Below, piece after piece: positions 1-64,000 of a stretch of 64,000 nucleotides of DNA (positions are counted from its first letter, which is position 1; the number at the start of each line of letters is the position of its first letter). The stretch comes from Candidatus Woesearchaeota archaeon (lineage in GTDB: Archaea > Nanobdellota > Nanobdellia > Woesearchaeales > GW2011-AR4). The position numbers were made by a program, and so were the translations under genes. The stretch covers positions 133,242 to 197,241 of the forward strand of contig JACOZN010000010.1 in assembly GCA_016181305.1 (NCBI GenBank). The letters run 5' to 3'. The notes under the pieces are model-generated. The model was not told where the DNA came from. It did not search any database and was given only the letters and a program-made list of their open reading frames with translations.

Positions 1-529
1 TGGACGGTATAAGGGAGAATCCGATTCCAACCCTCTCGCCTTTTTTCAGGGCATATACCTCTCTCCATAAAATTTCAGAAGTTTGCATCAGCTCTTCCAT
101 CCTGTAATCCTCAAACCATTCTGTGTGGAAGGCTAAGCTAAAAGGGCCTGTAAAATTATTTTCCTTGGCTTCAATGATAAAATCCGGCTTTTTGAAGATT
201 TTTATGAACTCACCATTTGCCTTTTTGTCAACCTCTTCGATAAAACCCATTAATGCTGCTGTTTTTTCATTGTTTATGCCTTTTTCATGCTCTTCAGAAG
301 CTTCCCATACATCCTTTAAGGCATCCAATCCCTCTGACTTTTTGTTTATTCCAATGCAGCTCACATCTGCACCTAACTCGTGCAAAGCCCTGGACAATGG
401 TGCAATTGAATAGAAAGCTTTTTTGCTGCTTATGTCAAAAATAACTAAGAAATTCCTTCCTTTTGCACTTTTTATTTTATTTTTATAGTCTTGAACAGCA
501 GAATTAAACTCGTCTTCATTATATTTCAT
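1..529 (-). CDS. hypothetical protein, 3' end truncated by window edge. N-terminus reads MKYNEDEFNSAVQDYKNKIK...
   Basis: Open minus-strand frame from the ATG at 529 running past position 1. It is not in the ORF track because there is no stop in the window. The short listed ORFs 123..413 and 253..444 are shadows of it. Confidence 0.5.
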   Translation of the reverse strand, partial: MKYNEDEFNSAVQDYKNKIKSAKGRNFLVIFDISSKKAFYSIAPLSRALHELGADVSCIGINKKSEGLDALKDVWEASEEHEKGINNEKTAALMGFIEEVDKKANGEFIKIFKKPDFIIEAKENNFTGPFSLAFHTEWFEDYRMEELMQTSEILWREVYALKKGERVGIGFSLIPS

Positions 530-543
530 TTTAGAAAGTGTAT

Positions 544-1614
544 TTAAATGATTAATAAATCTTTTGATGTTTTTGTCAATAAGACTGGCTTGTTTTTGAA
601 CAACAAAGTGTCCTCAATCCTTATCCCAAACCTTTTCGGAAAATAAATTCCAGGCTCTATTGTGAAAACCATGCTGTTTTTTACCCTGTCTTTTGAATTT
701 AATGACAAATTGGGCATTTCATGGATTTCAACACCAACACCATGCCCTAAGCCATGGGTAAAGTAATTCTTGTACTTTCCGAGGCTTTTGACGACAAAAT
801 CGTAAAGCTCAGAGCATTTTTTATTATTTTTTACTTGGTTTATTGTATTTTTTTGTATTGTTAATAATAAATTGTAAATTTCCTGTTCTTTTTTGCTCGG
901 CTTGCCAACATAAATAGTCCTTGTCATGTCAGAACAGTAGCCTTTGTATTTTACCCCAAAATCTATGACGCAGAAGCCTTTTTTGATTCTTGAGTTGGAT
1001 GGCTCATGGTGGGGAATGCTTCCGTTGCTTCCAGAAGCTACAATTGGGCTGAATGACAATTCCAAGCCCAGTTTTTTTGCCTCGTATTCGAGAAAAGCAC
1101 TTGCTTCTGATTCTGTCCTGAACTTTTTGAAGTTTTTAATTGCTTTTTGCAGTATTTTATCAGCATAAGCGCATGATTTCTTTAGAATTTTGATTTCTTT
1201 TTCTGTTTTTATTTCCCTTATTTTCAGGCATTCAAAAGCTATGTCTCTTGCCTTGATTTTTTTAAACTGCTTTTTGAAATGCCTGTAAGAATTCAATGTA
1301 AAACTGCTTTTATCTATAGCAATGTTTTTTGTATTTAATCTGTTTTTTCTGGCAATTTTGTATATTGACTCAAAAAATCTCTTCTTTTTCATGGAATAAA
1401 CCTTTTTAATCATTGATTTTTCAGCTCTTTGCACTTCCATCTCGGGGACAATCAGAAAGGGCGCATGTTTTTTCGGTATAACCAGCGCGCCAAGCCCCTT
1501 ATAACCAGAAAAATAGAACATGTTTGCATTGATTTTTGACGAGTCTGAATTATAGAATAGGGCGGCATCGCTTCGCTTTTTCCCAAGAATTGGCTTCAGC
1601 TCATTTATTCTCAT
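544..1614 (-). CDS. M24-family metallopeptidase (Xaa-Pro aminopeptidase / prolidase-like)
   Basis: 356 aa. Pita-bread fold motifs (HGLGHGVGVEIHE, FTIEPGIY, IRIEDT) typical of M24B. Confidence 0.8.
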   Translation of the reverse strand: MRINELKPILGKKRSDAALFYNSDSSKINANMFYFSGYKGLGALVIPKKHAPFLIVPEMEVQRAEKSMIKKVYSMKKKRFFESIYKIARKNRLNTKNIAIDKSSFTLNSYRHFKKQFKKIKARDIAFECLKIREIKTEKEIKILKKSCAYADKILQKAIKNFKKFRTESEASAFLEYEAKKLGLELSFSPIVASGSNGSIPHHEPSNSRIKKGFCVIDFGVKYKGYCSDMTRTIYVGKPSKKEQEIYNLLLTIQKNTINQVKNNKKCSELYDFVVKSLGKYKNYFTHGLGHGVGVEIHEMPNLSLNSKDRVKNSMVFTIEPGIYFPKRFGIRIEDTLLFKNKPVLLTKTSKDLLII

Positions 1615-1659
1615 TGCAATTCAAAACTATTATAAACCATTTAAATTTTTCCCTTGCCT

Positions 1660-2868
1660 ATGCAGAAATACAGGCTTAAAAACGGGATTACCCTGATTTT
1701 TGAGAAGAATAATTCTAAATCAGTTGCTTTGGAAGTGATGTTCAAGGTCGGCTCTAATTTTGAGAGCAAGCAGATGGCAGGCATTTCCCATTTTCTGGAG
1801 CACATGCTTTTTGAGGGCACGAAAAGCAGGAAGGGCTCAAGGGAAATTGCGAACGAGATAGAAAAATACGGAGCGGAATTCAACGCCTACACAACAGGCG
1901 ACAGGACTGCATTTTTTATAAAAATCATCAACAAGAGATTTGACAGGGCGCTTGACATTTTGTCTGATATGGCTGCCAACCCTGTTTTCGGCAAAAAAAT
2001 CATTGAGAAGGAAAAGAAGGTTATCCTGAAGGAAATCAACATGGTTACAGACGACCCAAGGCTGCACCAGTGGATTCTGTTCCAGAAGACTTTGTTTGAG
2101 AGGCATCCCGCAAAAAACCCTACTTACGGCAGCATCGAGGCTGTAAAAAGCTTTGACAGGAAGCATGTCACCGGCTATTATTTCTCGCATTACCTGCCAA
2201 ACAACATGATTATCTCCATAGTGGGAAACGTCGATGGCGCCAAGGCCAAAGTTGAGAAGTATTTCGGCAGACTGAAGCCGGGCAAGCTTGTCAGGAGGCA
2301 GCCTGTTGAAGAGCCTTTGCAGAAAAGAATCAAAAAATTCGTTGAAAAAAGGAAAACAAACAACTCTTATATGGCTTTGGGGTACAAGACTGCGCCCAGA
2401 ATGCACAAAGACAGCTATGTTTTTGATGTCATTGCAGGGATACTGGGCAGGGGGCAGTCAGGCTGGGTTTTTGATGAGATAAGGAACAAAAGAGGGCTGG
2501 CGTACCAGGTTGGCGTGAACAATGAAAGCGAGACTGACTACGGGATGTTTGCTGTTTACTGCGGCTTGGACAAGAGAAACATAGAAAAGGCGAAAAAAAT
2601 CATATTGCAGCAGTTCAGAAGGCTTGAGAAACTGGGCAGAAATGACCTGGAAGAAGCCAAGACTTACATCGAAGGGAGCAATGCGCTTGAGACAGAGGAC
2701 AATTTCTCAAGAGCGGACAACTTAGCTGTTTGGGAGTCAATAAAGGATGCGAAGCTTGCTGATTCTTACCTGAAGAAGATAAGAAAAGTCACTATAGATG
2801 ATGTCAGAAGGGTTGCCAATAAATACCTTAATAATAAGTATACGATGGTTGTGATAGAGCAGAAATAG
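1660..2868 (+). CDS. M16-family zinc peptidase (pitrilysin-like)
   Basis: Inverted zinc motif HFLEH near the N-terminus, consistent with M16. The track start at 1654 is TTG; the ATG at 1660 is more likely. Confidence 0.8.
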   Translation: MQKYRLKNGITLIFEKNNSKSVALEVMFKVGSNFESKQMAGISHFLEHMLFEGTKSRKGSREIANEIEKYGAEFNAYTTGDRTAFFIKIINKRFDRALDILSDMAANPVFGKKIIEKEKKVILKEINMVTDDPRLHQWILFQKTLFERHPAKNPTYGSIEAVKSFDRKHVTGYYFSHYLPNNMIISIVGNVDGAKAKVEKYFGRLKPGKLVRRQPVEEPLQKRIKKFVEKRKTNNSYMALGYKTAPRMHKDSYVFDVIAGILGRGQSGWVFDEIRNKRGLAYQVGVNNESETDYGMFAVYCGLDKRNIEKAKKIILQQFRRLEKLGRNDLEEAKTYIEGSNALETEDNFSRADNLAVWESIKDAKLADSYLKKIRKVTIDDVRRVANKYLNNKYTMVVIEQK

Positions 2869-2939
2869 ATTTTACTACTTTATAGTTATTAATAAGCAAA
2901 GGTTTTTAAATAGTTGTTATGTTTCTTAATTGGATATAA

Positions 2940-4079
2940 ATGCCAAAAGAAATTTATCCAGAATTGGATGGAATTGCCAAAATTATTTTTGCTATAGACG
3001 GGAGTATAGCTATTTTGTCTCCTTCCAGAGCCTCTAAACCAGATTATAAAAGTGGGGAGGAATGCATCTTTTGTCCACCATCAAGAGGGAGTTTAGCTAA
3101 TCCTGTGATTGGAAAAGATTTGCTGAGCGAGATGAATGAACGGGGGCTGTATATTATGGATAACGCATTTCCTACATTTTCATCTCAGGAAAAAGTAGCT
3201 AGTATAGATACCAGGTATATGCCGCATCCTGGGATTTTTCACGATTTAAAACCAGCCGTAGGCAGACACCTTGTAATGATAGAAACACCCCATCATAAAT
3301 TAAACCCTTTTTCAGATTCCAGAGAAACTACCGAATATTACAGAAATTTAGTTTGGGGGTACATTCAAATGCTAAATTTCCTCAAAGATCAAGGGTATAA
3401 ATGGGGAGGCGTTGGAAAAAATAGGAATGGTGTGGAAACTTTGAAAATGCCATTTTTTTCTGAATTAGTAAGGTTATTCTTTCCGAATTATGGAGTATTA
3501 GATGCAGGTTCATCACAACCGCATCCTCATTCACAAGCTATAGGATTGAGCTTTGTGCCTAATAAATTAGAAGAATTAGTAAAAAGCAGTTTTGAATACG
3601 AAAAATTTTTGGCTAAAGATTCAGAGGGAGATATATTGGCAGGCTGTAGTAATTGTTTAATGGCTAGAGAATATATAAGCAAAACACTCGTATCAAATAA
3701 ATACTATACTGTTTTTGTTGCGGAAGTTCCATTTGGCACAAATCCTTACCATGAAGAAATAAGAGTTTATCCCATAAATCATCAAAGTCATTTTGAAGCC
3801 ATGAGTACTGAGCAGGCTTTGGCTTTAGCTGATATTCTGCATAAGACTATGGCTATTCTGGGTAAGAATAAGGACATCGGCTACAACTTTGAGGTAAGGC
3901 AGGGCCCCTGGATAAGTGAATATGATATAAGGAAGTCTCATTGGACCTTTTCTATATATCCTGCACATGATAGAAAAACCGTAAAACATATAGGATTTAT
4001 ACCACATTTAATTGGAGCATCAATAATTGAAAGTGACACAGATGCGCTTAGGCAAAAAATTTTAGATGGAAGATTATGA
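2940..4079 (+). CDS. GalT-like HIT-superfamily nucleotidyltransferase (galactose-1-phosphate uridylyltransferase family)
   Basis: CIFCPP zinc motif and HPHSQ (HxHxQ) nucleotidyl-transfer motif. Length about 380 aa. AT-rich codon usage relative to its neighbours. Confidence 0.5.
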   Translation: MPKEIYPELDGIAKIIFAIDGSIAILSPSRASKPDYKSGEECIFCPPSRGSLANPVIGKDLLSEMNERGLYIMDNAFPTFSSQEKVASIDTRYMPHPGIFHDLKPAVGRHLVMIETPHHKLNPFSDSRETTEYYRNLVWGYIQMLNFLKDQGYKWGGVGKNRNGVETLKMPFFSELVRLFFPNYGVLDAGSSQPHPHSQAIGLSFVPNKLEELVKSSFEYEKFLAKDSEGDILAGCSNCLMAREYISKTLVSNKYYTVFVAEVPFGTNPYHEEIRVYPINHQSHFEAMSTEQALALADILHKTMAILGKNKDIGYNFEVRQGPWISEYDIRKSHWTFSIYPAHDRKTVKHIGFIPHLIGASIIESDTDALRQKILDGRL

Positions 4080-4081
4080 TT

Positions 4082-5152
4082 TTATCTCGTCACTTCAAAC
4101 CCTTTTATCGTTTCAAGAAGCTTCTTTAGTTTTGTATCTTTCTGGAATTTTTCCCTTACTGGCTTTATCATTTCATTGATGTAGTGAGCAACTGCATTTT
4201 TCAGATCCATTGGGTGGATTTTTCCCTCCCTGTAGAGCTTTTCCAGCTCTGCATAGTTCTCTATGACTAAATCGCCGCCAAACTTTTCCACCCTTTTTAT
4301 TTCCATTGTGCTGAACTTCTCGAATATAAGGTATTTTGAATATTCGAGCATCGGGTTTTCTTCTATGATTTTAGCAGGGCAGTAAGCCTTTGCTATCTTT
4401 TTCTTTATTTCTTCCTCTGAGTCGTTCATGAAAATAGCTTTTTCAGGGTTTGTTTTTGACATTTTCAATTCAAGAATCCTGTTTTCATCGTTTGTCTTTG
4501 GAGGCTCTCCCAGACCCATAAGCATATGATGCGATACAACAACAGGCTTCCAATAACCGAGCTTTTCCCCTATTTCCCTTGCCAGTATGTTTACTTTCCT
4601 CTGGTCCATGCCCAACTGGGTTATGTCCGCCTTCAGATGGAAAATGTCAGCGCACTGCATCGCAGGATACAGGATTTGAGAAGCCTGCTGCACATCAGCT
4701 TCTTTCCTGCCCATTATCTGCCCGCACCTTATCATTCTCTGGATTGTGGTGCTTCTTGCGACATTCACGACTTTTTTCCAGTATTCTGCATCAGAAACAG
4801 CATCGCTTGTCCACAAAAATTCAATCTTTTCTGTTTCCATTCCGCAAGCTTTCCATACTTCAACCTGGTGCTTGCCGACAAGCTTTATTTTTTCCAAATC
4901 TCCGCCCATCTTGTTGTTGAGCCAGCCAAACCAGTCTGCAACCCACATTTTGAACCTGCAGCCTGCCTTTAGCATCTTGTTGACGTTTATTGCTCGCATT
5001 ATGCCTTGGGCGATGTGGAGGTTGCCACTTGGTTCAAATCCGTCATAAGCGATTGGGTGTTCTTTTGTCTTTAGAAGGTGCCTTAATTCGTCTTCTGTAA
5101 TGATTTCCTCTCCAACCTGATTTATCAATGCTATCCTGCTTTCAAAGTCCAT
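4082..5152 (-). CDS. tyrS: tyrosyl-tRNA synthetase (archaeal type)
   Basis: GFEPSG class-I signature and a KMSKT loop. The C-terminal block AKAYCPAKIIEENPMLEYSKY...KFGGDL...HPMDLKNAVA is strongly similar to archaeal TyrRS. Confidence 0.9.
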   Translation of the reverse strand: MDFESRIALINQVGEEIITEDELRHLLKTKEHPIAYDGFEPSGNLHIAQGIMRAINVNKMLKAGCRFKMWVADWFGWLNNKMGGDLEKIKLVGKHQVEVWKACGMETEKIEFLWTSDAVSDAEYWKKVVNVARSTTIQRMIRCGQIMGRKEADVQQASQILYPAMQCADIFHLKADITQLGMDQRKVNILAREIGEKLGYWKPVVVSHHMLMGLGEPPKTNDENRILELKMSKTNPEKAIFMNDSEEEIKKKIAKAYCPAKIIEENPMLEYSKYLIFEKFSTMEIKRVEKFGGDLVIENYAELEKLYREGKIHPMDLKNAVAHYINEMIKPVREKFQKDTKLKKLLETIKGFEVTR

Positions 5153-5320
5153 AAATAGTTAATTTTTTGATTGGTATTTAAAGGTTTTTAGAAAGAGTAT
5201 TGTTAATTTTAATATTATTTTAAAATTCAATCTGCCTTCGGCAAAATCTAGTGCTCGGAGGCACGGCAATTAATGCCATTATTATTACTTTTCGTTTACA
5301 GCCTCGCCTGTTTATTTGAC

Positions 5321-5390
5321 TAAAACAGCAAAAGCGGATTACTTCAATCACTAATACTTTTAGAAGTCGCTCTCGTGATTGATTTTATTT
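5321..5390 (-). repeat. conserved ~70-nt element, copy A. It is in the same orientation as tyrS, 170–240 nt upstream of it.
   Basis: Read on the minus strand: aaataaaatcaatcacgagagcgactt... This matches 23061..23130 at 25/27 positions, followed by shared blocks gtat, gtgat and ccgcttttg. Confidence 0.55.
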
Positions 5391-5437
5391 TTTATTCTGT
5401 CAATGAATTATTTTTATTTCATTTATCTTAATGCTAT

Positions 5438-5692
5438 TTATTGTTTTGGAGAATAAACTCTTTTTAGAATCATCTGGCTCGCTATTCCGAGAGAAACTCC
5501 AAGAGTTTCCAAAGCAAAGAAAATTATCATGCTGAAGGGCAGATTTGAAACGTAAGTGCTGAATCCAGTGGCATCTGAAACAACATTTCCAGTTGGCATT
5601 ATGCTTGCAGGACTTCCATTATCGCCATAAATAGGAAGCATGAAGTAAACCAATAAAGCAATTAAAGCTCCTATGTAAGCGCCTTCTTTCAT
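5438..5692 (-). CDS. small hydrophobic membrane protein
   Basis: 84-aa ORF with two predicted TM segments and no recognisable family. Confidence 0.4.
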   Translation of the reverse strand: MKEGAYIGALIALLVYFMLPIYGDNGSPASIMPTGNVVSDATGFSTYVSNLPFSMIIFFALETLGVSLGIASQMILKRVYSPKQ

Positions 5693-5744
5693 AATTTAAT
5701 TTGTTTGATATTTAGAATATAAAGGTTGCGGTTTGGGGTTATAT

Positions 5745-6608
5745 TTAACTTACAAGCTTTTTGAAATCTTCATCTTTCCATAAGAATTTGAAATCTTCAT
5801 CTTTTTTGGCGTCATCTTTATGTTTGCTATCAAGTTCTATTGCTTTTTTTAAATTAAGAAGCGCTTCTTCCTTTTTATTTTTTATTGAATAATAACAAGA
5901 TATATTAAACCAAACATTTGGATCTTTTGGGTCTAGTTCTATTGCCTTTTCAAATGCTTTTAATGCTTCCTCAGGTTTATTTAGTTTAAAAAGGATAACA
6001 CCTTTATTAACCCATAACGTATTATCTTTTGGGTCTAGTTCTATTGCCTTTTCAAATGCTTTTAATGATAATTCATAATTTCCTTTTTTGTAATAATCAA
6101 CACCACGAATAAAAAATCTGGCAGGGGCTTCTATGCCTAAGATTTCTAGTTCTTCCACTCGATGTTTAATTTGTCCTATATCTTCTTTAGATACTTTTTC
6201 AATTGATATATCCTTAATTTTTTTTATTGATTCATTTACCTCATTTTCTGCCCTATTTCTAATTTCTTGTATTTCTCTTAGATTTTTTTCTGCCTGTTTT
6301 CTTATTTTACTCCATTTACTATACTGAAAGAATCCCAATCCAATTGCTATTGTAACTAAAATAGCTATTAATGTGACTAACACCCCCATGCCAGTCACAA
6401 CTATATTTAGGGTTGTCAGCGACCTATCAAAATTTCTTTGTGATTCTGCCAATATACTTTCTGGGGATGCTATACCCTGATTTTGTTTATAATCAATCGG
6501 TTTATTTATAATAGCAGTTTTATTTATTGTAGTATTTTTTTGTGCGAATATTGTTTGAAGTAACAATACAAAAATAAATACAAAGATTATTAATTTAAGA
6601 TGTTTCAT
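5745..6608 (-). CDS. membrane-anchored TPR-repeat protein
   Basis: N-terminal signal/TM segment, a second TM segment and a coiled region. C-terminal TPR units contain the repeated AIELDPKD..W.NKG motif; an internal direct repeat of about 45 nt is visible in the DNA. Confidence 0.7.
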   Translation of the reverse strand: MKHLKLIIFVFIFVLLLQTIFAQKNTTINKTAIINKPIDYKQNQGIASPESILAESQRNFDRSLTTLNIVVTGMGVLVTLIAILVTIAIGLGFFQYSKWSKIRKQAEKNLREIQEIRNRAENEVNESIKKIKDISIEKVSKEDIGQIKHRVEELEILGIEAPARFFIRGVDYYKKGNYELSLKAFEKAIELDPKDNTLWVNKGVILFKLNKPEEALKAFEKAIELDPKDPNVWFNISCYYSIKNKKEEALLNLKKAIELDSKHKDDAKKDEDFKFLWKDEDFKKLVS

Positions 6609-6724
6609 AAGTTACCCCTATGTATTAACTTTCAAGTAATGTATTTAAAATTATCTATAATAAACTCTTAACCACTGGACATCTTCACGCAAACTATTTA
6701 AACCAATTCTACAGCGAAATTGCC

Positions 6725-7576
6725 ATGAAAATCTCTGTCTCATTGCTGTCAAGCTACCTGTACTGCTCCAGAAAGCTGTTTTTAGAGCAGGTATTGCTGT
6801 TGAAAGAGCCTCCAAAGGAAAGCCTTGTGCTTGGCTCTATAAGGCATGAAACATATGACAATATAAACAAGGCAGAAGAAGCAATTGTCACTTCAATAGC
6901 GAAAAAGACGCCTCTTGCAGGCCTTGAAGTGATGTACAGGCAGAAATACCTCCAGATTCTAAGGCAGGCTATAGCCAACAACAGGCATAGGCTTGAAGAT
7001 GTGAGTATGGGCATGCTGGATGCATACAGGAGAAGCTCTGCCTTTATAAGCGACGAGTCAATGACAAGGGCAAGCAACATCTTCAGCTTCATAGAATCAA
7101 ACAACGTTTTTGGAGATGAATTATGGCAGAGGCTGGAGCCAAAGATACTGTCAGAGCTCAGGGTTGAGTCAGAAACTCTGAGGCTAAAGGGCATAATTGA
7201 CCAGGTTCATGTTTATAATGGTGAATACGTGCCTTTTGAGCTGAAAACAGGCAGGACTCCAAATGACGGAGTATGGCCTTCTCATAGAATACAGCTTGCA
7301 GCCTATTCATTGCTTTTGCAGGAGCGCTTCAAAAAGCCAGTCAAGGAAGGCTTTGTTGTTTACCTTGACACCAAGGAAAAGAGGCACATTGCAATAAACC
7401 CTTACATGAAAGAAGAGGTAACCCAAATAGTAAATGAAATACTGGAACTGCTGGAAAGCAGGGAACTGCCTGATTTTTGCAATAATGAAAACAAGTGCAG
7501 GAAGTGCGGATTAGAGGCTACTTGCTATAATGAAGAGGAGGTAAATAATCTGCTGAAAATCAAGGTACAATCCTAA
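6725..7576 (+). CDS. Cas4/RecB-family PD-(D/E)xK nuclease with a Fe-S cysteine cluster (stand-alone)
   Basis: Four motifs are present: YLYCSRKLFLE N-terminal Cys motif, IDQV...FELKTG (D...ExK), QLAAY, and C-terminal CNNENKCRKCGLEATC. Confidence 0.7.
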   Translation: MKISVSLLSSYLYCSRKLFLEQVLLLKEPPKESLVLGSIRHETYDNINKAEEAIVTSIAKKTPLAGLEVMYRQKYLQILRQAIANNRHRLEDVSMGMLDAYRRSSAFISDESMTRASNIFSFIESNNVFGDELWQRLEPKILSELRVESETLRLKGIIDQVHVYNGEYVPFELKTGRTPNDGVWPSHRIQLAAYSLLLQERFKKPVKEGFVVYLDTKEKRHIAINPYMKEEVTQIVNEILELLESRELPDFCNNENKCRKCGLEATCYNEEEVNNLLKIKVQS

Positions 7577-7661
7577 AAATAAAAACATTTAAATATAACT
7601 TCTCTTACAATCCTTGAGTAATGACTATAGAGGGATAAACAAACAAAGCGAGGTTTTCACA

Positions 7662-7925
7662 ATGCCAGAAGATGATAAGAAATTTTCAAAGCAACTGATT
7701 GGAAAGACTGTTGTGAGCAAGACGGGCAAGAGGTTTGGAGAGGTTGGAGATATTATTTTCGAGACAAGAAGCGGCGAGCTAATCCATATGGTGCTTCACA
7801 ACCCGACTTCATACACAGAAAAGCTTGAGCTTGAAAAGGACAAGGAAGGGCATATTCTGATACCATTCAGCGCAGTGATTGCAGTCGGCGACTTCATGGT
7901 TGTTGCTGAGGAAGATATTATCTAA
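7662..7925 (+). CDS. PRC-barrel domain protein
   Basis: GKTVVSKTGKRFGEVGDIIFETRSGEL and VIAVGDFMVV blocks resemble PRC barrels. The track start at 7614 is TTG; the ATG at 7662 has GAGG eight nt upstream. Confidence 0.6.
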   Translation: MPEDDKKFSKQLIGKTVVSKTGKRFGEVGDIIFETRSGELIHMVLHNPTSYTEKLELEKDKEGHILIPFSAVIAVGDFMVVAEEDII

Positions 7926-7985
7926 ACATTTTTAAACATAGTTTGTTTTCTCGGGTTCTCTGAAATAAAGGGCCAGAAGGAGATA

Positions 7986-8867
7986 GTGAAAAGAGTAAAA
8001 GCCTTTGTCGAGCAGCAGAATCTGCCTCATTTGTTGTTTGCAGGGCCTGCAGGAGTCGGCAAGACAAGCCTGTCATTAGTCATTGCAAAAAAGCTGTTCA
8101 AGGACTTGTGGCACCAGAATTTTCTTGAGCTGAATGCATCTGATGAAAGGGGCATTGACATCATAAGAAACAAGGTAAAGGACTTTGCGAGGACAAGGGC
8201 CATAGGCAATGTTCCTTTCAAGATAATTTATCTTGACGAGTGCGATGCATTGACGAGAGAGGCCCAGCAGGCTTTAAGAAGGACAATGGAGAACTACACC
8301 CAGACATGCAGGTTTATCTTGTCTGCAAATTACTCCTCAAAAATAATCGAGCCCATACAAAGCAGGTGCGTTGTTTTCCGCTTTAAGCAGCTGGACAAAA
8401 AAGACATCATTGAAATCATTGAAAAGATTGCAAAGGACGAGAAATTAAAAATTGACGAGAAGGCAAAAGATGCATTGTATGAGATTTGCGAAGGAGACTG
8501 CAGGAAGCTGGAAAACATCCTGCAAAGCTCTGCTGCAATTGCAGAGCACATAACAGAGGATTTGGTGCATTCAATGGCTTCAGTGGCAAAGCCAAAAGAG
8601 ATAAGGGATGTCTTGGAGCTTGCATTGAGCAACAAATTCATTGACGCAAGGAACAAATTGCTTGGTCTGATGCTGAGCTATGGGTTGGCCGGCATTGACG
8701 TAATAAAGCAGATACAAAAGGAAATTTTGGATTTAGGCATAGACAACAAAGCCAAGATGATTCTGATAGAGAAATGCGGCGAAATTGAGTTCAGGATGAC
8801 AGAAGGCTCTGATGAGTTTGTGCAGCTGGAAGCCTTGCTGAGCCAGTTTGCCCTTGTCGGGAGTTAA
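7986..8867 (+). CDS. rfcS: replication factor C small subunit (clamp loader)
   Basis: Walker A GPAGVGKTS, DEAD-like YLDECD, SRC motif and LEALLSQFALVG C-terminus. GTG start. The frame is open upstream and still matches RFC (IKGQKEIVKR), but there is no ATG and no PWVEKYRP box. Confidence 0.85.
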   Translation: MKRVKAFVEQQNLPHLLFAGPAGVGKTSLSLVIAKKLFKDLWHQNFLELNASDERGIDIIRNKVKDFARTRAIGNVPFKIIYLDECDALTREAQQALRRTMENYTQTCRFILSANYSSKIIEPIQSRCVVFRFKQLDKKDIIEIIEKIAKDEKLKIDEKAKDALYEICEGDCRKLENILQSSAAIAEHITEDLVHSMASVAKPKEIRDVLELALSNKFIDARNKLLGLMLSYGLAGIDVIKQIQKEILDLGIDNKAKMILIEKCGEIEFRMTEGSDEFVQLEALLSQFALVGS

Positions 8868-9880
8868 GGGGCATCAGCCAGGTGCTTTATCAAAACCTTT
8901 TTTTCTTTGCTGTCCAGAATGTTGTAAGTCAGCAGTATTCCCATTGTCTTTTCCAGATCAAGCCTGTCTGACACCAGGTCAGCTGTGCATGTTACTGTTC
9001 TCTTGTTGCCAACAAGCTTTACAACGCCCTCAAAGCTGTTGTCCAGGCCCCCGCACTTGAGATTTGTCACAACAGGGTCAACAGGTATCTCGAGCAGCTC
9101 GACTCCCACATTGTTTTCAATCTCCCTCCTCATCCTTGGGTCGCGCGGGCATGCAGCGTCAAAGCCGCTTGAGGGTGTTCTCTTATCCCTGCTCCAGAAT
9201 ATGTCTACATTCCCGTTTAAAGAAATGTCAAAGCTGAAAGTAATCTTGTCCTTGCCTACAACGCTCTGCCTGAAATTTGACACCTGCACAGGCGCTGAAG
9301 AGCTGTATACTGTCCTTGTCGAGGTTGGTTTGCATATTGCATTGTCCCTCACGTTTATCATGTCCTTTAGCATGCACAGCTTTGTGTTGGCTTCTGTCCT
9401 GTAGTTGTAGCAGGCATCTGCCCTGAAAGTGAATTCTGTGTTGCCGCTGAATTTCCTCGGCACGAAGCTGTCGCCGCCTTTCGGGAATGTGACAAATGTA
9501 GTTGTTCCTTCCACTATATTGCCTTCTGCATCCCTTTTTCTGGATTCCAATGTGTCTTCCGGCTGGTTGTCGGACAAGTCAGAGAATGTCTTGCCAAAGT
9601 CGTTTGGGTCAAATCCTACTAGGTTGACCCTTATGGCATTGCTGTCAACTTTGAACTCGCCGTCATTCTTAAGCTTTACAATGACGTTAAACGCGAACGA
9701 AGAGTCGTCAGTTACTTCGGGGGGCGGGCTGTCTTTCTCAAAATCCATTGTAATGCCTGCTGTCCCGCCTATGAAAGGGGTCCTTGGCGCTCCTCCTGTT
9801 GCAGCGCCGCTTTTCTTGCAGGCAGAAACTAAAAGAATTAAACAGATAAGCAATGCAATGACATAATACTTCTTATTCAT
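8864..9880 (-). CDS. secreted lipoprotein-like protein, paralog 1 of 3
   Basis: Signal peptide plus a Cys lipobox-like site (LVSACKK). Shares G(T/S)EG..F....PPP, ACYNY..E..KLC and SAPVQV blocks with 9948..11180 and 11177..12244. Confidence 0.6.
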   Translation of the reverse strand: MNKKYYVIALLICLILLVSACKKSGAATGGAPRTPFIGGTAGITMDFEKDSPPPEVTDDSSFAFNVIVKLKNDGEFKVDSNAIRVNLVGFDPNDFGKTFSDLSDNQPEDTLESRKRDAEGNIVEGTTTFVTFPKGGDSFVPRKFSGNTEFTFRADACYNYRTEANTKLCMLKDMINVRDNAICKPTSTRTVYSSSAPVQVSNFRQSVVGKDKITFSFDISLNGNVDIFWSRDKRTPSSGFDAACPRDPRMRREIENNVGVELLEIPVDPVVTNLKCGGLDNSFEGVVKLVGNKRTVTCTADLVSDRLDLEKTMGILLTYNILDSKEKKVLIKHLADAP

Positions 9881-9947
9881 TTTGCCTCTTTTATTTTGAT
9901 GAACTATTTATTTTAATGTTTATATATAAAGTTTTTGGTTTGTTGAC

Positions 9948-11180
9948 TTAATCCGCATATCTTGTACATTGATTTGTTGTTTTATCGAACTCGAGGCAAA
10001 TGTCGGTTTCCCCGCTTGGTAAAGGCTGGCCTTCATATGACGGGCTTGGTGATGTGCTTGCCCCGCCTGAAGAAACACCTGTATCCGTGCTGCTAACGCC
10101 AGTCACCTCCCTCTTTATCTGAATTTTTTTCTCTATTGTTGTCCTATAAACATAAGACAGTTTGATTTCTAAAGGGGTTATATAAGCTGTTTTGCTAGAA
10201 CTGTACTCGTTCCTTGGTAGCTCACAAATTATTGAACCTTCGCTGTTCTGAATAAGTTTTATGAAACCTGACTGGGATTTAACCTGCCCATCAACGAATG
10301 GGCTGCATTGCAATGGCTTGTTGCTTACTTTCACATTTATTAAATAAACCTTGTCTACATCCTCTCTTTGTAGCTTGCTATCGCCAAAAGGGTTGCACTT
10401 GTCTTCCCCTAATACGTACGGCTTGAGCACGTCCCCATTGCCAACATTCTTTATTGTTATCCTAAACTGAGTTTTTGTGGCAAATGCTTCTTCATTGACT
10501 GCTGTAACAGCTACCGGAGCGCCTTGGTTGGATAATGCAGTATCCTTTACTTCGCAAACCTTTTTTTCCTTTATTGTTGAGTAAGGATTGGGGTCAATGC
10601 AAACTGATGGGTTTGCAGTTGTCTGGTACTCATAGCATGCAGTCGCTTGTATCACTGGTTCGTATTTCTCAACATTTAAATTCTCAGCAATTACCCTTCC
10701 TTTGAAAGTTGCAAAATCCAACCCTCCATTTGGGTTGATTGAAGTTTTTCCCTCCAGTGTTTTTCTGCTCAAATCTTCAATTGGGGGCTTAGGCTCAAAA
10801 AAATCCAATATGTTTGGGTCGTAGCCGCCTAGATAGATTTTGCCGTGAAGCCCAAATGGCTCAAAACCGCTGCCCTCTCCAAATTCCGGATACGCTCCCT
10901 TGTTCCTTACTTCCATAACGACATCAAACCTGTTCAACTCTGAGTCTGCACCTTTCTCAACATGAATCCTTTCAGGCGGGTTATTTGGGAGAAAGCTCAT
11001 AGCAAGCCCTTCTGTTCCAACTCTCAGCTCCTCCAGTGTTTTAGTTGTGCTGCTTTTTCCCACTTTGCCGCATGCAGAAATTAACACCAAAACGACAAAG
11101 AATGCTGCAAATAATGCCTTTTTTCCCAATTTTACCACTCTTTTCCAAATCCCGAACTTTTTGTATATAAATCTTATCAA
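9948..11180 (-). CDS. secreted lipoprotein-like protein, paralog 2 of 3
   Basis: Signal peptide with ISACGK. ATACYEYQT..VCIDPN and GAPVAVTAV blocks align with the neighbouring paralogs. Confidence 0.6.
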   Translation of the reverse strand: MIRFIYKKFGIWKRVVKLGKKALFAAFFVVLVLISACGKVGKSSTTKTLEELRVGTEGLAMSFLPNNPPERIHVEKGADSELNRFDVVMEVRNKGAYPEFGEGSGFEPFGLHGKIYLGGYDPNILDFFEPKPPIEDLSRKTLEGKTSINPNGGLDFATFKGRVIAENLNVEKYEPVIQATACYEYQTTANPSVCIDPNPYSTIKEKKVCEVKDTALSNQGAPVAVTAVNEEAFATKTQFRITIKNVGNGDVLKPYVLGEDKCNPFGDSKLQREDVDKVYLINVKVSNKPLQCSPFVDGQVKSQSGFIKLIQNSEGSIICELPRNEYSSSKTAYITPLEIKLSYVYRTTIEKKIQIKREVTGVSSTDTGVSSGGASTSPSPSYEGQPLPSGETDICLEFDKTTNQCTRYAD

Positions 11181-12244
11181 TATTTTATCGGCTTCTGTAT
11201 TAAAAATGTGTCAGCAATAGTCTGCACGTAGCCATAGTCTATCTCAATTCTTAAAGGCGATGAAAAGGCATCGTCTGTTTTCTTGATGCCGTCCTTGAAA
11301 GTGCACCTTACAAAGTCCTTCTTGTCCCTGAACCTTACGAAGCCTGCAATCTTGTCAGGGTTGTTCTCGTTTTCAGGGCACTGCCCGTCTATATTCGGGC
11401 AGCATACAAGCTGGATGCCCCTGTCGCCGACTCCCTTGCCGGATGTGTAAGCCCTCAAAAAAGCGACATTCCATGCATTTTTTATTTCGTCTTGGGTTAA
11501 TGGGCTTGCATCCACAATTGCTGGGTCTTTCACGCATAGCCTCTGGAAACTATTTATGTTTGCAGAACTGCCTTTTCCCTTGTTTTCCACAAATATCAAA
11601 AACTGCGGCTTTATTATATCGCCTTCAGGAATCATCTGCGGCTCTATCCTTGTGACAGCAATTGGAGCGCCCTGCCCTGTATTGAATGGAATCTCCTTGA
11701 CTTTGCAAGCCTTTTTGCTCGGTCTTAGCTCCCCGATGTCAGGGTCAATGCATACTGTAGTGCTTAGAAGTGTCTGATACGGATAGCATAAAGTGGCTGT
11801 TATTGTTGACTCCTTGTTCTCGCTCTGGGGGTCAAGCTTAGCTGTCTTTGCTGTAATGGCTGCAATTAACTCATCCCCTTTTGGGTTAATTTTTGTCTTT
11901 CCTTCTACGCCAAAAAGCAGTATGTCACCACGCTGCCCCATTTTCGGGTTTGGCTCGAGAGTTATTTCAGGTACATAGTCTTTTTCCCTGCCGATAGCCA
12001 GAATTCCTGCTCTTGATACGCCTACACTGTATGCACCTTTGTTTCTTATCTTTATCAGTATAGGAAAGCTGCTTTGCTCAAAGACTCTTGGAGGAGGTGC
12101 TGTTTTTGAGAATTCCGCAGTCAATCCCTCTGAGCCTACATAGACATTGACTTGGGCTGATTTTGAGGTGGTTGTGGAGGTGGAGCAGCCTATAATCATT
12201 AAAAATAAAGATATTAAGGCTATTAGCATGATTTGTTTTTTCAT
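11177..12244 (-). CDS. secreted lipoprotein-like protein, paralog 3 of 3
   Basis: Signal peptide with IIGCST. ATLCYPYQT..VCIDPD and GAPIAVTRI blocks. 4-bp overlap with the downstream paralog. Confidence 0.6.
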   Translation of the reverse strand: MKKQIMLIALISLFLMIIGCSTSTTTSKSAQVNVYVGSEGLTAEFSKTAPPPRVFEQSSFPILIKIRNKGAYSVGVSRAGILAIGREKDYVPEITLEPNPKMGQRGDILLFGVEGKTKINPKGDELIAAITAKTAKLDPQSENKESTITATLCYPYQTLLSTTVCIDPDIGELRPSKKACKVKEIPFNTGQGAPIAVTRIEPQMIPEGDIIKPQFLIFVENKGKGSSANINSFQRLCVKDPAIVDASPLTQDEIKNAWNVAFLRAYTSGKGVGDRGIQLVCCPNIDGQCPENENNPDKIAGFVRFRDKKDFVRCTFKDGIKKTDDAFSSPLRIEIDYGYVQTIADTFLIQKPIKY

Positions 12245-12250
12245 TTTAGC

Positions 12251-15200
12251 TTAAGGTATTGTAATATTGGGGGTTTCAACTGAGCCATAAATATTATCAT
12301 TGTTATCAACTGCATAAATAAGGTACGAGTATGTTAAACCTGATTTTATGCCAGAGTCCTTGTAGGAATTCTGTTCTGTATAGAAAGAATCCTCGCTATT
12401 GCCTTCACGGTACCTTGTTATAAGGTATTTAGTCGCCTTTTGGTTTTCTGATTTGCTCCACTTGATTAGCACTATATGGTTTGAACTATCGTACGTAGCT
12501 TCCGGATTGGCTAAAGTGGGTGTTTGTAGTTGTTCACTTGGAATGTACTCTATCTTCAATTGATTTCTTAAGGTATTGTAAGCAGCTATCACTTTTTTTA
12601 CATATTCCCTAGTGTTTGTTTTTCTGTCCGTACTCCAGCAATTGTCTGGATTCAGATAGTAAAACCCATGAACTGTGTCTGAATTCATTGCCTTTTCTCC
12701 ACAATTGTAACCAGCAGCAATAACGCTCAGATCTGCCGGTAAGTTTTTGTTTTTTTGTATATCAATAAGATATTTTATATATTTTACACCACAATCTACA
12801 TTTGATTCAACGTCTTTGTTCCAATCAGTGCAGCCTAAACCCTGTGCAGTAGGTGTAAGTACCTGCATTAAACCGTAAGAGCCTCCTTTTTTTGCATCGC
12901 CAAAAGTGGTTGGATTCCAAGCTGCATTCTCCGTATGTATTATAGCTTTTACAAACAAGTAATCAACAAGGTATTTTTTTGCTATTCCAAACACAATTGG
13001 GCTATATTTAATTTCATTTTGATTGGCTTTGCTGAAAAAAATGTCTGCATATTTCTGATCAGAAATTTGAGCATCATAATCTGGAGTTCTTTTTTCCTCT
13101 AGCGTAGGCGCCTGCTCGACAGTAACAGGCACCTGCGACTCAACAAGATAATCATACCTAGCCCTTATCCTGATGAATTTTGTTGTTATGGGCGCGTTTT
13201 CCAGAACATCATTTTTGTTTAGGTTAAGCCTGCAGGAGAATGTAAGGAACCTGCCGCTTTCAATGTCCCTGAATTGCTCTTTGTCGCCTCGTCTTTTAAT
13301 GTCCTCGACTGCAAGCTGGTAGCCGGTGTACTCCTCAGCGCCAATCTCACTTTTGAAAAGGTTGTCGCAGTCATCATTGCATTTCTTGACTGAAGTGTCG
13401 CAGTTGAAAATACACTGCTGGTCGCTTTTGTCGCATATGTCTAGACAAGGTTGGCGGACTTTATCCTCGCATGATTTTGAGCAGTCTTCCTTTGAGAAAG
13501 GCTTGAACCTTACAGGCCTGCAGGTTTCCAGATTTTCCGGATTGATTGTGATGCCTTTCGGCACAACGACATTAAGCTCTTTAATCTCCTTTATTTTCCC
13601 ATTCCACTTCCCGACAGGATTGCCCTTGCTGTCTGTTATTTTGCCCCTGTTTGTGAGGGTTATGAACAACGCCGGGCTGGTGCCCTTGTCAGAAACCGAT
13701 ATAAGGCTTTGTATTCCTACTCCAATCTCAACAGGCCCATTTGTGGATATTGACTTGGGTGTTCTGTCTGCTATGCCAAATTCCTTTAATGGGTCAAGGT
13801 TTTCCCTTATCATGGCGCGATGCCTTTCAGCGTCAATGAAGTAAACTTTTTGGTAGGATATTGTAGGGAAATTATATGTGGCGGAAAGAATAAGGGTGTT
13901 TGCTCCAGCCTGAAGCTTGTTTTTGCTGAATGTGCACTCAACATCCTTCTCCTCAAGTGTATAGACTGTGAATTGCTTGTCGGGAATTACAATGTCCTTG
14001 GTTTCAGCAGTTCCAGTCTTATCAGCTTCTATCGGCTTGTTGTCCTTGAACCTAAAGCATGTAAACTGGACATTGACAGGGTCGCTCAACGTCCTTGACT
14101 TTATAGTGCCCCATATTGTAACAGGCTCGTCTGTATAGAACCTTGGCTGTGCAGGCTTAACCCTGTCAAAAACAACTCCAAGAGGCTCAAACTGGTTTTT
14201 CTCGACAAAGCCCATATACTGGTCCGAAATCAATCCGCCTGTTGCATAGTCAATTGACTTGCCTGCAGCTCTTGCTACACCAACCCCAAAATTTGAAATT
14301 GATTCCAAAATGCCGCCCAAAAAACCTTTTGCGCCTTGCGTTGCCTCTGCCCTTTCGAATGAGGTGCCTTCCTCAGAGCTTTCTGCTATGGTTGGAGAAA
14401 AGATTATGAAGAACACCATGGCAATCACCAGCAAAAAAAGGTTGCCTCTTGCGAATTTGCTTCCGGTGAACTGCGCCAGATAATAAGAGCTTATAAGCAC
14501 CAATATCGGGAAATATGACAGAACAACGTTGCCAAAATTCAGGCTGTAAAGGAAGAAATCACCAACTAAAAAGAGGGATGTAAATATATAGAGCTGGCTT
14601 TTGTTGATTTGCGGCTGAAAATAGAGGTAAAAATAGAATCCAATTATGAATATTACATGCAACACTGCTTTTACATCCTTTGTCCAGCTCCAGTTTATGA
14701 AAAAAAAGGAGAATGTTAAAGCCATTACAGCATAGCAAAATGTTTCTGAAGCGACATAATCATATCCATTACGATGCAATACCACCAAGCCTATTACGGC
14801 TAAAACAGCAAGCACTATAATACTAAAGTAAGGGATTGTTACGTTAGCAAACTCTAACCTGTAATAAATCCTGGAGTACAGCAATGCAAGTGCCATGAAT
14901 GCGCCAAAAAAAACAAATTGCCTGTGGGGCTCAAACATATTAGTCATGATACTCCACGCCAAAAATGCCACAATAGCGCCAGATGTGACAACTGCATACC
15001 AGTTTGTTTGAGTGATAAGTAAAGTTGAGAAATTAAAGCCGATATAACGTCCGCCAAAATAAGGTGTTAAGTCAAAGCCCCAAATCATGTAAGCAAATAT
15101 TATTATGATGATTGGTCCCCAGCCTGCTGTCTCTTTTCCGGTATTAACCACTATGTTTGGATTTATGGGGCTGCCACCATATGCTGTAGCAGAAGATTTC

Positions 15201-15499
15201 TTAGGTTGTTCGTCTGATTTCCCAAAAAATCCCCTTGCTTTTCCAGCAACCCTTCCTAATTTTGAGGTATATGGCTCATCTTCTCTCTCCAATCGCTCCA
15301 TTCTTTTTTGAATTTGATTTTCTCTCTCCTCATTTTCTGCTTCTTTTCTCTTAGCCCCCAATCTTTCTCTGGCTCTTTCTAATATCTCTGCTTCCCTTGC
15401 TTCGGCTTCCTTCTGTCTTCTTGTTCTATCTCTATCCGTCCTGCTTACACCAGCCGCCTCTAATTCTCTATCTTCTTCTGTTTCAGTATCATAAGCCAA
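12251..15499 (-). CDS. large polytopic membrane protein with an extracellular family-1 lytic transglycosylase (SLT) domain and a C-terminal FN3-like domain
   Basis: 1082 aa. Charged coiled N-terminus, then about 8–10 TM helices. A Cys-rich segment (CSKSCEDK..CLDICDK..CIFNCD..CNDDCD) is present. The SLT motifs are IIHTENAAWNP...GGSYGLMQVLTPTA...AAGYNCG; compare E. coli Slt70 ESAWNP...GASGLMQIMPGTA...AYNAG. A C-terminal FN3-like beta-sandwich follows. Confidence 0.75.
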   Translation of the reverse strand: MAYDTETEEDRELEAAGVSRTDRDRTRRQKEAEAREAEILERARERLGAKRKEAENEERENQIQKRMERLEREDEPYTSKLGRVAGKARGFFGKSDEQPKKSSATAYGGSPINPNIVVNTGKETAGWGPIIIIIFAYMIWGFDLTPYFGGRYIGFNFSTLLITQTNWYAVVTSGAIVAFLAWSIMTNMFEPHRQFVFFGAFMALALLYSRIYYRLEFANVTIPYFSIIVLAVLAVIGLVVLHRNGYDYVASETFCYAVMALTFSFFFINWSWTKDVKAVLHVIFIIGFYFYLYFQPQINKSQLYIFTSLFLVGDFFLYSLNFGNVVLSYFPILVLISSYYLAQFTGSKFARGNLFLLVIAMVFFIIFSPTIAESSEEGTSFERAEATQGAKGFLGGILESISNFGVGVARAAGKSIDYATGGLISDQYMGFVEKNQFEPLGVVFDRVKPAQPRFYTDEPVTIWGTIKSRTLSDPVNVQFTCFRFKDNKPIEADKTGTAETKDIVIPDKQFTVYTLEEKDVECTFSKNKLQAGANTLILSATYNFPTISYQKVYFIDAERHRAMIRENLDPLKEFGIADRTPKSISTNGPVEIGVGIQSLISVSDKGTSPALFITLTNRGKITDSKGNPVGKWNGKIKEIKELNVVVPKGITINPENLETCRPVRFKPFSKEDCSKSCEDKVRQPCLDICDKSDQQCIFNCDTSVKKCNDDCDNLFKSEIGAEEYTGYQLAVEDIKRRGDKEQFRDIESGRFLTFSCRLNLNKNDVLENAPITTKFIRIRARYDYLVESQVPVTVEQAPTLEEKRTPDYDAQISDQKYADIFFSKANQNEIKYSPIVFGIAKKYLVDYLFVKAIIHTENAAWNPTTFGDAKKGGSYGLMQVLTPTAQGLGCTDWNKDVESNVDCGVKYIKYLIDIQKNKNLPADLSVIAAGYNCGEKAMNSDTVHGFYYLNPDNCWSTDRKTNTREYVKKVIAAYNTLRNQLKIEYIPSEQLQTPTLANPEATYDSSNHIVLIKWSKSENQKATKYLITRYREGNSEDSFYTEQNSYKDSGIKSGLTYSYLIYAVDNNDNIYGSVETPNITIP

Positions 15500-15617
15500 T
15501 TTACTCCACCATTTTTGCTTTACTCATTTTTGTCGTTAAAATAACTCAACCTAAAGAATTCTTCCCAACCACCTCTTGTTTTTAAGCAATTTAATTTAAA
15601 TAAAATAAGCATTATAA

Positions 15618-16802
15618 CTAAGCCAGTCTGACTCTTAACTCAGCGACTTCTATGTCTTCCAGCGGCTCAAGCCTTACGAAGTTGTTGCCTTCTGAAACCC
15701 TGCCGTTGATGTTTTTTGTGAATGACATCTTGTCCGTCTCCACAGTGTCTATGTGCCCGTTGATGTCCATTTTTATTCTTTTCTTTTTCTGGCTGTCTGT
15801 GAACTTCAATGTGACTTCGATGTTTACATCCCCGTCCCTTATCTGCGTGAAGGTTGCCGGCTTTACCTCAAAATAGTATGTTCTGGATGAAGCATCATTA
15901 AACTCAAGGGCTATGCCGATCTGCTCAACGCTGTAGCTGCCCTTGCTTGTCTTGAAAACAACATTGTTCTCGCCTTGGTTTAGGGCGCTTTTCGGTATGC
16001 TCTGCCTGTACGCGTCATTGCACTTCGGCACAGAGGAGAACAGCTTCTTGTTGTTTATGAAAATGTCCAAAGTTCCAAGCTGGTTTACATTGCCGCAGTA
16101 TGGCACGAACTTGAGCGTTGCCTTTTCCATGCTTGCGAACTCCGGATCGCTCAATACGAATAGGTTTGTGGATTCCTGCCTGCTTGTGTCTGTTATGTCA
16201 CCTATTATCCTGATATTCTCAAAGCTGTACTCGTTCGTAGTCCAGAATCTTGCCCCTACAGACGAAACGCTGAACTCGAGAGAATTCTGCTTCATGAGCA
16301 GCTTCTTGTCCAGCTTGACAGGCTCGACAATCTCGGATGCAATCTCATTCTCAAAAACAATCACATTGTTGAGCTTTATTTCAAGAACACCTTTCCTCTT
16401 CTTGGCTGCGAAAGACAAAACAACATTGTCTGTATTGTCAATGTCCTCGATAACAAAGTCTATATTCCTTGTTTTTTTGTCAAACCACCCGTTCCTTACT
16501 ATAAAAGGGTTTATCTTTTCTAAATCCTTTGCGTTGGTTGTCTCAACCAAGAATATGTTGGGGATTTTTTTCTCGCTCTCCATGCTCCTTGACGTGCTCA
16601 ATGCCCCTGGGCTTGCCTGCAGCAGGATGTTCGGGCTTTCCCCTAGCGCGGGCTCCGGCTGCTTCTTTTCAATCAGCTTTTCCCTCTCTCCTGAAGGCAG
16701 AAATACGATGTAAAGAATTATAAGGCCTGCTATTATTGCAACTAAAACAGCGGCGTTCATGCCGCCTTGGGCTTTATTTTGCATCACAACACCTTTTTTC
16801 AC
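15618..16802 (-). CDS. membrane-anchored extracellular protein (first gene of the surface-protein operon)
   Basis: N-terminal TM anchor (AAVLVAIIAGLIILYIVFL) followed by an extracellular region of about 350 aa. No recognised family. Confidence 0.5.
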   Translation of the reverse strand: MKKGVVMQNKAQGGMNAAVLVAIIAGLIILYIVFLPSGEREKLIEKKQPEPALGESPNILLQASPGALSTSRSMESEKKIPNIFLVETTNAKDLEKINPFIVRNGWFDKKTRNIDFVIEDIDNTDNVVLSFAAKKRKGVLEIKLNNVIVFENEIASEIVEPVKLDKKLLMKQNSLEFSVSSVGARFWTTNEYSFENIRIIGDITDTSRQESTNLFVLSDPEFASMEKATLKFVPYCGNVNQLGTLDIFINNKKLFSSVPKCNDAYRQSIPKSALNQGENNVVFKTSKGSYSVEQIGIALEFNDASSRTYYFEVKPATFTQIRDGDVNIEVTLKFTDSQKKKRIKMDINGHIDTVETDKMSFTKNINGRVSEGNNFVRLEPLEDIEVAELRVRLA

Positions 16803-16869
16803 TCAATCAATAACTACTCCAAAGAAATTAACATAAACATATTTAAATCTTTTTATTTTAGTATATAAG

Positions 16870-17937
16870 ATGAAACTGCTGCATTCCAACCTGAAAAAAG
16901 GCGAGGTTAAGGTCCTCACCCAGAATCTGGATGACTTATGGTACCTGAGCACGATAGTCGAGCCGAAAGACATCGTGCAGGGAAAGACCTTAAGGAAGAT
17001 AAAGGCTGCCTCAGGCGATGAAAAGTCAAAAGAGGCTGCAAAGAAGCCTGTTTTCATAAAGCTCACGGTTGAGAAGGCGGAATTCAGCAAATATGCGAGC
17101 GTGCTTAGAATTTCAGGTATTATTAAGGAAGCTCCTGAAGAAGTGCCTTTGGGCAGCTACCATACATTCAACGTTGATGAAAACACCGCAATAACCATTA
17201 CCAAGGAGAACTGGCTTAAGTACCATCTTGACAGGCTGAAAGAGGCGTGCCAGGAGAAAAAAAGCGCTTTGCTTATATGCGTGCATGACAGGGAAGAGGC
17301 ATATTTCGCATTATTCAAAAAATATGGTTATGAGGTTTTAGCGCATATACATGGGGATGTGCAGAAAAAGAGGGAGGAAAGCACAAAGAAAGAAAATTTT
17401 TATTTAACGATAATAGCTAAATTAAAAGAATATGCCGAAAGATACAAAATCAGGCAGATTATCTTGGCAAGCCCTGCTTTCTGGAAAGAAGACCTGATGA
17501 AAGAAATTAATGACGACGAGCTTAAGCAAAAGATTGTTCCTGCCGCATGCTCTTCGGCAACAAAGAACGGGATAGACGAGGTCATAAAAAGGCCGGAAGT
17601 GAGGGAAGCGCTGAAGCAGGAAAGGACTGCAAAGGAAATCAACAAGGTTGAGGAATTGTTTGCGGAGATTGCGAAAAGCAATCTTGCTGCGTATGGGATT
17701 GAAGAGACTGAAAACGCCTCCTCGATAGGCGCTGTAAAAGAGCTTTTGATAACAGATTCACTGATACAAAAATCAAGGATGGAAAGCTTTTATGGCAGGA
17801 TAGAAAATATGATGAAGGCCGTCGACAAGGCAAAAGGCGAGATAGAGATTATAAGCTCCGAGCACGAGGCGGGAAAAAAGCTTGACGGGCTGGGAGGGAT
17901 AGCTGCTATTTTGAGGTTCAAGCTGAACTATGGGTAA
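16870..17937 (+). CDS. pelA: Pelota / Dom34 mRNA surveillance factor
   Basis: Three-domain eRF1-like architecture, with MKLL... N-domain and [12 protein letters not shown]-terminal motif. Confidence 0.8.
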
Positions 17938-17981
17938 AATTTAAAAAGAATTTATGTTATATCCCAAAAAAAGAGGCGCAT

Positions 17982-19934
17982 ATGGCAGACTATATAGACT
18001 CGATTCTGAAAGAAAACAGGGTGTTTTATCCAAGCGACGAGTTCAGCAGGAAATCTTACATTAAAAACATGGCTCAGTACTCAAAGCTCTATAAAAAATC
18101 AATCGAAAACCCGGAAGCTTTCTGGGCAGGGATTGCCTCCCATATTGAGTGGTTTAAGAAATGGGACATTGTGCTGAGAAACGACATGGGCTTTTTCAAG
18201 TGGTTTGAGGGCGGCTACCTGAATGCATGCTATAACTGCCTTGACAGGATTGTCAAATCAGGCAGAAAGGACAAGATCGCCTATATATGGGAGCCTGAGA
18301 AAGGGGAAAGCAAAACATATACTTACGGGCATTTGTTAAAGGAAGTTTGCAGGCTTGCAAATGTCCTTAAGAATATGGGTGTTCAAAGGGGGCATGTTGT
18401 CGAGATATACCTTCCAATGATTCCGGAACTGCCGATTGCAATGCTTGCATGCGCGAGGATTGGGGCAATACACTCTGTCGTGTTTGCGGGGTTCAGCTCT
18501 GACGCGCTTAAGGACAGGATTCAGGATTCAAAAGCTGAGCTGCTGATTACAGCAGACGGAAGCTTCAGGAATGATAAGGTTTATCCGCTTAAGGACAATG
18601 CAGATGCGGCACTGAAGGACTGCCCGACAATCAATAAAGTTATTGTTGTAAAGAGGGCTGGCAATAAAATCAGAATGGCTGGCGGAAGGGACTTCTGGTG
18701 GCACGAATTGGTTAATGAAAAGGGCATTGCAGATTTTTGCGAGCCTGAAAGCCTGCATGCAGAGGAGTCATTGTTCATTCTTTATACAAGCGGCACAACA
18801 GGCAAGCCAAAAGGGATTTTGCATACGCAGGCCGGCTATCTGGTGTTTGTGTACCAGACTTTCAAATGGATTTTTGACATAAAAGACAACGATATTTATT
18901 TTTGCACGGCAGACATCGGATGGATTACCGGGCACAGCTACATTGTTTACGGGCCTTTGGCAAACGGAGCCACCATCATTATGTATGAGGGCTCGCCGAC
19001 ATTTCCAGAGCCTGACAGGTTCTGGCGCATTGTGGAGAAGCACAAAGCCACCATATTTTATACTGCACCGACTGCGATAAGGGCATTGGCAAAAGAGGGT
19101 GACGAGTGGCCAGGCAAATGCAACCTAAGCAGCTTAAGACTGCTCGGCACTGTAGGAGAGCCAATAAACCCCGAGGCATGGCTTTGGTATCACAGATTGA
19201 TTGGCAAAAGCAAATGCCCAATAGTAGACACTTGGTGGCAGACAGAAACAGGGGGGGTATTGATAACGCCATTGCCAGGCGCCACTCCGTTAAAGCCAGG
19301 CTCTGCCACAAAGCCGTTTTTTGGCATAGTGGCTGATGTGCTGAGGGAAGACGGAAGCAAAGCCAATGTCAATGAAGGCGGCTACCTTGTCATAAGAAAC
19401 CCATGGCCCGGGATGCTGAGAACAGTATGGAACAATCCTGACAGGTACAGGCATACATATTTTGAAAAGTTCGGGGTTTATCTTACCGGCGACACCGCAA
19501 AAATAGACGAAGACGGCTATTTCTGGATTATGGGGAGGGTTGATGATGTTATAAAGGTTGCAGGGCACAGGATCGGGAGCGCAGAGGTTGAAAGCTCCTT
19601 GGTAAGCCACAAGGATGTTGCAGAAGCTGCTGTCGTGCCTTTTCCGCACGATATAAAAGGGCAGGCTATCTATGCATTTGTTGTGCTGAAGAAAGGCGTC
19701 AAAAAAAATGATGCACTGAAAGAGGAGCTGAAGCAGCACGTTGCGCAGCATATTGGGCCGATTGCAAAGCCCGACAGGATACAATTTGCTGATGATTTGC
19801 CAAAGACGAGAAGCGGGAAGATAATGAGGCGCATTCTGAAGTCTATTGCAGAGGGAAGCACTGACTACGGCAACATAATGACTCTGGCTGAGCCGAGCGT
19901 TGTTGAAATTCTGGCAAAGAACAGGGTAGGTTAG
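17982..19934 (+). CDS. acs: acetyl-CoA synthetase (AMP-forming)
   Basis: 650 aa. AMP-binding motif [11 protein letters not shown] and a canonical Acs N-terminus (FWAGIA...). Confidence 0.9.
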
Positions 19935-19984
19935 CTATTCGGTTCCGCAACATTTAAATAGGAGTTATGTATATATTGTCTTAA

Positions 19985-20042
19985 CTAACCAGTTATAATA
20001 ATAATTTGTCATTTTATGATGAAATTATCACTAACTGGTTAG
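19985..20042. promoter_or_regulatory. perfect 11-bp inverted repeat (ctaaccagtta ... taactggttag) separated by 36 bp, about 70 bp upstream of trmB-like gene 20110. Candidate operator.
   Basis: Read directly from the sequence. A cccct/agggg hairpin immediately precedes the G-rich RBS. Confidence 0.45.
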
Positions 20043-20109
20043 AAATAACAACATTTTAATAGTAGTGCTTTTTATCCCCTAAGCAATAATAAAAGGGGGG
20101 TGTGTTTAA

Positions 20110-20928
20110 ATGATAGTTAAAGAAGAATTTTTGAGCAAACTGAGAAGGTTTTTCAACCTGAATCTGTATGAAGTTAAGATTTGGACAGCCCTGCTCAGCA
20201 GGGGAGTCTCAACTGCAGGCGAGCTTTCCGACATCGCCAACGTGCCAAGAAGCAGAAGCTACGACGTTCTTGAGTCCTTGGAGAAAAAAGGGTTTGTAAT
20301 AATGAAGCTTGGCAAGCCTATAAAATATATTGCTGTGCCTCCAAAGGAGGTTGTTGAGAGGGTAAAGAAGAACGTCACAGAGTACGCAAAGGAAGAGATA
20401 AAGAAATTAAGCGATTTGAAAAACACAGACATTGTGGACGAGCTTAGCACTTTGCACACGCAAGGCGTTGAATTGGTCGAACCTGCTGACTTATCCGGAT
20501 CCCTAAGGGGAAGGCACAACCTGTACAACCACCTTGAACTTACAATCAGGAATGCAGAGGAATCTGTCACATTGATGACAACAGCCCAGGGATTCCTGAG
20601 GAAGGTTGAGGGGTTCAAGCCGACTTTCGAAAAGCTCAAGAAGAGGGGCGTCAAAATAAGAATTGCAGCTCCAATAACAAAAGACTCGATGCCTGCTTTA
20701 AAGGAGCTCCAGGGAGTTGCAGAAGTAAGGCACACTGACAGCAAGGCGAGGTTCTGCATTGTGGACGGCAAGGAAATTGTTTTTATGGTTCTTGACGATA
20801 CTGAAGTGCACCCGACCTATGACGTTGGAATTTGGGTGAATACGCCATTCTTTGCAGGCGCTCTTGAGAACCTGTTCGAGCTTGCATGGAAAGGCATGAA
20901 GCCTGCAGCAGAGGCTGTGAAGAGGTAA
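20110..20928 (+). CDS. TrmB-family transcriptional regulator
   Basis: N-terminal wHTH YEVKIWTALLSRGVSTAGELSDIANVPRSRSYDVLESLEKKGFV. The C-terminal domain is paralogous to 55250..56017. Confidence 0.8.
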   Translation: MIVKEEFLSKLRRFFNLNLYEVKIWTALLSRGVSTAGELSDIANVPRSRSYDVLESLEKKGFVIMKLGKPIKYIAVPPKEVVERVKKNVTEYAKEEIKKLSDLKNTDIVDELSTLHTQGVELVEPADLSGSLRGRHNLYNHLELTIRNAEESVTLMTTAQGFLRKVEGFKPTFEKLKKRGVKIRIAAPITKDSMPALKELQGVAEVRHTDSKARFCIVDGKEIVFMVLDDTEVHPTYDVGIWVNTPFFAGALENLFELAWKGMKPAAEAVKR

Positions 20929-21001
20929 TTTCTTTTTTTATTCTCTTATTATTCATTTTTAATACAAAAATATAAAAAACAGCACTAATTCTACGTAGCT
21001 T

Positions 21002-21259
21002 ATGGACAGGCTGGGGCAATGCAGAAAAAGGATTGATGCTATTGACAAGAACATTGCAAAGTTATTGTTAAAGAGGTTTGAGTTAGTGAATCAGATTGGC
21101 AGCTACAAAAAGAGGAATAAGGTTAAAGTTGATGACAAAAAGAGGGAAGCGCAGGTCATAAGCAATATCAAAAAAATTTCCAATGAACATAAAAAATTTA
21201 TTATGAGTATTTTCAAAAATATCATAAATTATTCAAAAAAGCTGCAAAAAAATGGCTAG
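21002..21259 (+). CDS. chorismate mutase (AroQ class)
   Basis: 85 aa. Pattern R..IDAID..I..LL..R..L...IG..K........D..RE..V is typical of AroQ. Confidence 0.7.
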   Translation: MDRLGQCRKRIDAIDKNIAKLLLKRFELVNQIGSYKKRNKVKVDDKKREAQVISNIKKISNEHKKFIMSIFKNIINYSKKLQKNG

Positions 21260-22097
21260 AAAAAATCTTATTCTTGAGCTGAAGCAGAAGGCAAAAGATT
21301 TCAGGAAAGGGGTAATTGAGGTTGTCTACAAAGCCCAGTCCGGGCATCCCGGCGGCTCGCTGAGCGAGATTGACATGCTTGTGGCTTTGTATTTCTACAA
21401 GCTGAGGGTTGATGCAAAAAACCCAAAATGGGACAACAGGGACAGGTTTGTATTAAGCAAGGGGCATGCAAGCCCCGGCATTTATGTTGTTCTTGCAGAC
21501 AGGGGGTTTTTCCCGAAGTCAGAGCTTGATGGCTTCAGAAAAATCAACAGGATGCTGCAGGGGCATCCGGAGCTAAGCACGCCGGGCATTGATTTTGCCG
21601 GCGGCTCGCTGGGGCAGGGAATATGCTTTGCGCACGGCATTGCATTGGCGTGCAGGCTTGACAAAAAAGACTGCAAAGTTTACTGCATGATAGGCGACGG
21701 GGAAGCGCAGGAAGGGGCTGTCTGGGAGGCATCCATGGCGGCTGCATTCCACAAGCTGGACAATTTAATTGTCATTCTGGACAAAAACCAGGTTCAGGAA
21801 ACCGGAAGGACGAAGGACATCATGGACTTGGGCAATGTGGCTTTGAAGTGGAAGGCTTTTGGGTGGAATACCATTGAAATCAACGGGCATGACATGGGGC
21901 AGATTGTCAAAGCCCTTGACAAGGCTTCAAAAATGAGGAACAAAAAGCCGACGATAATCATTTCAGACACAATCAAGGGGAAAGGGGTTTCTTTTATGGA
22001 ACTAAACTATAGATTCCATGGAAAAGCCCCTAATGACGAGGAATACAAAAGGGCAATTGAAGAGATTGAGAAGATTGATATTAAAAAGTTTAAATAA
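21252..22097 (+). CDS. transketolase, N-terminal (TPP-binding) subunit
   Basis: GHPGGSLS, KGHASP and GSLGQG motifs. Split tkt as in many archaea. Confidence 0.9.
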   Translation: MARKNLILELKQKAKDFRKGVIEVVYKAQSGHPGGSLSEIDMLVALYFYKLRVDAKNPKWDNRDRFVLSKGHASPGIYVVLADRGFFPKSELDGFRKINRMLQGHPELSTPGIDFAGGSLGQGICFAHGIALACRLDKKDCKVYCMIGDGEAQEGAVWEASMAAAFHKLDNLIVILDKNQVQETGRTKDIMDLGNVALKWKAFGWNTIEINGHDMGQIVKALDKASKMRNKKPTIIISDTIKGKGVSFMELNYRFHGKAPNDEEYKRAIEEIEKIDIKKFK

Positions 22098-22098
22098 A

Positions 22099-23034
22099 AT
22101 GGAAAAGGCTGCAACACGGGAAGGCTATGGAAAGGCTCTGCTTGAATTGGGCAGGATAAACAAGGATGTTGTTGTAGTTGACGCTGACCTGGGAGACAGC
22201 ACAAAGGCGGAGCATTTCGGGAAGCAGTTCCCTGAAAGGTTCTTCACGACGGGCATTGCAGAGCAGAACATGATTGGGACTGCTGCAGGGCTTTCTGTTT
22301 CAGGCAAGATTCCTTATGCAAGCACCTTTGCGGTTTTCAGCGAAAGGGCTTTTGAATTCACAAGAAACATAGTGTCAAGGAACAAGCTGAATGTGAAGCT
22401 TACAGGCTCTCATGCCGGAATTGCAACAGGCGAGGACGGCAAGTCAGCGCAGGCAATTGAGGACGTTGCTGCTTATCGCGCATTGCCAAATATGGTTGTG
22501 CTGCAGCCTGCTGATGCCGCAGAAGCCGAGAAGATGGTTTTTGCGCTTGCTGAATATAAAGGACCTTCGTACATGAGAGTCCACAGGATTGCCATGCCGA
22601 TAATACATGGCAGCAATTACAAATTCGAAATTGGGAGAGGGGAGATTTTAAGGCAGGGCAAGGATGCTGTTATTTTTGCTTCCGGCACAATGGTTCACGA
22701 AGCCCTGAAAGCTGCTACAATTCTTGAAAATGAGAAAATAAATGTTTATGTTGCCAATATATCGACTATAAAGCCAATTGACGAGAAATTAGTTATTGAA
22801 TTGGCTAAAAAAACAAATTGCGTTATAACGGCAGAGGACCATAATGTGATTGGCGGATTGGGTTCGGCTGTTGCAGAGGTTTTGGGCGAGAACTATCCCT
22901 GCCTGATGAAAAGAATTGGCGTCAAGGATGCCTATGCGGAATCCGGCAAGCCTGATGAACTGTACAGGAAATACGGGCTGGATGCTGAGTCGATTGCTGA
23001 AGAGGTTATGAAGATTATCAGTAAGAAAAAATAA
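22099..23034 (+). CDS. transketolase, C-terminal subunit
   Basis: Pyrimidine-binding and C-terminal tkt domains. The likely start is the ATG at 22099, just after the N-subunit stop; the track start at 22018 overlaps that stop. Confidence 0.9.
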   Translation: MEKAATREGYGKALLELGRINKDVVVVDADLGDSTKAEHFGKQFPERFFTTGIAEQNMIGTAAGLSVSGKIPYASTFAVFSERAFEFTRNIVSRNKLNVKLTGSHAGIATGEDGKSAQAIEDVAAYRALPNMVVLQPADAAEAEKMVFALAEYKGPSYMRVHRIAMPIIHGSNYKFEIGRGEILRQGKDAVIFASGTMVHEALKAATILENEKINVYVANISTIKPIDEKLVIELAKKTNCVITAEDHNVIGGLGSAVAEVLGENYPCLMKRIGVKDAYAESGKPDELYRKYGLDAESIAEEVMKIISKKK

Positions 23035-23060
23035 ATTAATTCAATTAAAAAAATTTACAT

Positions 23061-23130
23061 TAAAAATAAAATCAAAAACGAGAGCGACTTTTGGCTGTAT
23101 AGCGTGATAAAAGTGAACCGCTTTTGATGT
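23061..23130 (+). repeat. conserved ~70-nt element, copy B. It is in the same orientation as tal, 50–120 nt upstream of it.
   Basis: aaataaaatcaaaaacgagagcgactt... matches copy A at 5321..5390 (minus strand). Confidence 0.55.
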
Positions 23131-23178
23131 CATATTTTAAGAAAAGGTTAAAAATAGCAACATATTAGTTGATGTAAA

Positions 23179-23829
23179 ATGCAACTGTTCATTGATTCAG
23201 CCGAAATCTCAGAAATAAAAAAAGCAGCTGAGACCTCGTTATGCGATGGAGTTACTACAAACCCAACTTTGGCGGCAAAAGCTGGCAGGGATTATAATGA
23301 TATCTTAAAAGAAATCTGCTCAATCATAAAAGGGCCTGTAAGCGCAGAGACTGTTTCTCCCGATGCAGACGGCATGGTAAAAGAAGGCATTGCTTTTTCC
23401 AAAATAGCTAAAAACATTGTTGTCAAAGTCCCCATGACAGTTGAAGGCATGAAGGCGTGCCAGCAATTGACAAAAAAAGGCATCAGAGTTAATGTAACTC
23501 TAGTGTTTTCAGCAAATCAGGCCTTATTGGCAGCAAAATCAGGCGCTTTTCTGGTAAGCCCTTTTGTGGGAAGACTGGATGACATTGGGAAAGTTGGAAT
23601 GGATGTTGTCAGAGATATAAAGCAAGTCTATGACAATTACAAGCTCACAACGCAGATTTTAGTTGCTTCCGTCAGAAACCCAATTCATATTTTAGAGGCT
23701 GCCAAAATCGGAGCGGATATTGCAACAGTTCCTTATTCTGTGTTTGAGCAGCTGTTCAAGCATTCCCTGACTGATGCGGGAATAAAGAAATTCTTGGAAG
23801 ACTGGGAAAAAGTGCCGAAGAAGAAGTGA
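23179..23829 (+). CDS. tal: transaldolase (short TalC/Fsa type)
   Basis: [15 protein letters not shown]...DGVTTNP start and a Schiff-base lysine region. Confidence 0.85.
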
Positions 23830-23835
23830 AAAAAA

Positions 23836-24747
23836 TTGAAAGCATTTTTAGCAAATCAATGGTATAAATTCAAAAGATGGTTTTATTCAAGGGAAAACTA
23901 TGAAAAGCATTTTAATCTACATAGATTCTTTATGAATTTACTTTATTTTATAATTTCTGTAATTGTAGTAGCAATACTCTATAAAAATGTGGATTTCTTC
24001 AATCAATATACTTTGATATTCTTCAGGATTGGATCGTTATTGCTTTTGATAGGTACTTATTTTATTGTTAGTTACTTATATAATATAATAAAACAAATTC
24101 AAAGTAAGCATTATAATTTACCAAATGGTTATAAAGCTATAATTGCGATACTTCTCATATTTTTACTAATCTTTATTTACAATCATTCAAACTTATTTAC
24201 AAGTACTGTAAAAAGGACTACAGATAAAATATCTTTATCTAACTTCAATCCGATTGCTTCATCAAAGTTAATTGGTTCAAGTAATATTGTCTCTCCAGAT
24301 GCTATAAGTTCTAAATTAGATTTTAGAAGATTTACAAGTTTTTTACCTCAACCATGGGGGTTCTTGTTATTTTGGGGTATTATTATAGCAATAGCTTTAA
24401 CATTTTTAAGTAAATTCGTATTTCATGGAGAATTACCTATTTGGTTGGTTTGGATATTATTTATTATTGGCATAATTATGATTTTTCAATACAAAATCCC
24501 ATATAATACTGTAAAGGTAAGTGGATTTAATATGAAATGTAATGAAAATAATAAAATAATTGTTGAAAATAGTGCTTTAGGATTTGGTGAAATGGTTGTG
24601 GGGATGGAGTTATCAATATCTTGCCTAGAATATAAATCGTCTCAATGCAGACCCACATGTATAAACAAACAACCGATGTGTCAATGCGAAGCAAATTTAA
24701 TTGATTTAATATTTCATCAAAAAGGAGATTGGTTTTTAGGAGGTTGA
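23836..24747 (+). CDS. multi-pass membrane protein with a Cys-rich C-terminus
   Basis: 303-aa AT-rich ORF with several TM helices, ending ...CLEYKSSQCRPTCINKQPMCQCE. Confidence 0.45.
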   Translation: MKAFLANQWYKFKRWFYSRENYEKHFNLHRFFMNLLYFIISVIVVAILYKNVDFFNQYTLIFFRIGSLLLLIGTYFIVSYLYNIIKQIQSKHYNLPNGYKAIIAILLIFLLIFIYNHSNLFTSTVKRTTDKISLSNFNPIASSKLIGSSNIVSPDAISSKLDFRRFTSFLPQPWGFLLFWGIIIAIALTFLSKFVFHGELPIWLVWILFIIGIIMIFQYKIPYNTVKVSGFNMKCNENNKIIVENSALGFGEMVVGMELSISCLEYKSSQCRPTCINKQPMCQCEANLIDLIFHQKGDWFLGG

Positions 24748-24748
24748 A

Positions 24749-24952
24749 GTGCAACAACCAAGAAGCTTTGTAGATTTTAATATGAAAAATTGGAGAAATT
24801 TTGGTATTTATATTATGCTACTAGGACTAGTTATTATGTTTTTAAGTGACCAATGGAAAATTGGTAGAGGATTTTTTCTTATTGGAGCAATATTCACCGC
24901 TATTTTTCAAGGACCTAAAATATTTAAAATTCTTAAAAAGAAAAATTGGTAG
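24749..24952 (+). CDS. small membrane protein
   Basis: 67-aa ORF with two TM helices. It follows the preceding gene immediately. Confidence 0.35.
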   Translation: MQQPRSFVDFNMKNWRNFGIYIMLLGLVIMFLSDQWKIGRGFFLIGAIFTAIFQGPKIFKILKKKNW

Positions 24953-25009
24953 GTTATAATAAATTCTCTAACCAAAGCCTTTTTATACCATTTTCTTTAT
25001 CTTTGCCTT

Positions 25010-26146
25010 ATGGTACAACAGTACAACGTCAAAGACGCTAAAAGCCATGTGTCGGCTCATGAAAGGAAGGTGAAGGAGCTAGAGGAAGAGCTGTCAACCA
25101 CAAAATACAACAAGAAGACGCAGGGGCATATCGGGTTAGTAAAGGCGAAGTTAGCAAAGATAAAAGAGGAGTACCAGAGAAAAGCTGCTGCAAAAGGCGG
25201 CGGAACTGGATTTTCTGTCAAGAGAAGCGGGGATGCGACTGCAATAATGGTTGGGTTTCCAAGCGTAGGCAAATCAACCTTGCTGAATGCAATAACAAAT
25301 GCAAACTCTCCAGTTGGCGCTTATGCTTTCACAACATTAACCTGCATTCCGGGACTGATGGACTACAATCATGCAAAAATACAGGTGCTGGACGTTCCTG
25401 GAATTGTTGAAGGCGCTGCAACAGGCAGGGGCAGGGGAAGGGAAGTTCTTGCATGCGCGCAGAGCGCAGACCTGGTTATAATCCTTCTTGATATTTTCAA
25501 TCCAGAGCATCTGGAAGTTGTCAGGAATGAAATCTACGAGACCGGCTTGAGAATGAACCAAAAGCCTCCTCAAGTCAGGATTTCAAAAAAAATGAGAGGA
25601 GGAATTGACATTGGATTGACTGTAAAACTGACAAAGATAAGCCCGGAAACCATAAAAACAATACTGAAGGAGTTCAGGCTGGAGAATTCAAGCATTGTCA
25701 TAAGGGAGGACATAACAGACGACCAGCTGATTGATGTAATTGAAGGCAATAAAAAATATGTTCCTGCCATAACAGTCCTGAACAAGATAGACATGGTTGA
25801 TGAAGAAGAGCTGGAAAGAGTAAAGGCAATTGTAAAGCCGGACATCTGCATTTCCGCAGAGCTGAAGGCTGGCACAGAGGAATTAAAGGACTTGATTTTC
25901 AAAAAGCTTGAATTCATAAGGGTTTACTGCAAGGAGGCAGGCAAGAAAGCTGACATGGGAGTGCCTTTGATAATGAGGAAAGGCAACACATTAAGGGATG
26001 TCTGCACCAAGCTCCACAAGGATTTTGTAAGCAAGTTCAGGTTTGCAAGGGTTTGGGGAAAAGGTATGAAATTCCCGGGACAGGTTATCAGAAAGCTTGA
26101 GCATGTTGTGCAGGATAATGACATCGTTGAGGTGCATGTGAGTTGA
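25010..26146 (+). CDS. developmentally regulated GTP-binding protein (DRG, Obg family) with a TGS domain
   Basis: G1 GFPSVGKST, G3 DVPG and a C-terminal TGS domain. Length about 370 aa. Confidence 0.85.
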   Translation: MVQQYNVKDAKSHVSAHERKVKELEEELSTTKYNKKTQGHIGLVKAKLAKIKEEYQRKAAAKGGGTGFSVKRSGDATAIMVGFPSVGKSTLLNAITNANSPVGAYAFTTLTCIPGLMDYNHAKIQVLDVPGIVEGAATGRGRGREVLACAQSADLVIILLDIFNPEHLEVVRNEIYETGLRMNQKPPQVRISKKMRGGIDIGLTVKLTKISPETIKTILKEFRLENSSIVIREDITDDQLIDVIEGNKKYVPAITVLNKIDMVDEEELERVKAIVKPDICISAELKAGTEELKDLIFKKLEFIRVYCKEAGKKADMGVPLIMRKGNTLRDVCTKLHKDFVSKFRFARVWGKGMKFPGQVIRKLEHVVQDNDIVEVHVS

Positions 26147-26181
26147 GTTAGTCATTAATCTTACAAAAATTAGCAGTCAAA

Positions 26182-27021
26182 ATGGTTAAAGTTGGGGTAT
26201 TGGGGCATACGGGAAGATTAGGAAAACCTTTAGTTGAAATTCTTAAACATCATCCTTATGCAGAAATAGTTTATACTCATAGTACAAGTGAGCCCAGTAA
26301 AATAACTTTATCAGAATCCAAAGCTGAATTACTTTTCTCAGCTTTAGGGGAAGGAGCCAGTAAAGAATATGAACATGAATGGCGGGATATCAGGGTAATA
26401 GACCTTAGTATTGATCATAGATATCATCCAGAATGGACCTATGGTTTGCCTGAATTAAACAGGGGACAGATTAAAGGTGCGCAATATGTTGCAAATCCTG
26501 GATGCTATGCAACTTCTATAATCTTAGGATTAGCCCCTATTAAGCACAAAGTTAGTGAAGTGAGTATACAAGCCAATAGCGGCATTTCAGGAGCAGGTTT
26601 AGAAAAACAAGAAGAAGATAACTTCGGACCTTATAAAGAAGGACAATCTCATGAACAAATTCCAGAAATAGAAAGAAGTTTAGGGCTCCATGGTATTACA
26701 CTATTTCCGCAAAGACTGGACAACACGGATAGGGGCATTATCTCAACAATTTTTGCAAAAATTGAAGGCTCTGAAGATTTGTTAGAAATTTACCGGCAAT
26801 TTTATGCATCAGAATCTTTTGTTAGAGTGCAAAATCAGGATTACAAAATTGAAGTCAAAAAAGTAAATAGAACTAATTTCTGTGACATTAAAACTTATAG
26901 ATTTGGAGAGAGAATAACTGTTGTTTCCACATTAGACAACTTAATCAAAGGAGGTTCAGGACAGGCTGTGCAGAATTTTAACTTGATGTATGGTTTTGAT
27001 GAGACTCTTGGACTAGTTTGA
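26182..27021 (+). CDS. ArgC/LysY-family semialdehyde dehydrogenase (N-acetyl-gamma-glutamyl-phosphate reductase-like), short form
   Basis: ANPGCYATSIILGLAP active-site Cys motif, SGISGAG, and C-terminal DNLIKGGSGQAVQNFNLMYGF. Only 279 aa against about 340 typical. AT-rich codons. Confidence 0.6.
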   Translation: MVKVGVLGHTGRLGKPLVEILKHHPYAEIVYTHSTSEPSKITLSESKAELLFSALGEGASKEYEHEWRDIRVIDLSIDHRYHPEWTYGLPELNRGQIKGAQYVANPGCYATSIILGLAPIKHKVSEVSIQANSGISGAGLEKQEEDNFGPYKEGQSHEQIPEIERSLGLHGITLFPQRLDNTDRGIISTIFAKIEGSEDLLEIYRQFYASESFVRVQNQDYKIEVKKVNRTNFCDIKTYRFGERITVVSTLDNLIKGGSGQAVQNFNLMYGFDETLGLV

Positions 27022-27089
27022 TGCTATAACAAAAATAATTTTTCCCCGCAACCTTTAAATACCCCTCCATCTTACCCAACTCCCTGAAA

Positions 27090-27188
27090 ATGATAAGAAA
27101 AGCTGAAAATTTGATGGCGAGGATTGGATTTGCTTTCTACAGGCTTTTTTCCAGCTTCAGGTATTTCTTTTTTTATTTTAAGCACTGA
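27090..27188 (+). CDS. candidate Phe/Tyr-rich leader peptide (MIRKAENLMARIGFAFYRLFSSFRYFFFYFKH)
   Basis: 32 codons, below the ORF-track cutoff. 9 Phe and 3 Tyr in the last 19 residues. A TATA-like tttaaata lies about 35 nt upstream. The ORF is 70 nt upstream of the DAHP synthase start. Confidence 0.35.
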   Translation: MIRKAENLMARIGFAFYRLFSSFRYFFFYFKH

Positions 27189-27258
27189 TTGGCTTCTTTA
27201 TCAACAGAACGCTAATCCCATTGTCTAAACATGATAAAAAACTAAACAAGGTGAGAAA

Positions 27259-28272
27259 ATGATTGTAGTGATGAAAAAGAATGCAACCGAAAACCAGGTG
27301 CAAAGAGTGGTTGAGAAGATACAGGAAAGCGGCTTGAAAGCGCACCTGTCGAAAGGAGATATAGTGACAATAATAGGGATTATAGGCGATGAAAGGAAAG
27401 TCCCGGAGTCGCAGATAAGGGCGATAGAGGGTGTGGAGAAGATTATGCCTGTGCTCGCCCCCTACAAGCTTGCAAGCAGGGACTTCAAGCCCGATAACAC
27501 AATAATAAGCGTTGACGGGGTCAAAATCGGCGGCAATGAGGTTGTTGTGATGGCAGGCCCCTGCTCTGTTGAAAGCAGGGAGCAGATTATAGAAACTGCT
27601 AAAGCCATAAAAAAATCAGGGGCAAAAGTATTAAGAGGCGGCGCATTCAAGCCAAGAACATCGCCTTATTCCTTCCAGGGCTTGGGAGAGGAAGGGTTAA
27701 AATTGCTGAAGCATGCAAAGGAGGAAACAGGCATGCCGATAGTAACAGAGGTAATGGACACCAGAAACGTGCCTTTGGTGTGCAAGTATGCTGACATCCT
27801 GCAGCTTGGCGCAAGAAACATGCAGAATTATGACTTATTAAAGGAAGTCGGAAGGTGCAAGCGCCCTGTTTTATTAAAAAGAGGGCTTTCAGCTACAATA
27901 ACAGAATGGCTCATGAGCGCAGAATACATAATGTCAGAGGGCAACCATAACATAATTTTGTGCGAGCGTGGCATAAGGACATTTGAAACTCTTACAAGAA
28001 ACACTCTGGACCTGAATGCAGTGCCTGCTGTAAAGGAGCTAACACATTTGCCGGTTATAGTCGACCCAAGCCATGGGACTGGAAAGTATACTTTGGTCAG
28101 CCCGATGGCTAAAGCTGCAGTTGCCGCAGGAGCAGACGGGCTATTAATTGAAGTCCATACAAATCCTGAAAAATCAGTCAGCGATGCCGACCAAACCATA
28201 AGCACAAAAAGATTTGAGAATCTCATGAGAGAGCTAAAGCTTATAGCAAGCGCAATAGGAAGAAAGGTGTAA
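27259..28272 (+). CDS. aroG: 3-deoxy-7-phosphoheptulonate (DAHP) synthase, type I-beta with an N-terminal ferredoxin-like regulatory domain
   Basis: KDO8P/DAHP synthase core with GPCSVES, KPRTSPYSFQG and DPSHG. The N-terminal extension of about 80 aa resembles the Thermotoga-type allosteric domain. Confidence 0.85.
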   Translation: MIVVMKKNATENQVQRVVEKIQESGLKAHLSKGDIVTIIGIIGDERKVPESQIRAIEGVEKIMPVLAPYKLASRDFKPDNTIISVDGVKIGGNEVVVMAGPCSVESREQIIETAKAIKKSGAKVLRGGAFKPRTSPYSFQGLGEEGLKLLKHAKEETGMPIVTEVMDTRNVPLVCKYADILQLGARNMQNYDLLKEVGRCKRPVLLKRGLSATITEWLMSAEYIMSEGNHNIILCERGIRTFETLTRNTLDLNAVPAVKELTHLPVIVDPSHGTGKYTLVSPMAKAAVAAGADGLLIEVHTNPEKSVSDADQTISTKRFENLMRELKLIASAIGRKV

Positions 28273-28273
28273 G

Positions 28274-29362
28274 ATGGAAGTTGTAAAAGTTGATTTGAGG
28301 GAAGAGATAGACAACTCTTATGATATCACCATCGGCAGGGGCTTATTGGAAGGCCTTGCCATGGAACTAAAAAAAAATCCCGCAAATAAGTTTGTGATAA
28401 TAACGGACTCCAATATTGCAGGAACCTATGGCAAAAGGCTCCTTAACGATTTGAAGAAGAGGAATATTGGCGCACATTTGATAAATTTTCCCGCAGGAGA
28501 GAAAAGCAAGACAAGAAAAACAAAAGAAAAGATAGAAAATGAAATGCTTAAGCTTGCTTTAGGAAGGGATGCCTGCATCATTTCTCTTGGAGGCGGTGTT
28601 GCAGGGGATATTGCCGGGTTTGCAGCGGCAACCTACATGAGGGGAATTCCGTACATTCAGGTGCCTACAACCTTGCTTGCAATGGTTGACAGCTCCATAG
28701 GGGGAAAAGTTGCCGTTGATACTATGCATGCAAAAAACGCAATAGGCTCATTCTACCAGCCAAAAAAAGTTGTCGTTGACCTGAATTTCCTTAAAACACT
28801 GCCAAAAAAAGAGTTGGTGAACGGGCTGGCAGAGCTGATAAAGCATGCCCTGATAAAAGACAGGGGTTTTTTCCATTTTATAGAAAAAAACATCGGCGGG
28901 ATTCTGGCCTGTGATGCGGACATTTTGAAGACTGCGATAAAAAGGAGCTGCGAGATTAAAGCGGATATTGTGATGCAGGATGAAAAGGAAAAAGGAATTA
29001 GAAGAATCCTCAACTACGGGCATACAATCGGGCACGCTATTGAATCCTCATTGGGCTACAAAATAAGCCACGGCAATGCTATTGCCATTGGAATGGGCTA
29101 TGCTGCAAAGCTTTCCGCCAAGCTTGGTTTTCTGCATGAAGGCTCTGTTATAAGGCAGAATAACCTGCTGGAATACATAGGACTGCCGCATAAGTTAAGC
29201 CATCACAAGCTAAAGCCCAGGAAGATACTTGAGCATATACAATACGATAAAAAAATAACGAACGGCAGAATAAATTTTGTATTGCTGAATTCCATAGGAG
29301 ATGCATTTGTCTCTGATGATGTCGCGATAGAAGACATTAAAAATATTCTTGAAGAACGATAA
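28274..29362 (+). CDS. aroB: 3-dehydroquinate synthase
   Basis: GGGVAGDIAGFAAATYMRGIPYIQVPTTLLAMVDSSIGGK motif block. Confidence 0.9.
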   Translation: MEVVKVDLREEIDNSYDITIGRGLLEGLAMELKKNPANKFVIITDSNIAGTYGKRLLNDLKKRNIGAHLINFPAGEKSKTRKTKEKIENEMLKLALGRDACIISLGGGVAGDIAGFAAATYMRGIPYIQVPTTLLAMVDSSIGGKVAVDTMHAKNAIGSFYQPKKVVVDLNFLKTLPKKELVNGLAELIKHALIKDRGFFHFIEKNIGGILACDADILKTAIKRSCEIKADIVMQDEKEKGIRRILNYGHTIGHAIESSLGYKISHGNAIAIGMGYAAKLSAKLGFLHEGSVIRQNNLLEYIGLPHKLSHHKLKPRKILEHIQYDKKITNGRINFVLLNSIGDAFVSDDVAIEDIKNILEER

Positions 29363-29363
29363 A

Positions 29364-30827
29364 ATGCTGGCAGCTGTAATAACAGAACTCAAAGACATTC
29401 CAAAAGCAAAAGATGCCGATTTGATAGAGCTGAGGCTGGATTATATAAAAGGATTGAATAATACAAAGCTAAAAAGCTTGATAGAAAACTGCAAGAAACC
29501 TGTAATTGTGACGAATAGGAAAAAGGGCGAAGGCGGCCTCTTTAATGGAAGCGAGGCAAAAAGAATTGAAATATTAAAAAATGCTATTAAATTTGGTGCA
29601 GGCTATGCTGATATTGAATATTCTTCAGGTAAAGAATCTATAAGAAATTTAATCCAAAATAAAAGGAAAACAAAGATAATTGTCTCTTACCATAATTTTA
29701 AAGAAACGCCGGCAAATATCAAAAAGATCTACGGCAATATCAAGAAATTAAATCCTGACTTGATCAAAATAGCCACTAATGCGCGCTCTGTCACTGACAA
29801 CTTCAGGGTATTCGGCTTAATCGGGAAAGCGAATAAAGAGAAAAGGAAAATAATTGCTTTCTGCATGGGAGGCTATGGAAAATTCAGCAGAATCTTAAGC
29901 ATAATTCTCGGCTCGCAGGTAACTTATGCGTCAACCGGCAAAGGAAAAGAATCCGCAGGCGGGCAATTAACAATGAATGAGATGGTTGAGCATTATAGAA
30001 TTAAAAAAATAAATAAAAACACTAAAATTGTCGGCTTGATAGGAAATCCCGTTGAACATTCCTGGTCGCATATAATGCATAATGCCGCTTTTGATAGATT
30101 AGACATTAATGCAGTTTATCTGAAATTTCAGGCAGATAAGCTGAAAGAGTTTATTGAACACATGAAAAATCTGGATATAATCGGCTTTAGCGTCACAATC
30201 CCGCATAAAGTTGAAGTTATGAGATATCTTGATGAGATAGACAAACAAGCGAAGGGGATTAGCGCAGTCAATACTATTGTTGTGAAAAACGGCAGATTAA
30301 TTGGGTACAATACAGACTGCCCGGGAGCCATAAAATCATTGAAGCGAATAACAGAATTAAAAGGAAAGAATGCTGTTGTCTTAGGTGCAGGCGGGGCAGC
30401 AAGGGCAATAATTTATGGTTTGATGGAGAATAAATCAAATGTTAAGATATTGAACAGGACTGCTGAAAAAGCAAAATTATTAGCTGATTATTTCAAGTGC
30501 GATTATGGCTCTTTAGATGATATTAAAAAAACTGATTATGATATTCTAATTAATACCACCCCTGCCGGAATGCACCCGCACATAGGCGGCTCCCCTGTTC
30601 CGCCCGACTGCATCAAAAACGGCGCTGTTGTTTTTGACATGGTTTTTAACCCTTACAAGACAAAATTGCTTGTTGAAGCTGAAAAGAGGAATTGCAGAAT
30701 AATTGCCGGGTTTGAGATGCTGATTCACGGGGCTCTGCTGCAATTCAAGCTATGGACCGGAAAAGAAGCCCCAGAGCGATTAATGCGGCTAAAAGTTATG
30801 GAGTTTTTAAAAAATGCTGGCCATTAA
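29364..30827 (+). CDS. bifunctional 3-dehydroquinate dehydratase (type I) / shikimate 5-dehydrogenase fusion
   Basis: N-terminal half has the type-I DHQase architecture. C-terminal half has the SDH motifs GLIGNPVEHSWS and GAGGAARA. The ATG at 29364 follows the aroB stop; the track start at 29349 is TTG. Confidence 0.85.
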   Translation: MLAAVITELKDIPKAKDADLIELRLDYIKGLNNTKLKSLIENCKKPVIVTNRKKGEGGLFNGSEAKRIEILKNAIKFGAGYADIEYSSGKESIRNLIQNKRKTKIIVSYHNFKETPANIKKIYGNIKKLNPDLIKIATNARSVTDNFRVFGLIGKANKEKRKIIAFCMGGYGKFSRILSIILGSQVTYASTGKGKESAGGQLTMNEMVEHYRIKKINKNTKIVGLIGNPVEHSWSHIMHNAAFDRLDINAVYLKFQADKLKEFIEHMKNLDIIGFSVTIPHKVEVMRYLDEIDKQAKGISAVNTIVVKNGRLIGYNTDCPGAIKSLKRITELKGKNAVVLGAGGAARAIIYGLMENKSNVKILNRTAEKAKLLADYFKCDYGSLDDIKKTDYDILINTTPAGMHPHIGGSPVPPDCIKNGAVVFDMVFNPYKTKLLVEAEKRNCRIIAGFEMLIHGALLQFKLWTGKEAPERLMRLKVMEFLKNAGH

Positions 30828-32070
30828 AACAAAAAAATATGTCAAAGCTGTGATTGAAGCGCCGCCATCAAAAAGCTATACCCAGAGGGCTTTGGTGATT
30901 GCAGCTCTTGCCAACGGCAAATCAGTTATAAAAAACCCGTTATTCAGCGACGACACCTGCCATATGATTTCTGCGTTGAAAGCGTTTGGGGCAAGGATAG
31001 AGAGAAAAGGCAGCAGCCTTGCTGTTTACGGAACAAACGGAAAGCTCAAGCAGCCAAAAGGCAGGATTTTTGCAGGGAATGCAGGCACGACAATGCGGTT
31101 CATAACAGCTTTTGCCTCCCTTGCTGACGGGGCTTCTGTAATAACAGGAGACAAGAGGATGCAGCAACGTCCAATAAACGACCTGCTTGATGCACTGCGG
31201 CAATTAGGGGTGAAAAGCGAAAGCAGCAGCGGATGCCCGCCTGTAAAGATTTACGGGGGAAATTTTATCGGCGGAACTGCGAAATTAAAAGGCAGCATAA
31301 GCAGCCAGTATTTATCATCCATTCTTATGGTTGCGCCATACGCCGAAAAGGATGTAAAAATAAGCATTACGGGGAACCTGGCATCAAAGCCGTATGTTGA
31401 CATAACCATAGATGTCATGAAGAATTTTGGAGTTGACATAAAAAATGTAAAATATGAAAAATTTATAATAAAAAACACCAAAAAATACAAATCTGGGGAT
31501 TATGCTGTTGAGGGCGACGCCTCGAGCGCGAGCTACTTCTTTGCAGCAGCTGCCGTGACAAAAGGAAGAATAATGGTAAAGAATATAAACCCCAAATCAA
31601 AACAGGGAGATATAAAGTTTGTTGACATACTAAAAAGAATGGGGTGTGGCGTAAGGAATGGAAACAGCTTTATCGAGGTGCAGGGTGGCAGCCTCAAAGG
31701 CGTTGATGTTGACATGAACGAGATGCCTGATATCGTGCCTACACTTGCTGTGACGGGCCTTTTTGCAGATTCGGCAACCACAATAAGAAATGTGCCCAAC
31801 CTGCGGCTGAAGGAGACTGACAGGCTTAGGGCCCTGGCGTTTGAACTTAGAAAGACAGGCGCCAATGTGGAAGAAATGCAGGACGGATTGCGTATAAAAA
31901 GAAGAAGGCTGCAAAAAGCGATAATTGAAACTTATAATGACCACAGGATGGCAATGAGCTTTGCCGTAGCGGGCTTGGTTATCAATGGGATAAGGATAAA
32001 AAACCCAGGCTGCGTTGCAAAATCATTTCCTGATTTTTGGGAAAAATTCAACGAGATGTATAAAAGATGA
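30814..32070 (+). CDS. aroA: 3-phosphoshikimate 1-carboxyvinyltransferase (EPSP synthase)
   Basis: PPSKSYTQRAL, GNAGTTMRF and RMAMSFAVAG motifs. Confidence 0.9.
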   Translation: MLAIKTKKYVKAVIEAPPSKSYTQRALVIAALANGKSVIKNPLFSDDTCHMISALKAFGARIERKGSSLAVYGTNGKLKQPKGRIFAGNAGTTMRFITAFASLADGASVITGDKRMQQRPINDLLDALRQLGVKSESSSGCPPVKIYGGNFIGGTAKLKGSISSQYLSSILMVAPYAEKDVKISITGNLASKPYVDITIDVMKNFGVDIKNVKYEKFIIKNTKKYKSGDYAVEGDASSASYFFAAAAVTKGRIMVKNINPKSKQGDIKFVDILKRMGCGVRNGNSFIEVQGGSLKGVDVDMNEMPDIVPTLAVTGLFADSATTIRNVPNLRLKETDRLRALAFELRKTGANVEEMQDGLRIKRRRLQKAIIETYNDHRMAMSFAVAGLVINGIRIKNPGCVAKSFPDFWEKFNEMYKR

Positions 32071-32576
32071 ATATAGCGCTTATAGGCTTCAGGGGAACTG
32101 GCAAAACAACCTTATGCAGGCTGCTTGCCAACAGGCTCGACAGGAAGCTCATATCAACAGACGAGGAAATAGAGAAGAGAACAAAAATGAGCATAGCCAA
32201 GTTTGTGAAAAAATACGGCTGGGAGAGGTTCAGGGAAATCGAGGCCGATGTTATAGAAAGCATCAGCGACTTTGATGACTGTGTGTTTGACACGGGCGGA
32301 GGCATTATAATGAGGAATGAGAATATTATCAACCTGAAAAAAAACACTTTGATTGTGCTGCTGACTGCTGATATAAAGACAATAACAAGCAGGCTCAAAA
32401 ACAATAAAAGGCCTGCACTGACGAAAAGCAATTACCTTGACGAGATAAAGGATGTACTGAAGGAGCGCGAGGAAAGGTACAAAACAGCAGCGGATTATGC
32501 CATTGACACGTCAAGGCTGGCTCCTGAAGAGGCATGCGATTTGATTATGCACTATGTGCAGATGGAGATGCAATAA
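32067..32576 (+). CDS. aroK: shikimate kinase, bacterial AroK/AroL (P-loop NMP-kinase) type
   Basis: GFRGTGKTT Walker A and about 170 aa. This is not the GHMP-type shikimate kinase typical of archaea. Confidence 0.8.
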   Translation: MNIALIGFRGTGKTTLCRLLANRLDRKLISTDEEIEKRTKMSIAKFVKKYGWERFREIEADVIESISDFDDCVFDTGGGIIMRNENIINLKKNTLIVLLTADIKTITSRLKNNKRPALTKSNYLDEIKDVLKEREERYKTAADYAIDTSRLAPEEACDLIMHYVQMEMQ

Positions 32577-32578
32577 AA

Positions 32579-33661
32579 ATGTCCAATTCTTTCGGAACAC
32601 TGTTCAGGATAACAACATGGGGCGAGAGCCACGGAAAGGCGATCGGGGTTGTAGTAGACGGATGCCCTGCCGGGCTTGAGCTGGGCGGAGAAGATGTGCA
32701 GAGAGAGCTTGATAAAAGGGCGCCGGGGCAGAGCGAGGTAACGAGCCCGAGAAAAGAGGCTGACAAAGCTGAGATTCTTTCAGGAGTATTTGAAGGCAAG
32801 ACCACAGGAACCCCCATATCAATGGTTATCTGCAACAAAGATGCAGATTCCTCAAAATATGAAAAAATAAAGCACTTGCTGAGGCCGGGGCATGCAGACT
32901 TCACTTACCAGGTTAAATACGGCTTTAGGGATTACAGGGGCGGGGGAAGAAGCTCTGCGAGGGAAACAGCTGCAAGGGTCGCTGCCGGCGCGATTGCAAA
33001 AAAACTGCTTGCAAAGCATGGGATAACCATCATCGCTTATGTCAGGGAAATTGCAGGCATAAAGGCTACTAAAATAGACTTTAAGGAGGTTTACAAAAAT
33101 GATGTTAGGTGCCCTGACAGGAATGCAGCAAAAAAGATGGAGCATGCTATCCTTAAGGCTAAAAACAGCGGAGATTCTGTCGGAGGCATCTGCGAAATTA
33201 TAGCGTTAAATGCGCCTGCAGGCTTGGGCAAGCCCATCTACAACAAGCTGGAGTCCGACTTGGGTTCTGCAATACTGGGCATTAATGCTGTGAAAGGCGT
33301 CGAGTTTGGCGCCGGATTTGAACTTGCAAAGATGAAAGGCAGCCGATCAAATGACGAGTTCATTGTAAAAAACAATAAGATCACCACTAAAACCAACAAT
33401 CACGGAGGCATTCTTGGCGGGATTTCCACAGGCATGCCTATTGTAATAAGGGCAGTTGTAAAGCCTGCATCCAGCATATTAAAGAAGCAGCATACAATCA
33501 ACTACAAAACTATGAAGCAGGAGACAATCTCGGTGGAAGGCAGGCACGACCCCGCAACTATTGTGAGGTTTCCGCCTATAGCAGAAGCAATGGCTGCAAT
33601 TGTGCTGGCAGACCACATGCTGATGGCGGGAAAGATAAATCCTGACAAGCTTATAAAGTGA
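32579..33661 (+). CDS. aroC: chorismate synthase
   Basis: MSNSFGTLFRITTWGESHG start. The track ORF begins at an upstream in-frame ATG (32534) that overlaps aroK. Confidence 0.9.
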   Translation: MSNSFGTLFRITTWGESHGKAIGVVVDGCPAGLELGGEDVQRELDKRAPGQSEVTSPRKEADKAEILSGVFEGKTTGTPISMVICNKDADSSKYEKIKHLLRPGHADFTYQVKYGFRDYRGGGRSSARETAARVAAGAIAKKLLAKHGITIIAYVREIAGIKATKIDFKEVYKNDVRCPDRNAAKKMEHAILKAKNSGDSVGGICEIIALNAPAGLGKPIYNKLESDLGSAILGINAVKGVEFGAGFELAKMKGSRSNDEFIVKNNKITTKTNNHGGILGGISTGMPIVIRAVVKPASSILKKQHTINYKTMKQETISVEGRHDPATIVRFPPIAEAMAAIVLADHMLMAGKINPDKLIK

Positions 33662-34497
33662 TTTCTATGGTTACGGTAGGCATAATCGGCGGCACCGGGC
33701 AGATGGGGCAGTTTTTCAGGAGATTTTTTGAGAAGAACAAATGCAGGGTTTTGATTGCCTCGAGAAAAACAAAATTAAAGCCGGAAGACTGCGCAAGGCA
33801 AAGCGATGTTGTTTTGGTTTCTGTGCCGATGGATGTGACTGTGGGAGTAATCAAAAAAATAGCCAGTTGCATCAGCAAGAATTCCCTGCTGATTGATACA
33901 ACCTCCATTAAAAACGAGCCTGTCAAAGCCATGCTTAAGCATGCAAAATGCGAAGTTATAGGGATGCACCCTGTTTTTGGGCCGAATGTAAATTCATTGA
34001 GGAGCCAGACTGTTGTTTTGTGCCCGGCAAGAACAAAAAAATGGCTGCAGTGGCTGAAAGGCATTTTCGAGAGAAATGGCGCAAGGGTGAAATTATCAAC
34101 TCCTGAAAAGCATGACGAGATGATGTCTGTAATACAGGGCTTAAATCACTTCAGCACCTTAAGCGTTGCCCATGCCATGAAGATGCTTGGCATAAGCGTG
34201 AAAGAAAGCCTGGAATACACAAGCCCGGTTTACAGGCTTAGGATGGCTATGGTCGGCAGGATATTAAAACAGGACCCAAACCTGTACGCAAGCATAGAGA
34301 TGATGAATCCAAAAAACAAAGATGTGCTAAAAGCTTATGCAGAATCCTCAAAAAAGCTCAGGAGTATAATTGAAACAAAAGACACAAAGGCATTTTTGGA
34401 GTATTTTAACGAGTGCTCTAAGTTTTTTGGCGGCTTTAAAGAAGAGGCTGAGGAATTAAGCGATTACCTGATAGGGCAGATGGTGAAAAGGAAATGA
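33658..34497 (+). CDS. tyrA: prephenate dehydrogenase
   Basis: GIIGGTGQMG Rossmann motif and a PDH fold. The track start is GTG; the ATG at 33667 is also possible. Confidence 0.8.
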   Translation: MISMVTVGIIGGTGQMGQFFRRFFEKNKCRVLIASRKTKLKPEDCARQSDVVLVSVPMDVTVGVIKKIASCISKNSLLIDTTSIKNEPVKAMLKHAKCEVIGMHPVFGPNVNSLRSQTVVLCPARTKKWLQWLKGIFERNGARVKLSTPEKHDEMMSVIQGLNHFSTLSVAHAMKMLGISVKESLEYTSPVYRLRMAMVGRILKQDPNLYASIEMMNPKNKDVLKAYAESSKKLRSIIETKDTKAFLEYFNECSKFFGGFKEEAEELSDYLIGQMVKRK

Positions 34498-35303
34498 AAA
34501 TAGCAACCCTTGGCCCGGAAGGCACTTTCAGCCACGAGGCTGCCATGAAGTATGATAGGAAGGCATCAATAATTTTTACAGATACAATAAGGGACGTGTT
34601 TGAAGCAGTTTCAAAAAATAAGGCTGACTGCGGAATTGCACCAATTGAAAACTCCATTGCAGGAACCGTTGGGCAAACTCTGGATTACCTAATGGAGTTC
34701 GGGCTTAAAACAAAGGCAGAGGAAATACTTCCGATAAGGCATAACCTTGCGGGGTTCGGAAAAATTAACGGAATAAAAATAGTTTACCTGCATCCGCAGA
34801 CTTATGAGCAGTGCGAGATTTTTATCAAAAGAAACCTTCCCAAGGCTGAAGTACTGCAGACGTCAAGCAACGGGAAATCAGCTGAAATGCTCGCCAAATC
34901 AAAATCAAAGGAAGATGCTGCCATAATACCCAAAATTGCTGCTGATATATACGGGCTTAAGATTCTGAAAAAGGATGTGCAGGATGCAAAGTTCAACGTT
35001 ACAAGGTTCTTTGTGATTGCAAAGAGCGACAGCAAAAAAACCGGCTATGACAGGACTAGCATAGCACTATATCCCCAGGTTGACAGGCCCGGACTGCTTT
35101 ACGAGATGCTTGGCGAGTTTGCAAAAAGAAAGATTAACCTGACAAAAATTGAGTCAAGGCCTTCGAAAGGCAAGCTCGGCGACTATATCTTTTACATAGA
35201 CTTTGAAGGGCATAAATCAGAAAAGCACATAGGAGAAGCCCTGAAACAGCTTGAGAAATCCGCGTTTGTAGCAGTGCTTGGCAGCTACCAGAGAAAGTAT
35301 TAA
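34494..35303 (+). CDS. pheA: prephenate dehydratase with a C-terminal ACT domain
   Basis: GPEGTFSHEAA start, TRF and ESRP motifs, and an ACT domain. Confidence 0.85.
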   Translation: MKIATLGPEGTFSHEAAMKYDRKASIIFTDTIRDVFEAVSKNKADCGIAPIENSIAGTVGQTLDYLMEFGLKTKAEEILPIRHNLAGFGKINGIKIVYLHPQTYEQCEIFIKRNLPKAEVLQTSSNGKSAEMLAKSKSKEDAAIIPKIAADIYGLKILKKDVQDAKFNVTRFFVIAKSDSKKTGYDRTSIALYPQVDRPGLLYEMLGEFAKRKINLTKIESRPSKGKLGDYIFYIDFEGHKSEKHIGEALKQLEKSAFVAVLGSYQRKY

Positions 35304-35318
35304 AATAACTTCGATAAA

Positions 35319-36206
35319 ATGCCGAAAAATGAATTAGATGAATTATCTGAGGAAGAAAAGAAGCTGGAAGCCTATTGGAACGAGGTTCTTATCAATTTAA
35401 AAGATCGAAATGGCAGAATAGATCTTGGTTATATATGGACTGATGAAGTAAAAAAAGGTTTTGAAGGAATCAAAAAAGAATTAGGGAAGATTACTTTTAT
35501 TCTTGGAAAATTGCATGTACATTACAAAACAGATAAAAAAAAGTATAATAAAGAAATTAATGATATTAGAAATTTGCTTCGGTATATTAGCAAAATAAAA
35601 CCTACAGCTGAATGGGTTAAACAAGTTCTTATTGATTTGCAACAAATCGTATCGGATGTTGAAAGTGAAAAATTAGGAAAGATAGCTTTAAATATTTCTT
35701 ATAAATTAGGACGAGAACTGATAAGAAATTTTTTCCCAGACATACCTTCGCATCGTATTTTTGTACATATATTTTTTGTGGAAGAGTCAAAAGAAATTCC
35801 AGGTTGGTTTACTCAAAAAGATCCTCTGGGGTATACAGTTACTGGACCTATGCCAATGTCTCTGATTAAACTAAATAACTATGAATCTATCTTAAAAGGC
35901 TTACTTGGACATGAATTTTCTCATATTGTGTTGGGGCATAATGACGGACTTAGGAATAGAGTATATGGATTTTTTTCTAAAAGATTTAGGCTATTTGGTA
36001 GTAGAATTACAGGAGCAACTATAGGAGCAATGGAAAAAGCAGCTGATAAAGAAACAATAAGAAGAGGTCTTGGGAAAGAGTTATACCAAAGTACTGCATA
36101 TTTCGAAAGTTTAGCAAAACAATACGGAAAAGAAAAAGAGAGGTATCAAAGTGGTCGCGTAGGCTATACTAGCGAACAAATAAAAGCATTAATTAATGAA
36201 AAATAA
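35319..36206 (+). CDS. hypothetical HExxH zinc-metalloprotease-like protein
   Basis: LLGHEFSHIVLGH motif. AT-rich codons. It sits between pheA and pheS. Confidence 0.45.
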   Translation: MPKNELDELSEEEKKLEAYWNEVLINLKDRNGRIDLGYIWTDEVKKGFEGIKKELGKITFILGKLHVHYKTDKKKYNKEINDIRNLLRYISKIKPTAEWVKQVLIDLQQIVSDVESEKLGKIALNISYKLGRELIRNFFPDIPSHRIFVHIFFVEESKEIPGWFTQKDPLGYTVTGPMPMSLIKLNNYESILKGLLGHEFSHIVLGHNDGLRNRVYGFFSKRFRLFGSRITGATIGAMEKAADKETIRRGLGKELYQSTAYFESLAKQYGKEKERYQSGRVGYTSEQIKALINEK

Positions 36207-36217
36207 TTGTATATAAA

Positions 36218-37738
36218 ATGGACATCAAGAAACTGGCAGAAAGCCTGAATCCAGCCGAGAGAAAAGTTGTGAAGATTCTTGATAATTTCAGCTCTTTCCA
36301 TGATATTGTGAAAGCTACAGGGCTTAAGGATGTCGAGGTTGCAAGGGCATTGCAGTGGCTCCAGAACAAGGGCGTCATAAGGCTAAAGGAAGAGCAGAAA
36401 GAGCTTGTTTCTCTTGATGAAAACGGCGGGAAATACCTGAAACATGGGTTGCCTGAAAAAAGGTTTTTGGAACTGCTGGAAAGGCCGGCTGGCATAGGCG
36501 AATTAAGGAAAAAAACCGGGCTAAGCGACGAGGAAATTTCAATATCGCTTGGAGTCTTAAAATCAAAGGCCGCTATTGAGATACAAAAGGGCAAGAATAT
36601 TATTGTGTCGATAACAGACAACGGAAGGCATCTGCTGAAGAAAGGCTTTATTGAAGAGCAATTTCTCAAAGAGAATTTTCCAAGAGATGCAGCATCCCTT
36701 AATGAAGAGGAAAGATTCGTGCTCGGGAATCTAAGAAAAAGAAAAAGGATAGTAAAGGTTGAGCTGACAAAGATTGTAGATGCAGGGCTTACTGAGATAG
36801 GCAAGAGATTATTAAAAGAAAAGCTTGAAGAAGGCTTAATAGAAAAAATAACTCCGTCTTTAATAAAAACAGGCGCCTGGAAAAACAAAAAATTCAGAAG
36901 GTTTGATGTAAAGGTCAATGTCCCTTCAATTTTTGCAGGGAGAAAGCAGCACTACAGGAGATTTCTCGAAGAGGTTAGGCAGAAATTTGTTGCCCTTGGA
37001 TTCAAGGAAATGACCGGGCCTGTTGTTGAAAGCGATTTCTGGGATATGGATGCACTGTACATGCCGCAGTTCCATTCGGCAAGGGACATCCACCAGGGCT
37101 ATTACATAAAAGAGCCGAAATACGCCAAGGATTTGCCTGAGAATGCTGTTAAGAATGTAAAAGCTGCTCATGAAAACGGCTTTGGGACCGGAAGCAGGGG
37201 CTGGCGATATGATTTTGACGTGAAAAAAACCCGCAGGCACATCCTAAGGACTCATGACACATCAATATCAGCAAGAACTCTGGCTTCAAGGGAGCTAAAA
37301 ATTCCAGGCAAATATTTCCAGGTTGCAAGATGCTTCAGGTATGATGTGATTGACGCAACACACCTGCCTGACTTCAACCAGGTGGGGGGATTTGTGATAG
37401 AGGATGGCATGAATTTCGGGCACTTAAAGGCCCTGCTGAAGCTCTTTGCAAAGGAGTTTGCAGAAACAGAGGAAGTAAGGGTAAAGCCGAGCTATTTTCC
37501 GTTTACGGAGCCGAGCGCTGAGCTGCAGGCAAAGCACCCCGAGATGGGGTGGATAGAGCTTGCAGGAGCAGGCATTTTCCGTCCGGAATTGGTCAAGCCA
37601 TTGGTTGGAAAAGAAGTGCCTGTTATTGCGTGGGGAGTGGGGCTTGACAGGCTGGCAATGTTCAAGCTCGGAATAAAAGACATAAGACAATTATTTTCAC
37701 ATGACCTGGAGTTTTTAAGAAATGCAAAAGTAGTCTGA
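36218..37738 (+). CDS. pheS: phenylalanyl-tRNA synthetase alpha subunit (archaeal type with N-terminal winged-helix domains)
   Basis: Class-II motifs FRYD, GAGIFRPE and GVGLDRLAM. Confidence 0.9.
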   Translation: MDIKKLAESLNPAERKVVKILDNFSSFHDIVKATGLKDVEVARALQWLQNKGVIRLKEEQKELVSLDENGGKYLKHGLPEKRFLELLERPAGIGELRKKTGLSDEEISISLGVLKSKAAIEIQKGKNIIVSITDNGRHLLKKGFIEEQFLKENFPRDAASLNEEERFVLGNLRKRKRIVKVELTKIVDAGLTEIGKRLLKEKLEEGLIEKITPSLIKTGAWKNKKFRRFDVKVNVPSIFAGRKQHYRRFLEEVRQKFVALGFKEMTGPVVESDFWDMDALYMPQFHSARDIHQGYYIKEPKYAKDLPENAVKNVKAAHENGFGTGSRGWRYDFDVKKTRRHILRTHDTSISARTLASRELKIPGKYFQVARCFRYDVIDATHLPDFNQVGGFVIEDGMNFGHLKALLKLFAKEFAETEEVRVKPSYFPFTEPSAELQAKHPEMGWIELAGAGIFRPELVKPLVGKEVPVIAWGVGLDRLAMFKLGIKDIRQLFSHDLEFLRNAKVV

Positions 37739-37750
37739 ATAACAGATAAA

Positions 37751-39406
37751 ATGCCGACTATAACCTTTTCACTGAAAGATTTGCAGCGTTTGGCAGGCAA
37801 AAAACTGGAGATTGGGGAAGTCACAGAGCTTGCGCATTACGGAAAGGGCGATGTTGACAGCTATGACAAGGAAACTGATGAAGTGAAAATTGATTTTGGA
37901 GACACTAACCTGCCTTATTTGTGGAGCGCAGAGGGATTTGCACGATTGATAAAGGGAATACTCGGAATGCAAAAGGGTGTTCCTGAAATAAAGCTGCAAA
38001 AAGGCGACTATCGGGTCATTGTTGACAAGTCTGTTGCAGAAATACGGCCTTTCATTGCCTGCTTTGCGGCAAAGGGCAGGAAGATTGACGACTATCTGCT
38101 TAAGCAGCTTGTGCAGCTGCAGGAGAAGTTCTGCGAAACTTACGGAAGAAGAAGGCAGAAGGTTTCAATCGGACTGTATTCCTACAAAAGGCTCGCTTTT
38201 CCTGTGTATTACAAGGCTATTTCTCCTTCAATCGAGTTTGTGCCTTTGGAGTTCAAGGCAAAAATGAGCCTGAAAGAGATACTTGCAGAGCACCCAAAGG
38301 GAAAAGAGTACGCATGGATTCTTGAGGGATTTGACAAATATCCTGTGCTTATTGACAACAAAAACGAGATGATGAGCTTTATACCGATAATCAACTCAAA
38401 TTTTACAGGAAAGCTTGAAATTGGGGACGAGAACCTGTTTTTTGAGGCCACCGGAACGGATGAGGAAGCTGTTAACCTGGCTGCAAACATTTTTGCCTAT
38501 GCCCTGTCTGACAGGGAATTTAACATTTATTCCGCAGAGGTAAAATATCCCGGCAGAAAGGCTGTTGCCCCATGCCTGAAAATCGAGAGCATTCACATAA
38601 AGAATGAGCAGATAAAATGGTTATTTGGATTGGAACTTAAAGAGAATGAAGTAAAGCATCTTCTTGAAAAGGCGCAGTATAATTATAGCGATTATAAAGT
38701 TGAGATTCCGCCTTACAGGCAGGACATAATGCACCCTTTTGATGTTATAGAGGATATCGGGATTATGTATGGGTATGATAATGTAAAAGAGCTTCCATTA
38801 ACTACCTATACAACAGGCTCTGCGTTGAAGGGTAAAGAGTTTATTGACAAAGTAAGGGAAATTATAGTCGGCTTGGGCTACCAGGAAATTATGAGTGCAG
38901 TGCTGACTAATAAGGATTTTCTGTATAAAAAAATGAATATCGGGGATTTTGGGACTATTGAAATTGAGGACTGCATGTCGGAGAACTACTCTGCTGTGAG
39001 GAGCTGGATTCTTCCAAATTTGATGGAGGTTTTCTCAAAGAACAAGCATGTAGAGTTTCCGCAGAAAATCTTTGAGGAAGGCATTGTCAATGTGAGAAAA
39101 AGCGGGGAAATTGCTGATTTTAACAGGATTGCGATTGCGAGCTCCCATGAGAATTCAAACTACACGGAAATGAGGCAGGTGCTTGATTACATAATGAAAT
39201 GCTTTGGGCTCAAGTGCGACATTGAGGAGGCAGAGCACGGCTCTTTCATTGAGGGAAGATGCGGAAGGGCAATTGTCCATGGAAAGAAAATTGCTTATCT
39301 GGGGGAAATAAACCTGCAAGTTCTGGAAAACTGGAATTTGGATATGCCGGTTGCTGCTATGGAACTGAATTTGAGCGAAATGTTTGAGATAATTAAAAAT
39401 AAATAA
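37751..39406 (+). CDS. pheT: phenylalanyl-tRNA synthetase beta subunit (archaeal type)
   Basis: B3/B4 and B5 domains. Archaeal PheT N-terminus MPTITFSLKDLQRL. Confidence 0.9.
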   Translation: MPTITFSLKDLQRLAGKKLEIGEVTELAHYGKGDVDSYDKETDEVKIDFGDTNLPYLWSAEGFARLIKGILGMQKGVPEIKLQKGDYRVIVDKSVAEIRPFIACFAAKGRKIDDYLLKQLVQLQEKFCETYGRRRQKVSIGLYSYKRLAFPVYYKAISPSIEFVPLEFKAKMSLKEILAEHPKGKEYAWILEGFDKYPVLIDNKNEMMSFIPIINSNFTGKLEIGDENLFFEATGTDEEAVNLAANIFAYALSDREFNIYSAEVKYPGRKAVAPCLKIESIHIKNEQIKWLFGLELKENEVKHLLEKAQYNYSDYKVEIPPYRQDIMHPFDVIEDIGIMYGYDNVKELPLTTYTTGSALKGKEFIDKVREIIVGLGYQEIMSAVLTNKDFLYKKMNIGDFGTIEIEDCMSENYSAVRSWILPNLMEVFSKNKHVEFPQKIFEEGIVNVRKSGEIADFNRIAIASSHENSNYTEMRQVLDYIMKCFGLKCDIEEAEHGSFIEGRCGRAIVHGKKIAYLGEINLQVLENWNLDMPVAAMELNLSEMFEIIKNK

Positions 39407-39408
39407 AA

Positions 39409-39903
39409 TCACTCCTTTTTCTTAGTAGTCTTTTTCGGAGCAGTTTTTTTCTCTTTTGGTTTATCTTCTTTATGCCCGTGTTCGTGCTTTTCTTCCTTTG
39501 CTTCAGCCAATCCTGCCTTATCCTCCAAAGTAGTCTCTTTAATCCCTTGGGCTTCTTCCTTTTTCTTTGGCTTGAATATGTCCCTTAATTTTCTCTTTTC
39601 TTCCTTCAGTTTCCTTAATTGCTCCGGGGTTTTTCTTTTTGCCTTTGGCTTCTGTGTTTTTGGCTTTGTCTGCCTGGCTTTTATCCCCAATTCTTCCAAA
39701 GCCTTTGCAACAGCCTCATGAGAAGCATTCTTTTCTATCTTTATAACCTGATTTAAAGGCTCTATATGAAGGATGTTTGCTTTTCTTCTTCTTGTTTCTC
39801 CGTCTACAAGCACAAATTTATCATCCAGAATGTCTATAATGACTCCTTTTTTGCCAGCGTCCCTGCCGGCAACCTTAACCACAACCCTTCCAATCTCAAT
39901 CAT
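39409..39903 (-). CDS. rpl14e: ribosomal protein eL14 with a long Lys/Glu-rich C-terminal tail
   Basis: KOW block MIEIGRVVVKVAGRDAGKKGVIIDI. Start is the ATG at 39903; the track TTG is at 39915. Confidence 0.8.
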   Translation of the reverse strand: MIEIGRVVVKVAGRDAGKKGVIIDILDDKFVLVDGETRRRKANILHIEPLNQVIKIEKNASHEAVAKALEELGIKARQTKPKTQKPKAKRKTPEQLRKLKEEKRKLRDIFKPKKKEEAQGIKETTLEDKAGLAEAKEEKHEHGHKEDKPKEKKTAPKKTTKKKE

Positions 39904-40007
39904 TTTTTCCTCCAATCACATTAAACAAGCAGTGTCGCCATCTGCCCATGTGATTTCTTTGCTGTTTTATATGTTTGATTATGAAATTTTTTAATTTATT
40001 GGATAGT

Positions 40008-40274
40008 TTATTGCCTGTATTTGTCAATTATATTTCTTCGCATGCATCTGCTGCAAAGAACCCCTCCAAACGGCCTTTCCGGCCTTTTTTTTGTCTTTGC
40101 CATGCTCCGCATCTTATAGGGCAGCTCTCTCGGAACCCCCTTAAGCACAGCTCCGCAATTACCGCATCTTGCCTGCTTGTGCTTCTTTCTCTTGTAATGT
40201 ATGCTTGTTCTTCCACCCGGCACTCTCCTGAATACTTTTCTCAGGCTTCTGCTTCTTAATCTTGGCGCTGGCAT
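40008..40274 (-). CDS. rpl34e: ribosomal protein eL34
   Basis: MPAPRLRSRSLRKVFRRVPGGRTSIHYKRKK...CGNCG block. Confidence 0.8.
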   Translation of the reverse strand: MPAPRLRSRSLRKVFRRVPGGRTSIHYKRKKHKQARCGNCGAVLKGVPRELPYKMRSMAKTKKRPERPFGGVLCSRCMRRNIIDKYRQ

Positions 40275-40328
40275 ACTATTCGGAAAAATATGTCGATTTA
40301 TAAAGGTTAGCATAATGTTTAAATAGGA

Positions 40329-40847
40329 ATGGCACAAAACAAATCCCATAATATGCGTAAGATTTTGAGCTCGAAAAAAGGGGTGTCCCCGTTAATAGCA
40401 ACGATTCTTCTGATAGCCTTTGCTGTGGCGCTTGGCTCTGTAGTCATGAACTGGGGATTAAACCTTGACTTGGGGAAGTCTGCCGACAAGTGCAGGAATA
40501 TAGAGATAAAGCTGAGGGAGGTTGATTCGGCTGAGGCATGCTTCGGCGGATTTGGGCAGAACGGCTACATAAATTTTGTAATAGACAATACAGGAGCTGA
40601 CGACATAAGCGGATTGGCCATATGGATTGTGGGCGACAAGGGCACGAGGCTTTTTGAACTGGACAGCATTCTGATAAAAAAAGACTCTTTGTACGACAAA
40701 AAGGACAAGGAAGTGAGCTATGACTTCACAGCTTACGGCAACATAAAGCAGGTGCAGTTCATACCAAAAGCCAAGGCTGAGCAGACAACTGAAATATGCC
40801 CTAAAAACGCCGTGAAGACGGAGAAGATTGCGGCATGCAGTCAGTAA
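40329..40847 (+). CDS. archaeal type IV pilin-like protein with a class III signal peptide
   Basis: KKGVSPLIATILLIAFAVALGSVV (DUF361-like prepilin N-terminus with a PibD site). Confidence 0.7.
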   Translation: MAQNKSHNMRKILSSKKGVSPLIATILLIAFAVALGSVVMNWGLNLDLGKSADKCRNIEIKLREVDSAEACFGGFGQNGYINFVIDNTGADDISGLAIWIVGDKGTRLFELDSILIKKDSLYDKKDKEVSYDFTAYGNIKQVQFIPKAKAEQTTEICPKNAVKTEKIAACSQ

Positions 40848-41590
40848 ACCTTCATAAATTTTCTCAGCAGTGTTGTGAATAGTATAGATGACCAGATATA
40901 AGTTCCAAGCCAGCCCAGCCAGTCCTTGTAGCCGATTGGAATAATAATCAATTTTTTATAGTTTATCGCTATTGACTTTATGCTGCCTTCTGTTTTTTTT
41001 AACGGGTTGATATATTTTTTGCCATTGGTTATCAGCACGCTTGTCTGCTGCTTCTCTCCATTGAGGGCAATTTCAAGCATGTGCTCACCTTCCCCGCCCT
41101 TTAATTTCCATGCCGCCCGGCTATCCTCAATTTTCTGGGATTTGGCGCCTACAGTCTCCAGCCCGTCCTGAACAATAATCTCTGCATTCCCATTTATGTT
41201 TTTTTCAAAAAAAGCCGTTACAGAGAACTCCTGGCCGGGCTTGATGCTTTCATATGCAAAATGGGAGCTGGCCCATGCAAATATGAATATTATGGGGATT
41301 AATGTTATCAATGTAGGCTTCAGGGAGTGTGTAAGGTACTGCATATTGACTTCCATTGCCTTTTTCTGGGCTTCCATTGCCTTCGCAGGCTCATGCTTTA
41401 ATTCCTTTACGCGCTTTTGGTGCTCCTTCATGTCGTCTTTCAGCCTTTTCATCAAGCTTTGATTAGTGGTGTATTTCGTGATTAGAATTACTATTAAAGA
41501 GACTATAAACGCCAGTATTATGACTGCAAACGCCATAGGCAACTTAAGCAATGGCGCAAATATGATGTTCAAAAAATCAAAATATGCCAT
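40841..41590 (-). CDS. DUF106 / EMC3–TMCO1-family membrane protein (archaeal YidC/Oxa1-like insertase)
   Basis: TM–coiled-coil (KRLKDDMKEHQKRVKELK)–TM topology. Conserved position next to secY. Confidence 0.6.
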   Translation of the reverse strand: MAYFDFLNIIFAPLLKLPMAFAVIILAFIVSLIVILITKYTTNQSLMKRLKDDMKEHQKRVKELKHEPAKAMEAQKKAMEVNMQYLTHSLKPTLITLIPIIFIFAWASSHFAYESIKPGQEFSVTAFFEKNINGNAEIIVQDGLETVGAKSQKIEDSRAAWKLKGGEGEHMLEIALNGEKQQTSVLITNGKKYINPLKKTEGSIKSIAINYKKLIIIPIGYKDWLGWLGTYIWSSILFTTLLRKFMKVY

Positions 41591-41595
41591 TTGTG

Positions 41596-42996
41596 TCAGC
41601 CTCCCATGAACTTTCTCATCACGGGGTTCATGTCCATCATGTGCTGCCTTGCAATATCCTCATACAGCCTGTAGATTATCATGACTGCGAGCAGGATGCC
41701 GGTTCCCCTGCTCAACGCTCCTGTCAGATCGGCAAGTGCGGCTAAAAATCCGACTGTTATGCCGCCCATTATCGTGAGAGGCCATATGTACCTGCTGAGC
41801 AGCTTCTCAAGCACCCTTTCATCCTTCCTGAATCCGGGAATCTGCAGTCCGCTTGATATCATCTGCTTCGCCTGGCTTTTTGCATCCATTCCTGCAGTCT
41901 GCACCCAGAATATGCTGAATACAACGCTTCCAAGAATAAAAAACAGCAGGTAGAATGATGCCTGCAAATAAGAGGCAGCGCCTATAAACAAAGTGTGCTG
42001 CTGTATTATGCTTCTTACTATGTCGGGGCCCTGAATCCAGTAAACAAAACCTGATATAGGGTTTCCCTGAGAGCCGAAAGTCCCGAGCAAAGGGTAGCCG
42101 ATGTTCTGCAAGAGGCTGCCCCACAGCTGGAAATTTGCAATGAGCGCAGCAACAAGAATGACGGGGATGTTTGATGTGTAAATGAATGATAAAGGCCATC
42201 TTATGCCATGCCCCCTTATCATGCCGAAAGACAATGGAATCTCCACCTTCATCGCTTGGGCATAGACTGCAATCACAAAAACAAGGATTGTTGCGAGCAC
42301 AGCTGATATCGCGAGCACAGCACCCGTAACATCGCCGCTTACAAGGCTGACAAAAAAAGCGGGAATAGCACCTGGGGGAGTTGTTGCGCCTTTAGGCACA
42401 ATCCAGTTAAACGCCTGCAGGAATATGCTCTTGCTCACGCCCGCAGCTATGAACAGGCTGATTCCAGAGCCAAATCCCCACTTGCTTACAACCTCATCCA
42501 GGAACAGTATCAGCAGGCCGCCGAGGAAAAGCTGGAAAACTAGTATAATCTGTATCTGCAGGTACAATGGTGTCCCGCGGAACTGCTCGGCTGGCGCAAG
42601 GCCGCCGAGGAAAACATAAATTGCGCTTTCAAAAAGTATGAAGAACAGCGACATGAATTTTTGGGTGCCCTGGAAGCTTTTCTTTCCCTCGGGAGTTGAC
42701 AAGTCAAATTTCCAGATCCCTGAGCCGTTAAGCAGCTGCAAGACTATGGAAGCAGTGACTATGGGGCCTATCCCGAGCGATATTATCGAGCCGAATTCCG
42801 CTCCAAAAATGATTGACAAAGTCTCAAATTTCTGCAGGGCGTTTATGCCCATGCCGAACAGCGGCATCAGCCCCAGGACAAAAAAAACAACAAGAGTGAT
42901 GCCTGTCCATTTCATCTTCTCCCGGAAAGAAAGCATCTTCTGTGTGGGACCTTCAACCTCGGGAAGATTTGATATAATAGTTTGCCAGAGAGACAT
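41596..42996 (-). CDS. secY: preprotein translocase subunit SecY
   Basis: 466 aa with 10 TM helices and an archaeal SecY N-terminus. Confidence 0.9.
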   Translation of the reverse strand: MSLWQTIISNLPEVEGPTQKMLSFREKMKWTGITLVVFFVLGLMPLFGMGINALQKFETLSIIFGAEFGSIISLGIGPIVTASIVLQLLNGSGIWKFDLSTPEGKKSFQGTQKFMSLFFILFESAIYVFLGGLAPAEQFRGTPLYLQIQIILVFQLFLGGLLILFLDEVVSKWGFGSGISLFIAAGVSKSIFLQAFNWIVPKGATTPPGAIPAFFVSLVSGDVTGAVLAISAVLATILVFVIAVYAQAMKVEIPLSFGMIRGHGIRWPLSFIYTSNIPVILVAALIANFQLWGSLLQNIGYPLLGTFGSQGNPISGFVYWIQGPDIVRSIIQQHTLFIGAASYLQASFYLLFFILGSVVFSIFWVQTAGMDAKSQAKQMISSGLQIPGFRKDERVLEKLLSRYIWPLTIMGGITVGFLAALADLTGALSRGTGILLAVMIIYRLYEDIARQHMMDMNPVMRKFMGG

Positions 42997-43035
42997 TTTT
43001 GAGCAGAATATTGGAAAATCAAGATGTTTTTAAAG

Positions 43036-43509
43036 TTATTGTAATGGTTCTTTAGGTTTGCCTTCAACCATCCCTGCAACGTCGCCGCCAGCTTCCCTTA
43101 CCTTCTCTATCGCTGATTTTGAAGCATATGGCGTTTTTATCCTTAATTTCATGGAAACTTTCCCGTCTCCGAGCAATTTGTTGAAGCCGAGTTTTTCCAA
43201 TTCGACAGAATAGAATCCATCCTCCTTTTTTATTAAGTTGTTTGAAATAAATTGATTGATGTGCTGTTCTATATAACTTACATTGACAGCATTTATCCTG
43301 GCTTTAGGCGTCTTGCTTACAAACCCGAACTTTCCGAAATACCTTTCATTCTTCCATATGCTTGGCTTTTTTGAGTCAGCCCTCTTGCCGGAGCCAGCCA
43401 TTCCTGCACCGCCTTGGTGGCCCTTTCCCCGATGCTTTTTCTTGGCGCCCCAGCCATGAGTCATGCTGCCGCGCTGCCTTGTATTTTTCTTTCTCCTGTT
43501 GACCGTCAT
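43036..43509 (-). CDS. rpl15: ribosomal protein uL15
   Basis: Sequence similarity and operon position. Confidence 0.85.
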   Translation of the reverse strand: MTVNRRKKNTRQRGSMTHGWGAKKKHRGKGHQGGAGMAGSGKRADSKKPSIWKNERYFGKFGFVSKTPKARINAVNVSYIEQHINQFISNNLIKKEDGFYSVELEKLGFNKLLGDGKVSMKLRIKTPYASKSAIEKVREAGGDVAGMVEGKPKEPLQ

Positions 43510-43510
43510 T

Positions 43511-43963
43511 TTAAACCATCCTCTTTATCAAATCTTTTATTGCCGCTCCCCTGTAGCCGAGAGCCCCTCCATCTTTAAAAGAATGCTTGACGCCTTTTCT
43601 TCCAAATCCTTTTCTAGGCGGATTCAGGCGAAAATACCTCTTTATTTTTTTGTTATTAACCACAATAAAATCATTGTATTTTATCTTATTTTTTGAGTCC
43701 GCCTCAAGTCCGTTGAACTGCTCCGCCCTCTTCTCGACAAGCATCTTGAAAGTCTCGTCGTCAATTTCCCCCCATGTGATGTAGTCCTTTGCCTTTTTCA
43801 GCATACCGGTGTAAATTGGATTATTTGGAAGCACTATGCAGAAATTGTTCTTGTACAGCCTCAGCATTTTCATGGTGTCCTGTATTTTTGAGTTGACCAT
43901 TGTTATCCCCCTTACCCTTATAGCAGCCAGCTGCTTTGGCCTAATCTCTGGTTTTTTTTCCAT
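43511..43963 (-). CDS. rpl30: ribosomal protein uL30
   Basis: Sequence similarity and operon position. Confidence 0.85.
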   Translation of the reverse strand: MEKKPEIRPKQLAAIRVRGITMVNSKIQDTMKMLRLYKNNFCIVLPNNPIYTGMLKKAKDYITWGEIDDETFKMLVEKRAEQFNGLEADSKNKIKYNDFIVVNNKKIKRYFRLNPPRKGFGRKGVKHSFKDGGALGYRGAAIKDLIKRMV

Positions 43964-43964
43964 T

Positions 43965-44834
43965 TTACACCACTGCTTTCGACGAGCCCTCCACTATATT
44001 TGATGCTCCTGTATTTTTCTGGCTGATTTTAAAACTCATGAGTTTTTGCAATGCGTCAAAGCATGCATAAAGAAGGTTAAGCTTGCTTCTGGTTTGCCCC
44101 TCTGTCCTTGACCATATGTCTTTTATGCCGGCAAGCTTCAATACCTTTTGGCATTCCTTCTCGACTATCAGCCCTGTGCCTTTCGGAGCAGGTATAAGTG
44201 TCATAATAACCGAGCCGCATTTTCCGCTCACCTTAAACGGAATTGTGTGGGGGTCGCCGCAGCCGCAGCGCCAATTGCCGCAGCCTCTTCTTATTTTTAT
44301 AATGTTGAGCTTGGCATGCCTTAATGCCTTTTCCCTTGCAGGAACAGTCTCTTTTGACTTGCCGTAGCCGACACCCACATAGCCGTCTTCATTGCCTGTT
44401 ACAGCAAATGTCGCAAACTTCGGCTTGTTGCCTTCCTGCGTCTTTTTCTGGGTTTGCTTGAATATCCTTTTCTGCCCGCCGCCGAACTTTCCTTTTGACT
44501 GCCCCACCATCAGCAGGTCTGTTGACAGGTTCGGCAGCAAAGCATCAACCACTTCTGGCTCCAGTATCTTTATCCTGCTGTCCAGCACATAATCAATGCC
44601 GGTCACCTCCCCGTTTTTAACCTTTAAGCCCAAAGATGTCCTTGGCTTCCATGACTCTTTTTCAAATGCCCCCTTTTTTTTGACTTCTTCGACTATGACC
44701 TCCTCTATCTCCTTCACTTCGCCAAGCTCTGTTGCAAGCCCCTCCTTCGGCTTTTCAACCAAAGCTTCCTCTTCCTGCAATTCCTCTATTTTCGGCTCTT
44801 CGGCCTTTTTTTCTTCTGTTTTCTTCTTAGCCAT
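43965..44834 (-). CDS. rps5: ribosomal protein uS5 with a Lys/Glu-rich N-terminal extension
   Basis: S5 dsRBD and C-terminal domains; about 70 extra N-terminal residues. Confidence 0.85.
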   Translation of the reverse strand: MAKKKTEEKKAEEPKIEELQEEEALVEKPKEGLATELGEVKEIEEVIVEEVKKKGAFEKESWKPRTSLGLKVKNGEVTGIDYVLDSRIKILEPEVVDALLPNLSTDLLMVGQSKGKFGGGQKRIFKQTQKKTQEGNKPKFATFAVTGNEDGYVGVGYGKSKETVPAREKALRHAKLNIIKIRRGCGNWRCGCGDPHTIPFKVSGKCGSVIMTLIPAPKGTGLIVEKECQKVLKLAGIKDIWSRTEGQTRSKLNLLYACFDALQKLMSFKISQKNTGASNIVEGSSKAVV

Positions 44835-45405
44835 GCATCTTACCTTTCACAGAGTTAAAGTTAGTTGTTACGTCTTCAGGATTCAGTCCCTTTTTTATGT
44901 AGGCTGAAAACTGCTTTTTGTATCTTTGCGCGTCATTCTTAAGCGCCTGCGCATATTTTGCTATGTGGTCTCCCGATATCCTTTCTTTCCGTGGAAGCAT
45001 CTCCTTGTCAAACGGTATTTTAAGCCCTGCATCAACCGCCCCTGCAAGCACAGCATACAGGCCTGAACCTTTTGACGAATTACTAAAGCCGATGTCAAGT
45101 ATAGGCTCTTTAATTCCTTTCTCAAGGGCCTTTTTCCCTGCCAAGAATCCTGTCAGGTACGCGCTTGGCAGGTTACCCCCGCCATAGCTCCAGCCAAGCT
45201 TGGCAAGCGTGTTTGAGCTTACCGCCAGCAAGATCCTGTCGCCTTTTGGACTGTACTCCACAACAGCAGCATGAAAATTTTTAAGTGATTTCCTCACTAC
45301 AAATCTGAGTCTATTGGATACCAGCAGCTTGAGCCTTTTCCTGTAGTTTGTTCTTCCCTGCCTTTTCCTTCTGAAAGGCATTGTATATGTTTTGCCAGCA
45401 ATCAT
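44827..45405 (-). CDS. rpl18: ribosomal protein uL18
   Basis: PFRRKRQGRTNYRKRLKL block. Confidence 0.85.
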   Translation of the reverse strand: MIAGKTYTMPFRRKRQGRTNYRKRLKLLVSNRLRFVVRKSLKNFHAAVVEYSPKGDRILLAVSSNTLAKLGWSYGGGNLPSAYLTGFLAGKKALEKGIKEPILDIGFSNSSKGSGLYAVLAGAVDAGLKIPFDKEMLPRKERISGDHIAKYAQALKNDAQRYKKQFSAYIKKGLNPEDVTTNFNSVKGKMHG

Positions 45406-45848
45406 TTTTTTGATATTCCCTTTTCATTCACGTAAAGCTTTAGATGCCTTAGGTTCCTGAAAAATCCTCCTTTGCTTTTCATGTAAAGCTCATGATATAC
45501 GGATGTCGTTATAGCCCCTTTGCCCCTCAGTGATTTGATAAAAACCCTTTGCAGCCTTATCCTGTTTATCCAGTCCCTTTTGGGCTCCAGCCTTGCTGTT
45601 TTTTTCCCTTTTCTTGAACCGTGCCCTTTTTGCCTTCCTTTGCTTTTTTGCATTTTTCTACGCCGGGCCCAGAATTTTGACGTGTTCAAGACCATTTTTT
45701 TGGTGATAGCCCCGTTGTTTATCAGGGTTAGCACGTCTTTTTTTGTTATGGCTTCTTTTATATCGTCGAGCCTGCCTGCATCAAAACTTACCCTGTTTTG
45801 CCCGCATTTTAAAATCTGGGCCGCCAGCCTTCTTTGTACTCTCAGCAT
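45402..45848 (-). CDS. rpl19e: ribosomal protein eL19
   Basis: MLRVQRRLAAQILKCG start. Confidence 0.85.
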   Translation of the reverse strand: MLRVQRRLAAQILKCGQNRVSFDAGRLDDIKEAITKKDVLTLINNGAITKKMVLNTSKFWARRRKMQKSKGRQKGHGSRKGKKTARLEPKRDWINRIRLQRVFIKSLRGKGAITTSVYHELYMKSKGGFFRNLRHLKLYVNEKGISKK

Positions 45849-45849
45849 T

Positions 45850-46434
45850 TTAAACCTTTTTTGTCAGCACTTTGTCTTTTTCCTTTTTTTCGGATTCTTT
45901 TTTGCCCTCTTCCGTTAATTTTTGTCCTGTGCTTTTTTCCTGATTTTCTTTTGATTCTTTTTCCGCTTCGTGCCCCTTGGGCCCCTCCTTCTTCGCTTCC
46001 TTGGATGCTTTCTTTTTTGATTCAATCGTGTCTTCTATTTTTTTGATATGCTCGTCAATATTTAAATTCAAGACAGCGATGTTCAGCTCCTTTGCCTTTT
46101 TCAGGATTACGAGCCTTTTTCTCATGCCGATTTTTCCAGATATTATTATGCCCTCGCTTTCCTTTCTTATTTTTCCGACCCCATCAGGCGAAAATACACT
46201 TATCATTTTTAATCCGGAATTGTGGAGCCCTTTTACGGCTTTTGGCGATTTGTAGCCGGGAGACGGCATCTTCCTTCTGCCCTTGAAGCGGTGCCTTATC
46301 TTTGAGTGTATGCCTTTTGGCTTCCTCCACTTTAGCTTTCTGCCAAGCCTCTTTCTTCTTTGATAGTCTTGTCTAATAAAGTCTGGTTTTTTTTCCTTTA
46401 CGCTCTTCCTGATTTCCAAAAGCTTATCAATCAT
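45850..46434 (-). CDS. rpl32e: ribosomal protein eL32 with a Lys/Glu-rich C-terminal extension
   Basis: RKLKWRKPKGIHSKIRHRFKG block. Confidence 0.8.
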   Translation of the reverse strand: MIDKLLEIRKSVKEKKPDFIRQDYQRRKRLGRKLKWRKPKGIHSKIRHRFKGRRKMPSPGYKSPKAVKGLHNSGLKMISVFSPDGVGKIRKESEGIIISGKIGMRKRLVILKKAKELNIAVLNLNIDEHIKKIEDTIESKKKASKEAKKEGPKGHEAEKESKENQEKSTGQKLTEEGKKESEKKEKDKVLTKKV

Positions 46435-46997
46435 TTCATCTCTTTTCCGTCTTTGTTGATTATATATATTCCGTCTTGGAAAATTCTTGTGTCGTAGCCT
46501 GGCCTTCTTGCCAATTGCTCTATATCGGCGCTTGCCTGCCCTGCAGTTTCCTTGCTCGCGCTGGTTATATAAATCAAATCCCCTTCAATTTTGACATTTG
46601 CTCCCTCCCTTAGCTGCAAAACCCTCGGCACCTTCTCCCCAAGGAGGTTTTTAACAACAAGCTTGCCGCCTGCTACGCTTACATTCATGGGAAAATGCCC
46701 CGAGCATATTTTCAGCACATAAGTGTGGTTTTGCGTGCTGCCTCTTGCCATGTTTTTGATGTGCGCAACCATCGAGCCCATCATTTTCTTGTCTGTTTTT
46801 GTCCCTCCACTTGATTCAAGGATTATTTTTTTGTCTTCTATTTTTACTGAGATATTGTGCTGCTTCAGCACTCTGGCAGACTCCCCTTTTGGGCCAGCCA
46901 CTTTAAGGAAACCAGCATTAATGGTGGCATTTACGCCGCTAGGCAGACCTACTTCCCTTGTTATTTTCTTTTTTCCTATGCCTTTGATTTTTACCAT
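46431..46997 (-). CDS. rpl6: ribosomal protein uL6
   Basis: Two-domain L6. The track start at 47084 overlaps rps8; the ATG at 46997 (MVKIKG) is more likely. Confidence 0.8.
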   Translation of the reverse strand: MVKIKGIGKKKITREVGLPSGVNATINAGFLKVAGPKGESARVLKQHNISVKIEDKKIILESSGGTKTDKKMMGSMVAHIKNMARGSTQNHTYVLKICSGHFPMNVSVAGGKLVVKNLLGEKVPRVLQLREGANVKIEGDLIYITSASKETAGQASADIEQLARRPGYDTRIFQDGIYIINKDGKEMK

Positions 46998-46998
46998 T

Positions 46999-47388
46999 TT
47001 AATAACAATAAGCCAGCAGCCTTCCTCCTGTTTTTTTTGATTTGGCGTCATAATGCGAGATAATGCCTCTTGGGGTTGATACAAACAATATTCCTATGTC
47101 CTTTGCAGGAAGGTATCTCCTTTCAAACTTCTCAAAGCCGTTGCCTTTTACGCTGTATCTGGGCTTGATTACGCCGCATTTGTTTATGCCTCCGATGAGG
47201 TTGAGCCTGAGATAATTGCCCCTGCCGTCTTCAACTTCCTTGAAATCCCCGACATAGCCGTTCTCTTGCATTATCTTCAGTATATCCTTTATCAGCTTTG
47301 AGACTGGCTTTATGAGGCATTCCTGTTTCCCTATAGCCTCGTTATTAAGCATCAATGACATCATATTTGCTAATGGATCGTTAAGCAT
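46999..47388 (-). CDS. rps8: ribosomal protein uS8
   Basis: Similarity and order. Confidence 0.85.
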   Translation of the reverse strand: MLNDPLANMMSLMLNNEAIGKQECLIKPVSKLIKDILKIMQENGYVGDFKEVEDGRGNYLRLNLIGGINKCGVIKPRYSVKGNGFEKFERRYLPAKDIGILFVSTPRGIISHYDAKSKKTGGRLLAYCY

Positions 47389-47399
47389 TTTTAAGCACC

Positions 47400-47630
47400 T
47401 TAATTATATTTTTTAAATCCCAGGTTTGTGGCTATCTCCCTGAAGCAGGTTCTGCAAAGGCTTAATCCGTACTTGCTTATGTGGGCTCCGGGCCTTCCGC
47501 AGCGCCTGCATTTTTTTATTGACCTGCCGTACTTTCTCTGCTTCGGGGCATTATGCCTCATGTATTTCTGCAGCTTTGCAGGCTTTGCCTTCAGCTGCTT
47601 GAGCATCTTCCTATAATCACTATAGGTCAT
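47400..47630 (-). CDS. rps14: ribosomal protein uS14 (zinc-ribbon type)
   Basis: CRRCGR...C..C zinc-ribbon motif. Confidence 0.85.
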
Positions 47631-48143
47631 TTACTCAACCTCCACTTTCAGGTCGAAGTTTTTTGACATAAACTCCACTGCTTCCTGCCTTGAAACCCTG
47701 TGCCTTGCCGGTATCTTTCTCGCAAGCAGCCTTCTCCGCTTTATCCTGTAGCCGGGCCTTTCAAGGGTAACACACACTTCAAGCCCCATAATTCCTATCT
47801 TTGGGTCATATTTCACGCCGGGAATGTCTATGTACTCGTGAATGCCGAATGCCACGTTTCCGTTGCTGTCAAACTGGTTTTCCCTGAGCTTGTTGTCAAC
47901 AGCTTCGAGCAGCTTCTGGAGCAGTTTGACTGCCCTGTCTTTTCTCAAAGTAAGCTTGCACCCTATCGGCAGTCCCGGCCTGAGCCCCCATTCCTGAATT
48001 CTCTTGCTTGTCACTGTCTTTATAGGAGTTGCATTTGCAATTGCATTGAGGAGGATTATTCCCTTCTCTAGCTTTGACTGGTCTTTCCCCGCCCCGATGT
48101 TTAGTGTTACCTTCTCCACCCTTATTCCTTTCATTGAATTCAT
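47631..48143 (-). CDS. rpl5: ribosomal protein uL5
   Basis: Similarity and order. Confidence 0.85.
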   Translation of the reverse strand: MNSMKGIRVEKVTLNIGAGKDQSKLEKGIILLNAIANATPIKTVTSKRIQEWGLRPGLPIGCKLTLRKDRAVKLLQKLLEAVDNKLRENQFDSNGNVAFGIHEYIDIPGVKYDPKIGIMGLEVCVTLERPGYRIKRRRLLARKIPARHRVSRQEAVEFMSKNFDLKVEVE

Positions 48144-48835
48144 ATTGAACCCAGTGTGATTAAAGGCTTGCTGTCACCTATCACAAAAGCATATTTCTTT
48201 GACGTCTCCACAAGAACACCTTTTTCGTCCTTGTAGACTATCTTGCTCCCAACTATGTTTTCAACACTTCCAAGCTCGCCTATGTGCTTTCCTCCTGTAA
48301 GGATTATGACTGAATTTTTGCCCAGCTTAAGGTGCTTGCTGATTTTCTGGTCAGGCAAAGACATCATCAGCGTGTCTCCGACAGAATATGCCTTGTCGCT
48401 TGCAATAATGTTCTTGCCGTCGTAAAGGTTCAGCTGCAGCCTGCCTTTTACGGCTGTTTTTCCTGTGATTTTGCAAGGCTTCGTCAAAGCCTCGTCCTTG
48501 CTTATCTTCGCAAGCGCTATTTTGCCTTTTTTGCCAAGAACCACCCTGAAATGCTCTTTCGTGCCGGAAAACTCAACAGCATCAAAAATACCCACAGGAA
48601 ACCCGAGGTCTTTTCTTGGCTTGCCGTCAATCTTTATTTCACCGGAATTCAGTATTTTCTTGGCCTCTCTTGTTGTGCCGGCATATCCCATCACTTCCTT
48701 TAGCATTACGCTTAGCGGGATTCCTGATCCCAGATTGTGGGGGCCTGGCGCCTGTTTTGCAATAAATTTCCGGCCCTTTCTCTTTATCTGCCATGTTTTT
48801 GGCGCTGCAAACCTTTTAATGTGGTTTTTTCCCAT
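48140..48835 (-). CDS. rps4e: ribosomal protein eS4
   Basis: Similarity and order. Confidence 0.85.
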   Translation of the reverse strand: MGKNHIKRFAAPKTWQIKRKGRKFIAKQAPGPHNLGSGIPLSVMLKEVMGYAGTTREAKKILNSGEIKIDGKPRKDLGFPVGIFDAVEFSGTKEHFRVVLGKKGKIALAKISKDEALTKPCKITGKTAVKGRLQLNLYDGKNIIASDKAYSVGDTLMMSLPDQKISKHLKLGKNSVIILTGGKHIGELGSVENIVGSKIVYKDEKGVLVETSKKYAFVIGDSKPLITLGSI

Positions 48836-48836
48836 T

Positions 48837-49214
48837 TTACTTTCTCTCCAGTATTTCCTGCCTTTGTTTGTCGTCTAAATTCAGCTCTGTTATCATCAGG
48901 TTCGAGGGGTTGAATAACACAAGCCTCTTGGTGCCGTCTTTTTTTGTTACCTCAATGCCGCTCACAAAAACAGCCGTGTCTTTTGTGCTTATGGAATCAA
49001 CCTTGCCTTCCTGCTTTTTGAAATTCCCCCTCATTATCTTCACTTTGTCGCCTTTGCGCAGGCTCACGCTTCTCATACTATACTTCTTTCTCAGGTCTTT
49101 TGACAGGTGAGAATGCACCAGCTTTTGCTTTATGTGGAGGGGTGCATTTAACCTGTACTTCCTTTGCTTTCTCGGTTTCCCGCTGCTTTTCCACGCGCCT
49201 GAAAATTTTTTCAT
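48837..49214 (-). CDS. rpl24: ribosomal protein uL24
   Basis: KOW block RKGDKVKIMRGNFK. The ATG at 49214 is preferred; the longer track ORF would overlap rpl14. Confidence 0.8.
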   Translation of the reverse strand: MKKFSGAWKSSGKPRKQRKYRLNAPLHIKQKLVHSHLSKDLRKKYSMRSVSLRKGDKVKIMRGNFKKQEGKVDSISTKDTAVFVSGIEVTKKDGTKRLVLFNPSNLMITELNLDDKQRQEILERK

Positions 49215-49218
49215 TTTG

Positions 49219-49620
49219 TCAAACAACTGTGCTCGCGATTTTTGCAATTCCGGGCCACCTCTCGCATGCCTCCTTCGCAATTGCTCCCTTGAATATAGTG
49301 CCTTTTGGGTTGCCTTTCTCGTCTTTAAGGACAACTGCTGAGTTATCCTCAAACTTTATCCTTGTGCCGTCAGCCCTCCTGTACTCCTTCCTTTGCCTGA
49401 CAATTATTGCATACACAACCTGCTTTCTCATGTCCGGACGCCCCCTCACTACTGATGCCATGACAAGATCGCCTACGCCACATGAGGAAATCCTCCCCTT
49501 TGTTGTTTTCAGGCCTACAACTGTGAAAACCCTTATTACTTTGGCTCCTGAATTGTCGCATGTTTCAATCCTGCATCCCACCGGAAGGGGCCTTCCGATG
49601 CGGGCTTTCAACGGCTGCAT
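49219..49620 (-). CDS. rpl14: ribosomal protein uL14
   Basis: Similarity and order. Confidence 0.85.
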   Translation of the reverse strand: MQPLKARIGRPLPVGCRIETCDNSGAKVIRVFTVVGLKTTKGRISSCGVGDLVMASVVRGRPDMRKQVVYAIIVRQRKEYRRADGTRIKFEDNSAVVLKDEKGNPKGTIFKGAIAKEACERWPGIAKIASTVV

Positions 49621-50046
49621 TTAAACTGCCTCCTGGGTTTCTGATTCCTGCTTCTTTGCCTCAATTTTTGAGGCCTCTCTCGCTTCCATTTTTCCCTTGA
49701 ACCCCTTCTCGACGCCAAGTTTCCTTATTATGACAAAGTTTTTTGTCTTGCTCAGCGGCCTGCACTCAACCACACCCACCAAGTCACCTTCCTTTGCATT
49801 GATGCAGTCCGGGTTGTGCACATTCATTTTTGTCCTTCTTTTCTCGTATCTCTCGTATTTTCTCAAAAAATGAAGCCTCTCAAACTCTATAACGGCTGTT
49901 CTTCTCATTCTTCCCGATATGACTATTCCTGTGAAATGCCTGCCGCGCACGCTTAGCCTGCCATGGTATGGGCATTTGGCGTCGCTGCATTTGTTTTTTG
50001 GAGCTTCTGCAGCCATGCCTATTCCCCCTGATTCCTGTGTTTTCAT
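49621..50046 (-). CDS. rps17: ribosomal protein uS17
   Basis: CSDAKCPYHG zinc motif and an OB fold. An internal ATG at 50016 is an alternative start. Confidence 0.8.
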   Translation of the reverse strand: MKTQESGGIGMAAEAPKNKCSDAKCPYHGRLSVRGRHFTGIVISGRMRRTAVIEFERLHFLRKYERYEKRRTKMNVHNPDCINAKEGDLVGVVECRPLSKTKNFVIIRKLGVEKGFKGKMEAREASKIEAKKQESETQEAV

Positions 50047-50093
50047 TTTATTGTTTTATTTACTGCAAACTGTGTTTTAACTGTCTTTTTCTT

Positions 50094-50402
50094 TTACCTT
50101 ATCTCTACGCTGCTTGGTGCAAAGCCGTGCTCAATAAGTATTTTTTTTACTTTTATCTTGTGCTCTCCCTGCAATTCTATCTTGCCGTCCTTTATTGTGC
50201 CTCCGCACGCGAGCTCTGACTTCAGCTTTTTTGCCAACTCCTTCAGGTCTATTTCCTTTTCGTCTATGCCCTCAACAATCGTGTAGTTCTTGTTGAATTT
50301 CTTCTTCTCTATATAGACCAAAATTTTTTGGCTCTCCTTTGCTATTGTCTCGCATACGCAAAGCTCTTTCACCAAACCGCACACTGGACATATTTCACTC
50401 AT
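50094..50402 (-). CDS. translation initiation factor SUI1 (aIF1)
   Basis: 102 aa with CPVCG...CVCE and a SUI1 fold. Conserved position between L29 and S17. Confidence 0.8.
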
Positions 50403-50613
50403 TCCTTTTTGCGCCCTCCCTGCTTAAAGCCTTCTCCCTTCTTATTGTCATTATTTTTGCGATTGTTTTTTTGGATTCCCTTACCTTGCCGGGGCTCTTC
50501 GGAACTGTGCCTATTGCAATCTGCGAGTTTGCCTTCATAAGCTCCTTCCTCAGCTCTGCCAGCTTGCCATCCATCTCCGCATCGCTCATGAGCCTAAGTT
50601 CCTTTGCTTTCAT
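50395..50613 (-). CDS. rpl29: ribosomal protein uL29
   Basis: Similarity and order. Confidence 0.8.
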
Positions 50614-51319
50614 CTTTTCCTTCTTTCCCTGTTTCTTTTTTGCGCCTTTTTCTCTTTGTTTCTTTTTTCGGCTGCTCTTCCTTTTTTTCCCCTGCCTCTT
50701 TTACTTCCTCTACCTTGATTTCCATTTCGTCTTTGAGCTCTATGTCATCAGGCAGTTTTATGTCGGGGGGCATTATGCTCACCTTGACGCCGATTATTCC
50801 TGTCTTGAGCTTTGCCTGCGTGTTTGACTTCCTGACGCTGTTTGCTATGTCACCGCATTTTTTCAGGTATCCTGAATAAAATCGCCAGGATTTTGCCCTG
50901 GCACTCGGGACCTTGCCGCTAACGACGATTTCTATGCCAAGCGCGCCTGCCTTCATTACTTCCATCATTATCTTGTGGCCTATTGCCTTGAATTTCTCAG
51001 AGCCGAATCTCTCAAGCGCATCAACTATTTTTTCCCCGACTATTTTCGCGTCAAGGCTTGGAATTTCAACCTCGCTTATCTCTATCTGCGGGTTCTCGAG
51101 CGTGAATCTTTTCTTCAGGGTTTTTGTAAGCTGTTTTATGTTCTGCCCCTTCCTTCCGACGATAAGCCCGGGCCTTGATGTAAAAATTATGATTTTCTCC
51201 CCAAGCGGGGTTTTTACCATTTTTGTATGGCTGTGCCCGACATTCTGCAGGTTCTGGGTTATATATTCCTCTATCTGGAACTCCTTGATTTTTTGCGCGA
51301 CAAATTTTCTTTCTATCAA
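50594..51319 (-). CDS. rps3: ribosomal protein uS3 with a Lys/Glu-rich C-terminal tail
   Basis: KH domain and S3-C domain. Confidence 0.85.
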   Translation of the reverse strand: MIERKFVAQKIKEFQIEEYITQNLQNVGHSHTKMVKTPLGEKIIIFTSRPGLIVGRKGQNIKQLTKTLKKRFTLENPQIEISEVEIPSLDAKIVGEKIVDALERFGSEKFKAIGHKIMMEVMKAGALGIEIVVSGKVPSARAKSWRFYSGYLKKCGDIANSVRKSNTQAKLKTGIIGVKVSIMPPDIKLPDDIELKDEMEIKVEEVKEAGEKKEEQPKKETKRKRRKKETGKEGKDESKGT

Positions 51320-51374
51320 AATTTCACCCCCGTGAAATTTTGGGAGTTACAAAAATTTTTAATTTTTGATACTA

Positions 51375-51851
51375 TCATTTTTTTGTTGAATTTGCTTTTT
51401 CAGTCTGCTTTTCTTTTTGCTTGGACTCCTGCAAGACAATCTCTATGTTTGTTCTTTTCATCTTTGTCCTCTGTTTCCTCCCAAAATGCCATGACTTCCC
51501 TGCCTTGTGCGCTGAAATGTGGGTTATCACAAGGTTTGATGTATTCATCCCCTTGAATTGCGCATTTGCCTCTGCACCCTCTATCAGCTTGATGAACTCT
51601 ATCGAGGTGTTTTTTGGGTGCCTTCCGGGGCCTATTTTTCTCTTGTGCCCCAGGTCGGAGTTATATCTTCTCATAGGAACAGCTGTTTTCTTGTCAACAA
51701 CGCTTTGCAGCAGTTTCTTTGCTGCACCGGTTTCCCTGTCTTTGATAAACTGGCATATCTCGACACTTTGCTTAAATGATACAGGCAGGGCAACTCCCAA
51801 TGCCCTTGCCATGTGCTCCTTATCATATTTTTGGTATGTGTATCCTTTCAT
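51375..51851 (-). CDS. rpl22: ribosomal protein uL22
   Basis: Similarity and order. Confidence 0.85.
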   Translation of the reverse strand: MKGYTYQKYDKEHMARALGVALPVSFKQSVEICQFIKDRETGAAKKLLQSVVDKKTAVPMRRYNSDLGHKRKIGPGRHPKNTSIEFIKLIEGAEANAQFKGMNTSNLVITHISAHKAGKSWHFGRKQRTKMKRTNIEIVLQESKQKEKQTEKANSTKK

Positions 51852-51852
51852 T

Positions 51853-52236
51853 TTACTTCACCGACAGGCTTGCGCTGGATTTTGTGGCCCCTATTCCGGG
51901 CGCGCTGTGCGCGACTCTTTTTCTTGTCAGGGCAAACTCGCCGAGGCAGTGCCCTATCATGTCAGGCTCAACTGACACAGGCACGAATTCCCTGCCCTGG
52001 TGCACCTTTATGATTTTTCCTATCATCTCGGGCAGTATTACCATATCCCTGCAATGCGTCTCTATATTTTTCTCGTTAGCCCTTAGTTTCTTCAGCAGGA
52101 TTTTCTGCTGCTCGGTGAACCCCCTCTTTAACACCCTTCTCTGCCTTGCAGTAAAAATCTGCGCGAGCTCGTTGATGCTCAGTTTTTTGAGCTCTTCCGG
52201 AGTTTTTCCCTTGAAAGTGAATTCTTTTTTTGCCAT
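51853..52236 (-). CDS. rps19: ribosomal protein uS19
   Basis: Similarity and order. Confidence 0.85.
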   Translation of the reverse strand: MAKKEFTFKGKTPEELKKLSINELAQIFTARQRRVLKRGFTEQQKILLKKLRANEKNIETHCRDMVILPEMIGKIIKVHQGREFVPVSVEPDMIGHCLGEFALTRKRVAHSAPGIGATKSSASLSVK

Positions 52237-52237
52237 T

Positions 52238-52957
52238 TTATCTCTTATGCCTGCCTGTTCTCTTTGGGGCTATTTTGCCCACTTTTCTTCCCGGCGGTGA
52301 ATTTCTTGCAGATTGTGTTGGAATACCTTTTGCGTGCGAGCTTGAGCCTCCAAATGGGTGATCCACTGAATTCATTGATGTTCCGCTCACTATAGGCCAC
52401 ATTTTGTTTCTTGCAGTCATTGCATAATATCTTGTTCCCGCCTTCAAAAAGGGCTTCTCTGTCCTGCCCGAGCCTGCAACAACACCTATAACTGCCTTGC
52501 ATTCGGGCATGAATGTCCTTCTCTTGCTTGATGGCAGCTCAACGACAACACCTTCATCCATTTTTGTGATTATCTTGGCAAAAGCCCCCCCTGCCCTTAC
52601 AAACTTGCCGCCGTCGCCGGGGTTTGACTCGATGTTATAGATTGATGTCCCTTCCGGAATGCTTTTCAACGGAAGTATGTTTCCTGATTTTATCTCCACA
52701 TCCTTTCCAATCTCAATTTTATCCCCCACTTTGATGCCTTCCGGGGCCTGAAGCAGGCTTGTCTCGCCGTTGCTGTACTTAAGCTCCATCAAGGGCGCGC
52801 TGTGCCCGCTGCTGTGCACTATATCACCTACGCTGGCGCTGATTACCTTGCCTTCCTCATATCCTGTAAAGTCCGCTTTTCCCCTGTATCTGAAACTCGG
52901 AGCCCTGTACCTTGGGCTTCCTTTCCCCCTCTTCTGCTGGATTAAGCTCTTTCCCAT
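52238..52957 (-). CDS. rpl2: ribosomal protein uL2
   Basis: Similarity and order. Confidence 0.9.
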   Translation of the reverse strand: MGKSLIQQKRGKGSPRYRAPSFRYRGKADFTGYEEGKVISASVGDIVHSSGHSAPLMELKYSNGETSLLQAPEGIKVGDKIEIGKDVEIKSGNILPLKSIPEGTSIYNIESNPGDGGKFVRAGGAFAKIITKMDEGVVVELPSSKRRTFMPECKAVIGVVAGSGRTEKPFLKAGTRYYAMTARNKMWPIVSGTSMNSVDHPFGGSSSHAKGIPTQSARNSPPGRKVGKIAPKRTGRHKR

Positions 52958-52970
52958 TTTGCACCATCCA

Positions 52971-53231
52971 TTATATCAATCCCATCTGGGTTGCGATGTC
53001 TATTGCCGGGTTTTTCGCGGAAAATTTCACATATGCCCTTTTCTCCCCGTCTGCATTAACAAAAGTGTTGACGCTTTCAACCCTTACCTTGAACATTTCC
53101 TGCAGCGCACCCTTTATCTCTCTCTTTGTCGCCTTGTTGCTGACAACAAATATCAGCTTGTTTTCCGATTCCATGAGCCTTATCGATTTTTCAGTCGACA
53201 AAGGGTATTTTATTATGTCGTATGGCTGCAT
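52971..53231 (-). CDS. rpl23: ribosomal protein uL23
   Basis: The ATG at 53231 abuts the rpl4 stop; the longer track ORF overlaps rpl4. Confidence 0.8.
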   Translation of the reverse strand: MQPYDIIKYPLSTEKSIRLMESENKLIFVVSNKATKREIKGALQEMFKVRVESVNTFVNADGEKRAYVKFSAKNPAIDIATQMGLI

Positions 53232-53233
53232 TT

Positions 53234-54040
53234 TTACCTGAATAAATTCTTGTTTTTCATTATGCTTACTGCCTGGCTCGTCCATAAAGTCAGCCTTCCC
53301 GGCTTCGCGCCCGGCGCAAGCAGCTCCGCGTTCAGGCTTTCAACTTCCACAACGTCGATGCCAGGTATGTTTGCTGCTGCCTGGCTCAGGCTGCATTTTT
53401 TTGAAACAACAATCAGCGGGCCTTTCTTCCTCCTGTATTTTCTTCCGCGAGACTTTCCTTTTCCAGCCCTTACTTTCTTTTCTCCGGCACGGGATAATTC
53501 ACTACCCAAGCCAAGCACCCTCAAAGCTGCAATAATTCTTGCTGTCTTGTCCAGCAGTTCAAACTTTTCGTCCAGCACGAACGGATAATTGACTGGCACA
53601 GAGTGCCCGTGGCCTGCTACGATGTCTTTTGATATTGTAGCTGCAATAGCGCTCCTTAGCGCCTTCAGCCTTTCTTTCTCGTTTATTTTTTTCCACCATA
53701 TCCTTTCGGTCTTCGGGGGGTGGGCCCGCCTGCCTCCGACAGTGCCAGGCGCAAACGCGCCTACCCAGTTCATTCTCGTGCCTCTTCTTGAAAGTATTTT
53801 TCTCGGAACCCTTGAAATGCCAAACCCGTATGAGCCCCTGTAGTCCCTTCTTCTCCTCGACAATTTTGCTGACGCCCTTTTTCCCGCCTCGCTGCTTGAG
53901 GAATATGCCTGCCTTTTGTGGCTTTGCATTGCAAGCACAGCCCTTTGTATCAGGTCCTGCCTGAACTCCTCGGAAAACTGCCACGGCAATTCAATCTCCC
54001 CAGTCTTGTTTTTTGATGCATCCAGTATGCTGAGCTTCAT
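53234..54040 (-). CDS. rpl4: ribosomal protein uL4
   Basis: Similarity and order. Confidence 0.85.
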   Translation of the reverse strand: MKLSILDASKNKTGEIELPWQFSEEFRQDLIQRAVLAMQSHKRQAYSSSSEAGKRASAKLSRRRRDYRGSYGFGISRVPRKILSRRGTRMNWVGAFAPGTVGGRRAHPPKTERIWWKKINEKERLKALRSAIAATISKDIVAGHGHSVPVNYPFVLDEKFELLDKTARIIAALRVLGLGSELSRAGEKKVRAGKGKSRGRKYRRKKGPLIVVSKKCSLSQAAANIPGIDVVEVESLNAELLAPGAKPGRLTLWTSQAVSIMKNKNLFR

Positions 54041-54041
54041 T

Positions 54042-55016
54042 TTACCTTCCCTGCTTTGACTCTGTGCTTATGTATGATATCTGCGGCGCTTCCTGCGGAA
54101 TTTTTTTGTTTTGCCTTATGGGGAAAGTAATCCTTATGAACCTTTTTTCCGCGCCGCCGACAGAGCCCTTAATGAGAATATAATTTCCCCTAACAAGCCC
54201 GTAGTTTACAAAACCACCTTTAACATTTATCTCGTCAGATTTTATGCCCATCTTGAGTATCCACTTATTGTATTCTGTTCTCAGGTGATAACCCATTTTG
54301 CCCGCATGTGCGGTTCTCCACATTATATGCCCCTGCGCCCTCCATGCACCCAAAGTTGCGGGATTCCTCCTGCTTTTTTCGGATTTGTGCTGCCTGAGCT
54401 GAACCCCAAACCTCCTGACAGGCCCCTGGAATCCCTTGCCTTTTGTCACAGAATGAATGTCAACAGACTGCCCTTCCGCAAAAACCTCGCCTATGCCTAT
54501 TTCCTTTCCGAGCTTTTCCTTTGCATAGGCAGCCTGCTGCTCCCTGCTGCCGCCGATTGCCACTTCAAAGATTTCCGGTATTTTTTTCCCTATGCCTGTA
54601 AGCTTCGGCTGCGTATGGCAGAGCATCCTTACAAAATCAAAGTCGCTTGCTTCCCTGCCTTTCTTTTTGTGCACAACTATTTTTCTCTCCAGTTCTTTTT
54701 CAAAAGAACCAGCAAACAACTCAGAAACAAGCGTTGCGCCGTTTTGTGTGTTTTTGTAAAATCTTATAGAAGCAGTTTTGATCGGGGGGCACTCGACAAC
54801 AGTCACCGGGCAGAAAATATCTGCACCTTTTGTCATGGAATTCGGCGCGTTGTCGCTGATAAGCAGGTGTGTCATGCCTGCCTTGTATCCCGCGAACCCG
54901 AGCAGCTTTTGCTCGCTGCTTTTTGGCCATGTCCTTATCCTTGCGTGGCTATGCCTGGCTCTGACCCTGGGCCAAAACTGCATGCTTCCTGCTCTCGGTT
55001 TTCTTGTTCTTGGCAT
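54042..55016 (-). CDS. rpl3: ribosomal protein uL3
   Basis: Start at the ATG 55016 (MPRTRKPRAGSMQFWPRV). The track ORF extends 34 codons further upstream. Confidence 0.85.
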   Translation of the reverse strand: MPRTRKPRAGSMQFWPRVRARHSHARIRTWPKSSEQKLLGFAGYKAGMTHLLISDNAPNSMTKGADIFCPVTVVECPPIKTASIRFYKNTQNGATLVSELFAGSFEKELERKIVVHKKKGREASDFDFVRMLCHTQPKLTGIGKKIPEIFEVAIGGSREQQAAYAKEKLGKEIGIGEVFAEGQSVDIHSVTKGKGFQGPVRRFGVQLRQHKSEKSRRNPATLGAWRAQGHIMWRTAHAGKMGYHLRTEYNKWILKMGIKSDEINVKGGFVNYGLVRGNYILIKGSVGGAEKRFIRITFPIRQNKKIPQEAPQISYISTESKQGR

Positions 55017-55249
55017 TTTACCAAAGACTAGTATACCTATTGTCCTTTGATGCAAAATAAACCTTTTATTGACGGCCTTTGGTAGAAAACAGTCTGTAAA
55101 ACTGTACTGAAAAGGCAATCTTTTCAGGCTTGTTTATGCTATGTGCCTGGGTTATCAGGCACACATTAAAGGGTTTTTCAGGAATAGTGGGAGATTTATA
55201 AAGGTTTTGGAATAATCAGCTTATTAAAGAGAAAAAGGATGTGGTAATT

Positions 55250-56017
55250 TTATTTTGAATAAGCCCTTTCAATGTCTTTTGCCAGCGCAGAACCAACCCA
55301 GACACCTACATCATATGCAGGATGAACTTCGCTGTCGTCAAGCAGCATGAATATTATCTCACTGCCGTCGACGATGCAGAACCTCGCCTTGTTGCCTGTG
55401 TTGATTACCTCGGCAAACTGGCTTATCTCTGCTGCTTTTTTTCTTGTTGACTGGCTGGGCTGCGTAAAAATCCTTATTTTTACATTTTTATTTCCCAAGC
55501 TTTCCAGAATTGACCTGAAATTTTCAACAAAGGCTGTGAATTCTGTGCTGGTGGCTGATATTAATATGCTCTTCTTTGCTTTCTCCAGCATCTGCCTTGT
55601 GTGGTTGTGTATATTATACCTTCCTATGAGCGCTCCGCTTGTATCTGAAGAAGATAAGTATGATTTACCTTTTGTGTGCAGGCTGTTAAGCTCGCCGATA
55701 ATCCTCGATTTTTTAATATTATCTATTTTTCCTGTCTCTCCGGCAGCGTTGCCCATGGTTTTTGATTTGATTGATTCTATTGCGGCTTGTGGTGGTGCGG
55801 CAACATACTTTAGTGGTTTTCCCCCCCTGGCAGCAACAAACCCCTTCTTTTCCAGAGACTCAAGAACGTCGTAGCTTCTGCTTCTTGGCACGTTGGCGAT
55901 GCTGGAAAGCTCGCCTGCAGTTGAAATTTCCCTGCTGAGCAGGGCTGCCCAAATCTTAACTTCGTAGCTGTTCAGGCCCAGGTTTCTCAGTTGTTTTTCC
56001 GCTTTTAAGCTTAACAT
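55250..56017 (-). CDS. TrmB-family transcriptional regulator (paralog of 20110..20928)
   Basis: YEVKIWAALLSREISTAGELSSIANVPRSRSYDVLESLEKKGFV, nearly identical to the other copy; the C-terminal domain is also homologous. The likely start is the internal ATG at 56017. Confidence 0.8.
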   Translation of the reverse strand: MLSLKAEKQLRNLGLNSYEVKIWAALLSREISTAGELSSIANVPRSRSYDVLESLEKKGFVAARGGKPLKYVAAPPQAAIESIKSKTMGNAAGETGKIDNIKKSRIIGELNSLHTKGKSYLSSSDTSGALIGRYNIHNHTRQMLEKAKKSILISATSTEFTAFVENFRSILESLGNKNVKIRIFTQPSQSTRKKAAEISQFAEVINTGNKARFCIVDGSEIIFMLLDDSEVHPAYDVGVWVGSALAKDIERAYSK

Positions 56018-56065
56018 TTTGTTTGGTATTATTATACACTTTAAAAACCTTTTTGTTTTTATCAT

Positions 56066-56287
56066 TAGTTAGTAATAAATATACACCCCCACCCCTACAC
56101 TTCTTATGGAAGTTATTTATTATTTTATCTTGTTTTTGTGTTTGTTTTGTTGTTTTCTATTTTTATTTTCTATATAGAAAAATAAAGAGTAAGTAATTTG
56201 AAAAAACACAAACACGTTTCCATACGAAATGATGGGGTAGCACTAATAAAGAAAATGTTTAAATACCTCCATTTCGTTTGGAAAATA
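56066..56287. other. candidate replication origin (oriC): three ORB-like repeats flanking an AT-rich tract, immediately upstream of orc1/cdc6
   Basis: ORB-like TTCCAnAcGAAaTG..GGGG elements at 56084–56114 (reverse), 56216–56237 (forward) and 56268–56284 (reverse). T/A-rich unwinding-type sequence spans 56120–56200. Confidence 0.55.
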
Positions 56288-57493
56288 ATGGTTGAAAGGG
56301 GGTTGGACGGGTTCTTTGAGGTGTTTCTAAGGAAAAAAAGCGCCTTTTTTGACAAAAAAGCGCTACAATCATCTTATATTCCCGAAACAATCCCACACAG
56401 GGAAGAACAAATAAAACAAATAGCTAATATCCTCGCCCCATCTTTAAAAGGTGACAAAACATCCAACATACTCCTCTATGGAAAAACCGGCACAGGAAAG
56501 ACGCTAACAATAAAATACACAACAAAAAAACTGATGGAGGTTGCCGAAAGGGAGAATATACCCTTAAAAATATTATATATTAACTGCAAGCTGAAGAGGA
56601 GCACGGACACAGAATACAGGCTCATTGCCCAGCTTGCCAGGGAGCTTGGCAAAGCAATACCGCCAACAGGGTTGCCGACAGAGGAGGTTTACAGGGCATT
56701 TTTCAAAGCGCTCGGCAGGCAAAAACAAAACCATATAATAATACTTGATGAAATAGACCAGCTCGTGAGCAAGGCAGGGGACAACGCCCTTTACAATCTC
56801 ACAAGAATAAATGAAGACACAGAATCTCAAATATCCTTAGTAGGAATATCCAACGACATCATGTTTGTTGACAACCTTGATCCCAGAGTCAGGTCATCCC
56901 TTTCTGAAGAGGAAATTGTTTTCCCGCCGTACAATGCAGTACAGATACAGGCAATTCTCCGCCAGAGGGCTGAGCAGGCATTCAACAAAGATGTTTTGGG
57001 CAACGGGGTTGTAGAGAAATGTGCGGCATACGCCGCAAGGGACCACGGAGATGCGAGGCGCGCCCTTGAGCTTCTAAGGGTTGCAGGAGAGATTGCCGGC
57101 AGGAAAAGCGCGGATAAAATAACAACAGAATTTGTGGACGAAGCGGAGCAAAAAATTGACAGGGACAGAATAATAGACGCTGTTGTGACGCAGCCAAAGC
57201 AGTACCATCTGGTGCTTTATTCAATAATCTCCCTCAGGCCCGGCAGGAAGGGAAATATATTCACCGGCGAGGTTTACGAGCTGTACAAGTCGCTGTGCGG
57301 CAAGACTGGCACAAGTGTGCTGACACAGCGCAGGATTTCGGACATAATATCAGAGTTCGATATGATAGGTATAGTGAACGCAAAGGTGATATCAAAAGGA
57401 AGATACGGAAGGACAAGGGAAATATCACTTGAAATCCCAGAAGAGATACTCCCAAGGGTCAAAGCCATCCTTGAAGACACGATAAGGGTTTAA
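56288..57493 (+). CDS. Orc1/Cdc6 replication initiator
   Basis: AAA+ motifs (GKTGTGKT, Walker B DEID) and a C-terminal winged helix. Start is uncertain: TTG 56198, ATG 56255 or ATG 56288. The ATG at 56288 leaves the ORB-like repeats non-coding. Confidence 0.85.
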   Translation: MVERGLDGFFEVFLRKKSAFFDKKALQSSYIPETIPHREEQIKQIANILAPSLKGDKTSNILLYGKTGTGKTLTIKYTTKKLMEVAERENIPLKILYINCKLKRSTDTEYRLIAQLARELGKAIPPTGLPTEEVYRAFFKALGRQKQNHIIILDEIDQLVSKAGDNALYNLTRINEDTESQISLVGISNDIMFVDNLDPRVRSSLSEEEIVFPPYNAVQIQAILRQRAEQAFNKDVLGNGVVEKCAAYAARDHGDARRALELLRVAGEIAGRKSADKITTEFVDEAEQKIDRDRIIDAVVTQPKQYHLVLYSIISLRPGRKGNIFTGEVYELYKSLCGKTGTSVLTQRRISDIISEFDMIGIVNAKVISKGRYGRTREISLEIPEEILPRVKAILEDTIRV

Positions 57494-57494
57494 G

Positions 57495-58985
57495 ATGCAT
57501 GACGAGCCTCTCCAAAAAAAACGCGAAATAATCGGGATGTTCTTAAAGAGGGGAATGCTCGTGAGCCAGGAGATGCTTGACACAATCAACGATGAAGAGC
57601 ACATTTCCAGGATATTCAATGCGCTGAAGTCAAAACAAGCCGGCGAAGCGGCAGTCATAGACCTGGATTTGAAAAGGCTTGTGGACGAGGCAAAAACACA
57701 GAAAAGCGCCGCAGAAACCCCGCAGCACAGCATAAAAGTTGTCCAGTCATACACTGAAGAGCCGAAGAAAAGGGAGCCCCAGGATTTTGTTGACTATTTC
57801 AACAACAGGTACAAGGCAATAGAAAAAATACTGAAGCAGCGGCAGGAGCTTAAAGGCACGGTTTCCATCAACAAGATAGCGGGCAGGAAGGAAAAGGACA
57901 GCGCCGCAATCATTGGAATGGTAAGCGACAAGCAGGTTACAAAAAACGGCAACCTCCTGTTTTTGCTGGAAGACCCGACAGGCCGGAAAAAAGTTCTGGT
58001 GAACAAAAACAAGCCGGCGCTGTTTAACGAGGCGAAGGATATTGTCCTGGACGAGGTTATAGGTGTTGTAGGAGTAAGCGTTGACACAATAATCTTTGCA
58101 AACAACATTATCTGGCCCGACATCCCGGCTGCAAAAGACATCAAAAAAGCAGAGCAGGAATCCTATGCGCTTTTTCTTTCAGATTTGCATGTAGGCTCGG
58201 CAAAGTTTCTTCCAGATGATTTTGAGAAATTCCTCAAGTGGATAAACGGGAACATGGGAAACGAGCAGCAAAGGCACATAGCAAAAAACGTGAAATATAT
58301 CTTCATTGCAGGGGACTTAGTTGACGGGTGCGGCATCTACCCCGAGCAGGACAAGGAGCTCATAACAAAAGACATCTACCAGCAATACAGGGAATGTGCA
58401 GAGCTGCTCAAGCAAATACCGAGCCATATACCTTTGATAATATGCCCGGGCAACCATGACGCATTGCGGATATCCGAGCCCCAGCCTGCGCTGTCAAAAG
58501 AATTTGCAAGGCCAATGCATGAGCTCAACAATGCCATAATGGTCTCAAACCCATCTTTGATAAACATAAACTCTTACGAGAATTTCAATGGCTTTGATGT
58601 AATGATGTACCATGGGTATTCATTTGACTATTTTGTCGCTGAAGTGGACTCCCTGCGCAATCAGGGAGGATATGACAGGGCAGACCTGATAATGAAATTC
58701 CTGCTGAAGAGAAGGCATCTTGCGCCGACGCACCTCTCGACATTGTATGCCCCCGACACAAAAAAAGACCCGTTAGTCATTGAGAGGGTACCGGATTTCT
58801 TTCTCAGCGGGCACATACACAAGACAGCAACAGCCAGCTACAGGAACACAACCCTGATCTGCGGAAGCTGCTGGCAGGGCAAGACAATCTTCCAGGAAAG
58901 GGTTGGGCATAACCCTGAGCCGAGCAGGGTTCCGATTGTGAACCTGCAGACGCGGGACATAAAAATACTGAAATTCGGGCAGTAA
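57495..58985 (+). CDS. DNA polymerase II (PolD) small subunit DP1
   Basis: OB-fold plus calcineurin-like phosphoesterase domain (LFLSDLHVG, GNHD). Confidence 0.85.
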   Translation: MHDEPLQKKREIIGMFLKRGMLVSQEMLDTINDEEHISRIFNALKSKQAGEAAVIDLDLKRLVDEAKTQKSAAETPQHSIKVVQSYTEEPKKREPQDFVDYFNNRYKAIEKILKQRQELKGTVSINKIAGRKEKDSAAIIGMVSDKQVTKNGNLLFLLEDPTGRKKVLVNKNKPALFNEAKDIVLDEVIGVVGVSVDTIIFANNIIWPDIPAAKDIKKAEQESYALFLSDLHVGSAKFLPDDFEKFLKWINGNMGNEQQRHIAKNVKYIFIAGDLVDGCGIYPEQDKELITKDIYQQYRECAELLKQIPSHIPLIICPGNHDALRISEPQPALSKEFARPMHELNNAIMVSNPSLININSYENFNGFDVMMYHGYSFDYFVAEVDSLRNQGGYDRADLIMKFLLKRRHLAPTHLSTLYAPDTKKDPLVIERVPDFFLSGHIHKTATASYRNTTLICGSCWQGKTIFQERVGHNPEPSRVPIVNLQTRDIKILKFGQ

Positions 58986-58986
58986 A

Positions 58987-61900
58987 ATGGCAAGCGAAGA
59001 AGAGTGCAAAAAGGAACTGGCAAAAAACATAGATTCTGCATATAAAGCCGCAAATCTTGCAAGGGCAAAAGGCTACGACCCTGAAACCACAGTCAACATA
59101 CCCCTTGCAAAAAACATGGCAGAAAGGGTTGAGGGGCTGGTTAGCGTTGCAGTGCCCCAAATCATGAACTGCGGCATACCGAAAAGAATCAAAGAGCTTG
59201 AATCATCCTACGGAAAACTGGACTGGAGAGTCGCTATGACAATCGCGCTGGAAACAGCGCAGCAAAAATTCTGCAGGCTTGAGACGCAAAAAGAGGCGAT
59301 AGAGGCAGGCATAAGAATCGGGCTGGCTTACCTGACTCTTGGTGTTGTTGCGTCGCCGCTTGAGGGATTTGTAGGACTGAAAATAAGAAAAAGGAAAGAC
59401 GGCGGGGAGTATTTTGCTTTGATGTACTCCGGGCCGATAAGAAGCGCAGGCGGCACAGCAGGGGCGCTAAGCGTCGTCATTGCAGATTACATAAGAAAGC
59501 AAACAGGATACAGCACTTATGATCCCTCGGAAAAGGAAGTCAGGAGAATGGTGTCTGAGCTTTATGATTACCATGAAAGGGTCACCAATCTGCAGTACCT
59601 GCCAAGCGAAAAGGAAATAAGGTTTCTTGTCAGCAACCTGCCTGTCCAGATAGACGGTGATGCGTCAGAAGACATAGAAGTCTCGAATTACAAGGACATC
59701 GACAGGATTGAGACAAACAGGATAAGGAGCGGGCCGTGCCTTGTTTTGGGGGAGTGCGTTGCGCAAAAAGCAGTCAAGGTATGGAGCCAGCTCAAGAAAT
59801 GGAGCAGTGAATTCGGGCTCGGGCACTGGGAATTTCTCCAGGAATTTGTGCACCTGCAGAAGGAGATGAAGACAAAGGAAAAGCCAGCAAAAAAAGGAAT
59901 TACCCCCGTCTATACATACATACAGGACCTTGTCGCAGGCAGGCCTGTGCTGACACATCCTCTTGCTTTTGGAGGTTTTAGATTAAGGTACGGAAGATGC
60001 AGGACCTCAGGATACTCAGCATCAGCAATCCATCCTGCGACAATGACAATCCTGAACAAGTACATTGCAATAGGCACCCAGCTCAAGGTTGAGAGGCCGG
60101 GCAAGGCTACGGCAGTTACAGCATGTGATTTTATAGAAGGGCCAATAATCAAGCTGAATGACGGCAGCGTGCTCAGAATTGATACAGAGCAAAAGGCAAA
60201 GCAGTTTGTGAATTCTGTCAAAGAGATACTTTTTCTCGGAGACATCATGTTCAATTACGGTGATTTTTTCAACAGGGCGCACCAGCTTGCGCCTGCAGGC
60301 TATTGCGAGGAGTGGTGGTCGCTTGAGGCTGAAAAGGCTGTTGTGAACCTGTTCGGCTCTTTGGATTATTACAGGGCTTCGCAGCTTTCAGGGATAGCTC
60401 AGGAGCATATTGAACAGGTCATTGGAGATTATTTTTCTGTGAAGCCCGATGCAAAAACCGCAATTGCAATAAGCAAAGCATTTTCAATCCCGCTGCATCC
60501 CATGTTCACGTACCATTGGAGGGCTGTTTCAAGGGAGGAATTCCTCGAAATGCTGAAATGGCTCTTGTCTGCAAAGGCAGAGTTTGACGGGAGCGGCATA
60601 ATCAAGCTTATACTGCCAAAAAATGAAGCCGGCAAGAGGGTGTTGGAGCTTGTTGGAATTCCACACCTTTATGTGAACAACGAACTTACAATCATAGAAA
60701 AAGACGACGCAGCAGTACTGCAGGCTGTGCTGAAGCTTAGTGAAAAGAATTTTTATGAGCAGTACAAAAACACCCAGATAGAGGATGTTCTCGACCTTAT
60801 AAACAGTTTATCAGAGATAAAGCTGAGGGACAAGTCAGGCACATTCATAGGGGCCAGGATGGGCAGGCCTGAAAAGGCAAAGGTCAGGAAGCTTGACGGC
60901 GACCCCCACACATTGTTTCCTGTAGGCAAGGAAGGCGGCAAGATGCGCTCGTTCCAGAGCGCAATGGAGCACGGCTTTGTTGACTCTGATTTTCCTGTAT
61001 ATTTCTGCAAAAACTGCAGCAGGGAAACTATTTTCAGCGTGTGCGGGCAATGCGACTCAAAGACAGCAGGATATTGCGGCGTTTGCGGCAAGCTTAAAGA
61101 TGATTGCAATCATACAGGCACGATACAGCACAAGCAGCAGAGAATAGACATCAGGCATTATTTTGGAGAGGTGCTCAGGAAGCTCGGCATGCAGCAGTAC
61201 CCAGACCTGATAAAAGGGGTGAGGGGCACCTCAAGCAAAAACCACATTCCTGAACATTTCGCAAAGGGCATTCTAAGGGCCAAGCACGACATTTCCGTAA
61301 ACAAGGACGGCACAACAAGATATGACATGACCCAGCTGCCGATAACGCATTTCAAGCCGGGCGAAATAGGGACATCTGTAGAGGAGCTGAAGGAGCTTGG
61401 CTATGGGAAGGACGTGAACGGGATTGAACTGGCAAATGCGGAGCAGGTGCTTGAATTAAAGTTTCAGGACATCATACTGCCGAAATGCGAGGATGCCCCT
61501 GAGCTTGGCGCAGACAAGATTCTGTACAAAGTAAGCCTGTTTATAGACGAGCTTTTAACTTCATTGTACGGCCAGGAAAAATTTTACAGGCTTAAATCTG
61601 AAAAAGACCTGACAGGGCAGCTTGTCGTGGCCTTGGCGCCGCATACATCGGCAGGCATTGTAGGAAGAATAATAGGGTTTTCAAGGACGCAGGGGTTTTA
61701 CGCGCACCCATTGTTCCATGCAGCCACAAGAAGAGATTGTGACGGGGATGAGGCGTCTGTAACACTTTTGATGGATGCCCTGCTGAATTTCTCAAGGGAA
61801 TTTCTTCCTGACTCAAGAGGCTCCACACAGGACGCTCCATTAGTCCTGACTTCAATACTCGTTCCGACAGAGGTTGACGACATGGCGTTTGACATGGATG

Positions 61901-62484
61901 TTGCAAAGAGGTACCCGGTTGAGTTTTACGAGGCAGCCCAAAACTATGAAATGCCGTGGAATGTGAAGGTGGACAGGCTTGCAGGGCTGCTGCATTCCGA
62001 AAAAACAGGAGGCATATTTTATACCCATCCTGTGTCAAGCATCAACATGGGCGTCAGGTGCTCATCCTATAAAACGATCCCCTCAATGGAGGACAAGCTG
62101 AAAGGGCAGATGGAACTGGCTGACAAGATAAGGGCTGTTGATGCAGCTGATGTAGCAAGATTAGTGATAGAGAAGCATTTGCTAAGGGACATCAAGGGAA
62201 ACCTAAGGAAGTTCTCGCAGCAGCAGTTCAGGTGCAGCAAGTGCACTGAAAAATACAGAAGGCCGCCTTTGACCGGAAAATGCCTTGCGTGCGGAGGAAG
62301 GCTCATATTCACAGTCACGGAAGGCGCCATAGTCAAGTACTTAGAGCCGGCAATCTCTTTGTCTGAAAAATACAACCTGCCTCCTTACCTGAAACAAGTT
62401 TTATTATTGACAAAAGACAGGGTTGAAGGAGTTTTCGGAAGGGAAAAAGACAAGCAGGAAGGCCTAGGGAGATGGTTTGGGTAA
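58987..62484 (+). CDS. DNA polymerase II (PolD) large subunit DP2
   Basis: 1165 aa with no intein. Cys clusters CKNCS...CGQCD...CGVCG and CSKCT...CLACGG. Confidence 0.9.
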   Translation: MASEEECKKELAKNIDSAYKAANLARAKGYDPETTVNIPLAKNMAERVEGLVSVAVPQIMNCGIPKRIKELESSYGKLDWRVAMTIALETAQQKFCRLETQKEAIEAGIRIGLAYLTLGVVASPLEGFVGLKIRKRKDGGEYFALMYSGPIRSAGGTAGALSVVIADYIRKQTGYSTYDPSEKEVRRMVSELYDYHERVTNLQYLPSEKEIRFLVSNLPVQIDGDASEDIEVSNYKDIDRIETNRIRSGPCLVLGECVAQKAVKVWSQLKKWSSEFGLGHWEFLQEFVHLQKEMKTKEKPAKKGITPVYTYIQDLVAGRPVLTHPLAFGGFRLRYGRCRTSGYSASAIHPATMTILNKYIAIGTQLKVERPGKATAVTACDFIEGPIIKLNDGSVLRIDTEQKAKQFVNSVKEILFLGDIMFNYGDFFNRAHQLAPAGYCEEWWSLEAEKAVVNLFGSLDYYRASQLSGIAQEHIEQVIGDYFSVKPDAKTAIAISKAFSIPLHPMFTYHWRAVSREEFLEMLKWLLSAKAEFDGSGIIKLILPKNEAGKRVLELVGIPHLYVNNELTIIEKDDAAVLQAVLKLSEKNFYEQYKNTQIEDVLDLINSLSEIKLRDKSGTFIGARMGRPEKAKVRKLDGDPHTLFPVGKEGGKMRSFQSAMEHGFVDSDFPVYFCKNCSRETIFSVCGQCDSKTAGYCGVCGKLKDDCNHTGTIQHKQQRIDIRHYFGEVLRKLGMQQYPDLIKGVRGTSSKNHIPEHFAKGILRAKHDISVNKDGTTRYDMTQLPITHFKPGEIGTSVEELKELGYGKDVNGIELANAEQVLELKFQDIILPKCEDAPELGADKILYKVSLFIDELLTSLYGQEKFYRLKSEKDLTGQLVVALAPHTSAGIVGRIIGFSRTQGFYAHPLFHAATRRDCDGDEASVTLLMDALLNFSREFLPDSRGSTQDAPLVLTSILVPTEVDDMAFDMDVAKRYPVEFYEAAQNYEMPWNVKVDRLAGLLHSEKTGGIFYTHPVSSINMGVRCSSYKTIPSMEDKLKGQMELADKIRAVDAADVARLVIEKHLLRDIKGNLRKFSQQQFRCSKCTEKYRRPPLTGKCLACGGRLIFTVTEGAIVKYLEPAISLSEKYNLPPYLKQVLLLTKDRVEGVFGREKDKQEGLGRWFG

Positions 62485-62489
62485 GTTAA

Positions 62490-63062
62490 TTAATCATTTT
62501 GAATTCTAAGCCAATCCTTAATTAGTATCTTAAATCTCAATATCTCATCGTCGCTTAAATCGCAACTATGGGCAATTACATTTCTAATTTTATTTAATGG
62601 AGACAAAACTTCTTGTACAGATTTTTGACTTCTGAGTATGTTTGAGAAATCTGACCAATTTGCAGAGAAGATATCTATTAATTCACCAAAGTTAGTGTAA
62701 TCTAAAGGATCTTCTGATCTTATTGTCATAGCACTCTCACGTTCTTTTTTTTGTATATCAGATACATTATTTTTAATACTTGAAGGAATTTTAGTGTCCC
62801 ACCAATTCTCACCATATTTTTCTGCAAGAATATCTCTGATTAATTTTCTGACACTATTCTCTAAACTAAAATACAGAACGTAAAAATCAGCCATTTTTTT
62901 CGCTTTTTTTAGTATGTCATATTCAAAAAGCTCTGTGTCAACCAACTCACCCTTTTTTAGAGTTTTGATGTGTCCCATATCTATTCCATCTCTTTCTAAT
63001 TTCTCCAATTCTTTTTCAAGGAGAAGATTTTTCATACCAAATAACATTAGCTTTTCTTCCAT
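62490..63062 (-). CDS. HEPN-domain protein (Swt1/Abi-like), predicted RNase
   Basis: Rx4H motif in PLNKIRNVIAHS near the C-terminal helix. AT-rich codon usage. Confidence 0.55.
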   Translation of the reverse strand: MEEKLMLFGMKNLLLEKELEKLERDGIDMGHIKTLKKGELVDTELFEYDILKKAKKMADFYVLYFSLENSVRKLIRDILAEKYGENWWDTKIPSSIKNNVSDIQKKERESAMTIRSEDPLDYTNFGELIDIFSANWSDFSNILRSQKSVQEVLSPLNKIRNVIAHSCDLSDDEILRFKILIKDWLRIQND

Positions 63063-63075
63063 TGTTATGTTCTCC

Positions 63076-63702
63076 TTATTTGAGAAGGTTTTCTTTTAGA
63101 GCTTTGAAGATTGAATTAAATACTTCTACATCATTGGTTGCAGGCAAATTAAGATTTATAGTGTACGATATTCCTAGTTTGGTTGGCATTGTTATTTGTG
63201 GTGCTTCTCCTGTAACTGTAGTTTCTGTTTGTTCTTCATTTGAAGTAGATTGAATTTCTCCATCAAAATCTGCCAACTTACATAATTCTAAAAAAGTGGC
63301 AGCAACTTTTGGAATTGTTTTATCTTCTTTTGAAGCACCCAGAACAGAACAGAGCTTTGAGATAATCTCATCTTTTTTTAGTTTATGAGCATATGTATGT
63401 GCAGTGTAAAGTTTGTGATATGCACTCTTAATCTGTTGCGCCATAATTGCTTTGGATTTGGAATCATCTCTGTATTCGGAATAAGCTTTTGTTGGAACAT
63501 TAGCTTGGTCAATAAATACAATTCTTTTTAAGAACGGAATCATAGGGCGATAGCTACTTGATTTTAAACTCAACACAGTAGATAAAAAATCCTGTGTAAA
63601 TTTTGGTGGGACGCTTGCTTCTTTTATTTTTGAAAACAATTCTTTTAATTGCCCATAGGCATCTACATAAGGTGGATACTCAACCATTTTACTTACCCCC
63701 AT
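63076..63702 (-). CDS. hypothetical protein, upstream partner of the HEPN gene
   Basis: 208 aa with no recognised motif. 13-bp gap to the HEPN gene. AT-rich. Confidence 0.45.
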   Translation of the reverse strand: MGVSKMVEYPPYVDAYGQLKELFSKIKEASVPPKFTQDFLSTVLSLKSSSYRPMIPFLKRIVFIDQANVPTKAYSEYRDDSKSKAIMAQQIKSAYHKLYTAHTYAHKLKKDEIISKLCSVLGASKEDKTIPKVAATFLELCKLADFDGEIQSTSNEEQTETTVTGEAPQITMPTKLGISYTINLNLPATNDVEVFNSIFKALKENLLK

Positions 63703-63843
63703 CTATTATATTGGATAGTTAGTTGGATATATATTTAAATTTATTGGATATTTGCTTTTAGGACTGGCTTTTTGTAATCGGTGGCACCCAAAACTGATTG
63801 CATTTAACAACCATTAAACTCGTTTTAATAGAAAACTCAAATA

Positions 63844-64000
63844 TCAAATCTTCGCCTTAACTATATTCTTCGCACCGCACGCAGTACACTTCATGTAAGT
63901 AAGCTCGCCTTCCCTTACGATTGCAGTGTCGGGCTTGCCGCACTCGAAGCAAAGGACAAACTCATTTGCGTACTGCCTTATCTTGTCGTTAATCCTTGAG
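63844..64000 (-). CDS. translation initiation factor aIF2 beta subunit, C-terminal zinc-ribbon part (5' end outside window)
   Basis: Minus-strand translation ...VLCFECGKPDTAIVREGELTYMKCTACGAKNIVKAKI* ending at the stop codon at 63844–63846. Confidence 0.65.
   Translation of the reverse strand, partial: SRINDKIRQYANEFVLCFECGKPDTAIVREGELTYMKCTACGAKNIVKAKI

What the first reader, a model, noticed from the sequence alone, without database searches (positions are those of the whole stretch)
8864..16802. Five-gene co-directional operon of surface proteins: membrane-anchored protein, SLT giant, and three tandem paralogous Cys-lipoprotein-like genes
All five ORFs are on the minus strand with gaps of 6–118 bp, and one 4-bp overlap (11177–11180). 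The order is anchor protein (15618..16802), SLT giant (12251..15499), then three paralogs (11177..12244, 9948..11180, 8864..9880). The paralogs share a signal peptide with a Cys lipobox-like site. They also share the blocks G(T/S)EG..F....PPP, A(T/D)ACY.YQT...VCIDP and GAP(V/I)AVT. Tandem triplication with divergence is typical of surface-exposed, host-facing or antigenically variable components. I recognise no known family for the paralogs or the anchor protein. The unit looks like an uncharacterised cell-surface or host-interaction module built around the murein-cleaving protein.
Basis: partly seen in the sequence, partly recalled or inferred. Interest (0 to 1): 0.7.

Follow-up and report, generated by a model that had tools for sequence, protein, structure and literature searches.

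The report
Woesearchaeal envelope operon with swappable wall-cutters
This is a real five-gene cell-surface operon, fixed at one chromosomal site in a group of tiny DPANN archaea (Woesearchaeota), whose large membrane protein carries an exchangeable tip that usually cuts bacterial cell wall, which points to these archaea making contact with bacteria.

Summary
Five co-directional minus-strand genes sit at the stated coordinates. The SLT domain is real, and the three downstream genes are true paralogs with conserved lipoboxes.

The window is a Woesearchaeota (DPANN archaeon) chromosome. In all 36 species-level genomes where the three paralogs resolve as single ORFs, the order is the same: Pelota | anchor–giant–C–B–A | RFC. 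No locus showed any other order or a scattered copy.

- **Triplication:** it is ancient, and each copy is orthologous by position. It is not a variable antigen family.
- **Giant:** it has a cytoplasmic tail, nine transmembrane helices, a strongly conserved two-β-sandwich ectodomain, and a distal exchangeable module.
- **Distal module across 49 loci:** SLT in 28, GH73 glucosaminidase in 4, M23 peptidase in 2, phage-tail lysozyme in 1, and Ig/FN3-like repeats, other sequence or nothing recognised in 14.
- **Recent swap:** a relative with 87–92 % DNA identity has exactly the SLT+FN3 cassette replaced by GH73.

The unit is therefore built around a lineage-specific membrane scaffold, not around the SLT.

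Best reading (about 0.5): a surface complex that holds a murein hydrolase against bacterial walls.

The large SLT proteins were already noted in the literature. I found no description of the operon, the scaffold or the module swapping.

The parts
15618..16802 (-). Anchor protein (394 aa; likely start Met7 at 16784). Bitopic, with a nearly invariant N-terminal TM helix (QGG(M/L)NAAILVAIIAGLIILYIVFLP, aa 12-36; nt about 16698-16754) and an extracellular part with CBM-/lectin-like β-sandwich signatures.
   Evidence: ORF; single TM segment. It has 593 homologues, all from Woesearchaeota/Nanoarchaeota and all annotated hypothetical, at 62-73 % identity. The invariant TM columns are in alignment A4. 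A weak Pfam CBM-like PF14683 match occurs in 41 of 43 members and the Sialidase N-terminal lectin domain in 13 of 43. There is no sequence relative in the PDB.
15500..15617 (-). 118-bp AT-rich spacer between the anchor and the giant. It contains T-tracts and TATA-like boxes, so a possible internal terminator or promoter. An SD-like GGTGGAG lies before the giant's TTG start.
   Evidence: Sequence read directly. Function is inferred only.
15140..15499 (-). Giant, aa 1-120: cytoplasmic, E/K/R-rich, low-complexity N-terminal tail. Hypervariable.
   Evidence: Alignment A3. Window 15191-15486 cannot be aligned at DNA level to a relative that is otherwise 87-92 % identical.
14384..15139 (-). Giant, aa about 121-372: polytopic membrane domain of 9 helices (11 in some orthologues), N-in/C-out. 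Invariant D143, G149, G154, H281, D314-F315 and Y318. This is a lineage-specific family.
13100..14383 (-). Giant, aa 373-800: a linker followed by a strongly conserved ectodomain (YATGG…VEKNQFEPLGV…AQPRFY…SRTLSDP). It consists of two β-sandwich domains, each ending in a long β-hairpin. A Cys-rich helical insert lies at aa about 660-715 (nt 13355-13522).
12491..13087 (-). Giant, aa about 805-1003: SLT / GH23 lytic transglycosylase domain, the exchangeable distal module.
   Evidence: Pfam SLT E 1.7e-10. PHROG matches to lytic tail proteins. Goose-type lysozyme 3gxk alignment with the catalytic Glu and the GLMQ and YNxG motifs. The cassette at window 12197-13103 is replaced by GH73 in L065.
12251..12490 (-). 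Giant, aa about 1004-1082: FN3-like C-terminal domain plus the stop codon.
   Evidence: Sequence pattern in A3. Pfam fn3 matches at the equivalent position: weak, below the curated cut-off, in L016 and L009; at or just under the cut-off in P0335 and P0328. In the window itself there is only a weak pAdhesive_11 match.
11177..12244 (-). Paralog C (355 aa): Sec signal peptide plus lipobox (IIGC, Cys20), then two β-sandwich domains with conserved cysteines.
9948..11180 (-). Paralog B (410 aa as listed; likely start GTG at 11138, giving 396 aa): lipobox ISAC, plus a C-terminal Ser/Thr/Pro-rich tail with a Cys pair.
   Evidence: hhalign against C gives 4.5e-69.
8864..9880 (-). Paralog A (338 aa): lipobox VSAC. 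It is the best-conserved of the three (45 % mean pairwise identity). Its stop codon overlaps the stop of the convergent RFC gene by 4 bp.
   Evidence: hhalign against B gives 1.4e-49 and against C 1e-35.

Best explanation
The locus encodes a lineage-specific, chromosomally fixed cell-envelope complex of Woesearchaeota-type DPANN archaea.

Proposed parts:
- **Giant:** a membrane-embedded scaffold with a cytoplasmic tail, nine TM helices, a rigid two-β-sandwich extracellular stalk and an exchangeable distal module.
- **Lipoproteins C, B and A:** three ancient paralogs with the same kind of two-sandwich architecture.
- **Anchor:** a bitopic protein with CBM-like domains and an invariant TM helix.

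I propose that the lipoproteins and the anchor assemble with the giant on the outer face of the membrane. In most species the distal module is a peptidoglycan hydrolase. The archaeon itself has no murein, so the complex most likely acts by contact. It would hold the hydrolase against a bacterial cell wall and open the sacculus locally, for attachment, access to the bacterial membrane or contents, or release of wall fragments.

**Shown:** gene content, order and conservation; membrane topology signals; lipoboxes; paralogy; hydrolase identities; cassette swapping.

**Inferred:** physical assembly of the five proteins, surface exposure, the bacterial target, and the purpose of the cleavage.
For: 1. 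The organism is an archaeon. The neighbours are RFC small subunit, Pelota and Cas4-like genes, and every homologue that carries a source name is labelled Woesearchaeota or Nanoarchaeota.
2. The five genes sit in the same order between Pelota and RFC in 36 of 36 species-level loci where the three paralogs resolve as single ORFs, with anchor identity falling to 36-37 %. No locus showed a different order or a scattered copy.
3. The paralogs are orthologous by position in 106 of 108 comparisons. This fits three distinct subunits of one assembly.
4. Four unrelated murein-hydrolase families occupy the same C-terminal position on the same scaffold:
   - SLT in 28 loci (local HMM; Pfam-checked on a subset: above the cut-off for the window, L006 and L016, below it for L009 and L030);
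   - GH73 glucosaminidase in 4;
   - Peptidase_M23 in 2;
   - Phage_lysozyme2 in 1.
   The only substrate these families share is bacterial peptidoglycan.
5. A relative at 87-92 % nucleotide identity differs by a clean replacement of window 12197-13103 (SLT+FN3) with a GH73 cassette. The breakpoint lies at the end of the ectodomain.
6. The hydrolase is fused to a 9-TM protein rather than secreted, so it can act only at the cell surface.
7. The anchor's TM helix is nearly invariant and the giant's TM domain carries invariant polar residues. This is consistent with contacts within the membrane.
8. The ectodomain folds resemble adhesin, integrin-leg and pilin tandem β-sandwiches.
9. Published work proposed, from the SLT proteins alone, that such Woesearchaeota may be episymbionts or predators of bacteria (PMC8204110, PMC9723730).
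Against: - Nothing here shows that the five proteins bind each other, that they are expressed, or that the hydrolases are active.
- About 14 of 49 loci have no recognisable hydrolase: Ig/FN3-like repeats, Cys-rich tails or nothing. The core must therefore have a role that does not need murein cleavage.
- The strict position next to housekeeping genes and the fairly high conservation (anchor 52 % mean identity) would also suit a structural envelope component.
- No transporter, ATPase or secretion component is co-encoded that would explain uptake or injection.
- No host of these archaea is known.
Confidence: 0.5

Rival explanations
1. It is a structural envelope or S-layer-like lattice. The anchor, the giant ectodomain and the three lipoproteins would form the cell's own surface layer, a housekeeping structure. 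The hydrolase or Ig/FN3 tip would be an optional decoration.
For: The operon is present in every locus recovered (all found through their anchor gene) and keeps a fixed position among housekeeping genes. The core persists without any hydrolase in about 14 of 49 loci. Tandem β-sandwich domains with lipid or TM anchoring are typical of archaeal surface-layer proteins (general knowledge). Lipoproteins are common in DPANN (PMC12462473).
Against: There is no match to known S-layer families. Mean identity of 39-52 % across this clade is high for S-layer proteins, which usually diverge fast (general knowledge). A 9-TM domain with invariant Asp and His residues is not expected for a lattice anchor. 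Repeated acquisition of murein-specific enzymes at the tip needs its own explanation.
Confidence: 0.2
2. It is a nutrient-scavenging surface enzyme complex. The tethered hydrolase would digest free murein or necromass. The lipoproteins and the CBM-like anchor would capture the released muropeptides and amino sugars for uptake, with no living host involved.
For: The hydrolases are murein-specific. The anchor has CBM-/lectin-like signatures. DPANN depend on scavenged building blocks (PMC8204110, PMC11537232).
Against: No ABC or other transporter and no amino-sugar catabolic gene is linked to the operon in any of the 36 complete loci. The paralogs are all-β proteins, not solute-binding folds. A diffusible enzyme would suit insoluble necromass better than a membrane-integral one.
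Confidence: 0.15
3. It is an antibacterial weapon. The surface-displayed hydrolases would kill competing or attacking bacteria on contact, like the secreted peptidoglycan hydrolases of haloarchaea.
For: Archaeal peptidoglycan hydrolases with bactericidal activity exist, including a glucosaminidase-domain protein (PMC12352652). Module swapping resembles polymorphic toxin systems.
Against: Weapons are usually accessory, patchily distributed and often on mobile DNA. This locus is fixed in one chromosomal site, has ordinary base composition and is absent from viral contigs. No immunity-like gene is present or needed. The core is conserved even without a hydrolase.
Confidence: 0.1
4. It remodels the archaeon's own wall polymer, as an autolysin or space-maker for an envelope structure (the FlgJ/VirB1 role).
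For: Machine-associated hydrolases in bacteria show the same interchange of SLT, GH73 and M23 domains (general knowledge of FlgJ, SltF, VirB1 and EtgA).
Against: Archaea are not known to make murein (general knowledge). No Mur-type genes were seen in the parts of the 64-kb window that were annotated. M23 and GH73 are specific for the bacterial peptide and glycan chemistries.
Confidence: 0.03

Closest known systems
[quoted passage not shown] 2021, PMC8204110; also Vigneron et al. 2022, PMC9723730)
   Same: The giant appears to belong to this reported group: a large Woesearchaeota protein with an SLT/GH23 domain, proposed to bind or degrade bacterial walls. I did not compare it with fam00969 sequences directly.
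   Different: Those papers describe the SLT domain and the protein size only. In the passages I searched they do not describe the 9-TM scaffold, the conserved ectodomain, the fixed five-gene operon, the three paralogous lipoproteins, the anchor, or the replacement of SLT by GH73, M23 or phage lysozyme.
Specialised peptidoglycan hydrolases of envelope-spanning machines and phage virions (FlgJ/SltF, VirB1, EtgA; phage tail and tape-measure lysins)
   Same: A murein hydrolase is fused or tethered to a structural scaffold so that it cuts locally. The same set of interchangeable families is used (SLT, GH73, M23, lysozyme). The window's SLT domain matches PHROG lytic tail proteins.
   Different: There is no homology outside the hydrolase domain. 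The scaffold is an archaeal polytopic membrane protein. No flagellar, secretion-system or phage genes are nearby. The wall to be cut is not the cell's own.
Membrane-anchored hydrolases of Gram-positive conjugation systems (PrgK, TcpG, CwlT), which work alongside VirB6-like polytopic proteins
   Same: A TM-anchored murein hydrolase acts at cell-cell contact, next to a polytopic membrane protein with a large extracellular domain.
   Different: No VirB4, coupling-protein or relaxase genes are present. The locus is chromosomal and universal rather than on a mobile element. There is no sequence or fold match. This comparison rests on general knowledge, not on a test.
Secreted bactericidal peptidoglycan hydrolases of haloarchaea (Woldo/Danwoldo; PMC12352652)
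   Same: Both are archaeal proteins carrying bacterial-type murein hydrolase domains, including PF01832 glucosaminidase, aimed at bacteria.
   Different: The haloarchaeal proteins are soluble, Tat-secreted and use PG-binding domains. Here the enzyme is part of an integral membrane protein inside a conserved five-gene unit.
Tandem β-sandwich stalks of adhesins (integrin α legs, RbmA, MSCRAMMs, Gram-positive pilins, macroglobulin domains)
   Different: The similarity is at the level of single generic domains (5-15 % identity, large overall rmsd). No specific family relationship follows from it.

Membership tests
SLT / GH23 lytic transglycosylase (giant C-terminal domain) | Match to the family profile above the curated threshold | tested here: met
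   PF01464 at 41 bits against a cut-off of 21.3, E 1.7e-10, aa 839-939.
SLT / GH23 lytic transglycosylase (giant C-terminal domain) | Catalytic Glu (E-S/E-N motif) plus the GLMQ and AYNxG motifs | tested here: met
   HTEN…YGLMQV…GYNCG aligns with SRES…GLMQV…AYNTG of goose-type lysozyme 3gxk. The Glu column is at least 90 % conserved in A3.
SLT / GH23 lytic transglycosylase (giant C-terminal domain) | Cleavage of the MurNAc-GlcNAc bond of murein | not testable with these tools
   Needs an enzyme assay on sacculi.
Lipobox lipoproteins (paralogs A, B, C) | N-terminal signal peptide ending in [LVI][ASTVI][GAS]C | tested here: met
   IIGC (C20), ISAC (C37, or C23 from the likelier start) and VSAC (C21) follow hydrophobic segments. 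The motif is conserved in orthologues at 33/36, 29/36 and 36/36.
Lipobox lipoproteins (paralogs A, B, C) | Lipidation machinery present in the organism (archaeal AliA/AliB) and actual lipid modification | not tested
   AliA is reported in DPANN, with gaps (PMC12462473). I did not look for it in this genome. The modification itself needs biochemistry.
Archaeal type IV pilin-like proteins (class III signal peptide) for the anchor | [KR][GA]↓ cleavage motif directly followed by the hydrophobic stretch | tested here: inconclusive
   The conserved element is QGG(M/L)NAA… preceded by K/R-A/S/G in many members, though not all. It resembles the class III pattern but does not fit it strictly. No pilus assembly genes are in the locus.
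Class II fusogens (HAP2 / archaeal Fsx1) | Three-domain architecture with an elongated domain II bearing fusion loops | tested here: not met
GT-C glycosyltransferases / AglB-STT3 (considered for the giant's TM domain plus ectodomain) | Profile or fold match of the TM domain, and the WWDYG motif in the soluble domain | tested here: not met
   No Pfam match. The TM profile finds 0 PDB sequences. There is only a weak Foldseek match of the β-rich ectodomain to the STT3 soluble domain (E 3e-4, TM 0.14-0.16). No WWDYG motif occurs in A3.
Fourth paralog hypothesis (giant ectodomain belongs to the A/B/C family) | Significant profile-profile similarity | tested here: inconclusive
   hhalign gives E 0.011-0.1 against 0.05-0.24 for a reversed-column control. 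The order of secondary-structure elements is collinear: two sandwiches, each ending in a long hairpin, with a helical insert in the second.
Mobile element / prophage cargo | Variable location, mobility genes, atypical composition, presence in viral contigs | tested here: not met
   The flanks are the same in all loci. GC is 0.41-0.45, like the surroundings. No relatives were found in 2.9 million viral contigs.

The most novel reading that the evidence does not exclude
The five proteins form a previously unknown kind of archaeal cell-to-cell contact machine. A pseudo-symmetric stalk, made of the giant ectodomain plus three related lipoproteins, would sit on a novel 9-TM base. It would breach a bacterial sacculus with an exchangeable enzymatic tip, and the TM domain would serve as the conduit or docking site through which a Woesearchaeote taps a bacterial host. 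If so, this clade would be episymbionts or predators of bacteria that use a device with no homologue among secretion systems, pili or phage tails.
Probability: 0.25. Interest if true: 0.9.

Novelty: new variant of a known kind. Interest (0 to 1): 0.62.

Why it matters
The hosts and lifestyle of Woesearchaeota, one of the most widespread DPANN groups, are unknown, and no cultures exist. Earlier work rested on the mere presence of SLT domains.

This analysis adds three points:
- The hydrolase is the exchangeable tip of a conserved, membrane-integral, five-protein unit.
- Four different murein-specific enzyme families have been recruited to that one position.
- At least one swap is recent.

This is much stronger genomic evidence that bacterial cell wall is the target. 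It also gives concrete reagents for experiments: distal modules for lysis assays, ectodomains as baits or antibody targets for finding partners by imaging, and an anchor gene conserved enough to serve as a clade marker. In addition it defines four protein families and one TM domain with no known relatives.

Tried and rejected
- **Giant ectodomain as a fourth paralog.** Profile-profile E-values of 0.011-0.1 are no better than about fivefold over a reversed-alignment control. I keep this as a structural impression only.
- **Fold searches.**
  - No membrane protein was listed for the TM domain.
  - The afdb50 library was unavailable.
- **Sequence searches.**
  - PDB profile searches for the anchor and the TM domain gave 0 hits.
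  - PHROGs gave nothing for the anchor or for paralogs A and B, and only a marginal match (E 0.017, signal-peptide region) for C.
- **Class II fusogen reading.** Prompted by the Fsx1/HAP2 hits; rejected because only an Ig-like domain is shared.
- **GT-C/AglB reading of the giant.** Rejected: no motif and no TM match.
- **Antigenic-variation reading of the triplication.** Rejected by positional orthology.
- **Prophage or mobile-island reading.** Rejected by fixed synteny, ordinary composition and absence from viral contigs.
- **Own-wall autolysin reading.** Judged unlikely; the parts of the window I annotated hold shikimate and tRNA-synthetase genes, not Mur genes.
- **Not attempted.**
  - The bacterial promoter/terminator scan was not used, because the organism is an archaeon.


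Full report
**1. What is in the sequence**

| Gene | Coordinates | Length |
|---|---|---|
| Anchor | 15618-16802 | 394 aa |
| Giant | 12251-15499 | 1082 aa |
| Paralog C | 11177-12244 | 355 aa |
| Paralog B | 9948-11180 | 410 aa |
| Paralog A | 8864-9880 | 338 aa |

- The gaps are 118, 6 and 67 bp.
- The 4-bp overlap between C and B exists only if B starts at the first TTG. Orthologues have about 23 residues before the lipobox cysteine, which fits a GTG at 11138.
- Base composition of the region (GC 0.41-0.45) matches the rest of the window.
- The neighbours are archaeal housekeeping genes: a Cas4-like nuclease, a PRC-barrel protein and RFC small subunit on one side, Pelota and acetyl-CoA synthetase on the other.
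- Every homologue that carries a source name is labelled Woesearchaeota, Nanoarchaeota or Nanoarchaeia. One NCBI protein identical to the anchor lies on a 213-kb Woesearchaeota contig.
- The window is therefore a DPANN archaeal chromosome, which changes the meaning of a murein hydrolase.

**2. The five proteins**

*Anchor*
- It has one N-terminal TM helix, which is almost invariant across 43 aligned homologues (QGG(M/L)NAAILVAIIAGLIILYIVFLP).
- It is the best-conserved of the five, at 52 % mean pairwise identity over 36 species. For comparison, Pelota is 63 % and RFC 77 %.
- It has no significant Pfam hit. A weak CBM-like match (PF14683) recurs in 41 of 43 members and a sialidase lectin-domain match in 13 of 43. 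This suggests jelly-roll, carbohydrate-binding-type domains.
- No solved structure is related by sequence.

*Giant*

| Residues | Segment |
|---|---|
| 1-120 | Hypervariable E/K/R-rich cytoplasmic tail |
| ~121-372 | Nine TM helices (eleven in some orthologues) with invariant D143, G149, G154, H281, D314-F315 and Y318 |
| ~373-414 | Low-confidence linker |
| ~415-800 | Extremely conserved ectodomain |
| ~805-1003 | SLT/GH23 domain |
| ~1004-1082 | FN3-like end |

- The AF2 model of aa 110-800 (pLDDT 74) shows the helical bundle followed by two β-sandwich domains. Each sandwich ends in a long hairpin, and the second carries a Cys-rich helical insert.
- The TM-domain profile finds nothing in the PDB. 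It finds only 93 clusters among 1.84 billion representative proteins. The long hits place the TM domain near the N-terminus of a 650-1200-aa protein, and the rest are short fragments. It is a narrow, lineage-specific family.

*Paralogs*
- They are 25-28 % identical, and their profiles match at E 1e-35 to 4.5e-69.
- Each has a signal peptide with a canonical lipobox that is conserved in orthologues.
- Paralog C models at pLDDT 93.6 as two β-sandwich domains.
- Lipoproteins are reported to be common in DPANN, and the archaeal lipidation enzyme AliA occurs there (PMC12462473).

**3. Conservation**

I searched one genome per species with the anchor profile and recovered 58 loci, with anchor identity from 96 % down to 36 %.

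An ORF and HMM survey gave one result. Where the contig is long enough, the order is Pelota(−) | anchor, giant, paralog, paralog, paralog (+) | RFC(−), PRC(−), Cas4(−).
- 36 loci have all three paralogs as single ORFs.
- A few others show split ORFs or run off the contig.
- One locus (L052) has an unrecognised 2.6-kb stretch where the giant should be.
- No locus shows another order or a scattered copy.

Metagenome contigs reached from paralog homologues as distant as 38 % identity show the same arrangement. No relative occurs in viral contigs.

The best cross-genome match of each paralog is the gene at the same position in 106 of 108 cases. The triplication therefore predates the radiation of these species, and each copy has its own conserved identity. 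That is the signature of three different subunits, not of a variable antigen family.

**4. The exchangeable tip**

Close homologues of the giant share the TM domain and the ectodomain but differ after residue ~800. Across 49 distinct loci the tail is:

| Tail | Loci | Source |
|---|---|---|
| SLT-type | 28 | Local HMM built from homologue tails |
| GH73 glucosaminidase PF01832 | 4 | E about 1e-16 |
| Peptidase_M23 | 2 | L061 E 5e-27; L055 E 1.4e-7 |
| Phage_lysozyme2 PF18013 | 1 | L034 E 5e-20 |
| No recognised hydrolase | 14 | |

- A subset of the 28 SLT calls was checked against Pfam. The match is above the curated cut-off for the window, L006 and L016, and weaker than the cut-off for L009 and L030.
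- The 14 without a recognised hydrolase carry Ig-like repeats, FN3-like domains, Cys-rich tails or nothing. One of them (L057) looks SLT-like by eye.
- The most distant members of the TM family still carry SLT, with or without FN3, so SLT is probably the ancestral tip.

Relative L065 is 87-92 % identical in DNA across the whole locus. Only two segments fail to align:
- the cytoplasmic tail (window 15191-15486);
- window 12197-13103, where SLT+FN3 is replaced by a GH73 cassette, with the breakpoint at the end of the ectodomain.

Four enzyme families with different chemistries were recruited to one position. They share one substrate, bacterial peptidoglycan.

**5. Interpretation**

The invariant unit is the scaffold, anchor and lipoproteins. 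The hydrolase is a tip module. Three facts point to cleavage of bacterial walls at the archaeal surface: the enzyme is part of an integral membrane protein, the organism has no murein, and the tip families converge on murein.

My preferred model (about 0.5) is a contact-dependent, wall-breaching surface complex. I infer assembly of the five products from four observations:
- their co-conservation;
- their positional orthology;
- the invariant TM helix of the anchor;
- the similar two-sandwich architecture of the lipoproteins and the giant ectodomain.

None of this is direct evidence.

The loci without a hydrolase, the housekeeping neighbourhood and the moderate-to-high conservation keep a structural-envelope rival alive (0.2). 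Nutrient scavenging (0.15) and antibacterial defence (0.1) overlap with the main model in enzymology but differ in purpose. Own-wall remodelling is unlikely (0.03).

**6. Relation to what is known**
- Large SLT-domain proteins of Woesearchaeota and Pacearchaeota were reported as fam00969 within a lineage-specific module of 51 mostly unknown families, and were interpreted as possibly binding or degrading bacterial walls (PMC8204110).
- Vigneron et al. made a similar argument for predation (PMC9723730).
- The passages I searched in those papers, and the other hits from two literature searches on Woesearchaeota wall hydrolases, do not mention the operon, the polytopic scaffold, the paralogous lipoproteins or the domain swapping.
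- The closest functional analogy is the specialised hydrolases of flagella, secretion systems and phage tails, which use the same interchangeable enzyme families. PHROG matches of the SLT domain to lytic tail proteins fit this. There is no homology beyond the enzyme domain.
- I therefore rate it a new variant of a known kind: DPANN surface murein hydrolases. There is a real chance (about 0.25) that the whole assembly is a categorically new contact machine.

**7. Limits**
- The giant model is of moderate confidence.
- The fourth-paralog idea is not statistically supported.
- Operon status is inferred from spacing and conservation. The 118-bp and 67-bp spacers contain TATA-like boxes and could hold internal promoters.
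- The SLT tally relies on a local HMM, cross-checked with Pfam on a subset only.

Noticed in passing
window 7926-7990 (start of RFC small subunit, 7986-8867 +): The RFC gene lacks about 16 N-terminal codons, including the conserved LWTEKYRP box found in all 320-aa orthologues. Compared with the close relative L065, about 69 bp are missing at window 7952-7955. This is either a real deletion or an assembly error.
   Followed up: partly
L028 9520-12387, L035 8480-11020, L050 17173-19719: RFC small-subunit orthologues of 846-955 aa, against about 320 aa elsewhere. They probably contain an intein.
   Followed up: no
window 15191-15486: The giant's cytoplasmic E/K/R-rich N-terminal tail cannot be aligned at DNA level to a relative that is 87-92 % identical everywhere else. 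Besides the hydrolase cassette, it is a second hypervariable segment of the gene.
   Followed up: partly
window 8864-8867, and the same junction in 8 other loci: The stop codons of paralog A and the convergent RFC gene overlap by 4 bp. This leaves no room for a terminator between the two transcription units, and the arrangement recurs in several species.
   Followed up: partly
L013, L017, L019, L025, L027, L028, L030-L033, L036, L041, L044, L046, L050, L051, L055, L063, L064 (record titles): Species-representative contigs that carry this Woesearchaeota-type locus are titled 'uncultured Methanosarcinales archaeon'. These MAGs are probably mislabelled.
   Followed up: no
window 27259-34497 and 36218-39406: A co-directional shikimate/chorismate operon is present: DAHP synthase, DHQ synthase, DHQase-shikimate dehydrogenase fusion, EPSP synthase, chorismate synthase and prephenate dehydrogenase. 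It is followed by PheRS alpha and beta. This DPANN genome therefore keeps much of aromatic amino-acid synthesis.
   Followed up: partly
L052 7744-10338: In one species the 2.6-kb slot between the anchor and the first paralog gave no ORF matching the giant-core profile. The giant there is either highly diverged or disrupted.
   Followed up: no
P0304 (aa 708-760): A distant member of the giant family carries a beta/gamma-crystallin domain in the tail position instead of a hydrolase.
   Followed up: no

Follow-up and report, generated by a model that had tools for sequence, protein, structure and literature searches.

Large proteins with murein-type lytic transglycosylase domains have been reported from Woesearchaeota and Pacearchaeota, and their owners have been interpreted as episymbionts or predators of bacteria (PMC8204110, PMC9723730, PMC10936187, PMC11537232). 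A murein transglycosylase on the surface of a DPANN archaeon and aimed at bacteria is a known idea (Castelle 2015; Castelle 2021; Vigneron 2022). The closest descriptions are those of fam00969 (Castelle 2021), AR20 (Castelle 2015) and a GH23 protein (Vigneron 2022), with which the protein presented here shares, by description, the lineage, the domain, a large surface protein and a proposed bacteria-directed role (PMC8204110, PMC9723730). It has the features of the fam00969 type: woesearchaeal origin, a length of 1082 aa, an ectodomain of ~640 aa and an SLT domain. In their available sections, these reports give the domain and the hypothesis only, and do not mention a 9-TM scaffold, a five-gene cassette, GH73 heads, a recombination boundary or a membrane triad. 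In another archaeal lineage, peptidoglycan hydrolases kill bacteria experimentally (Halogranum “Woldo” and “Danwoldo”; PMC12352652). These are likewise archaeal, aimed at murein, modular and subject to domain replacement, and Danwoldo has a PF01832 glucosaminidase, but they are soluble, Tat-secreted haloarchaeal proteins with PG_binding_1, in contrast to the membrane-integral, cassette-borne DPANN protein of the present study (PMC12352652). Our additions are a large scaffold family, a five-gene cassette and an exchangeable lytic head, none of which we found described in the accessible literature. Together, the lineage-wide surface cassette, the modular stalk and the swapped lytic head make a concrete, testable object that bears on whether and how DPANN such as Woesearchaeota live on bacteria.

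The locus lies within a stretch of 64 kb (the window), and all features named below are on its minus strand. Judged by its genes, the contig is archaeal and belongs to Woesearchaeota. The window encodes PolD DP1/DP2, Cdc6, Pelota, RFC and an archaeal SecY/r-protein cluster, which rules out bacterial contamination of the contig; the product of a gene adjoining the scaffold gene is 100% identical to a protein of “Candidatus Woesearchaeota archaeon” at NCBI, and the homologues of the scaffold and their loci carry the label Woesearchaeota. The scaffold gene with its lytic head (12251..15499; stop codon 12251-12253) has a TTG start immediately preceded on the 5´ side by a Shine-Dalgarno-like GGTGGAG, and the encoded N-terminus, MAYDTE, aligns with the MAxD/MPVDTE N-termini of homologues. 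Residues 1-125 make up a low-complexity, partly helical, charged tail that is predicted to be cytoplasmic (15125..15499) and is hypervariable among relatives; the first 110 residues of the protein include 26 K/R and 27 D/E, and residues 20-73 are helical. A polytopic membrane domain with ~9 predicted TM helices follows (residues 126-368; 14396..15124), and then a juxtamembrane linker (residues 369-441; 14177..14395); conservation within the family is highest at the near-invariant end of this linker, LDYATGG...VEKNQFEPLG. The ectodomain, predicted to lie outside and holding many residues that are invariant across the family, begins with two beta-sandwiches, the Ig-like/CARDB-like ECTO1 (residues 442-560; 13820..14176) and ECTO2 (residues 561-800; 13100..13819). 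Inserted in ECTO2 is a Cys-rich two-helix hairpin (residues 660-715; 13355..13522), locally variable among relatives, whose four CX3C pairs span C673 to C711 and which is probably a disulfide-stapled alpha-hairpin. The charged tail, the TM helices and the Cys-rich ectodomain would place the scaffold in an N-in/C-out topology. This outline agrees with the original prediction of an archaeal polytopic membrane protein from a DPANN-type organism, with a charged coiled N-terminus, 8-10 TM helices and a large extracellular region that includes a Cys-rich module.

The lytic head consists of an SLT/GH23 domain (residues 812-985; 12545..13066) and a C-terminal FN3 domain (residues 995-1082; 12254..12517). 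Residues 839-939 match the Pfam SLT profile PF01464 with 41 bits against a gathering score of 21.3 (E 1.7e-10; the best value among 22 family members is 7.4e-19), and the alpha-helical, lysozyme-like fold superposes on solved lytic transglycosylases. The domain had been called a bona fide SLT domain from its motifs, and this stands on both profile and fold. All quoted strings were located, IIHTENAAWNPTTFGDAKKGGSYGLMQVLTPTA at residues 853-885 and AAGYNCG at 928-934. The catalytic Glu, E857 (12929-12931), aligns with that of IMQTESSFNP in MltC and of IISRES in g-type lysozyme. Its conservation was checked and amounts to at least 90% of the 22 members, which also keep the GLMQ (G876-L-M-Q879; 12863-12874) and YNxG motifs (here G930-Y-N-C-G934; 12698-12712). 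The further statement that the motifs match almost residue for residue is correct for the Glu, GLMQ and YNxG, but E-N-A-A-W-N-P has a one-residue insertion relative to the family norm E-S-x-W-N-P, and Asn replaces the Ser that usually follows the catalytic Glu, also in family-1 lytic transglycosylases. This Ser is typical but is not known to be essential. Insertions of the same type occur in P0012, P0016 and P0019, while most family members have E-S. The terminal FN3 is borne out by a seven-stranded FN3 beta-sandwich fold, although the Pfam fn3 profile gave no match at E <= 0.01 and the matches to PDB sequences were weak (1fnf, E 0.026; 3mpc, E 0.18).

Identity of the head to family-1 lytic transglycosylases (GH23/Pfam SLT; Slt70, MltC and MltE of E. 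coli and MltF of P. aeruginosa) is only 19-24%. Those enzymes have a lipid anchor instead of a 9-TM domain with an Ig-like stalk, and recycle the wall of their own cell, whereas the head described here presumably attacks foreign walls from an archaeal host without known murein. The best PDB sequence match is a goose-type lysozyme of GH23 (3gxk, E 4e-5 with the family profile), with which fold and Glu are shared; unlike the head, goose-type lysozymes are secreted hydrolases of eukaryotes. Lytic transglycosylases cleave the MurNAc-beta-1,4-GlcNAc linkage non-hydrolytically to leave 1,6-anhydroMurNAc. The head would be classed as lytic-transglycosylase-type, its sequence being compatible with this mechanism and with that of g-type lysozymes alike. 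A word-indexed search with the head alone, aimed at a donor of the SLT module, returned one woesearchaeal fragment.

When clustered at 50% identity, the scaffold family falls into at least 457 clusters. Among 22 close homologues, 12 have a Pfam SLT head and six a Pfam Glucosaminidase/GH73 head, and the rest have divergent, Cys-rich, SLT-like heads. Local head HMMs assigned SLT to 85 and GH73 to 12 of 131 broader members and left 34 unassigned; when eight unassigned members with long tails were rechecked against Pfam, five contained SLT. P0078 is without a recognisable lytic head and has a beta/gamma-crystallin tail instead, and P0155 and P0092 have no recognisable tail domain. As these few members have no recognisable head, cutting murein is not the core function of the scaffold.

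The lytic head is exchanged as a module, and its swaps recur. Compared with L005, its closest relative, the window operon has a DNA identity of 77-99% outside positions 12206-13086 and of 25-38% inside this segment, which starts at residue ~805 and runs to the stop. The boundary at this residue is sharp, and beyond it L005 carries a GH73 glucosaminidase in place of SLT and FN3. A second pair, P0003 (SLT) and P0024 (GH73), has 79% identity in the ectodomain. SLT and GH73 domains cut different bonds, and the only substrate common to both is the GlcNAc-MurNAc backbone of peptidoglycan, so bacterial murein is the likely target of the head. The swap of SLT for GH73, the other class of enzyme that cuts the glycan strand of murein, between close relatives is also why we favour a bacterial wall over another glycan, and no argument from sequence has yet spoken more strongly for a bacterial peptidoglycan target. 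We consider it very unlikely that the heads are lectin-like modules that bind murein with little or no catalysis, the stalk merely gluing the archaeon to bacteria. In favour of such a role, adhesins typically contain FN3 and Ig-like domains, E-N stands in the window protein where E-S is usual, and the catalytic Glu is replaced by Asp in the GH73 head of P0017; against this, the Glu is retained with GLMQ and YNxG at the frequency given above, and almost every member, whether its head is SLT or GH73, has preserved the catalytic signature.

This type of exchange is reminiscent of CdiA-CT/Rhs proteins and phage tail-fibre tips, in which the C-terminal module of a conserved delivery scaffold is recurrently swapped at a sharp boundary. 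The likeness is one of shared logic and not of homology, as CdiA-CT/Rhs proteins have no sequence relationship to the scaffold, and their modules are intracellular toxins rather than murein glycosidases. The variable head is not followed by a cognate immunity gene, and none may be needed since the cell would be murein-free; the next gene encodes a conserved lipoprotein paralogue with 89-97% identity between loci with SLT and GH73 heads. On contact, phage lytic tail proteins use their enzymatic activity to open murein locally. With phage-tail murein hydrolases and with VirB1, EtgA and CwlT, the present system shares the principle of a glycosidase fixed to an apparatus for a local breach at the point of contact, and the head swap suggests a determinant of host range comparable to phage tail tips. 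Matches to the PHROG families “lytic tail fiber/lytic tail protein” are confined to the head, which also matches EtgA. The other machine parts of the phage, T3SS and T4SS systems are absent here, where the cassette is chromosomal and, as far as sequence comparison indicates, syntenic and vertically inherited. A viral, mobile-element or defence origin was considered and rejected: PHROGs match the head only, PADLOC gave one marginal match, and the synteny with housekeeping genes argues against mobility.

The scaffold is always the second gene of a strictly conserved cassette in the order n394, scaffold and three to four lipoprotein paralogues. This order is intact in ~9 distinct genomes, with two distant members in addition, and the cassette is a conserved feature of Woesearchaeota that seems to be restricted to them. 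Within it, variation is concentrated in the lytic head, and the scaffold is conserved. The product of the first gene, n394 (15618..16802), has a beta-rich ectodomain and, at its N-terminus, a motif with a hydrophobic helix. The motif, [KR]-[GAS]-Q-G-G-x-N-A-A, and the following IAGLIILY are conserved and form a candidate class III/pilin-like signal or a signal anchor; positions +2 to +4 (G-G-M) depart from the usual hydrophobic class III pattern, and no prepilin peptidase or assembly ATPase was found close to n394. The third to fifth genes encode lipoprotein paralogue 1 (11177..12244; lipobox IIGC), paralogue 2 (9948..11180; lipobox LISAC) and paralogue 3 (8864..9880). Neither n394 nor the lipoproteins have relatives in Pfam, NCBIfam or PDB; two sub-threshold matches of n394 are lectin-like (Sialidase N-terminal and CBM-like, E 0.003). 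The lipoproteins share “xYxY” terminal strands and RNKGAY-type motifs with the ectodomain, but an hhalign probability of 0.3% gave no support for paralogy at the level of sequence, and a comparison of n394 with the ectodomain was also negative.

In all genomes examined, the neighbours of the cassette are housekeeping genes (Pelota, RFC, acetyl-CoA synthetase), and its partner proteins vary less than is usual in proteins that interact with a host (n394 has 62-73% identity over 593 clusters). This conservation and this neighbourhood would fit a core envelope function too. One possibility, which we regard as unlikely, is that the cassette builds or remodels the surface of its own cell and that the head trims an endogenous GlcNAc-containing glycan, which might belong to a wall polymer, a capsule or a glycan layer, e.g. 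in growth or division. The presence of the cassette in every related genome examined, the invariant residues of the ectodomain, the scaffold members that lack a lytic head and the inclusion of chitin-active enzymes among GH23 folds (3w6b) are in line with this. However, we know of no murein-like or chitin-like wall in Woesearchaeota, and the annotated genes of the window include none for murein synthesis and none for the synthesis of any other endogenous wall polymer. A fixed polymer of the cell's own would not predict a swap of glycosidase class, with breakage of different bonds, between operons that are up to 99% identical. In addition, the literature regards murein transglycosylases as foreign to archaea (PMC8204110).

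The reading that we favour, and hold to be moderately probable on these comparisons, is that the scaffold is the central part of the cassette and that its membrane-tethered, murein-cutting head acts locally on a bacterium that touches the archaeon. The 9-TM domain would anchor a stalk of two Ig-like sandwiches and the stapled helical hairpin, at the distal end of which an exchangeable enzymatic head, here GH23/SLT followed by FN3, is presented. Tethered to the archaeal membrane, the enzyme would reach only ~15-20 nm from the surface, a distance that we infer together with the topology. The most likely substrate would be the glycan strand of bacterial peptidoglycan, which would be cut at the site of contact between archaeon and bacterium, and opening or loosening of the sacculus may then lead to attachment, feeding or lysis. 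Contact with a partner or prey would be required; to our knowledge, no woesearchaeon has to date been cultured with a bacterial host. We give little credence to nutritional scavenging, or to a general antagonism that needs no particular partner, in which murein debris or neighbours are degraded and muropeptides or amino sugars imported, possibly aided by the polytopic domain. The enzymatic evidence is the same for both readings, a lifestyle described as “vampiristic” or recycling has been suggested for GH23-bearing Woesearchaeota (PMC9723730), muramoyl-tetrapeptide carboxypeptidases are reported from related Pacearchaeota (PMC11537232), and the conserved polar triad of the membrane domain could be part of a channel or transporter. 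Nevertheless, a tethered enzyme of short reach is poorly suited to a dispersed polymer, head swaps look more like determinants of target range than like digestive enzymes, and no genes for amino-sugar catabolism or transport were found in or adjoining the cassette.

Going beyond contact-dependent murein cutting, the cassette may be an undescribed envelope machine that serves Woesearchaeota as an organelle for contact with, or feeding on, bacterial hosts, and in which the head breaches murein, the membrane domain is an enzyme or a conduit for host-derived material, and head exchange sets the host range; we put this forward as speculation that is more likely wrong than right by a wide margin. 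An apparatus for transfer of DNA or protein, with a VirB6-like channel and a VirB1/CwlT-type hydrolase that clears murein for the conduit, seems highly improbable. The cassette is chromosomal and syntenic rather than carried by a mobile element, and in sequence the TM domain resembles neither VirB6/TrbL nor any Pfam family. In the loci with annotated flanking genes (the window, L001, L003, L005/L006 and L015), neither the cassette nor its surroundings contain a VirB4/VirD4/FtsK-type ATPase, a relaxase or any further T4SS component. For experimental work, the analysis defines two soluble constructs, the head (residues ~805-990) and the ectodomain (residues 436-800), and flags a conserved, membrane-embedded Asp-His-Asp site, made up of D143 (15071-15073), H281 (14657-14659) and D314 (14558-14560), all three predicted to be at the outer membrane face.

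The open reading frame of the scaffold protein, 1082 codons at 12251-15499 on the minus strand, begins with a TTG codon that is preceded by a Shine-Dalgarno-like GGTGGAG and aligns with the MAxD/MPVDTE starts of its homologues. All the sequence strings quoted in the original prediction, which proposed an archaeal polytopic membrane protein with SLT and FN3 domains, were found in its translation. The DNA is archaeal, as had been claimed, based on the PolD DP1/DP2, Cdc6, RFC, Pelota, and archaeal SecY/ribosomal-protein block genes inside the window. Names on the scaffold homologues and their loci are Woesearchaeota or Nanoarchaeota, and the product of a gene adjoining the scaffold gene matches a 'Candidatus Woesearchaeota archaeon' protein at NCBI with 100% identity.

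The full-length protein was modelled with AlphaFold2 from an alignment of 21 homologues (mean pLDDT 72). The model has a charged helix (residues 20-73), disorder up to residue 125, and approximately nine transmembrane helices (residues 126-368), followed by an amphipathic linker of low confidence, a confident beta-rich ectodomain (residues 442-795), a helical domain (residues 812-982), and a C-terminal beta-sandwich (residues 1000-1080). An N-in/C-out topology agrees with hydropathy and charge distribution and places all 16 cysteines past the membrane domain on the outside. The sole Pfam domain is SLT (PF01464; residues 839-939, 41 bits, E 1.7e-10; gathering score 21.3). When the family profile was compared with PDB sequences, the family motif 'IQKES' aligned with IISRES of g-type lysozyme and IMQTESSFNP of MltC, and by this alignment E857 is the predicted catalytic Glu of the head. 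Conservation of this residue was among the checks named in the original prediction, and it is retained in at least 90% of 22 aligned members. GLMQ (residues 876-879) and GYNCG (residues 930-934) are likewise present, but in one respect the protein departs from the original description: its E-N-A-A-W-N-P has a one-residue insertion compared to the E-S-x-W-N-P of most relatives. A head that acts as an adhesin without catalysis appears highly improbable.

The cassette consists of five tightly packed genes in the same orientation. Second among them is the scaffold gene, preceded by n394 (15618-16802, minus strand), a gene for a candidate pilin-like protein, and followed on the same strand by three lipoprotein genes (11177-12244, 9948-11180, and 8864-9880), the products of which have lipobox-type signals and are mutually paralogous (BLASTP 1e-28 to 1e-12). 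The same order was seen in every related locus fetched, from approximately nine distinct genomes, with SLT and GH73 heads alike, and is also kept in two distant members, P0078 and P0139, the latter a protein of 1470 aa in a locus with four lipoprotein paralogues. Synteny extends to the flanks, where genes for Pelota, acetyl-CoA synthetase, TrmB, and transketolase border the cassette at one end and those for the RFC small subunit, a PRC-barrel protein, and a Cas4-like nuclease at its other end. From the conserved order and flanking genes, the cassette is judged to be chromosomal and vertically inherited. The n394 family comprises 593 clusters, none of them annotated, of uniform length (~388 aa) and 62-73% identity among Woesearchaeota/Nanoarchaeota, and shows higher conservation than the lytic protein does. 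At its N-terminus, a hydrophobic helix comes after the conserved motif [KR]-[GAS]-Q-G-G-x-N-A-A, and the two look like a candidate archaeal class III (prepilin-type) signal. Searches of Pfam, NCBIfam, PHROG, and PDB sequences gave no relative of the four partners. The Cas4/PD-(D/E)XK nuclease (6725-7576, plus strand) is a stand-alone gene; neither a CRISPR array nor further cas genes were seen, and in the loci L001, L003, and L005 its synteny with RFC and the cassette is maintained. Three loci titled 'uncultured Methanosarcinales archaeon' (L008, L009, and L014) carry the Woesearchaeal cassette with an ectodomain identity of 54-62%; the bins behind them are probably taxonomically mislabelled.

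In the 22 proteins of ~900-1180 aa from the initial homology search, conservation is highest not in the enzyme domain but in the juxtamembrane linker, with the motif LDYATGG...VEKNQFEPLG, and in the two sandwiches, which together contain dozens of invariant residues. The C-terminal domain is variable: Pfam SLT in 12 and Pfam Glucosaminidase (GH73) in six of the 22, and a divergent, Cys-rich SLT-like domain in the others. When 1.84 billion cluster representatives were searched exhaustively with a profile, the family grew to 457 proteins at E <= 1e-30. Local sub-profiles were used to type the heads of the best 160 of these, and among the 131 with complete ectodomains assigned 85 to SLT, 12 to GH73, and 34 to neither. 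Several of the 34 do carry SLT according to Pfam, which found nothing recognisable as a head in two of the rechecked sub-profile-negative members and a beta/gamma-crystallin tail in P0078. FN3 tails are present in a subset of the family only. In P0078 (locus L016, 1462-5523), the crystallin domain takes the place of the murein hydrolase while the n394 and lipoprotein neighbours are kept, and the scaffold thus also serves non-lytic heads.

The exchange of heads is seen in the nearest relative, P0001, which has 79% scaffold identity to the window protein, yet ends in GH73 instead of SLT and FN3. The window operon and the P0001 locus (L005) are 77-99% identical at the DNA level from the first to the last cassette gene, with two exceptions. 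One is the cytoplasmic tail (15163-15700), and the other is the head (12206-13086), where identity is at the random level of 25-38% and is back at 89-97% from the first bases of the gene after the scaffold. The boundary is at approximately residue 805, directly past the final strand of the second sandwich. P0003 (SLT) and P0024 (GH73) form another close pair, with 79% ectodomain identity, and the nearest neighbours of the other GH73 members bear SLT, so that head exchange is, on these comparisons, a repeated event. SLT enzymes cut the MurNAc-GlcNAc bond and GH73 enzymes the GlcNAc-MurNAc bond, and the peptidoglycan glycan strand is what the two have in common. The swap is therefore our main new argument for murein, and not 'another glycan', as the inferred substrate. 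The main rival explanation, in which the cassette does housekeeping work on a glycan made by the archaeon itself, would fit the extreme conservation of the cassette, its housekeeping neighbours, and the scaffold members without a lytic head; we nevertheless consider it unlikely, as the enzyme class is swapped between nearly identical operons. Two segments besides the head vary. The charged tail with its upstream intergenic region (15163-15700, minus strand) is hypervariable between near-identical operons (31-62% DNA identity, many gaps), and tail length across the family ranges from near zero to >200 residues. The second Ig-like domain has an inserted segment (13355-13522, minus strand), predicted to form a two-helix hairpin, that carries four CX3C pairs. 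This predicted alpha-hairpinin-like disulfide staple has a weak PDB match to a vicilin-derived peptide (7uv2), and the segment varies locally, with 52% DNA identity to L005 compared to ~85% around it.

The scaffold protein is thus membrane-integral, with a conserved Ig-like stalk and a lysozyme-fold tip with an intact catalytic signature, and is one of five extracytoplasmic proteins encoded as a conserved set. Our main explanation, held with moderate confidence, is that the tethered head cuts the peptidoglycan of contacting bacteria. Domain sizes suggest that the head could reach ~15-20 nm from the membrane. The archaeon itself presumably lacks murein, and the enzyme would therefore act on bacterial peptidoglycan touching the cell. 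Local cuts in the murein could help the cell to attach, open a way to the bacterial membrane, or lead to lysis, and swapping of heads may adapt the cell to differing walls. Use of the same activity for scavenging or general antagonism is improbable, and a function of the assembly as a transfer apparatus very doubtful.

Across 137 members aligned over their N-terminal parts, no more than five positions of the membrane domain are retained in at least 75%: D143 (124/137), G154 (123/137), H281 (124/137), D314 (Asp in 123, Glu in 12), and P331 (121/137). In the predicted 9-TM topology, D143, H281, and D314 (codons 15071-15073, 14657-14659, and 14558-14560, minus strand) map to the outer ends of TM1, TM6, and TM7, an arrangement that suggests a putative outward-facing catalytic or ion-binding site. 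Profile searches of Pfam, NCBIfam, and PDB sequences found no known family matching this domain.

The working logic proposed for the head is that of phage tail-associated lysins and secretion-machine hydrolases, and its PHROG matches are 'lytic tail' proteins only. Membership in such systems was ruled out because all other components are absent from the loci examined. The original prediction was correct as written, and described an oddity already on record. Passages in Castelle et al., 2021 (PMC8204110; citing Rinke 2013 and Castelle 2015), Vigneron et al., 2022 (PMC9723730), PMC10936187, and PMC11537232 report large extracellular Woesearchaeota/Pacearchaeota proteins with murein-like lytic transglycosylase domains, and suggest binding to, or attack on, bacteria by these archaea. 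In haloarchaea, peptidoglycan hydrolases have been shown experimentally to kill bacteria (PMC12352652). Our literature searches gave no account of a scaffold family with 9-TM and Ig-like parts, of the five-gene cassette, of GH73 as the alternative head, of head exchange with a sharp boundary, or of the conserved membrane triad. The enzyme domain is an ordinary one, and the surrounding apparatus is, going by these searches, undescribed. Through this apparatus, experiments can directly address whether these archaea live on bacteria, and by what means, a question of long standing.

Elsewhere in the window, a complete bacterial-type shikimate/aromatic amino-acid operon (27259-35303, plus strand), likely of bacterial origin, encodes DAHP synthase I, DHQ synthase, EPSP synthase, a bacterial-type shikimate kinase (PF01202), chorismate synthase, prephenate dehydrogenase, prephenate dehydratase, and a fusion of type-I dehydroquinase and shikimate dehydrogenase (29349-30827, plus strand). 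A Swt1-like HEPN protein (62490-63062, minus strand) adjoins a DUF5343 protein (63076-63702, minus strand), and the two (62490-63702) may form a toxin-antitoxin or defence pair. No tRNA genes were found within the 64 kb. The cumulative GC skew has its maximum at ~38-40 kb, where gene orientation switches, and Cdc6 (56198-57493) is directly upstream of PolD DP1/DP2; for these reasons, a replication origin may be close by.

Follow-up and report, generated by a model that had tools for sequence, protein, structure and literature searches.

A conserved Phe/Tyr-rich leader ORF ahead of the aro-tyrA-pheA-pheST cluster of a woesearchaeote: a candidate cis-acting sensor of aromatic amino acids

In the window, that is, the whole 64-kb stretch of woesearchaeotal DNA analysed here, a 32-codon ORF dense in Phe and Tyr codons stands between an archaeal promoter and a cluster of aro, tyrA, pheA and pheST genes; its conservation extends over 17 distinct related loci of archaea. 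Judged from its sequence and conservation, it very probably acts as a cis-acting sensor of aromatic amino acids of some kind. The best explanation overall, which we put forward tentatively and at nearly even odds, is that of a predicted-translated cis-acting leader gene that would report charged tRNA-Phe/tRNA-Tyr to aro-tyrA-pheA-pheST. Leader-peptide attenuation is textbook regulation via coupled transcription and translation. Archaea also couple the two processes, yet their polymerase is eukaryote-like, their U-tract terminators work without hairpins and they use FttA, a CPSF73-like factor. To our knowledge, amino-acid-sensing leader peptides have been described in bacteria and none in archaea, and neither an amino-acid-responsive leader peptide nor an amino-acid-responsive U-tract was found for archaea in the literature searched; the novelty claimed in an earlier note on this DNA is upheld to that extent. 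If true, Archaea would here have their first attenuator based on an amino-acid-sensing leader peptide, and transcription-translation coupling would be put to direct regulatory use. The elements of the locus, all on the plus strand, are as follows.

27039..27043, plus strand: T5 run, 18 nt past the stop of the upstream argC-like gene; T5-T7 runs trail other genes of the window.
27046..27061, plus strand: archaeal promoter recognised by motif conservation, a BRE-like CCGCAACC followed by the TATA box TTTAAATA (27054-27061).
27090..27188, plus strand: leader ORF of 32 codons, MIRKAENLMARIGFAFYRLFSSFRYFFFYFKH, predicted to be leaderless with a 5' UTR of about 0-5 nt.
27129..27164, plus strand: first aromatic cluster, codons 14-25 (F14, F16, Y17, F20, F23, Y25), kept in 17-18 of 18 distinct peptides per column.
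27165..27179, plus strand: FFFYF, the terminal run of aromatics (codons 26-30), separated from the stop by two codons and still present in the distant homologue L176.
27187..27217, plus strand: hairpin P1 (MFE and centroid folds), whose 5' arm GAUUGGCUUCU starts from the second base of the UGA stop and whose 3' arm is AGAA-C-GCUAAUC.
27218..27247, plus strand: conserved box CCATTGTCTAAACATGATAAAAAACTAAAC, recognised in alignments and retained in L177 ahead of shikimate kinase.
27219-27233, plus strand: small hairpin P2 within the box, 93% paired, with no compensatory changes.
27231-27245, plus strand: mini-ORF of 4 codons in the box, ATG ATA AAA AAC TAA.
27250..27261, plus strand: Shine-Dalgarno (SD) sequence GGTGA (27250-27254) and DAHP synthase ATG (27259), with no TATA of its own.
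27259..39406, plus strand: presumed regulated unit aroG(FXD)-aroB-aroDE-aroA-aroK-aroC-tyrA-pheA(ACT)-ORF295(HExxH)-pheS-pheT, from Pfam scans and ORF layout.

When the letters were re-read, the boundaries, strand and translation given for the ORF in the earlier note proved exact by direct translation, whereas its count of 9 Phe and 3 Tyr (12 aromatics) in the last 19 residues was one too high, the actual figure being 8 Phe and 3 Tyr, i.e. 11. Chance was the concern raised there about this density. A six-frame translation of the window gives 912 ORFs of 20 aa or more, and at 11/19 the leader ORF has the highest density of them all; the runner-up value of 10 is reached three times. Among 88 intergenic ORFs it alone places 6 aromatics in a 7-residue window. 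The binomial probability per 19-residue window is 2.7e-8 with the proteome composition and 4.6e-6 with the intergenic base composition. Taken alone, the composition is suggestive but not overwhelming against chance; the ORF is accepted as real because, beyond composition, it is conserved in relatives. A phmmer search with the leader peptide against 1.84e9 proteins returned just 4 tiny family members, a 49-aa read-through query matched merely 2 called proteins, and an alignment-based profile scan of genome contigs gave matches that were almost all bacterial.

A comparison of orthologous DAHP synthase upstream regions, the check proposed earlier, recovered the small ORF and its aromatic bias in 16 further archaeal loci, with mostly synonymous substitutions. 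Over these 17 loci, the leader frame has a pN/pS of 0.18. Values of 1.2-1.7 are found in four of the remaining frames, and the fifth, at 0.19, is the mirror antisense frame, which has stops in 17/17 loci. Entropy by codon position is 25.6 at the third, 10.1 at the first and 8.7 at the second position. The pooled pS of 0.70 shows that synonymous sites are highly divergent, yet the ORF is open and ungapped, and K/R and I/L/V exchanges in the peptides arise via multiple codon changes. The leader ORF is under purifying selection at the protein level; its coding signature is strong, and it is presumably translated. Deviating cells make up 8% of the aromatic columns versus 21% of the remaining ones, and the C-terminal 29 residues are ungapped, with a fixed distance of the conserved residues to the stop in the 17 loci. 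The earlier expectation that the non-aromatic codons should drift was not borne out within the main family, where E6, I12 and G13 are invariant or nearly so and N7 is conserved as well. These residues hint at constraints beyond codon counting. An antisense gene at 27072-27185 (minus strand) was considered and rejected, having stops in 12/17 loci and a pN/pS of 1.6.

Every family locus with readable context (17 loci, L177 and L178 included) sits at aro/phe genes. At L177 the DAHP synthase and other aro genes are lost, and the leader, P1 and the box are retained ahead of aroK-pheS-pheT. The most distant homologue, L176, has lost the N-terminal half of the peptide and keeps the run FFYYF (TTC TTT TAT TAC TTT) together with the 3' box. 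At L001 an unrelated ORF of 26 aa, ending in AYSFYYFSY, occupies the same place.

The cluster behind the leader extends over 12 kb, and its genes are all co-directional and tightly packed. By Pfam its products are, in order, a DAHP synthase with an FXD N-domain (FXD + DAHP_synth_1 being the domains of this family), DHQ synthase, a DHQase-shikimate dehydrogenase fusion, EPSP synthase, shikimate kinase, chorismate synthase, prephenate dehydrogenase and prephenate dehydratase-ACT, followed by a 295-aa HExxH protein. The cluster closes with the alpha and beta subunits of PheRS, which were absent from the earlier description of the locus. Pfam identified neither a chorismate mutase nor an aminotransferase in the cluster, so that the statement that the whole Phe/Tyr pathway lies downstream is slightly overstated.

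The T5 run at 27039..27043 is probably the terminator of the argC-like gene, parting the leader unit from upstream transcription. A TATA-like box had been placed at about 27052; the box is present, its actual position being 27054-27061, and it is invariant or nearly so across 17 aligned loci. The GCAAC-N-TTTAWAT motif of this promoter recurs at other promoters of the window. The gap from TATA box to ORF start is 28 nt, as compared with 22-33 nt for other SD-less first genes of the genome, and it is 20-33 nt in 17 of 18 loci, the exception being L171 with 46 nt to its best TATA match. Because this promoter geometry matches, the leader ORF is best read as the first, leaderless cistron of the operon. 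No TATA box was found at promoter distance upstream of the DAHP synthase ATG, and 27054-27061 is the sole promoter-like TATA ahead of both the leader ORF and the SD-led aroG. Being SD-led and having no TATA of its own, the DAHP synthase gene behaves as an internal cistron, and the leader ORF and the aro/phe cluster up to pheT (39406) would share a transcript. Two other promoter-level candidates were discarded: the conserved box as a second aroG promoter, in which case transcription would start past the ATG in the window, whose copy of the box has no TATAAA, and ATTGTCTWAAC as a repeated operator (4 matches at up to 1 mismatch versus 2.7 expected, not significant).

Hairpin P1 and the conserved box behind it were both missed in the earlier note. 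The 7-bp core of P1 is 97% paired in 15 loci, its loop varying in sequence and length. A single compensatory change was seen, in L178, where G-C became A-U and UGA at the same time became UAA; 8/8 single-side changes lead to G.U. This covariation is weak, as 58/500 shuffles reach it. In every member of the main family P1 reaches into the stop codon, and L176 and L001 have unrelated hairpins adjoining the stop. It is AU-rich, and in the window no U-run lies behind it. The 3' arm of P1 could also pair with codons 11-13, to which it is complementary (93% paired), and no covariation was seen for this alternative. The fold stability of the whole leader is ordinary (z = +0.2 and -0.3), and alternative hairpins of the 1:2/2:3/3:4 kind were not demonstrable by folding. 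Rfam at gathering threshold had no match in the window, where 26950-27350 gave noise alone (E > 1), nor in L001, L173, L174, L176 or the bacterial leader loci; L086, L087, L165 and L167 gave none with E up to 1.

Control at the level of aroG translation was considered in several forms. Sequestration of the SD by the U-run was rejected, since the RNAduplex energy of the last nine leader codons against the aroG start, -9.9 kcal/mol, is ordinary: over 60 initiation regions from the window the mean is -9.4 kcal/mol, with an sd of 2.6. A ribosome-dependent SD switch found no support either: 17 leaders were put through partition-function folding with a ribosome masking codons 14-17, codons 27-30 or the stop, and the SD/AUG did not become consistently more or less accessible. 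With these energies and maskings, and with a leader-to-SD spacer that ranges from 70 to 229 nt across loci, translational attenuation by RBS sequestration of the ermC or cat type finds no support at the locus. A long-range pairing proposed by RNAalifold, UUUACUUU:AAGGUGA, is built of A-U and G.U pairs only, lacks double changes and loses strength in the window (UAU); it is treated as an artefact of U-rich against purine-rich sequence. Finally, an anti-SD 'UCUCAUU' in the box opposite GGUGAGA is mismatched in the window, L082 and L169 and hence not conserved.

The codons of FFFYF form a T-rich run, T3-C-T7-A-T4, at 27164-27179, with T7 at 27168-27174. A 13-mer of this tract, TTTCTTTTTTTAT, has an exact match directly past the stop of a TrmB-like gene (20929-20941), and sense-strand runs of at least seven T are rare inside genes (11, versus 76 A runs). 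A T tract of at least five is absent in 2/17 family members, L087 (synonymous TTC) and L174. In L176 and L001 the aromatic run holds T4 at most, and T5 occurs elsewhere in both leader regions. With regard to selection at the nucleotide level, the FFF codons (TTC TTT TTT) are no more frozen than other Phe codons, and TTT is the preferred Phe codon (60%); since this codon choice is ordinary, it provides no independent evidence that T7 as such is selected. A scan for bacterial-type terminators over 26500-27700 returned 0 terminator-like sites. Hairpins with a U-run are present in L173, L174 and L001. No aCPSF1/FttA gene is encoded within the window. The terminator of FttA/aCPSF1, a factor that binds U-rich nascent RNA, extends from -1 to -36, and steric competition with a coupled ribosome has been proposed (PMC11616081, PMC8716108). 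In addition, U-tract terminators within archaeal operons tune downstream expression (PMC10450193). The leader tract resembles these archaeal cases in being a T7 + T4 tract of the gene-end type between promoter and structural genes. The known ones are constitutive and lie in intergenic spacers (PMC8716108, PMC11616081, PMC10450193); the leader tract, in contrast, is made of sense codons in a conserved predicted-translated ORF, so that ribosome occupancy could gate it.

One way in which the leader may work, possible although we hold it with more doubt than belief, is by ribosome masking of the U-tract and P1, with derepression on scarcity. Transcription would start about 25 nt past the TATA box, and the mRNA would begin at, or a few bases before, the leader AUG. 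A ribosome would then have to decode 11 Phe/Tyr codons in 17, the last five of them two codons before a UGA that lies inside P1, and the FFFYF codons would double as a U7-containing tract of the genome's gene-end kind. When Phe- or Tyr-tRNA is scarce, the ribosome would dwell on the terminal run and cover the U-tract RNA and the 5' arm of P1. Such cover would block both termination or cleavage at the U-tract (intrinsic or through aCPSF1/FttA, the latter route requiring single-stranded U-rich nascent RNA) and the folding of P1, and the polymerase would go on into aroG. When the tRNAs are plentiful, the ribosome would clear the run and be released at the UGA, the U-tract would be exposed and P1 would fold; the polymerase would then cross the 70-nt untranslated spacer uncoupled, and more transcripts would be terminated or cut. 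The most specific form of this proposal, which we regard as doubtful, is a hairpin-independent archaeal attenuator in which the sensor codons UUC-UUU-UUU-UAU-UUU are themselves the termination signal, ribosome occupancy and the stop-overlapping P1 deciding on termination.

Several points weigh on the masking proposal. First, a starved ribosome should halt at F14-Y25 before it reaches the terminal run, leaving the U-tract bare and the polymerase uncoupled, which predicts more termination. Secondly, FttA is thought to act with the U-rich RNA 30-36 nt behind the polymerase, where a coupled ribosome would be found in replete cells too. Thirdly, the conserved non-aromatic residues E6, N7, I12 and G13 are unneeded by a pure codon counter, and they count against simple codon sensing. 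The T tract of five or more that some family members lack, the want of a U-run behind P1 in the window and the weak covariation of P1 tell against the proposal as well. The earlier suggestion that pausing could modulate read-through at oligo-T stays a proposal: T7 resembles the genome's gene-end terminators, but the simplest coupling gives the wrong sign, because a ribosome stalled upstream leaves the polymerase uncoupled, which should terminate more.

The first of these points can be turned into an explanation of its own, in which the same cis-acting leader has the opposite coupling: a ribosome slowed at codons 14-25 would lag behind the polymerase, the U-tract would be exposed and transcription would terminate. 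Expression would thus need efficient Phe/Tyr decoding, as in a translation-coupling checkpoint, or the switch would lie elsewhere. Bacterial expressome structures provide a ribosome-RNAP contact geometry, by which a polymerase at T7 would place a touching ribosome at about codon 17, and six conserved aromatic codons precede the terminal run. Moreover, FttA is hypothesised to act on uncoupled polymerases (PMC11616081). However, a biosynthetic operon under positive feed-forward would make little sense physiologically, the known bacterial counterparts pheL, pheM and aroR all raise expression on starvation (PMC11802643), and the adjacency of aromatic run, stop and hairpin in three divergent leader types would be left unexplained. 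We consider this version unlikely.

The ORF might instead encode a trans-acting micro-protein, for instance one that sits at an interface or in a membrane, or one that partners an enzyme of the operon, made as the first gene of the operon and using its aromatics structurally. Protein-level purifying selection, the conserved non-aromatic residues and the normal first-gene promoter geometry would all suit it. On the other hand, Arg/Lys break up the hydrophobic stretch of the peptide, which is therefore not a standard TM helix, and the family is confined to aro/phe loci wherever the context is readable. Non-homologous aromatic-rich uORFs hold the same position in L001 and in bacteria, the terminal run survives where the remainder of the peptide diverges, and the ORF leads into a hairpin over its stop and a long untranslated spacer that is conserved. 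With these observations a micro-protein seems quite unlikely.

The same constraint on the peptide sequence, rather than on codons alone, is what would be expected of a nascent-peptide arrest sensor of the TnaC, SecM or ErmCL type, in which the peptide in the exit tunnel would halt the ribosome close to its stop codon, free Phe/Tyr being a possible trigger, and so control P1 and the downstream RNA. The near-invariance of E6, I12 and G13 at an ungapped distance from the stop and the stop codon inside a conserved hairpin fit as well: in those systems too a conserved peptide lies at a fixed distance from the stop, and a stop-proximal event controls downstream RNA. Their peptides differ in not being enriched in codons for the pathway product, an enrichment that arrest does not need and that in its extreme form typifies codon-sensing leaders. 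In addition, L176 and the analogue L001 keep the aromatic run and lose the N-terminal motif, and the conservation of I12-G13 could equally stem from RNA pairing between codons 11-13 and the P1 3' arm. An arrest peptide is therefore judged very unlikely. Lastly, there might be no gene at all, the frame being open by chance where AT-rich intergenic DNA holds a T-rich element (promoter, terminator or 5' UTR). The Phe yield of T-rich sequence in one frame and the other window ORFs with 10/19 F+Y might point that way, but this reading is effectively refuted by the frame-specific pN/pS with its broken mirror frame, by the open and ungapped frame at so high a pS and by exchanges that take multiple codon changes.

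With a leader gene sensing aromatic amino acids in cis as the preferred reading, the closest known parallels include pheL-pheA and pheM-pheST of E. coli, leader-peptide attenuators of 14-15 codons (Rfam Phe_leader class). They too are short Phe-dense ORFs 5' of Phe biosynthesis or PheRS genes, and the present unit holds both pheA and pheST; the leader-aroK-pheST order of L177 is likewise similar, and the presumed readout would in each case be ribosome speed on cognate codons. The archaeal leader differs from them in its TATA/BRE promoter, in being leaderless, in its 31-34 codons with Phe and Tyr mixed, in a run that adjoins the stop codon and in a U-tract inside the ORF; it has no GC-rich terminator hairpin with U-run and no Rfam match. 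Two marks of an attenuation leader were found, namely a 5' ORF ahead of a biosynthesis/aaRS operon and strong enrichment of cognate codons; a set of mutually exclusive hairpins that closes with a Rho-independent terminator ahead of the first structural gene was not. In the aroR-aroF attenuator of Corynebacterium glutamicum, expression goes up on Phe limitation (Neshat et al. 2014, summarised in PMC11802643). There a leader with Phe-Tyr-Phe stands, as here, directly upstream of a DAHP synthase operon, although the system is bacterial and hairpin-terminator-based and the peptide is unrelated.

The locus is a compact, conserved test object of about 200 nt for the question of whether an archaeal ribosome can instruct the polymerase or a termination factor. 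It may also be a sign of cis regulation of bacterial-like shikimate operons in DPANN archaea (here Woesearchaeota), and it supplies a search image: TATA box, leaderless uORF rich in the codons of one amino acid, stop-overlapping hairpin, SD-led gene. Bacterial homologues of the DAHP synthase (55-63% identical) have F/Y/W-rich uORFs of 20-32 codons at L050, L026, L070, L039, L074 and L044 (Geobacter/Geomonas, Syntrophia and other bacteria). The enzyme family, the position and the aromatic richness of the uORF are as in the archaeal leader. The bacterial leaders differ in that classical intrinsic terminators follow them, each a strong GC hairpin with a tail of U6-U9, in that their peptides have no sequence similarity to the archaeal one and in that they run on for 5-10 further codons past the aromatic run (e.g. 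...CPSLRRM).

The small ORF upstream of the DAHP synthase gene (aroG) occupies 27090-27188 on the + strand, as the earlier note had read it, and its 32 codons translate as MIRKAENLMARIGFAFYRLFSSFRYFFFYFKH. The final 19 residues hold 11 aromatics (8 Phe and 3 Tyr) rather than the 12 (9 and 3) first counted, and the TATA box, previously placed at about 27052, lies slightly further downstream. The elements around the ORF are as follows.

27054-27061, + strand: TATA box TTTAAATA, identified by sequence
27164-27179, + strand: U-tract T3-C-T7-A-T4, with the T7 at 27168-27174
27187-27217, + strand: predicted hairpin P1, whose 5' end is the second base of the UGA stop
27218-27247, + strand: small predicted hairpin P2 and an A-rich conserved box, 3' of P1
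27250-27254, + strand: SD GGTGA, preceding the DAHP synthase ATG at 27259

Among the window's 912 six-frame ORFs (20 aa or longer), the leader ORF has the highest F+Y density (11/19), the runners-up being three ORFs with 10/19, and it alone among 88 intergenic ORFs has 6 aromatics in a 7-residue window. Binomial probabilities per window were 3e-8 (proteome composition) and 5e-6 (intergenic composition). Leader composition by itself is therefore suggestive, not decisive.

Related loci were collected by a metagenome scan and from contigs that carry a DAHP synthase homologue (72-96% identity); two more came from small-protein matches in a phmmer search of 1.84e9 proteins. The leader ORF was found in 17 distinct loci. 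Its final 29 codons align without gaps, and the consensus reads x(R/K)IENLMAQIGFAFYRLFSSF(K/R)YFFFYF(K/R)(Y/F/H). Pooled over the 17 loci, pS is 0.70 and pN 0.12 (pN/pS 0.18); in the two other sense frames the ratio is 1.3 and 1.7. Entropy is 25.6 at third codon positions, 10.1 at first and 8.7 at second, and 12-17 of the 17 loci have stops in the antisense frames. This substitution pattern argues for a translated peptide under purifying selection. The ORF and its aromatic bias, on whose conservation the earlier note had made its reading depend, are thus kept in relatives. Deviating cells amount to 8% in aromatic consensus columns versus 21% in the others. The non-aromatic codons had been expected to drift; however, E6, I12 and G13 are likewise (nearly) invariant.

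The motif CCGCAAC-N-TTTAAATA upstream of the small ORF is kept across related loci and is also found at other promoters of the window. First genes elsewhere in the window that lack an SD show a TATA-to-start gap of 22-33 nt, a range that includes the 28 nt of the small ORF; aroG, in contrast, is preceded by an SD and lacks a separate TATA box. With the 5' end predicted in this way, the small ORF looks like a leaderless first cistron and aroG like an internal one. A second promoter copy, CCGCAAC-A-TTTAAATA, lies within 19945-20045 in the 5' region of a TrmB-like regulator gene; a perfect 11-bp inverted repeat (CTAACCAGTTA, 19985-19995; TAACTGGTTAG, 20032-20042) comes after it.

Behind the ORF, the 7-bp core of P1, GAUU(A/G)GC / GCUAAUC, is 97% paired in 15 loci, and the loop differs in length and sequence between loci. 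A single compensatory change occurs (L178, UGA to UAA with C to U), and 8/8 single-side changes yield G.U, which fits a + strand RNA; covariation statistics are weak, the observed value being reached in 58/500 shuffles. The more distant loci L176 and L001 carry unrelated hairpins with an onset 0-2 nt from the stop, and U5-U9 follows the post-stop hairpin in L173, L174 and L001. The order of aromatic run, 0 to 2 codons, stop and hairpin is fixed. An Rfam search of the P2/box region gave no match, and the leader-to-SD spacer ranges from 70 to 229 nt among loci. Within the box lies a mini-ORF of 4 codons, ATG ATA AAA AAC TAA (27231-27245). Its ATG, with an in-frame stop 4-5 codons on, occurs in 13/15 main-family loci, its changes are synonymous or conservative (ATA/ATC/ATT, AAA/AGG, CTA/TTA), and in short-spacer loci its stop lies a few nt 5' of the aroG SD. 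The Ile12-Gly13 codons (GAUUGG; 27120-27127) are complementary to the P1 3' arm (27211-27217); this helix is 93% paired in 12 loci, with no covariation, and the codons could be an alternative partner of that arm or a coincidence. Two loci share a homologous insertion of ~150 nt between box and SD (L087:2330-2495 and L165:1850-1995), in which six base pairs differ on both sides, e.g. GUUGC-GAA-GCAAC/GUUCC-GAA-GGAAC. It looks like a structured RNA, possibly riboswitch-like, in tandem with the leader, and had no match in an Rfam search.

In L176 (DAHP synthase 68% identical; TATA-24 nt-ATG) the leader peptide is MKPSVIGQMLAVLFPEFFLGKKFFYYFWYV. Its DNA can be aligned to that of the window over the run TTC TTT TAT TAC TTT, a CCATTGT motif and AAAAAACTAAACAA, so this leader is a diverged homologue that kept little beyond the terminal run. 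L001 (68%; TATA-22 nt-ATG) has an unrelated 26-aa ORF with the C-terminus LAYSFYYFSY. L175 (69%) is without a leader, its DAHP synthase gene lying 116 nt after transketolase. L177 is a natural deletion variant with the order GTPase, leader, shikimate kinase, PheRS alpha, 62 aa, PheRS beta, in which P1 and the box are kept. The leader therefore tracks the operon start and Phe-related genes, and not DAHP synthase specifically.

The nucleotides of the terminal FFFYF run also form the U-tract. Sense runs of T>=7 are seven times rarer in window genes than those of A>=7 (11 vs 76), and the 12-kb aro-pheST cluster has one. T5-T7 runs follow gene ends in the window, and the leader 13-mer TTTCTTTTTTTAT is identical to the sequence right behind the stop of the TrmB-like gene. 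Judged by this rarity and identity, the Phe run looks just like one of this genome's terminators. However, TTT is the favoured Phe codon (60%), and codon choice in the run is no more constrained than at Phe codons elsewhere. A T>=5 tract is missing in L087 and L174, and the aromatic run of L176 and L001 has at most T4.

The small ORF thus appears to be a conserved, coding, aromatic-rich first cistron, probably leaderless, before an SD-led operon whose expression it would affect. It is quite probable that the leader is a cis-acting aromatic sensor. SD sequestration models failed when tested, and a scan of 26500-27700 found no bacterial-type terminator. U-tracts are the basis of archaeal termination, aCPSF1/FttA binds nascent U-rich RNA, its terminator footprint spanning -1 to -36, and competition between FttA and a coupled ribosome has been proposed (PMC8716108, PMC11616081); U-tract terminators within operons tune the levels of downstream genes (PMC10450193). 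On these grounds we favour, tentatively, ribosome masking, in which a ribosome that lingers on FFFYF would cover the U-tract and the P1 5' arm, and the transcript would be protected; fast transit and release at UGA would uncover both, the polymerase then being in the untranslated spacer. Its weak points are the sign, as a stall at codons 14-25 would uncover the U-tract, and the timing, as in tightly coupled replete cells the U-tract would be covered as well. A coupling model of the opposite sign is considered unlikely, as are a micro-protein acting in trans and an arrest peptide; a chance ORF, against which the conservation in 17 loci stands, is effectively refuted.

The contig is genuinely archaeal (Orc1/Cdc6, PolD DP1 and DP2, SecY, a Pelota-like protein), and NCBI lists a DAHP synthase of 100% identity under 'Candidatus Woesearchaeota archaeon'. 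The first gene downstream of the leader encodes a DAHP synthase with an FXD regulatory domain and DAHP_synth_1 (27259-28272). DHQ synthase, a DHQase-shikimate dehydrogenase fusion, EPSP synthase, shikimate kinase, chorismate synthase, prephenate dehydrogenase and prephenate dehydratase-ACT follow; none of the genes in the aro-pheST cluster was recognised as a chorismate mutase. Between pheA and pheS, a 295-aa ORF (35319-36206) has an HEFSH (HExxH-type) motif and no Pfam or NCBIfam match. The co-directional, tightly packed aro-tyrA-pheA cluster is closed by PheRS alpha and beta (36218-39406), so one leader may serve both Phe biosynthesis and Phe charging. The earlier note makes no mention of these PheRS genes. 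Upstream of the leader are a TrmB-like regulator, a split transketolase, transaldolase, a DRG-type GTPase and a short argC-like gene. The last (26182-27021), directly upstream of the leader, encodes 279 aa where the model has about 345, and its score falls under the NCBIfam cut-off; most relatives do not have it here, and the DRG GTPase gene or another gene precedes the leader.

Full-text literature searches on leader peptides or attenuation in archaea brought up bacterial cases only, and archaeal Ribo-seq papers go no further than calling 5'-UTR small ORFs 'reminiscent' of bacterial leader peptides. The case made here, entirely from comparative sequence of uncultured organisms, resembles pheL, pheM and aroR in the leader-peptide control of Phe/Tyr genes. 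It differs from them in the domain of life, in promoter and leaderless start, in having no hairpin terminator, in the position of the aromatic run at the stop codon, and in a U-tract composed of sensor codons. Among the other loci collected, almost all of them bacterial, nine have uORFs with at least 6/7 aromatics upstream of the homologous gene. Bacterial loci with F/Y/W-rich leaders include L050, L026, L070, L039, L074, L044, L127 and L143/L144, with peptides such as MKTNRFYIAFSFYFWFGFYFRPSARVVV, several having the ending ..CPSLR... In all six bacterial leaders examined (Geobacter, Geomonas, Syntrophia-like, a clostridial locus) a strong hairpin comes after the ORF, and in 5/6 a U-run comes after the hairpin; no Rfam family matched the bacterial leader loci at the gathering threshold. 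These leaders are classical attenuators like pheL, pheM and aroR (PMC11802643). Bacterial homologues share 55-68% identity with the window DAHP synthase, which suggests inter-domain transfer of the operon. These homologues belong to Nitrospirota, Omnitrophota, Chloroflexota and Firmicutes (loci L002-L160), and the leader peptides of archaea and bacteria are unrelated despite the homologous DAHP synthase.
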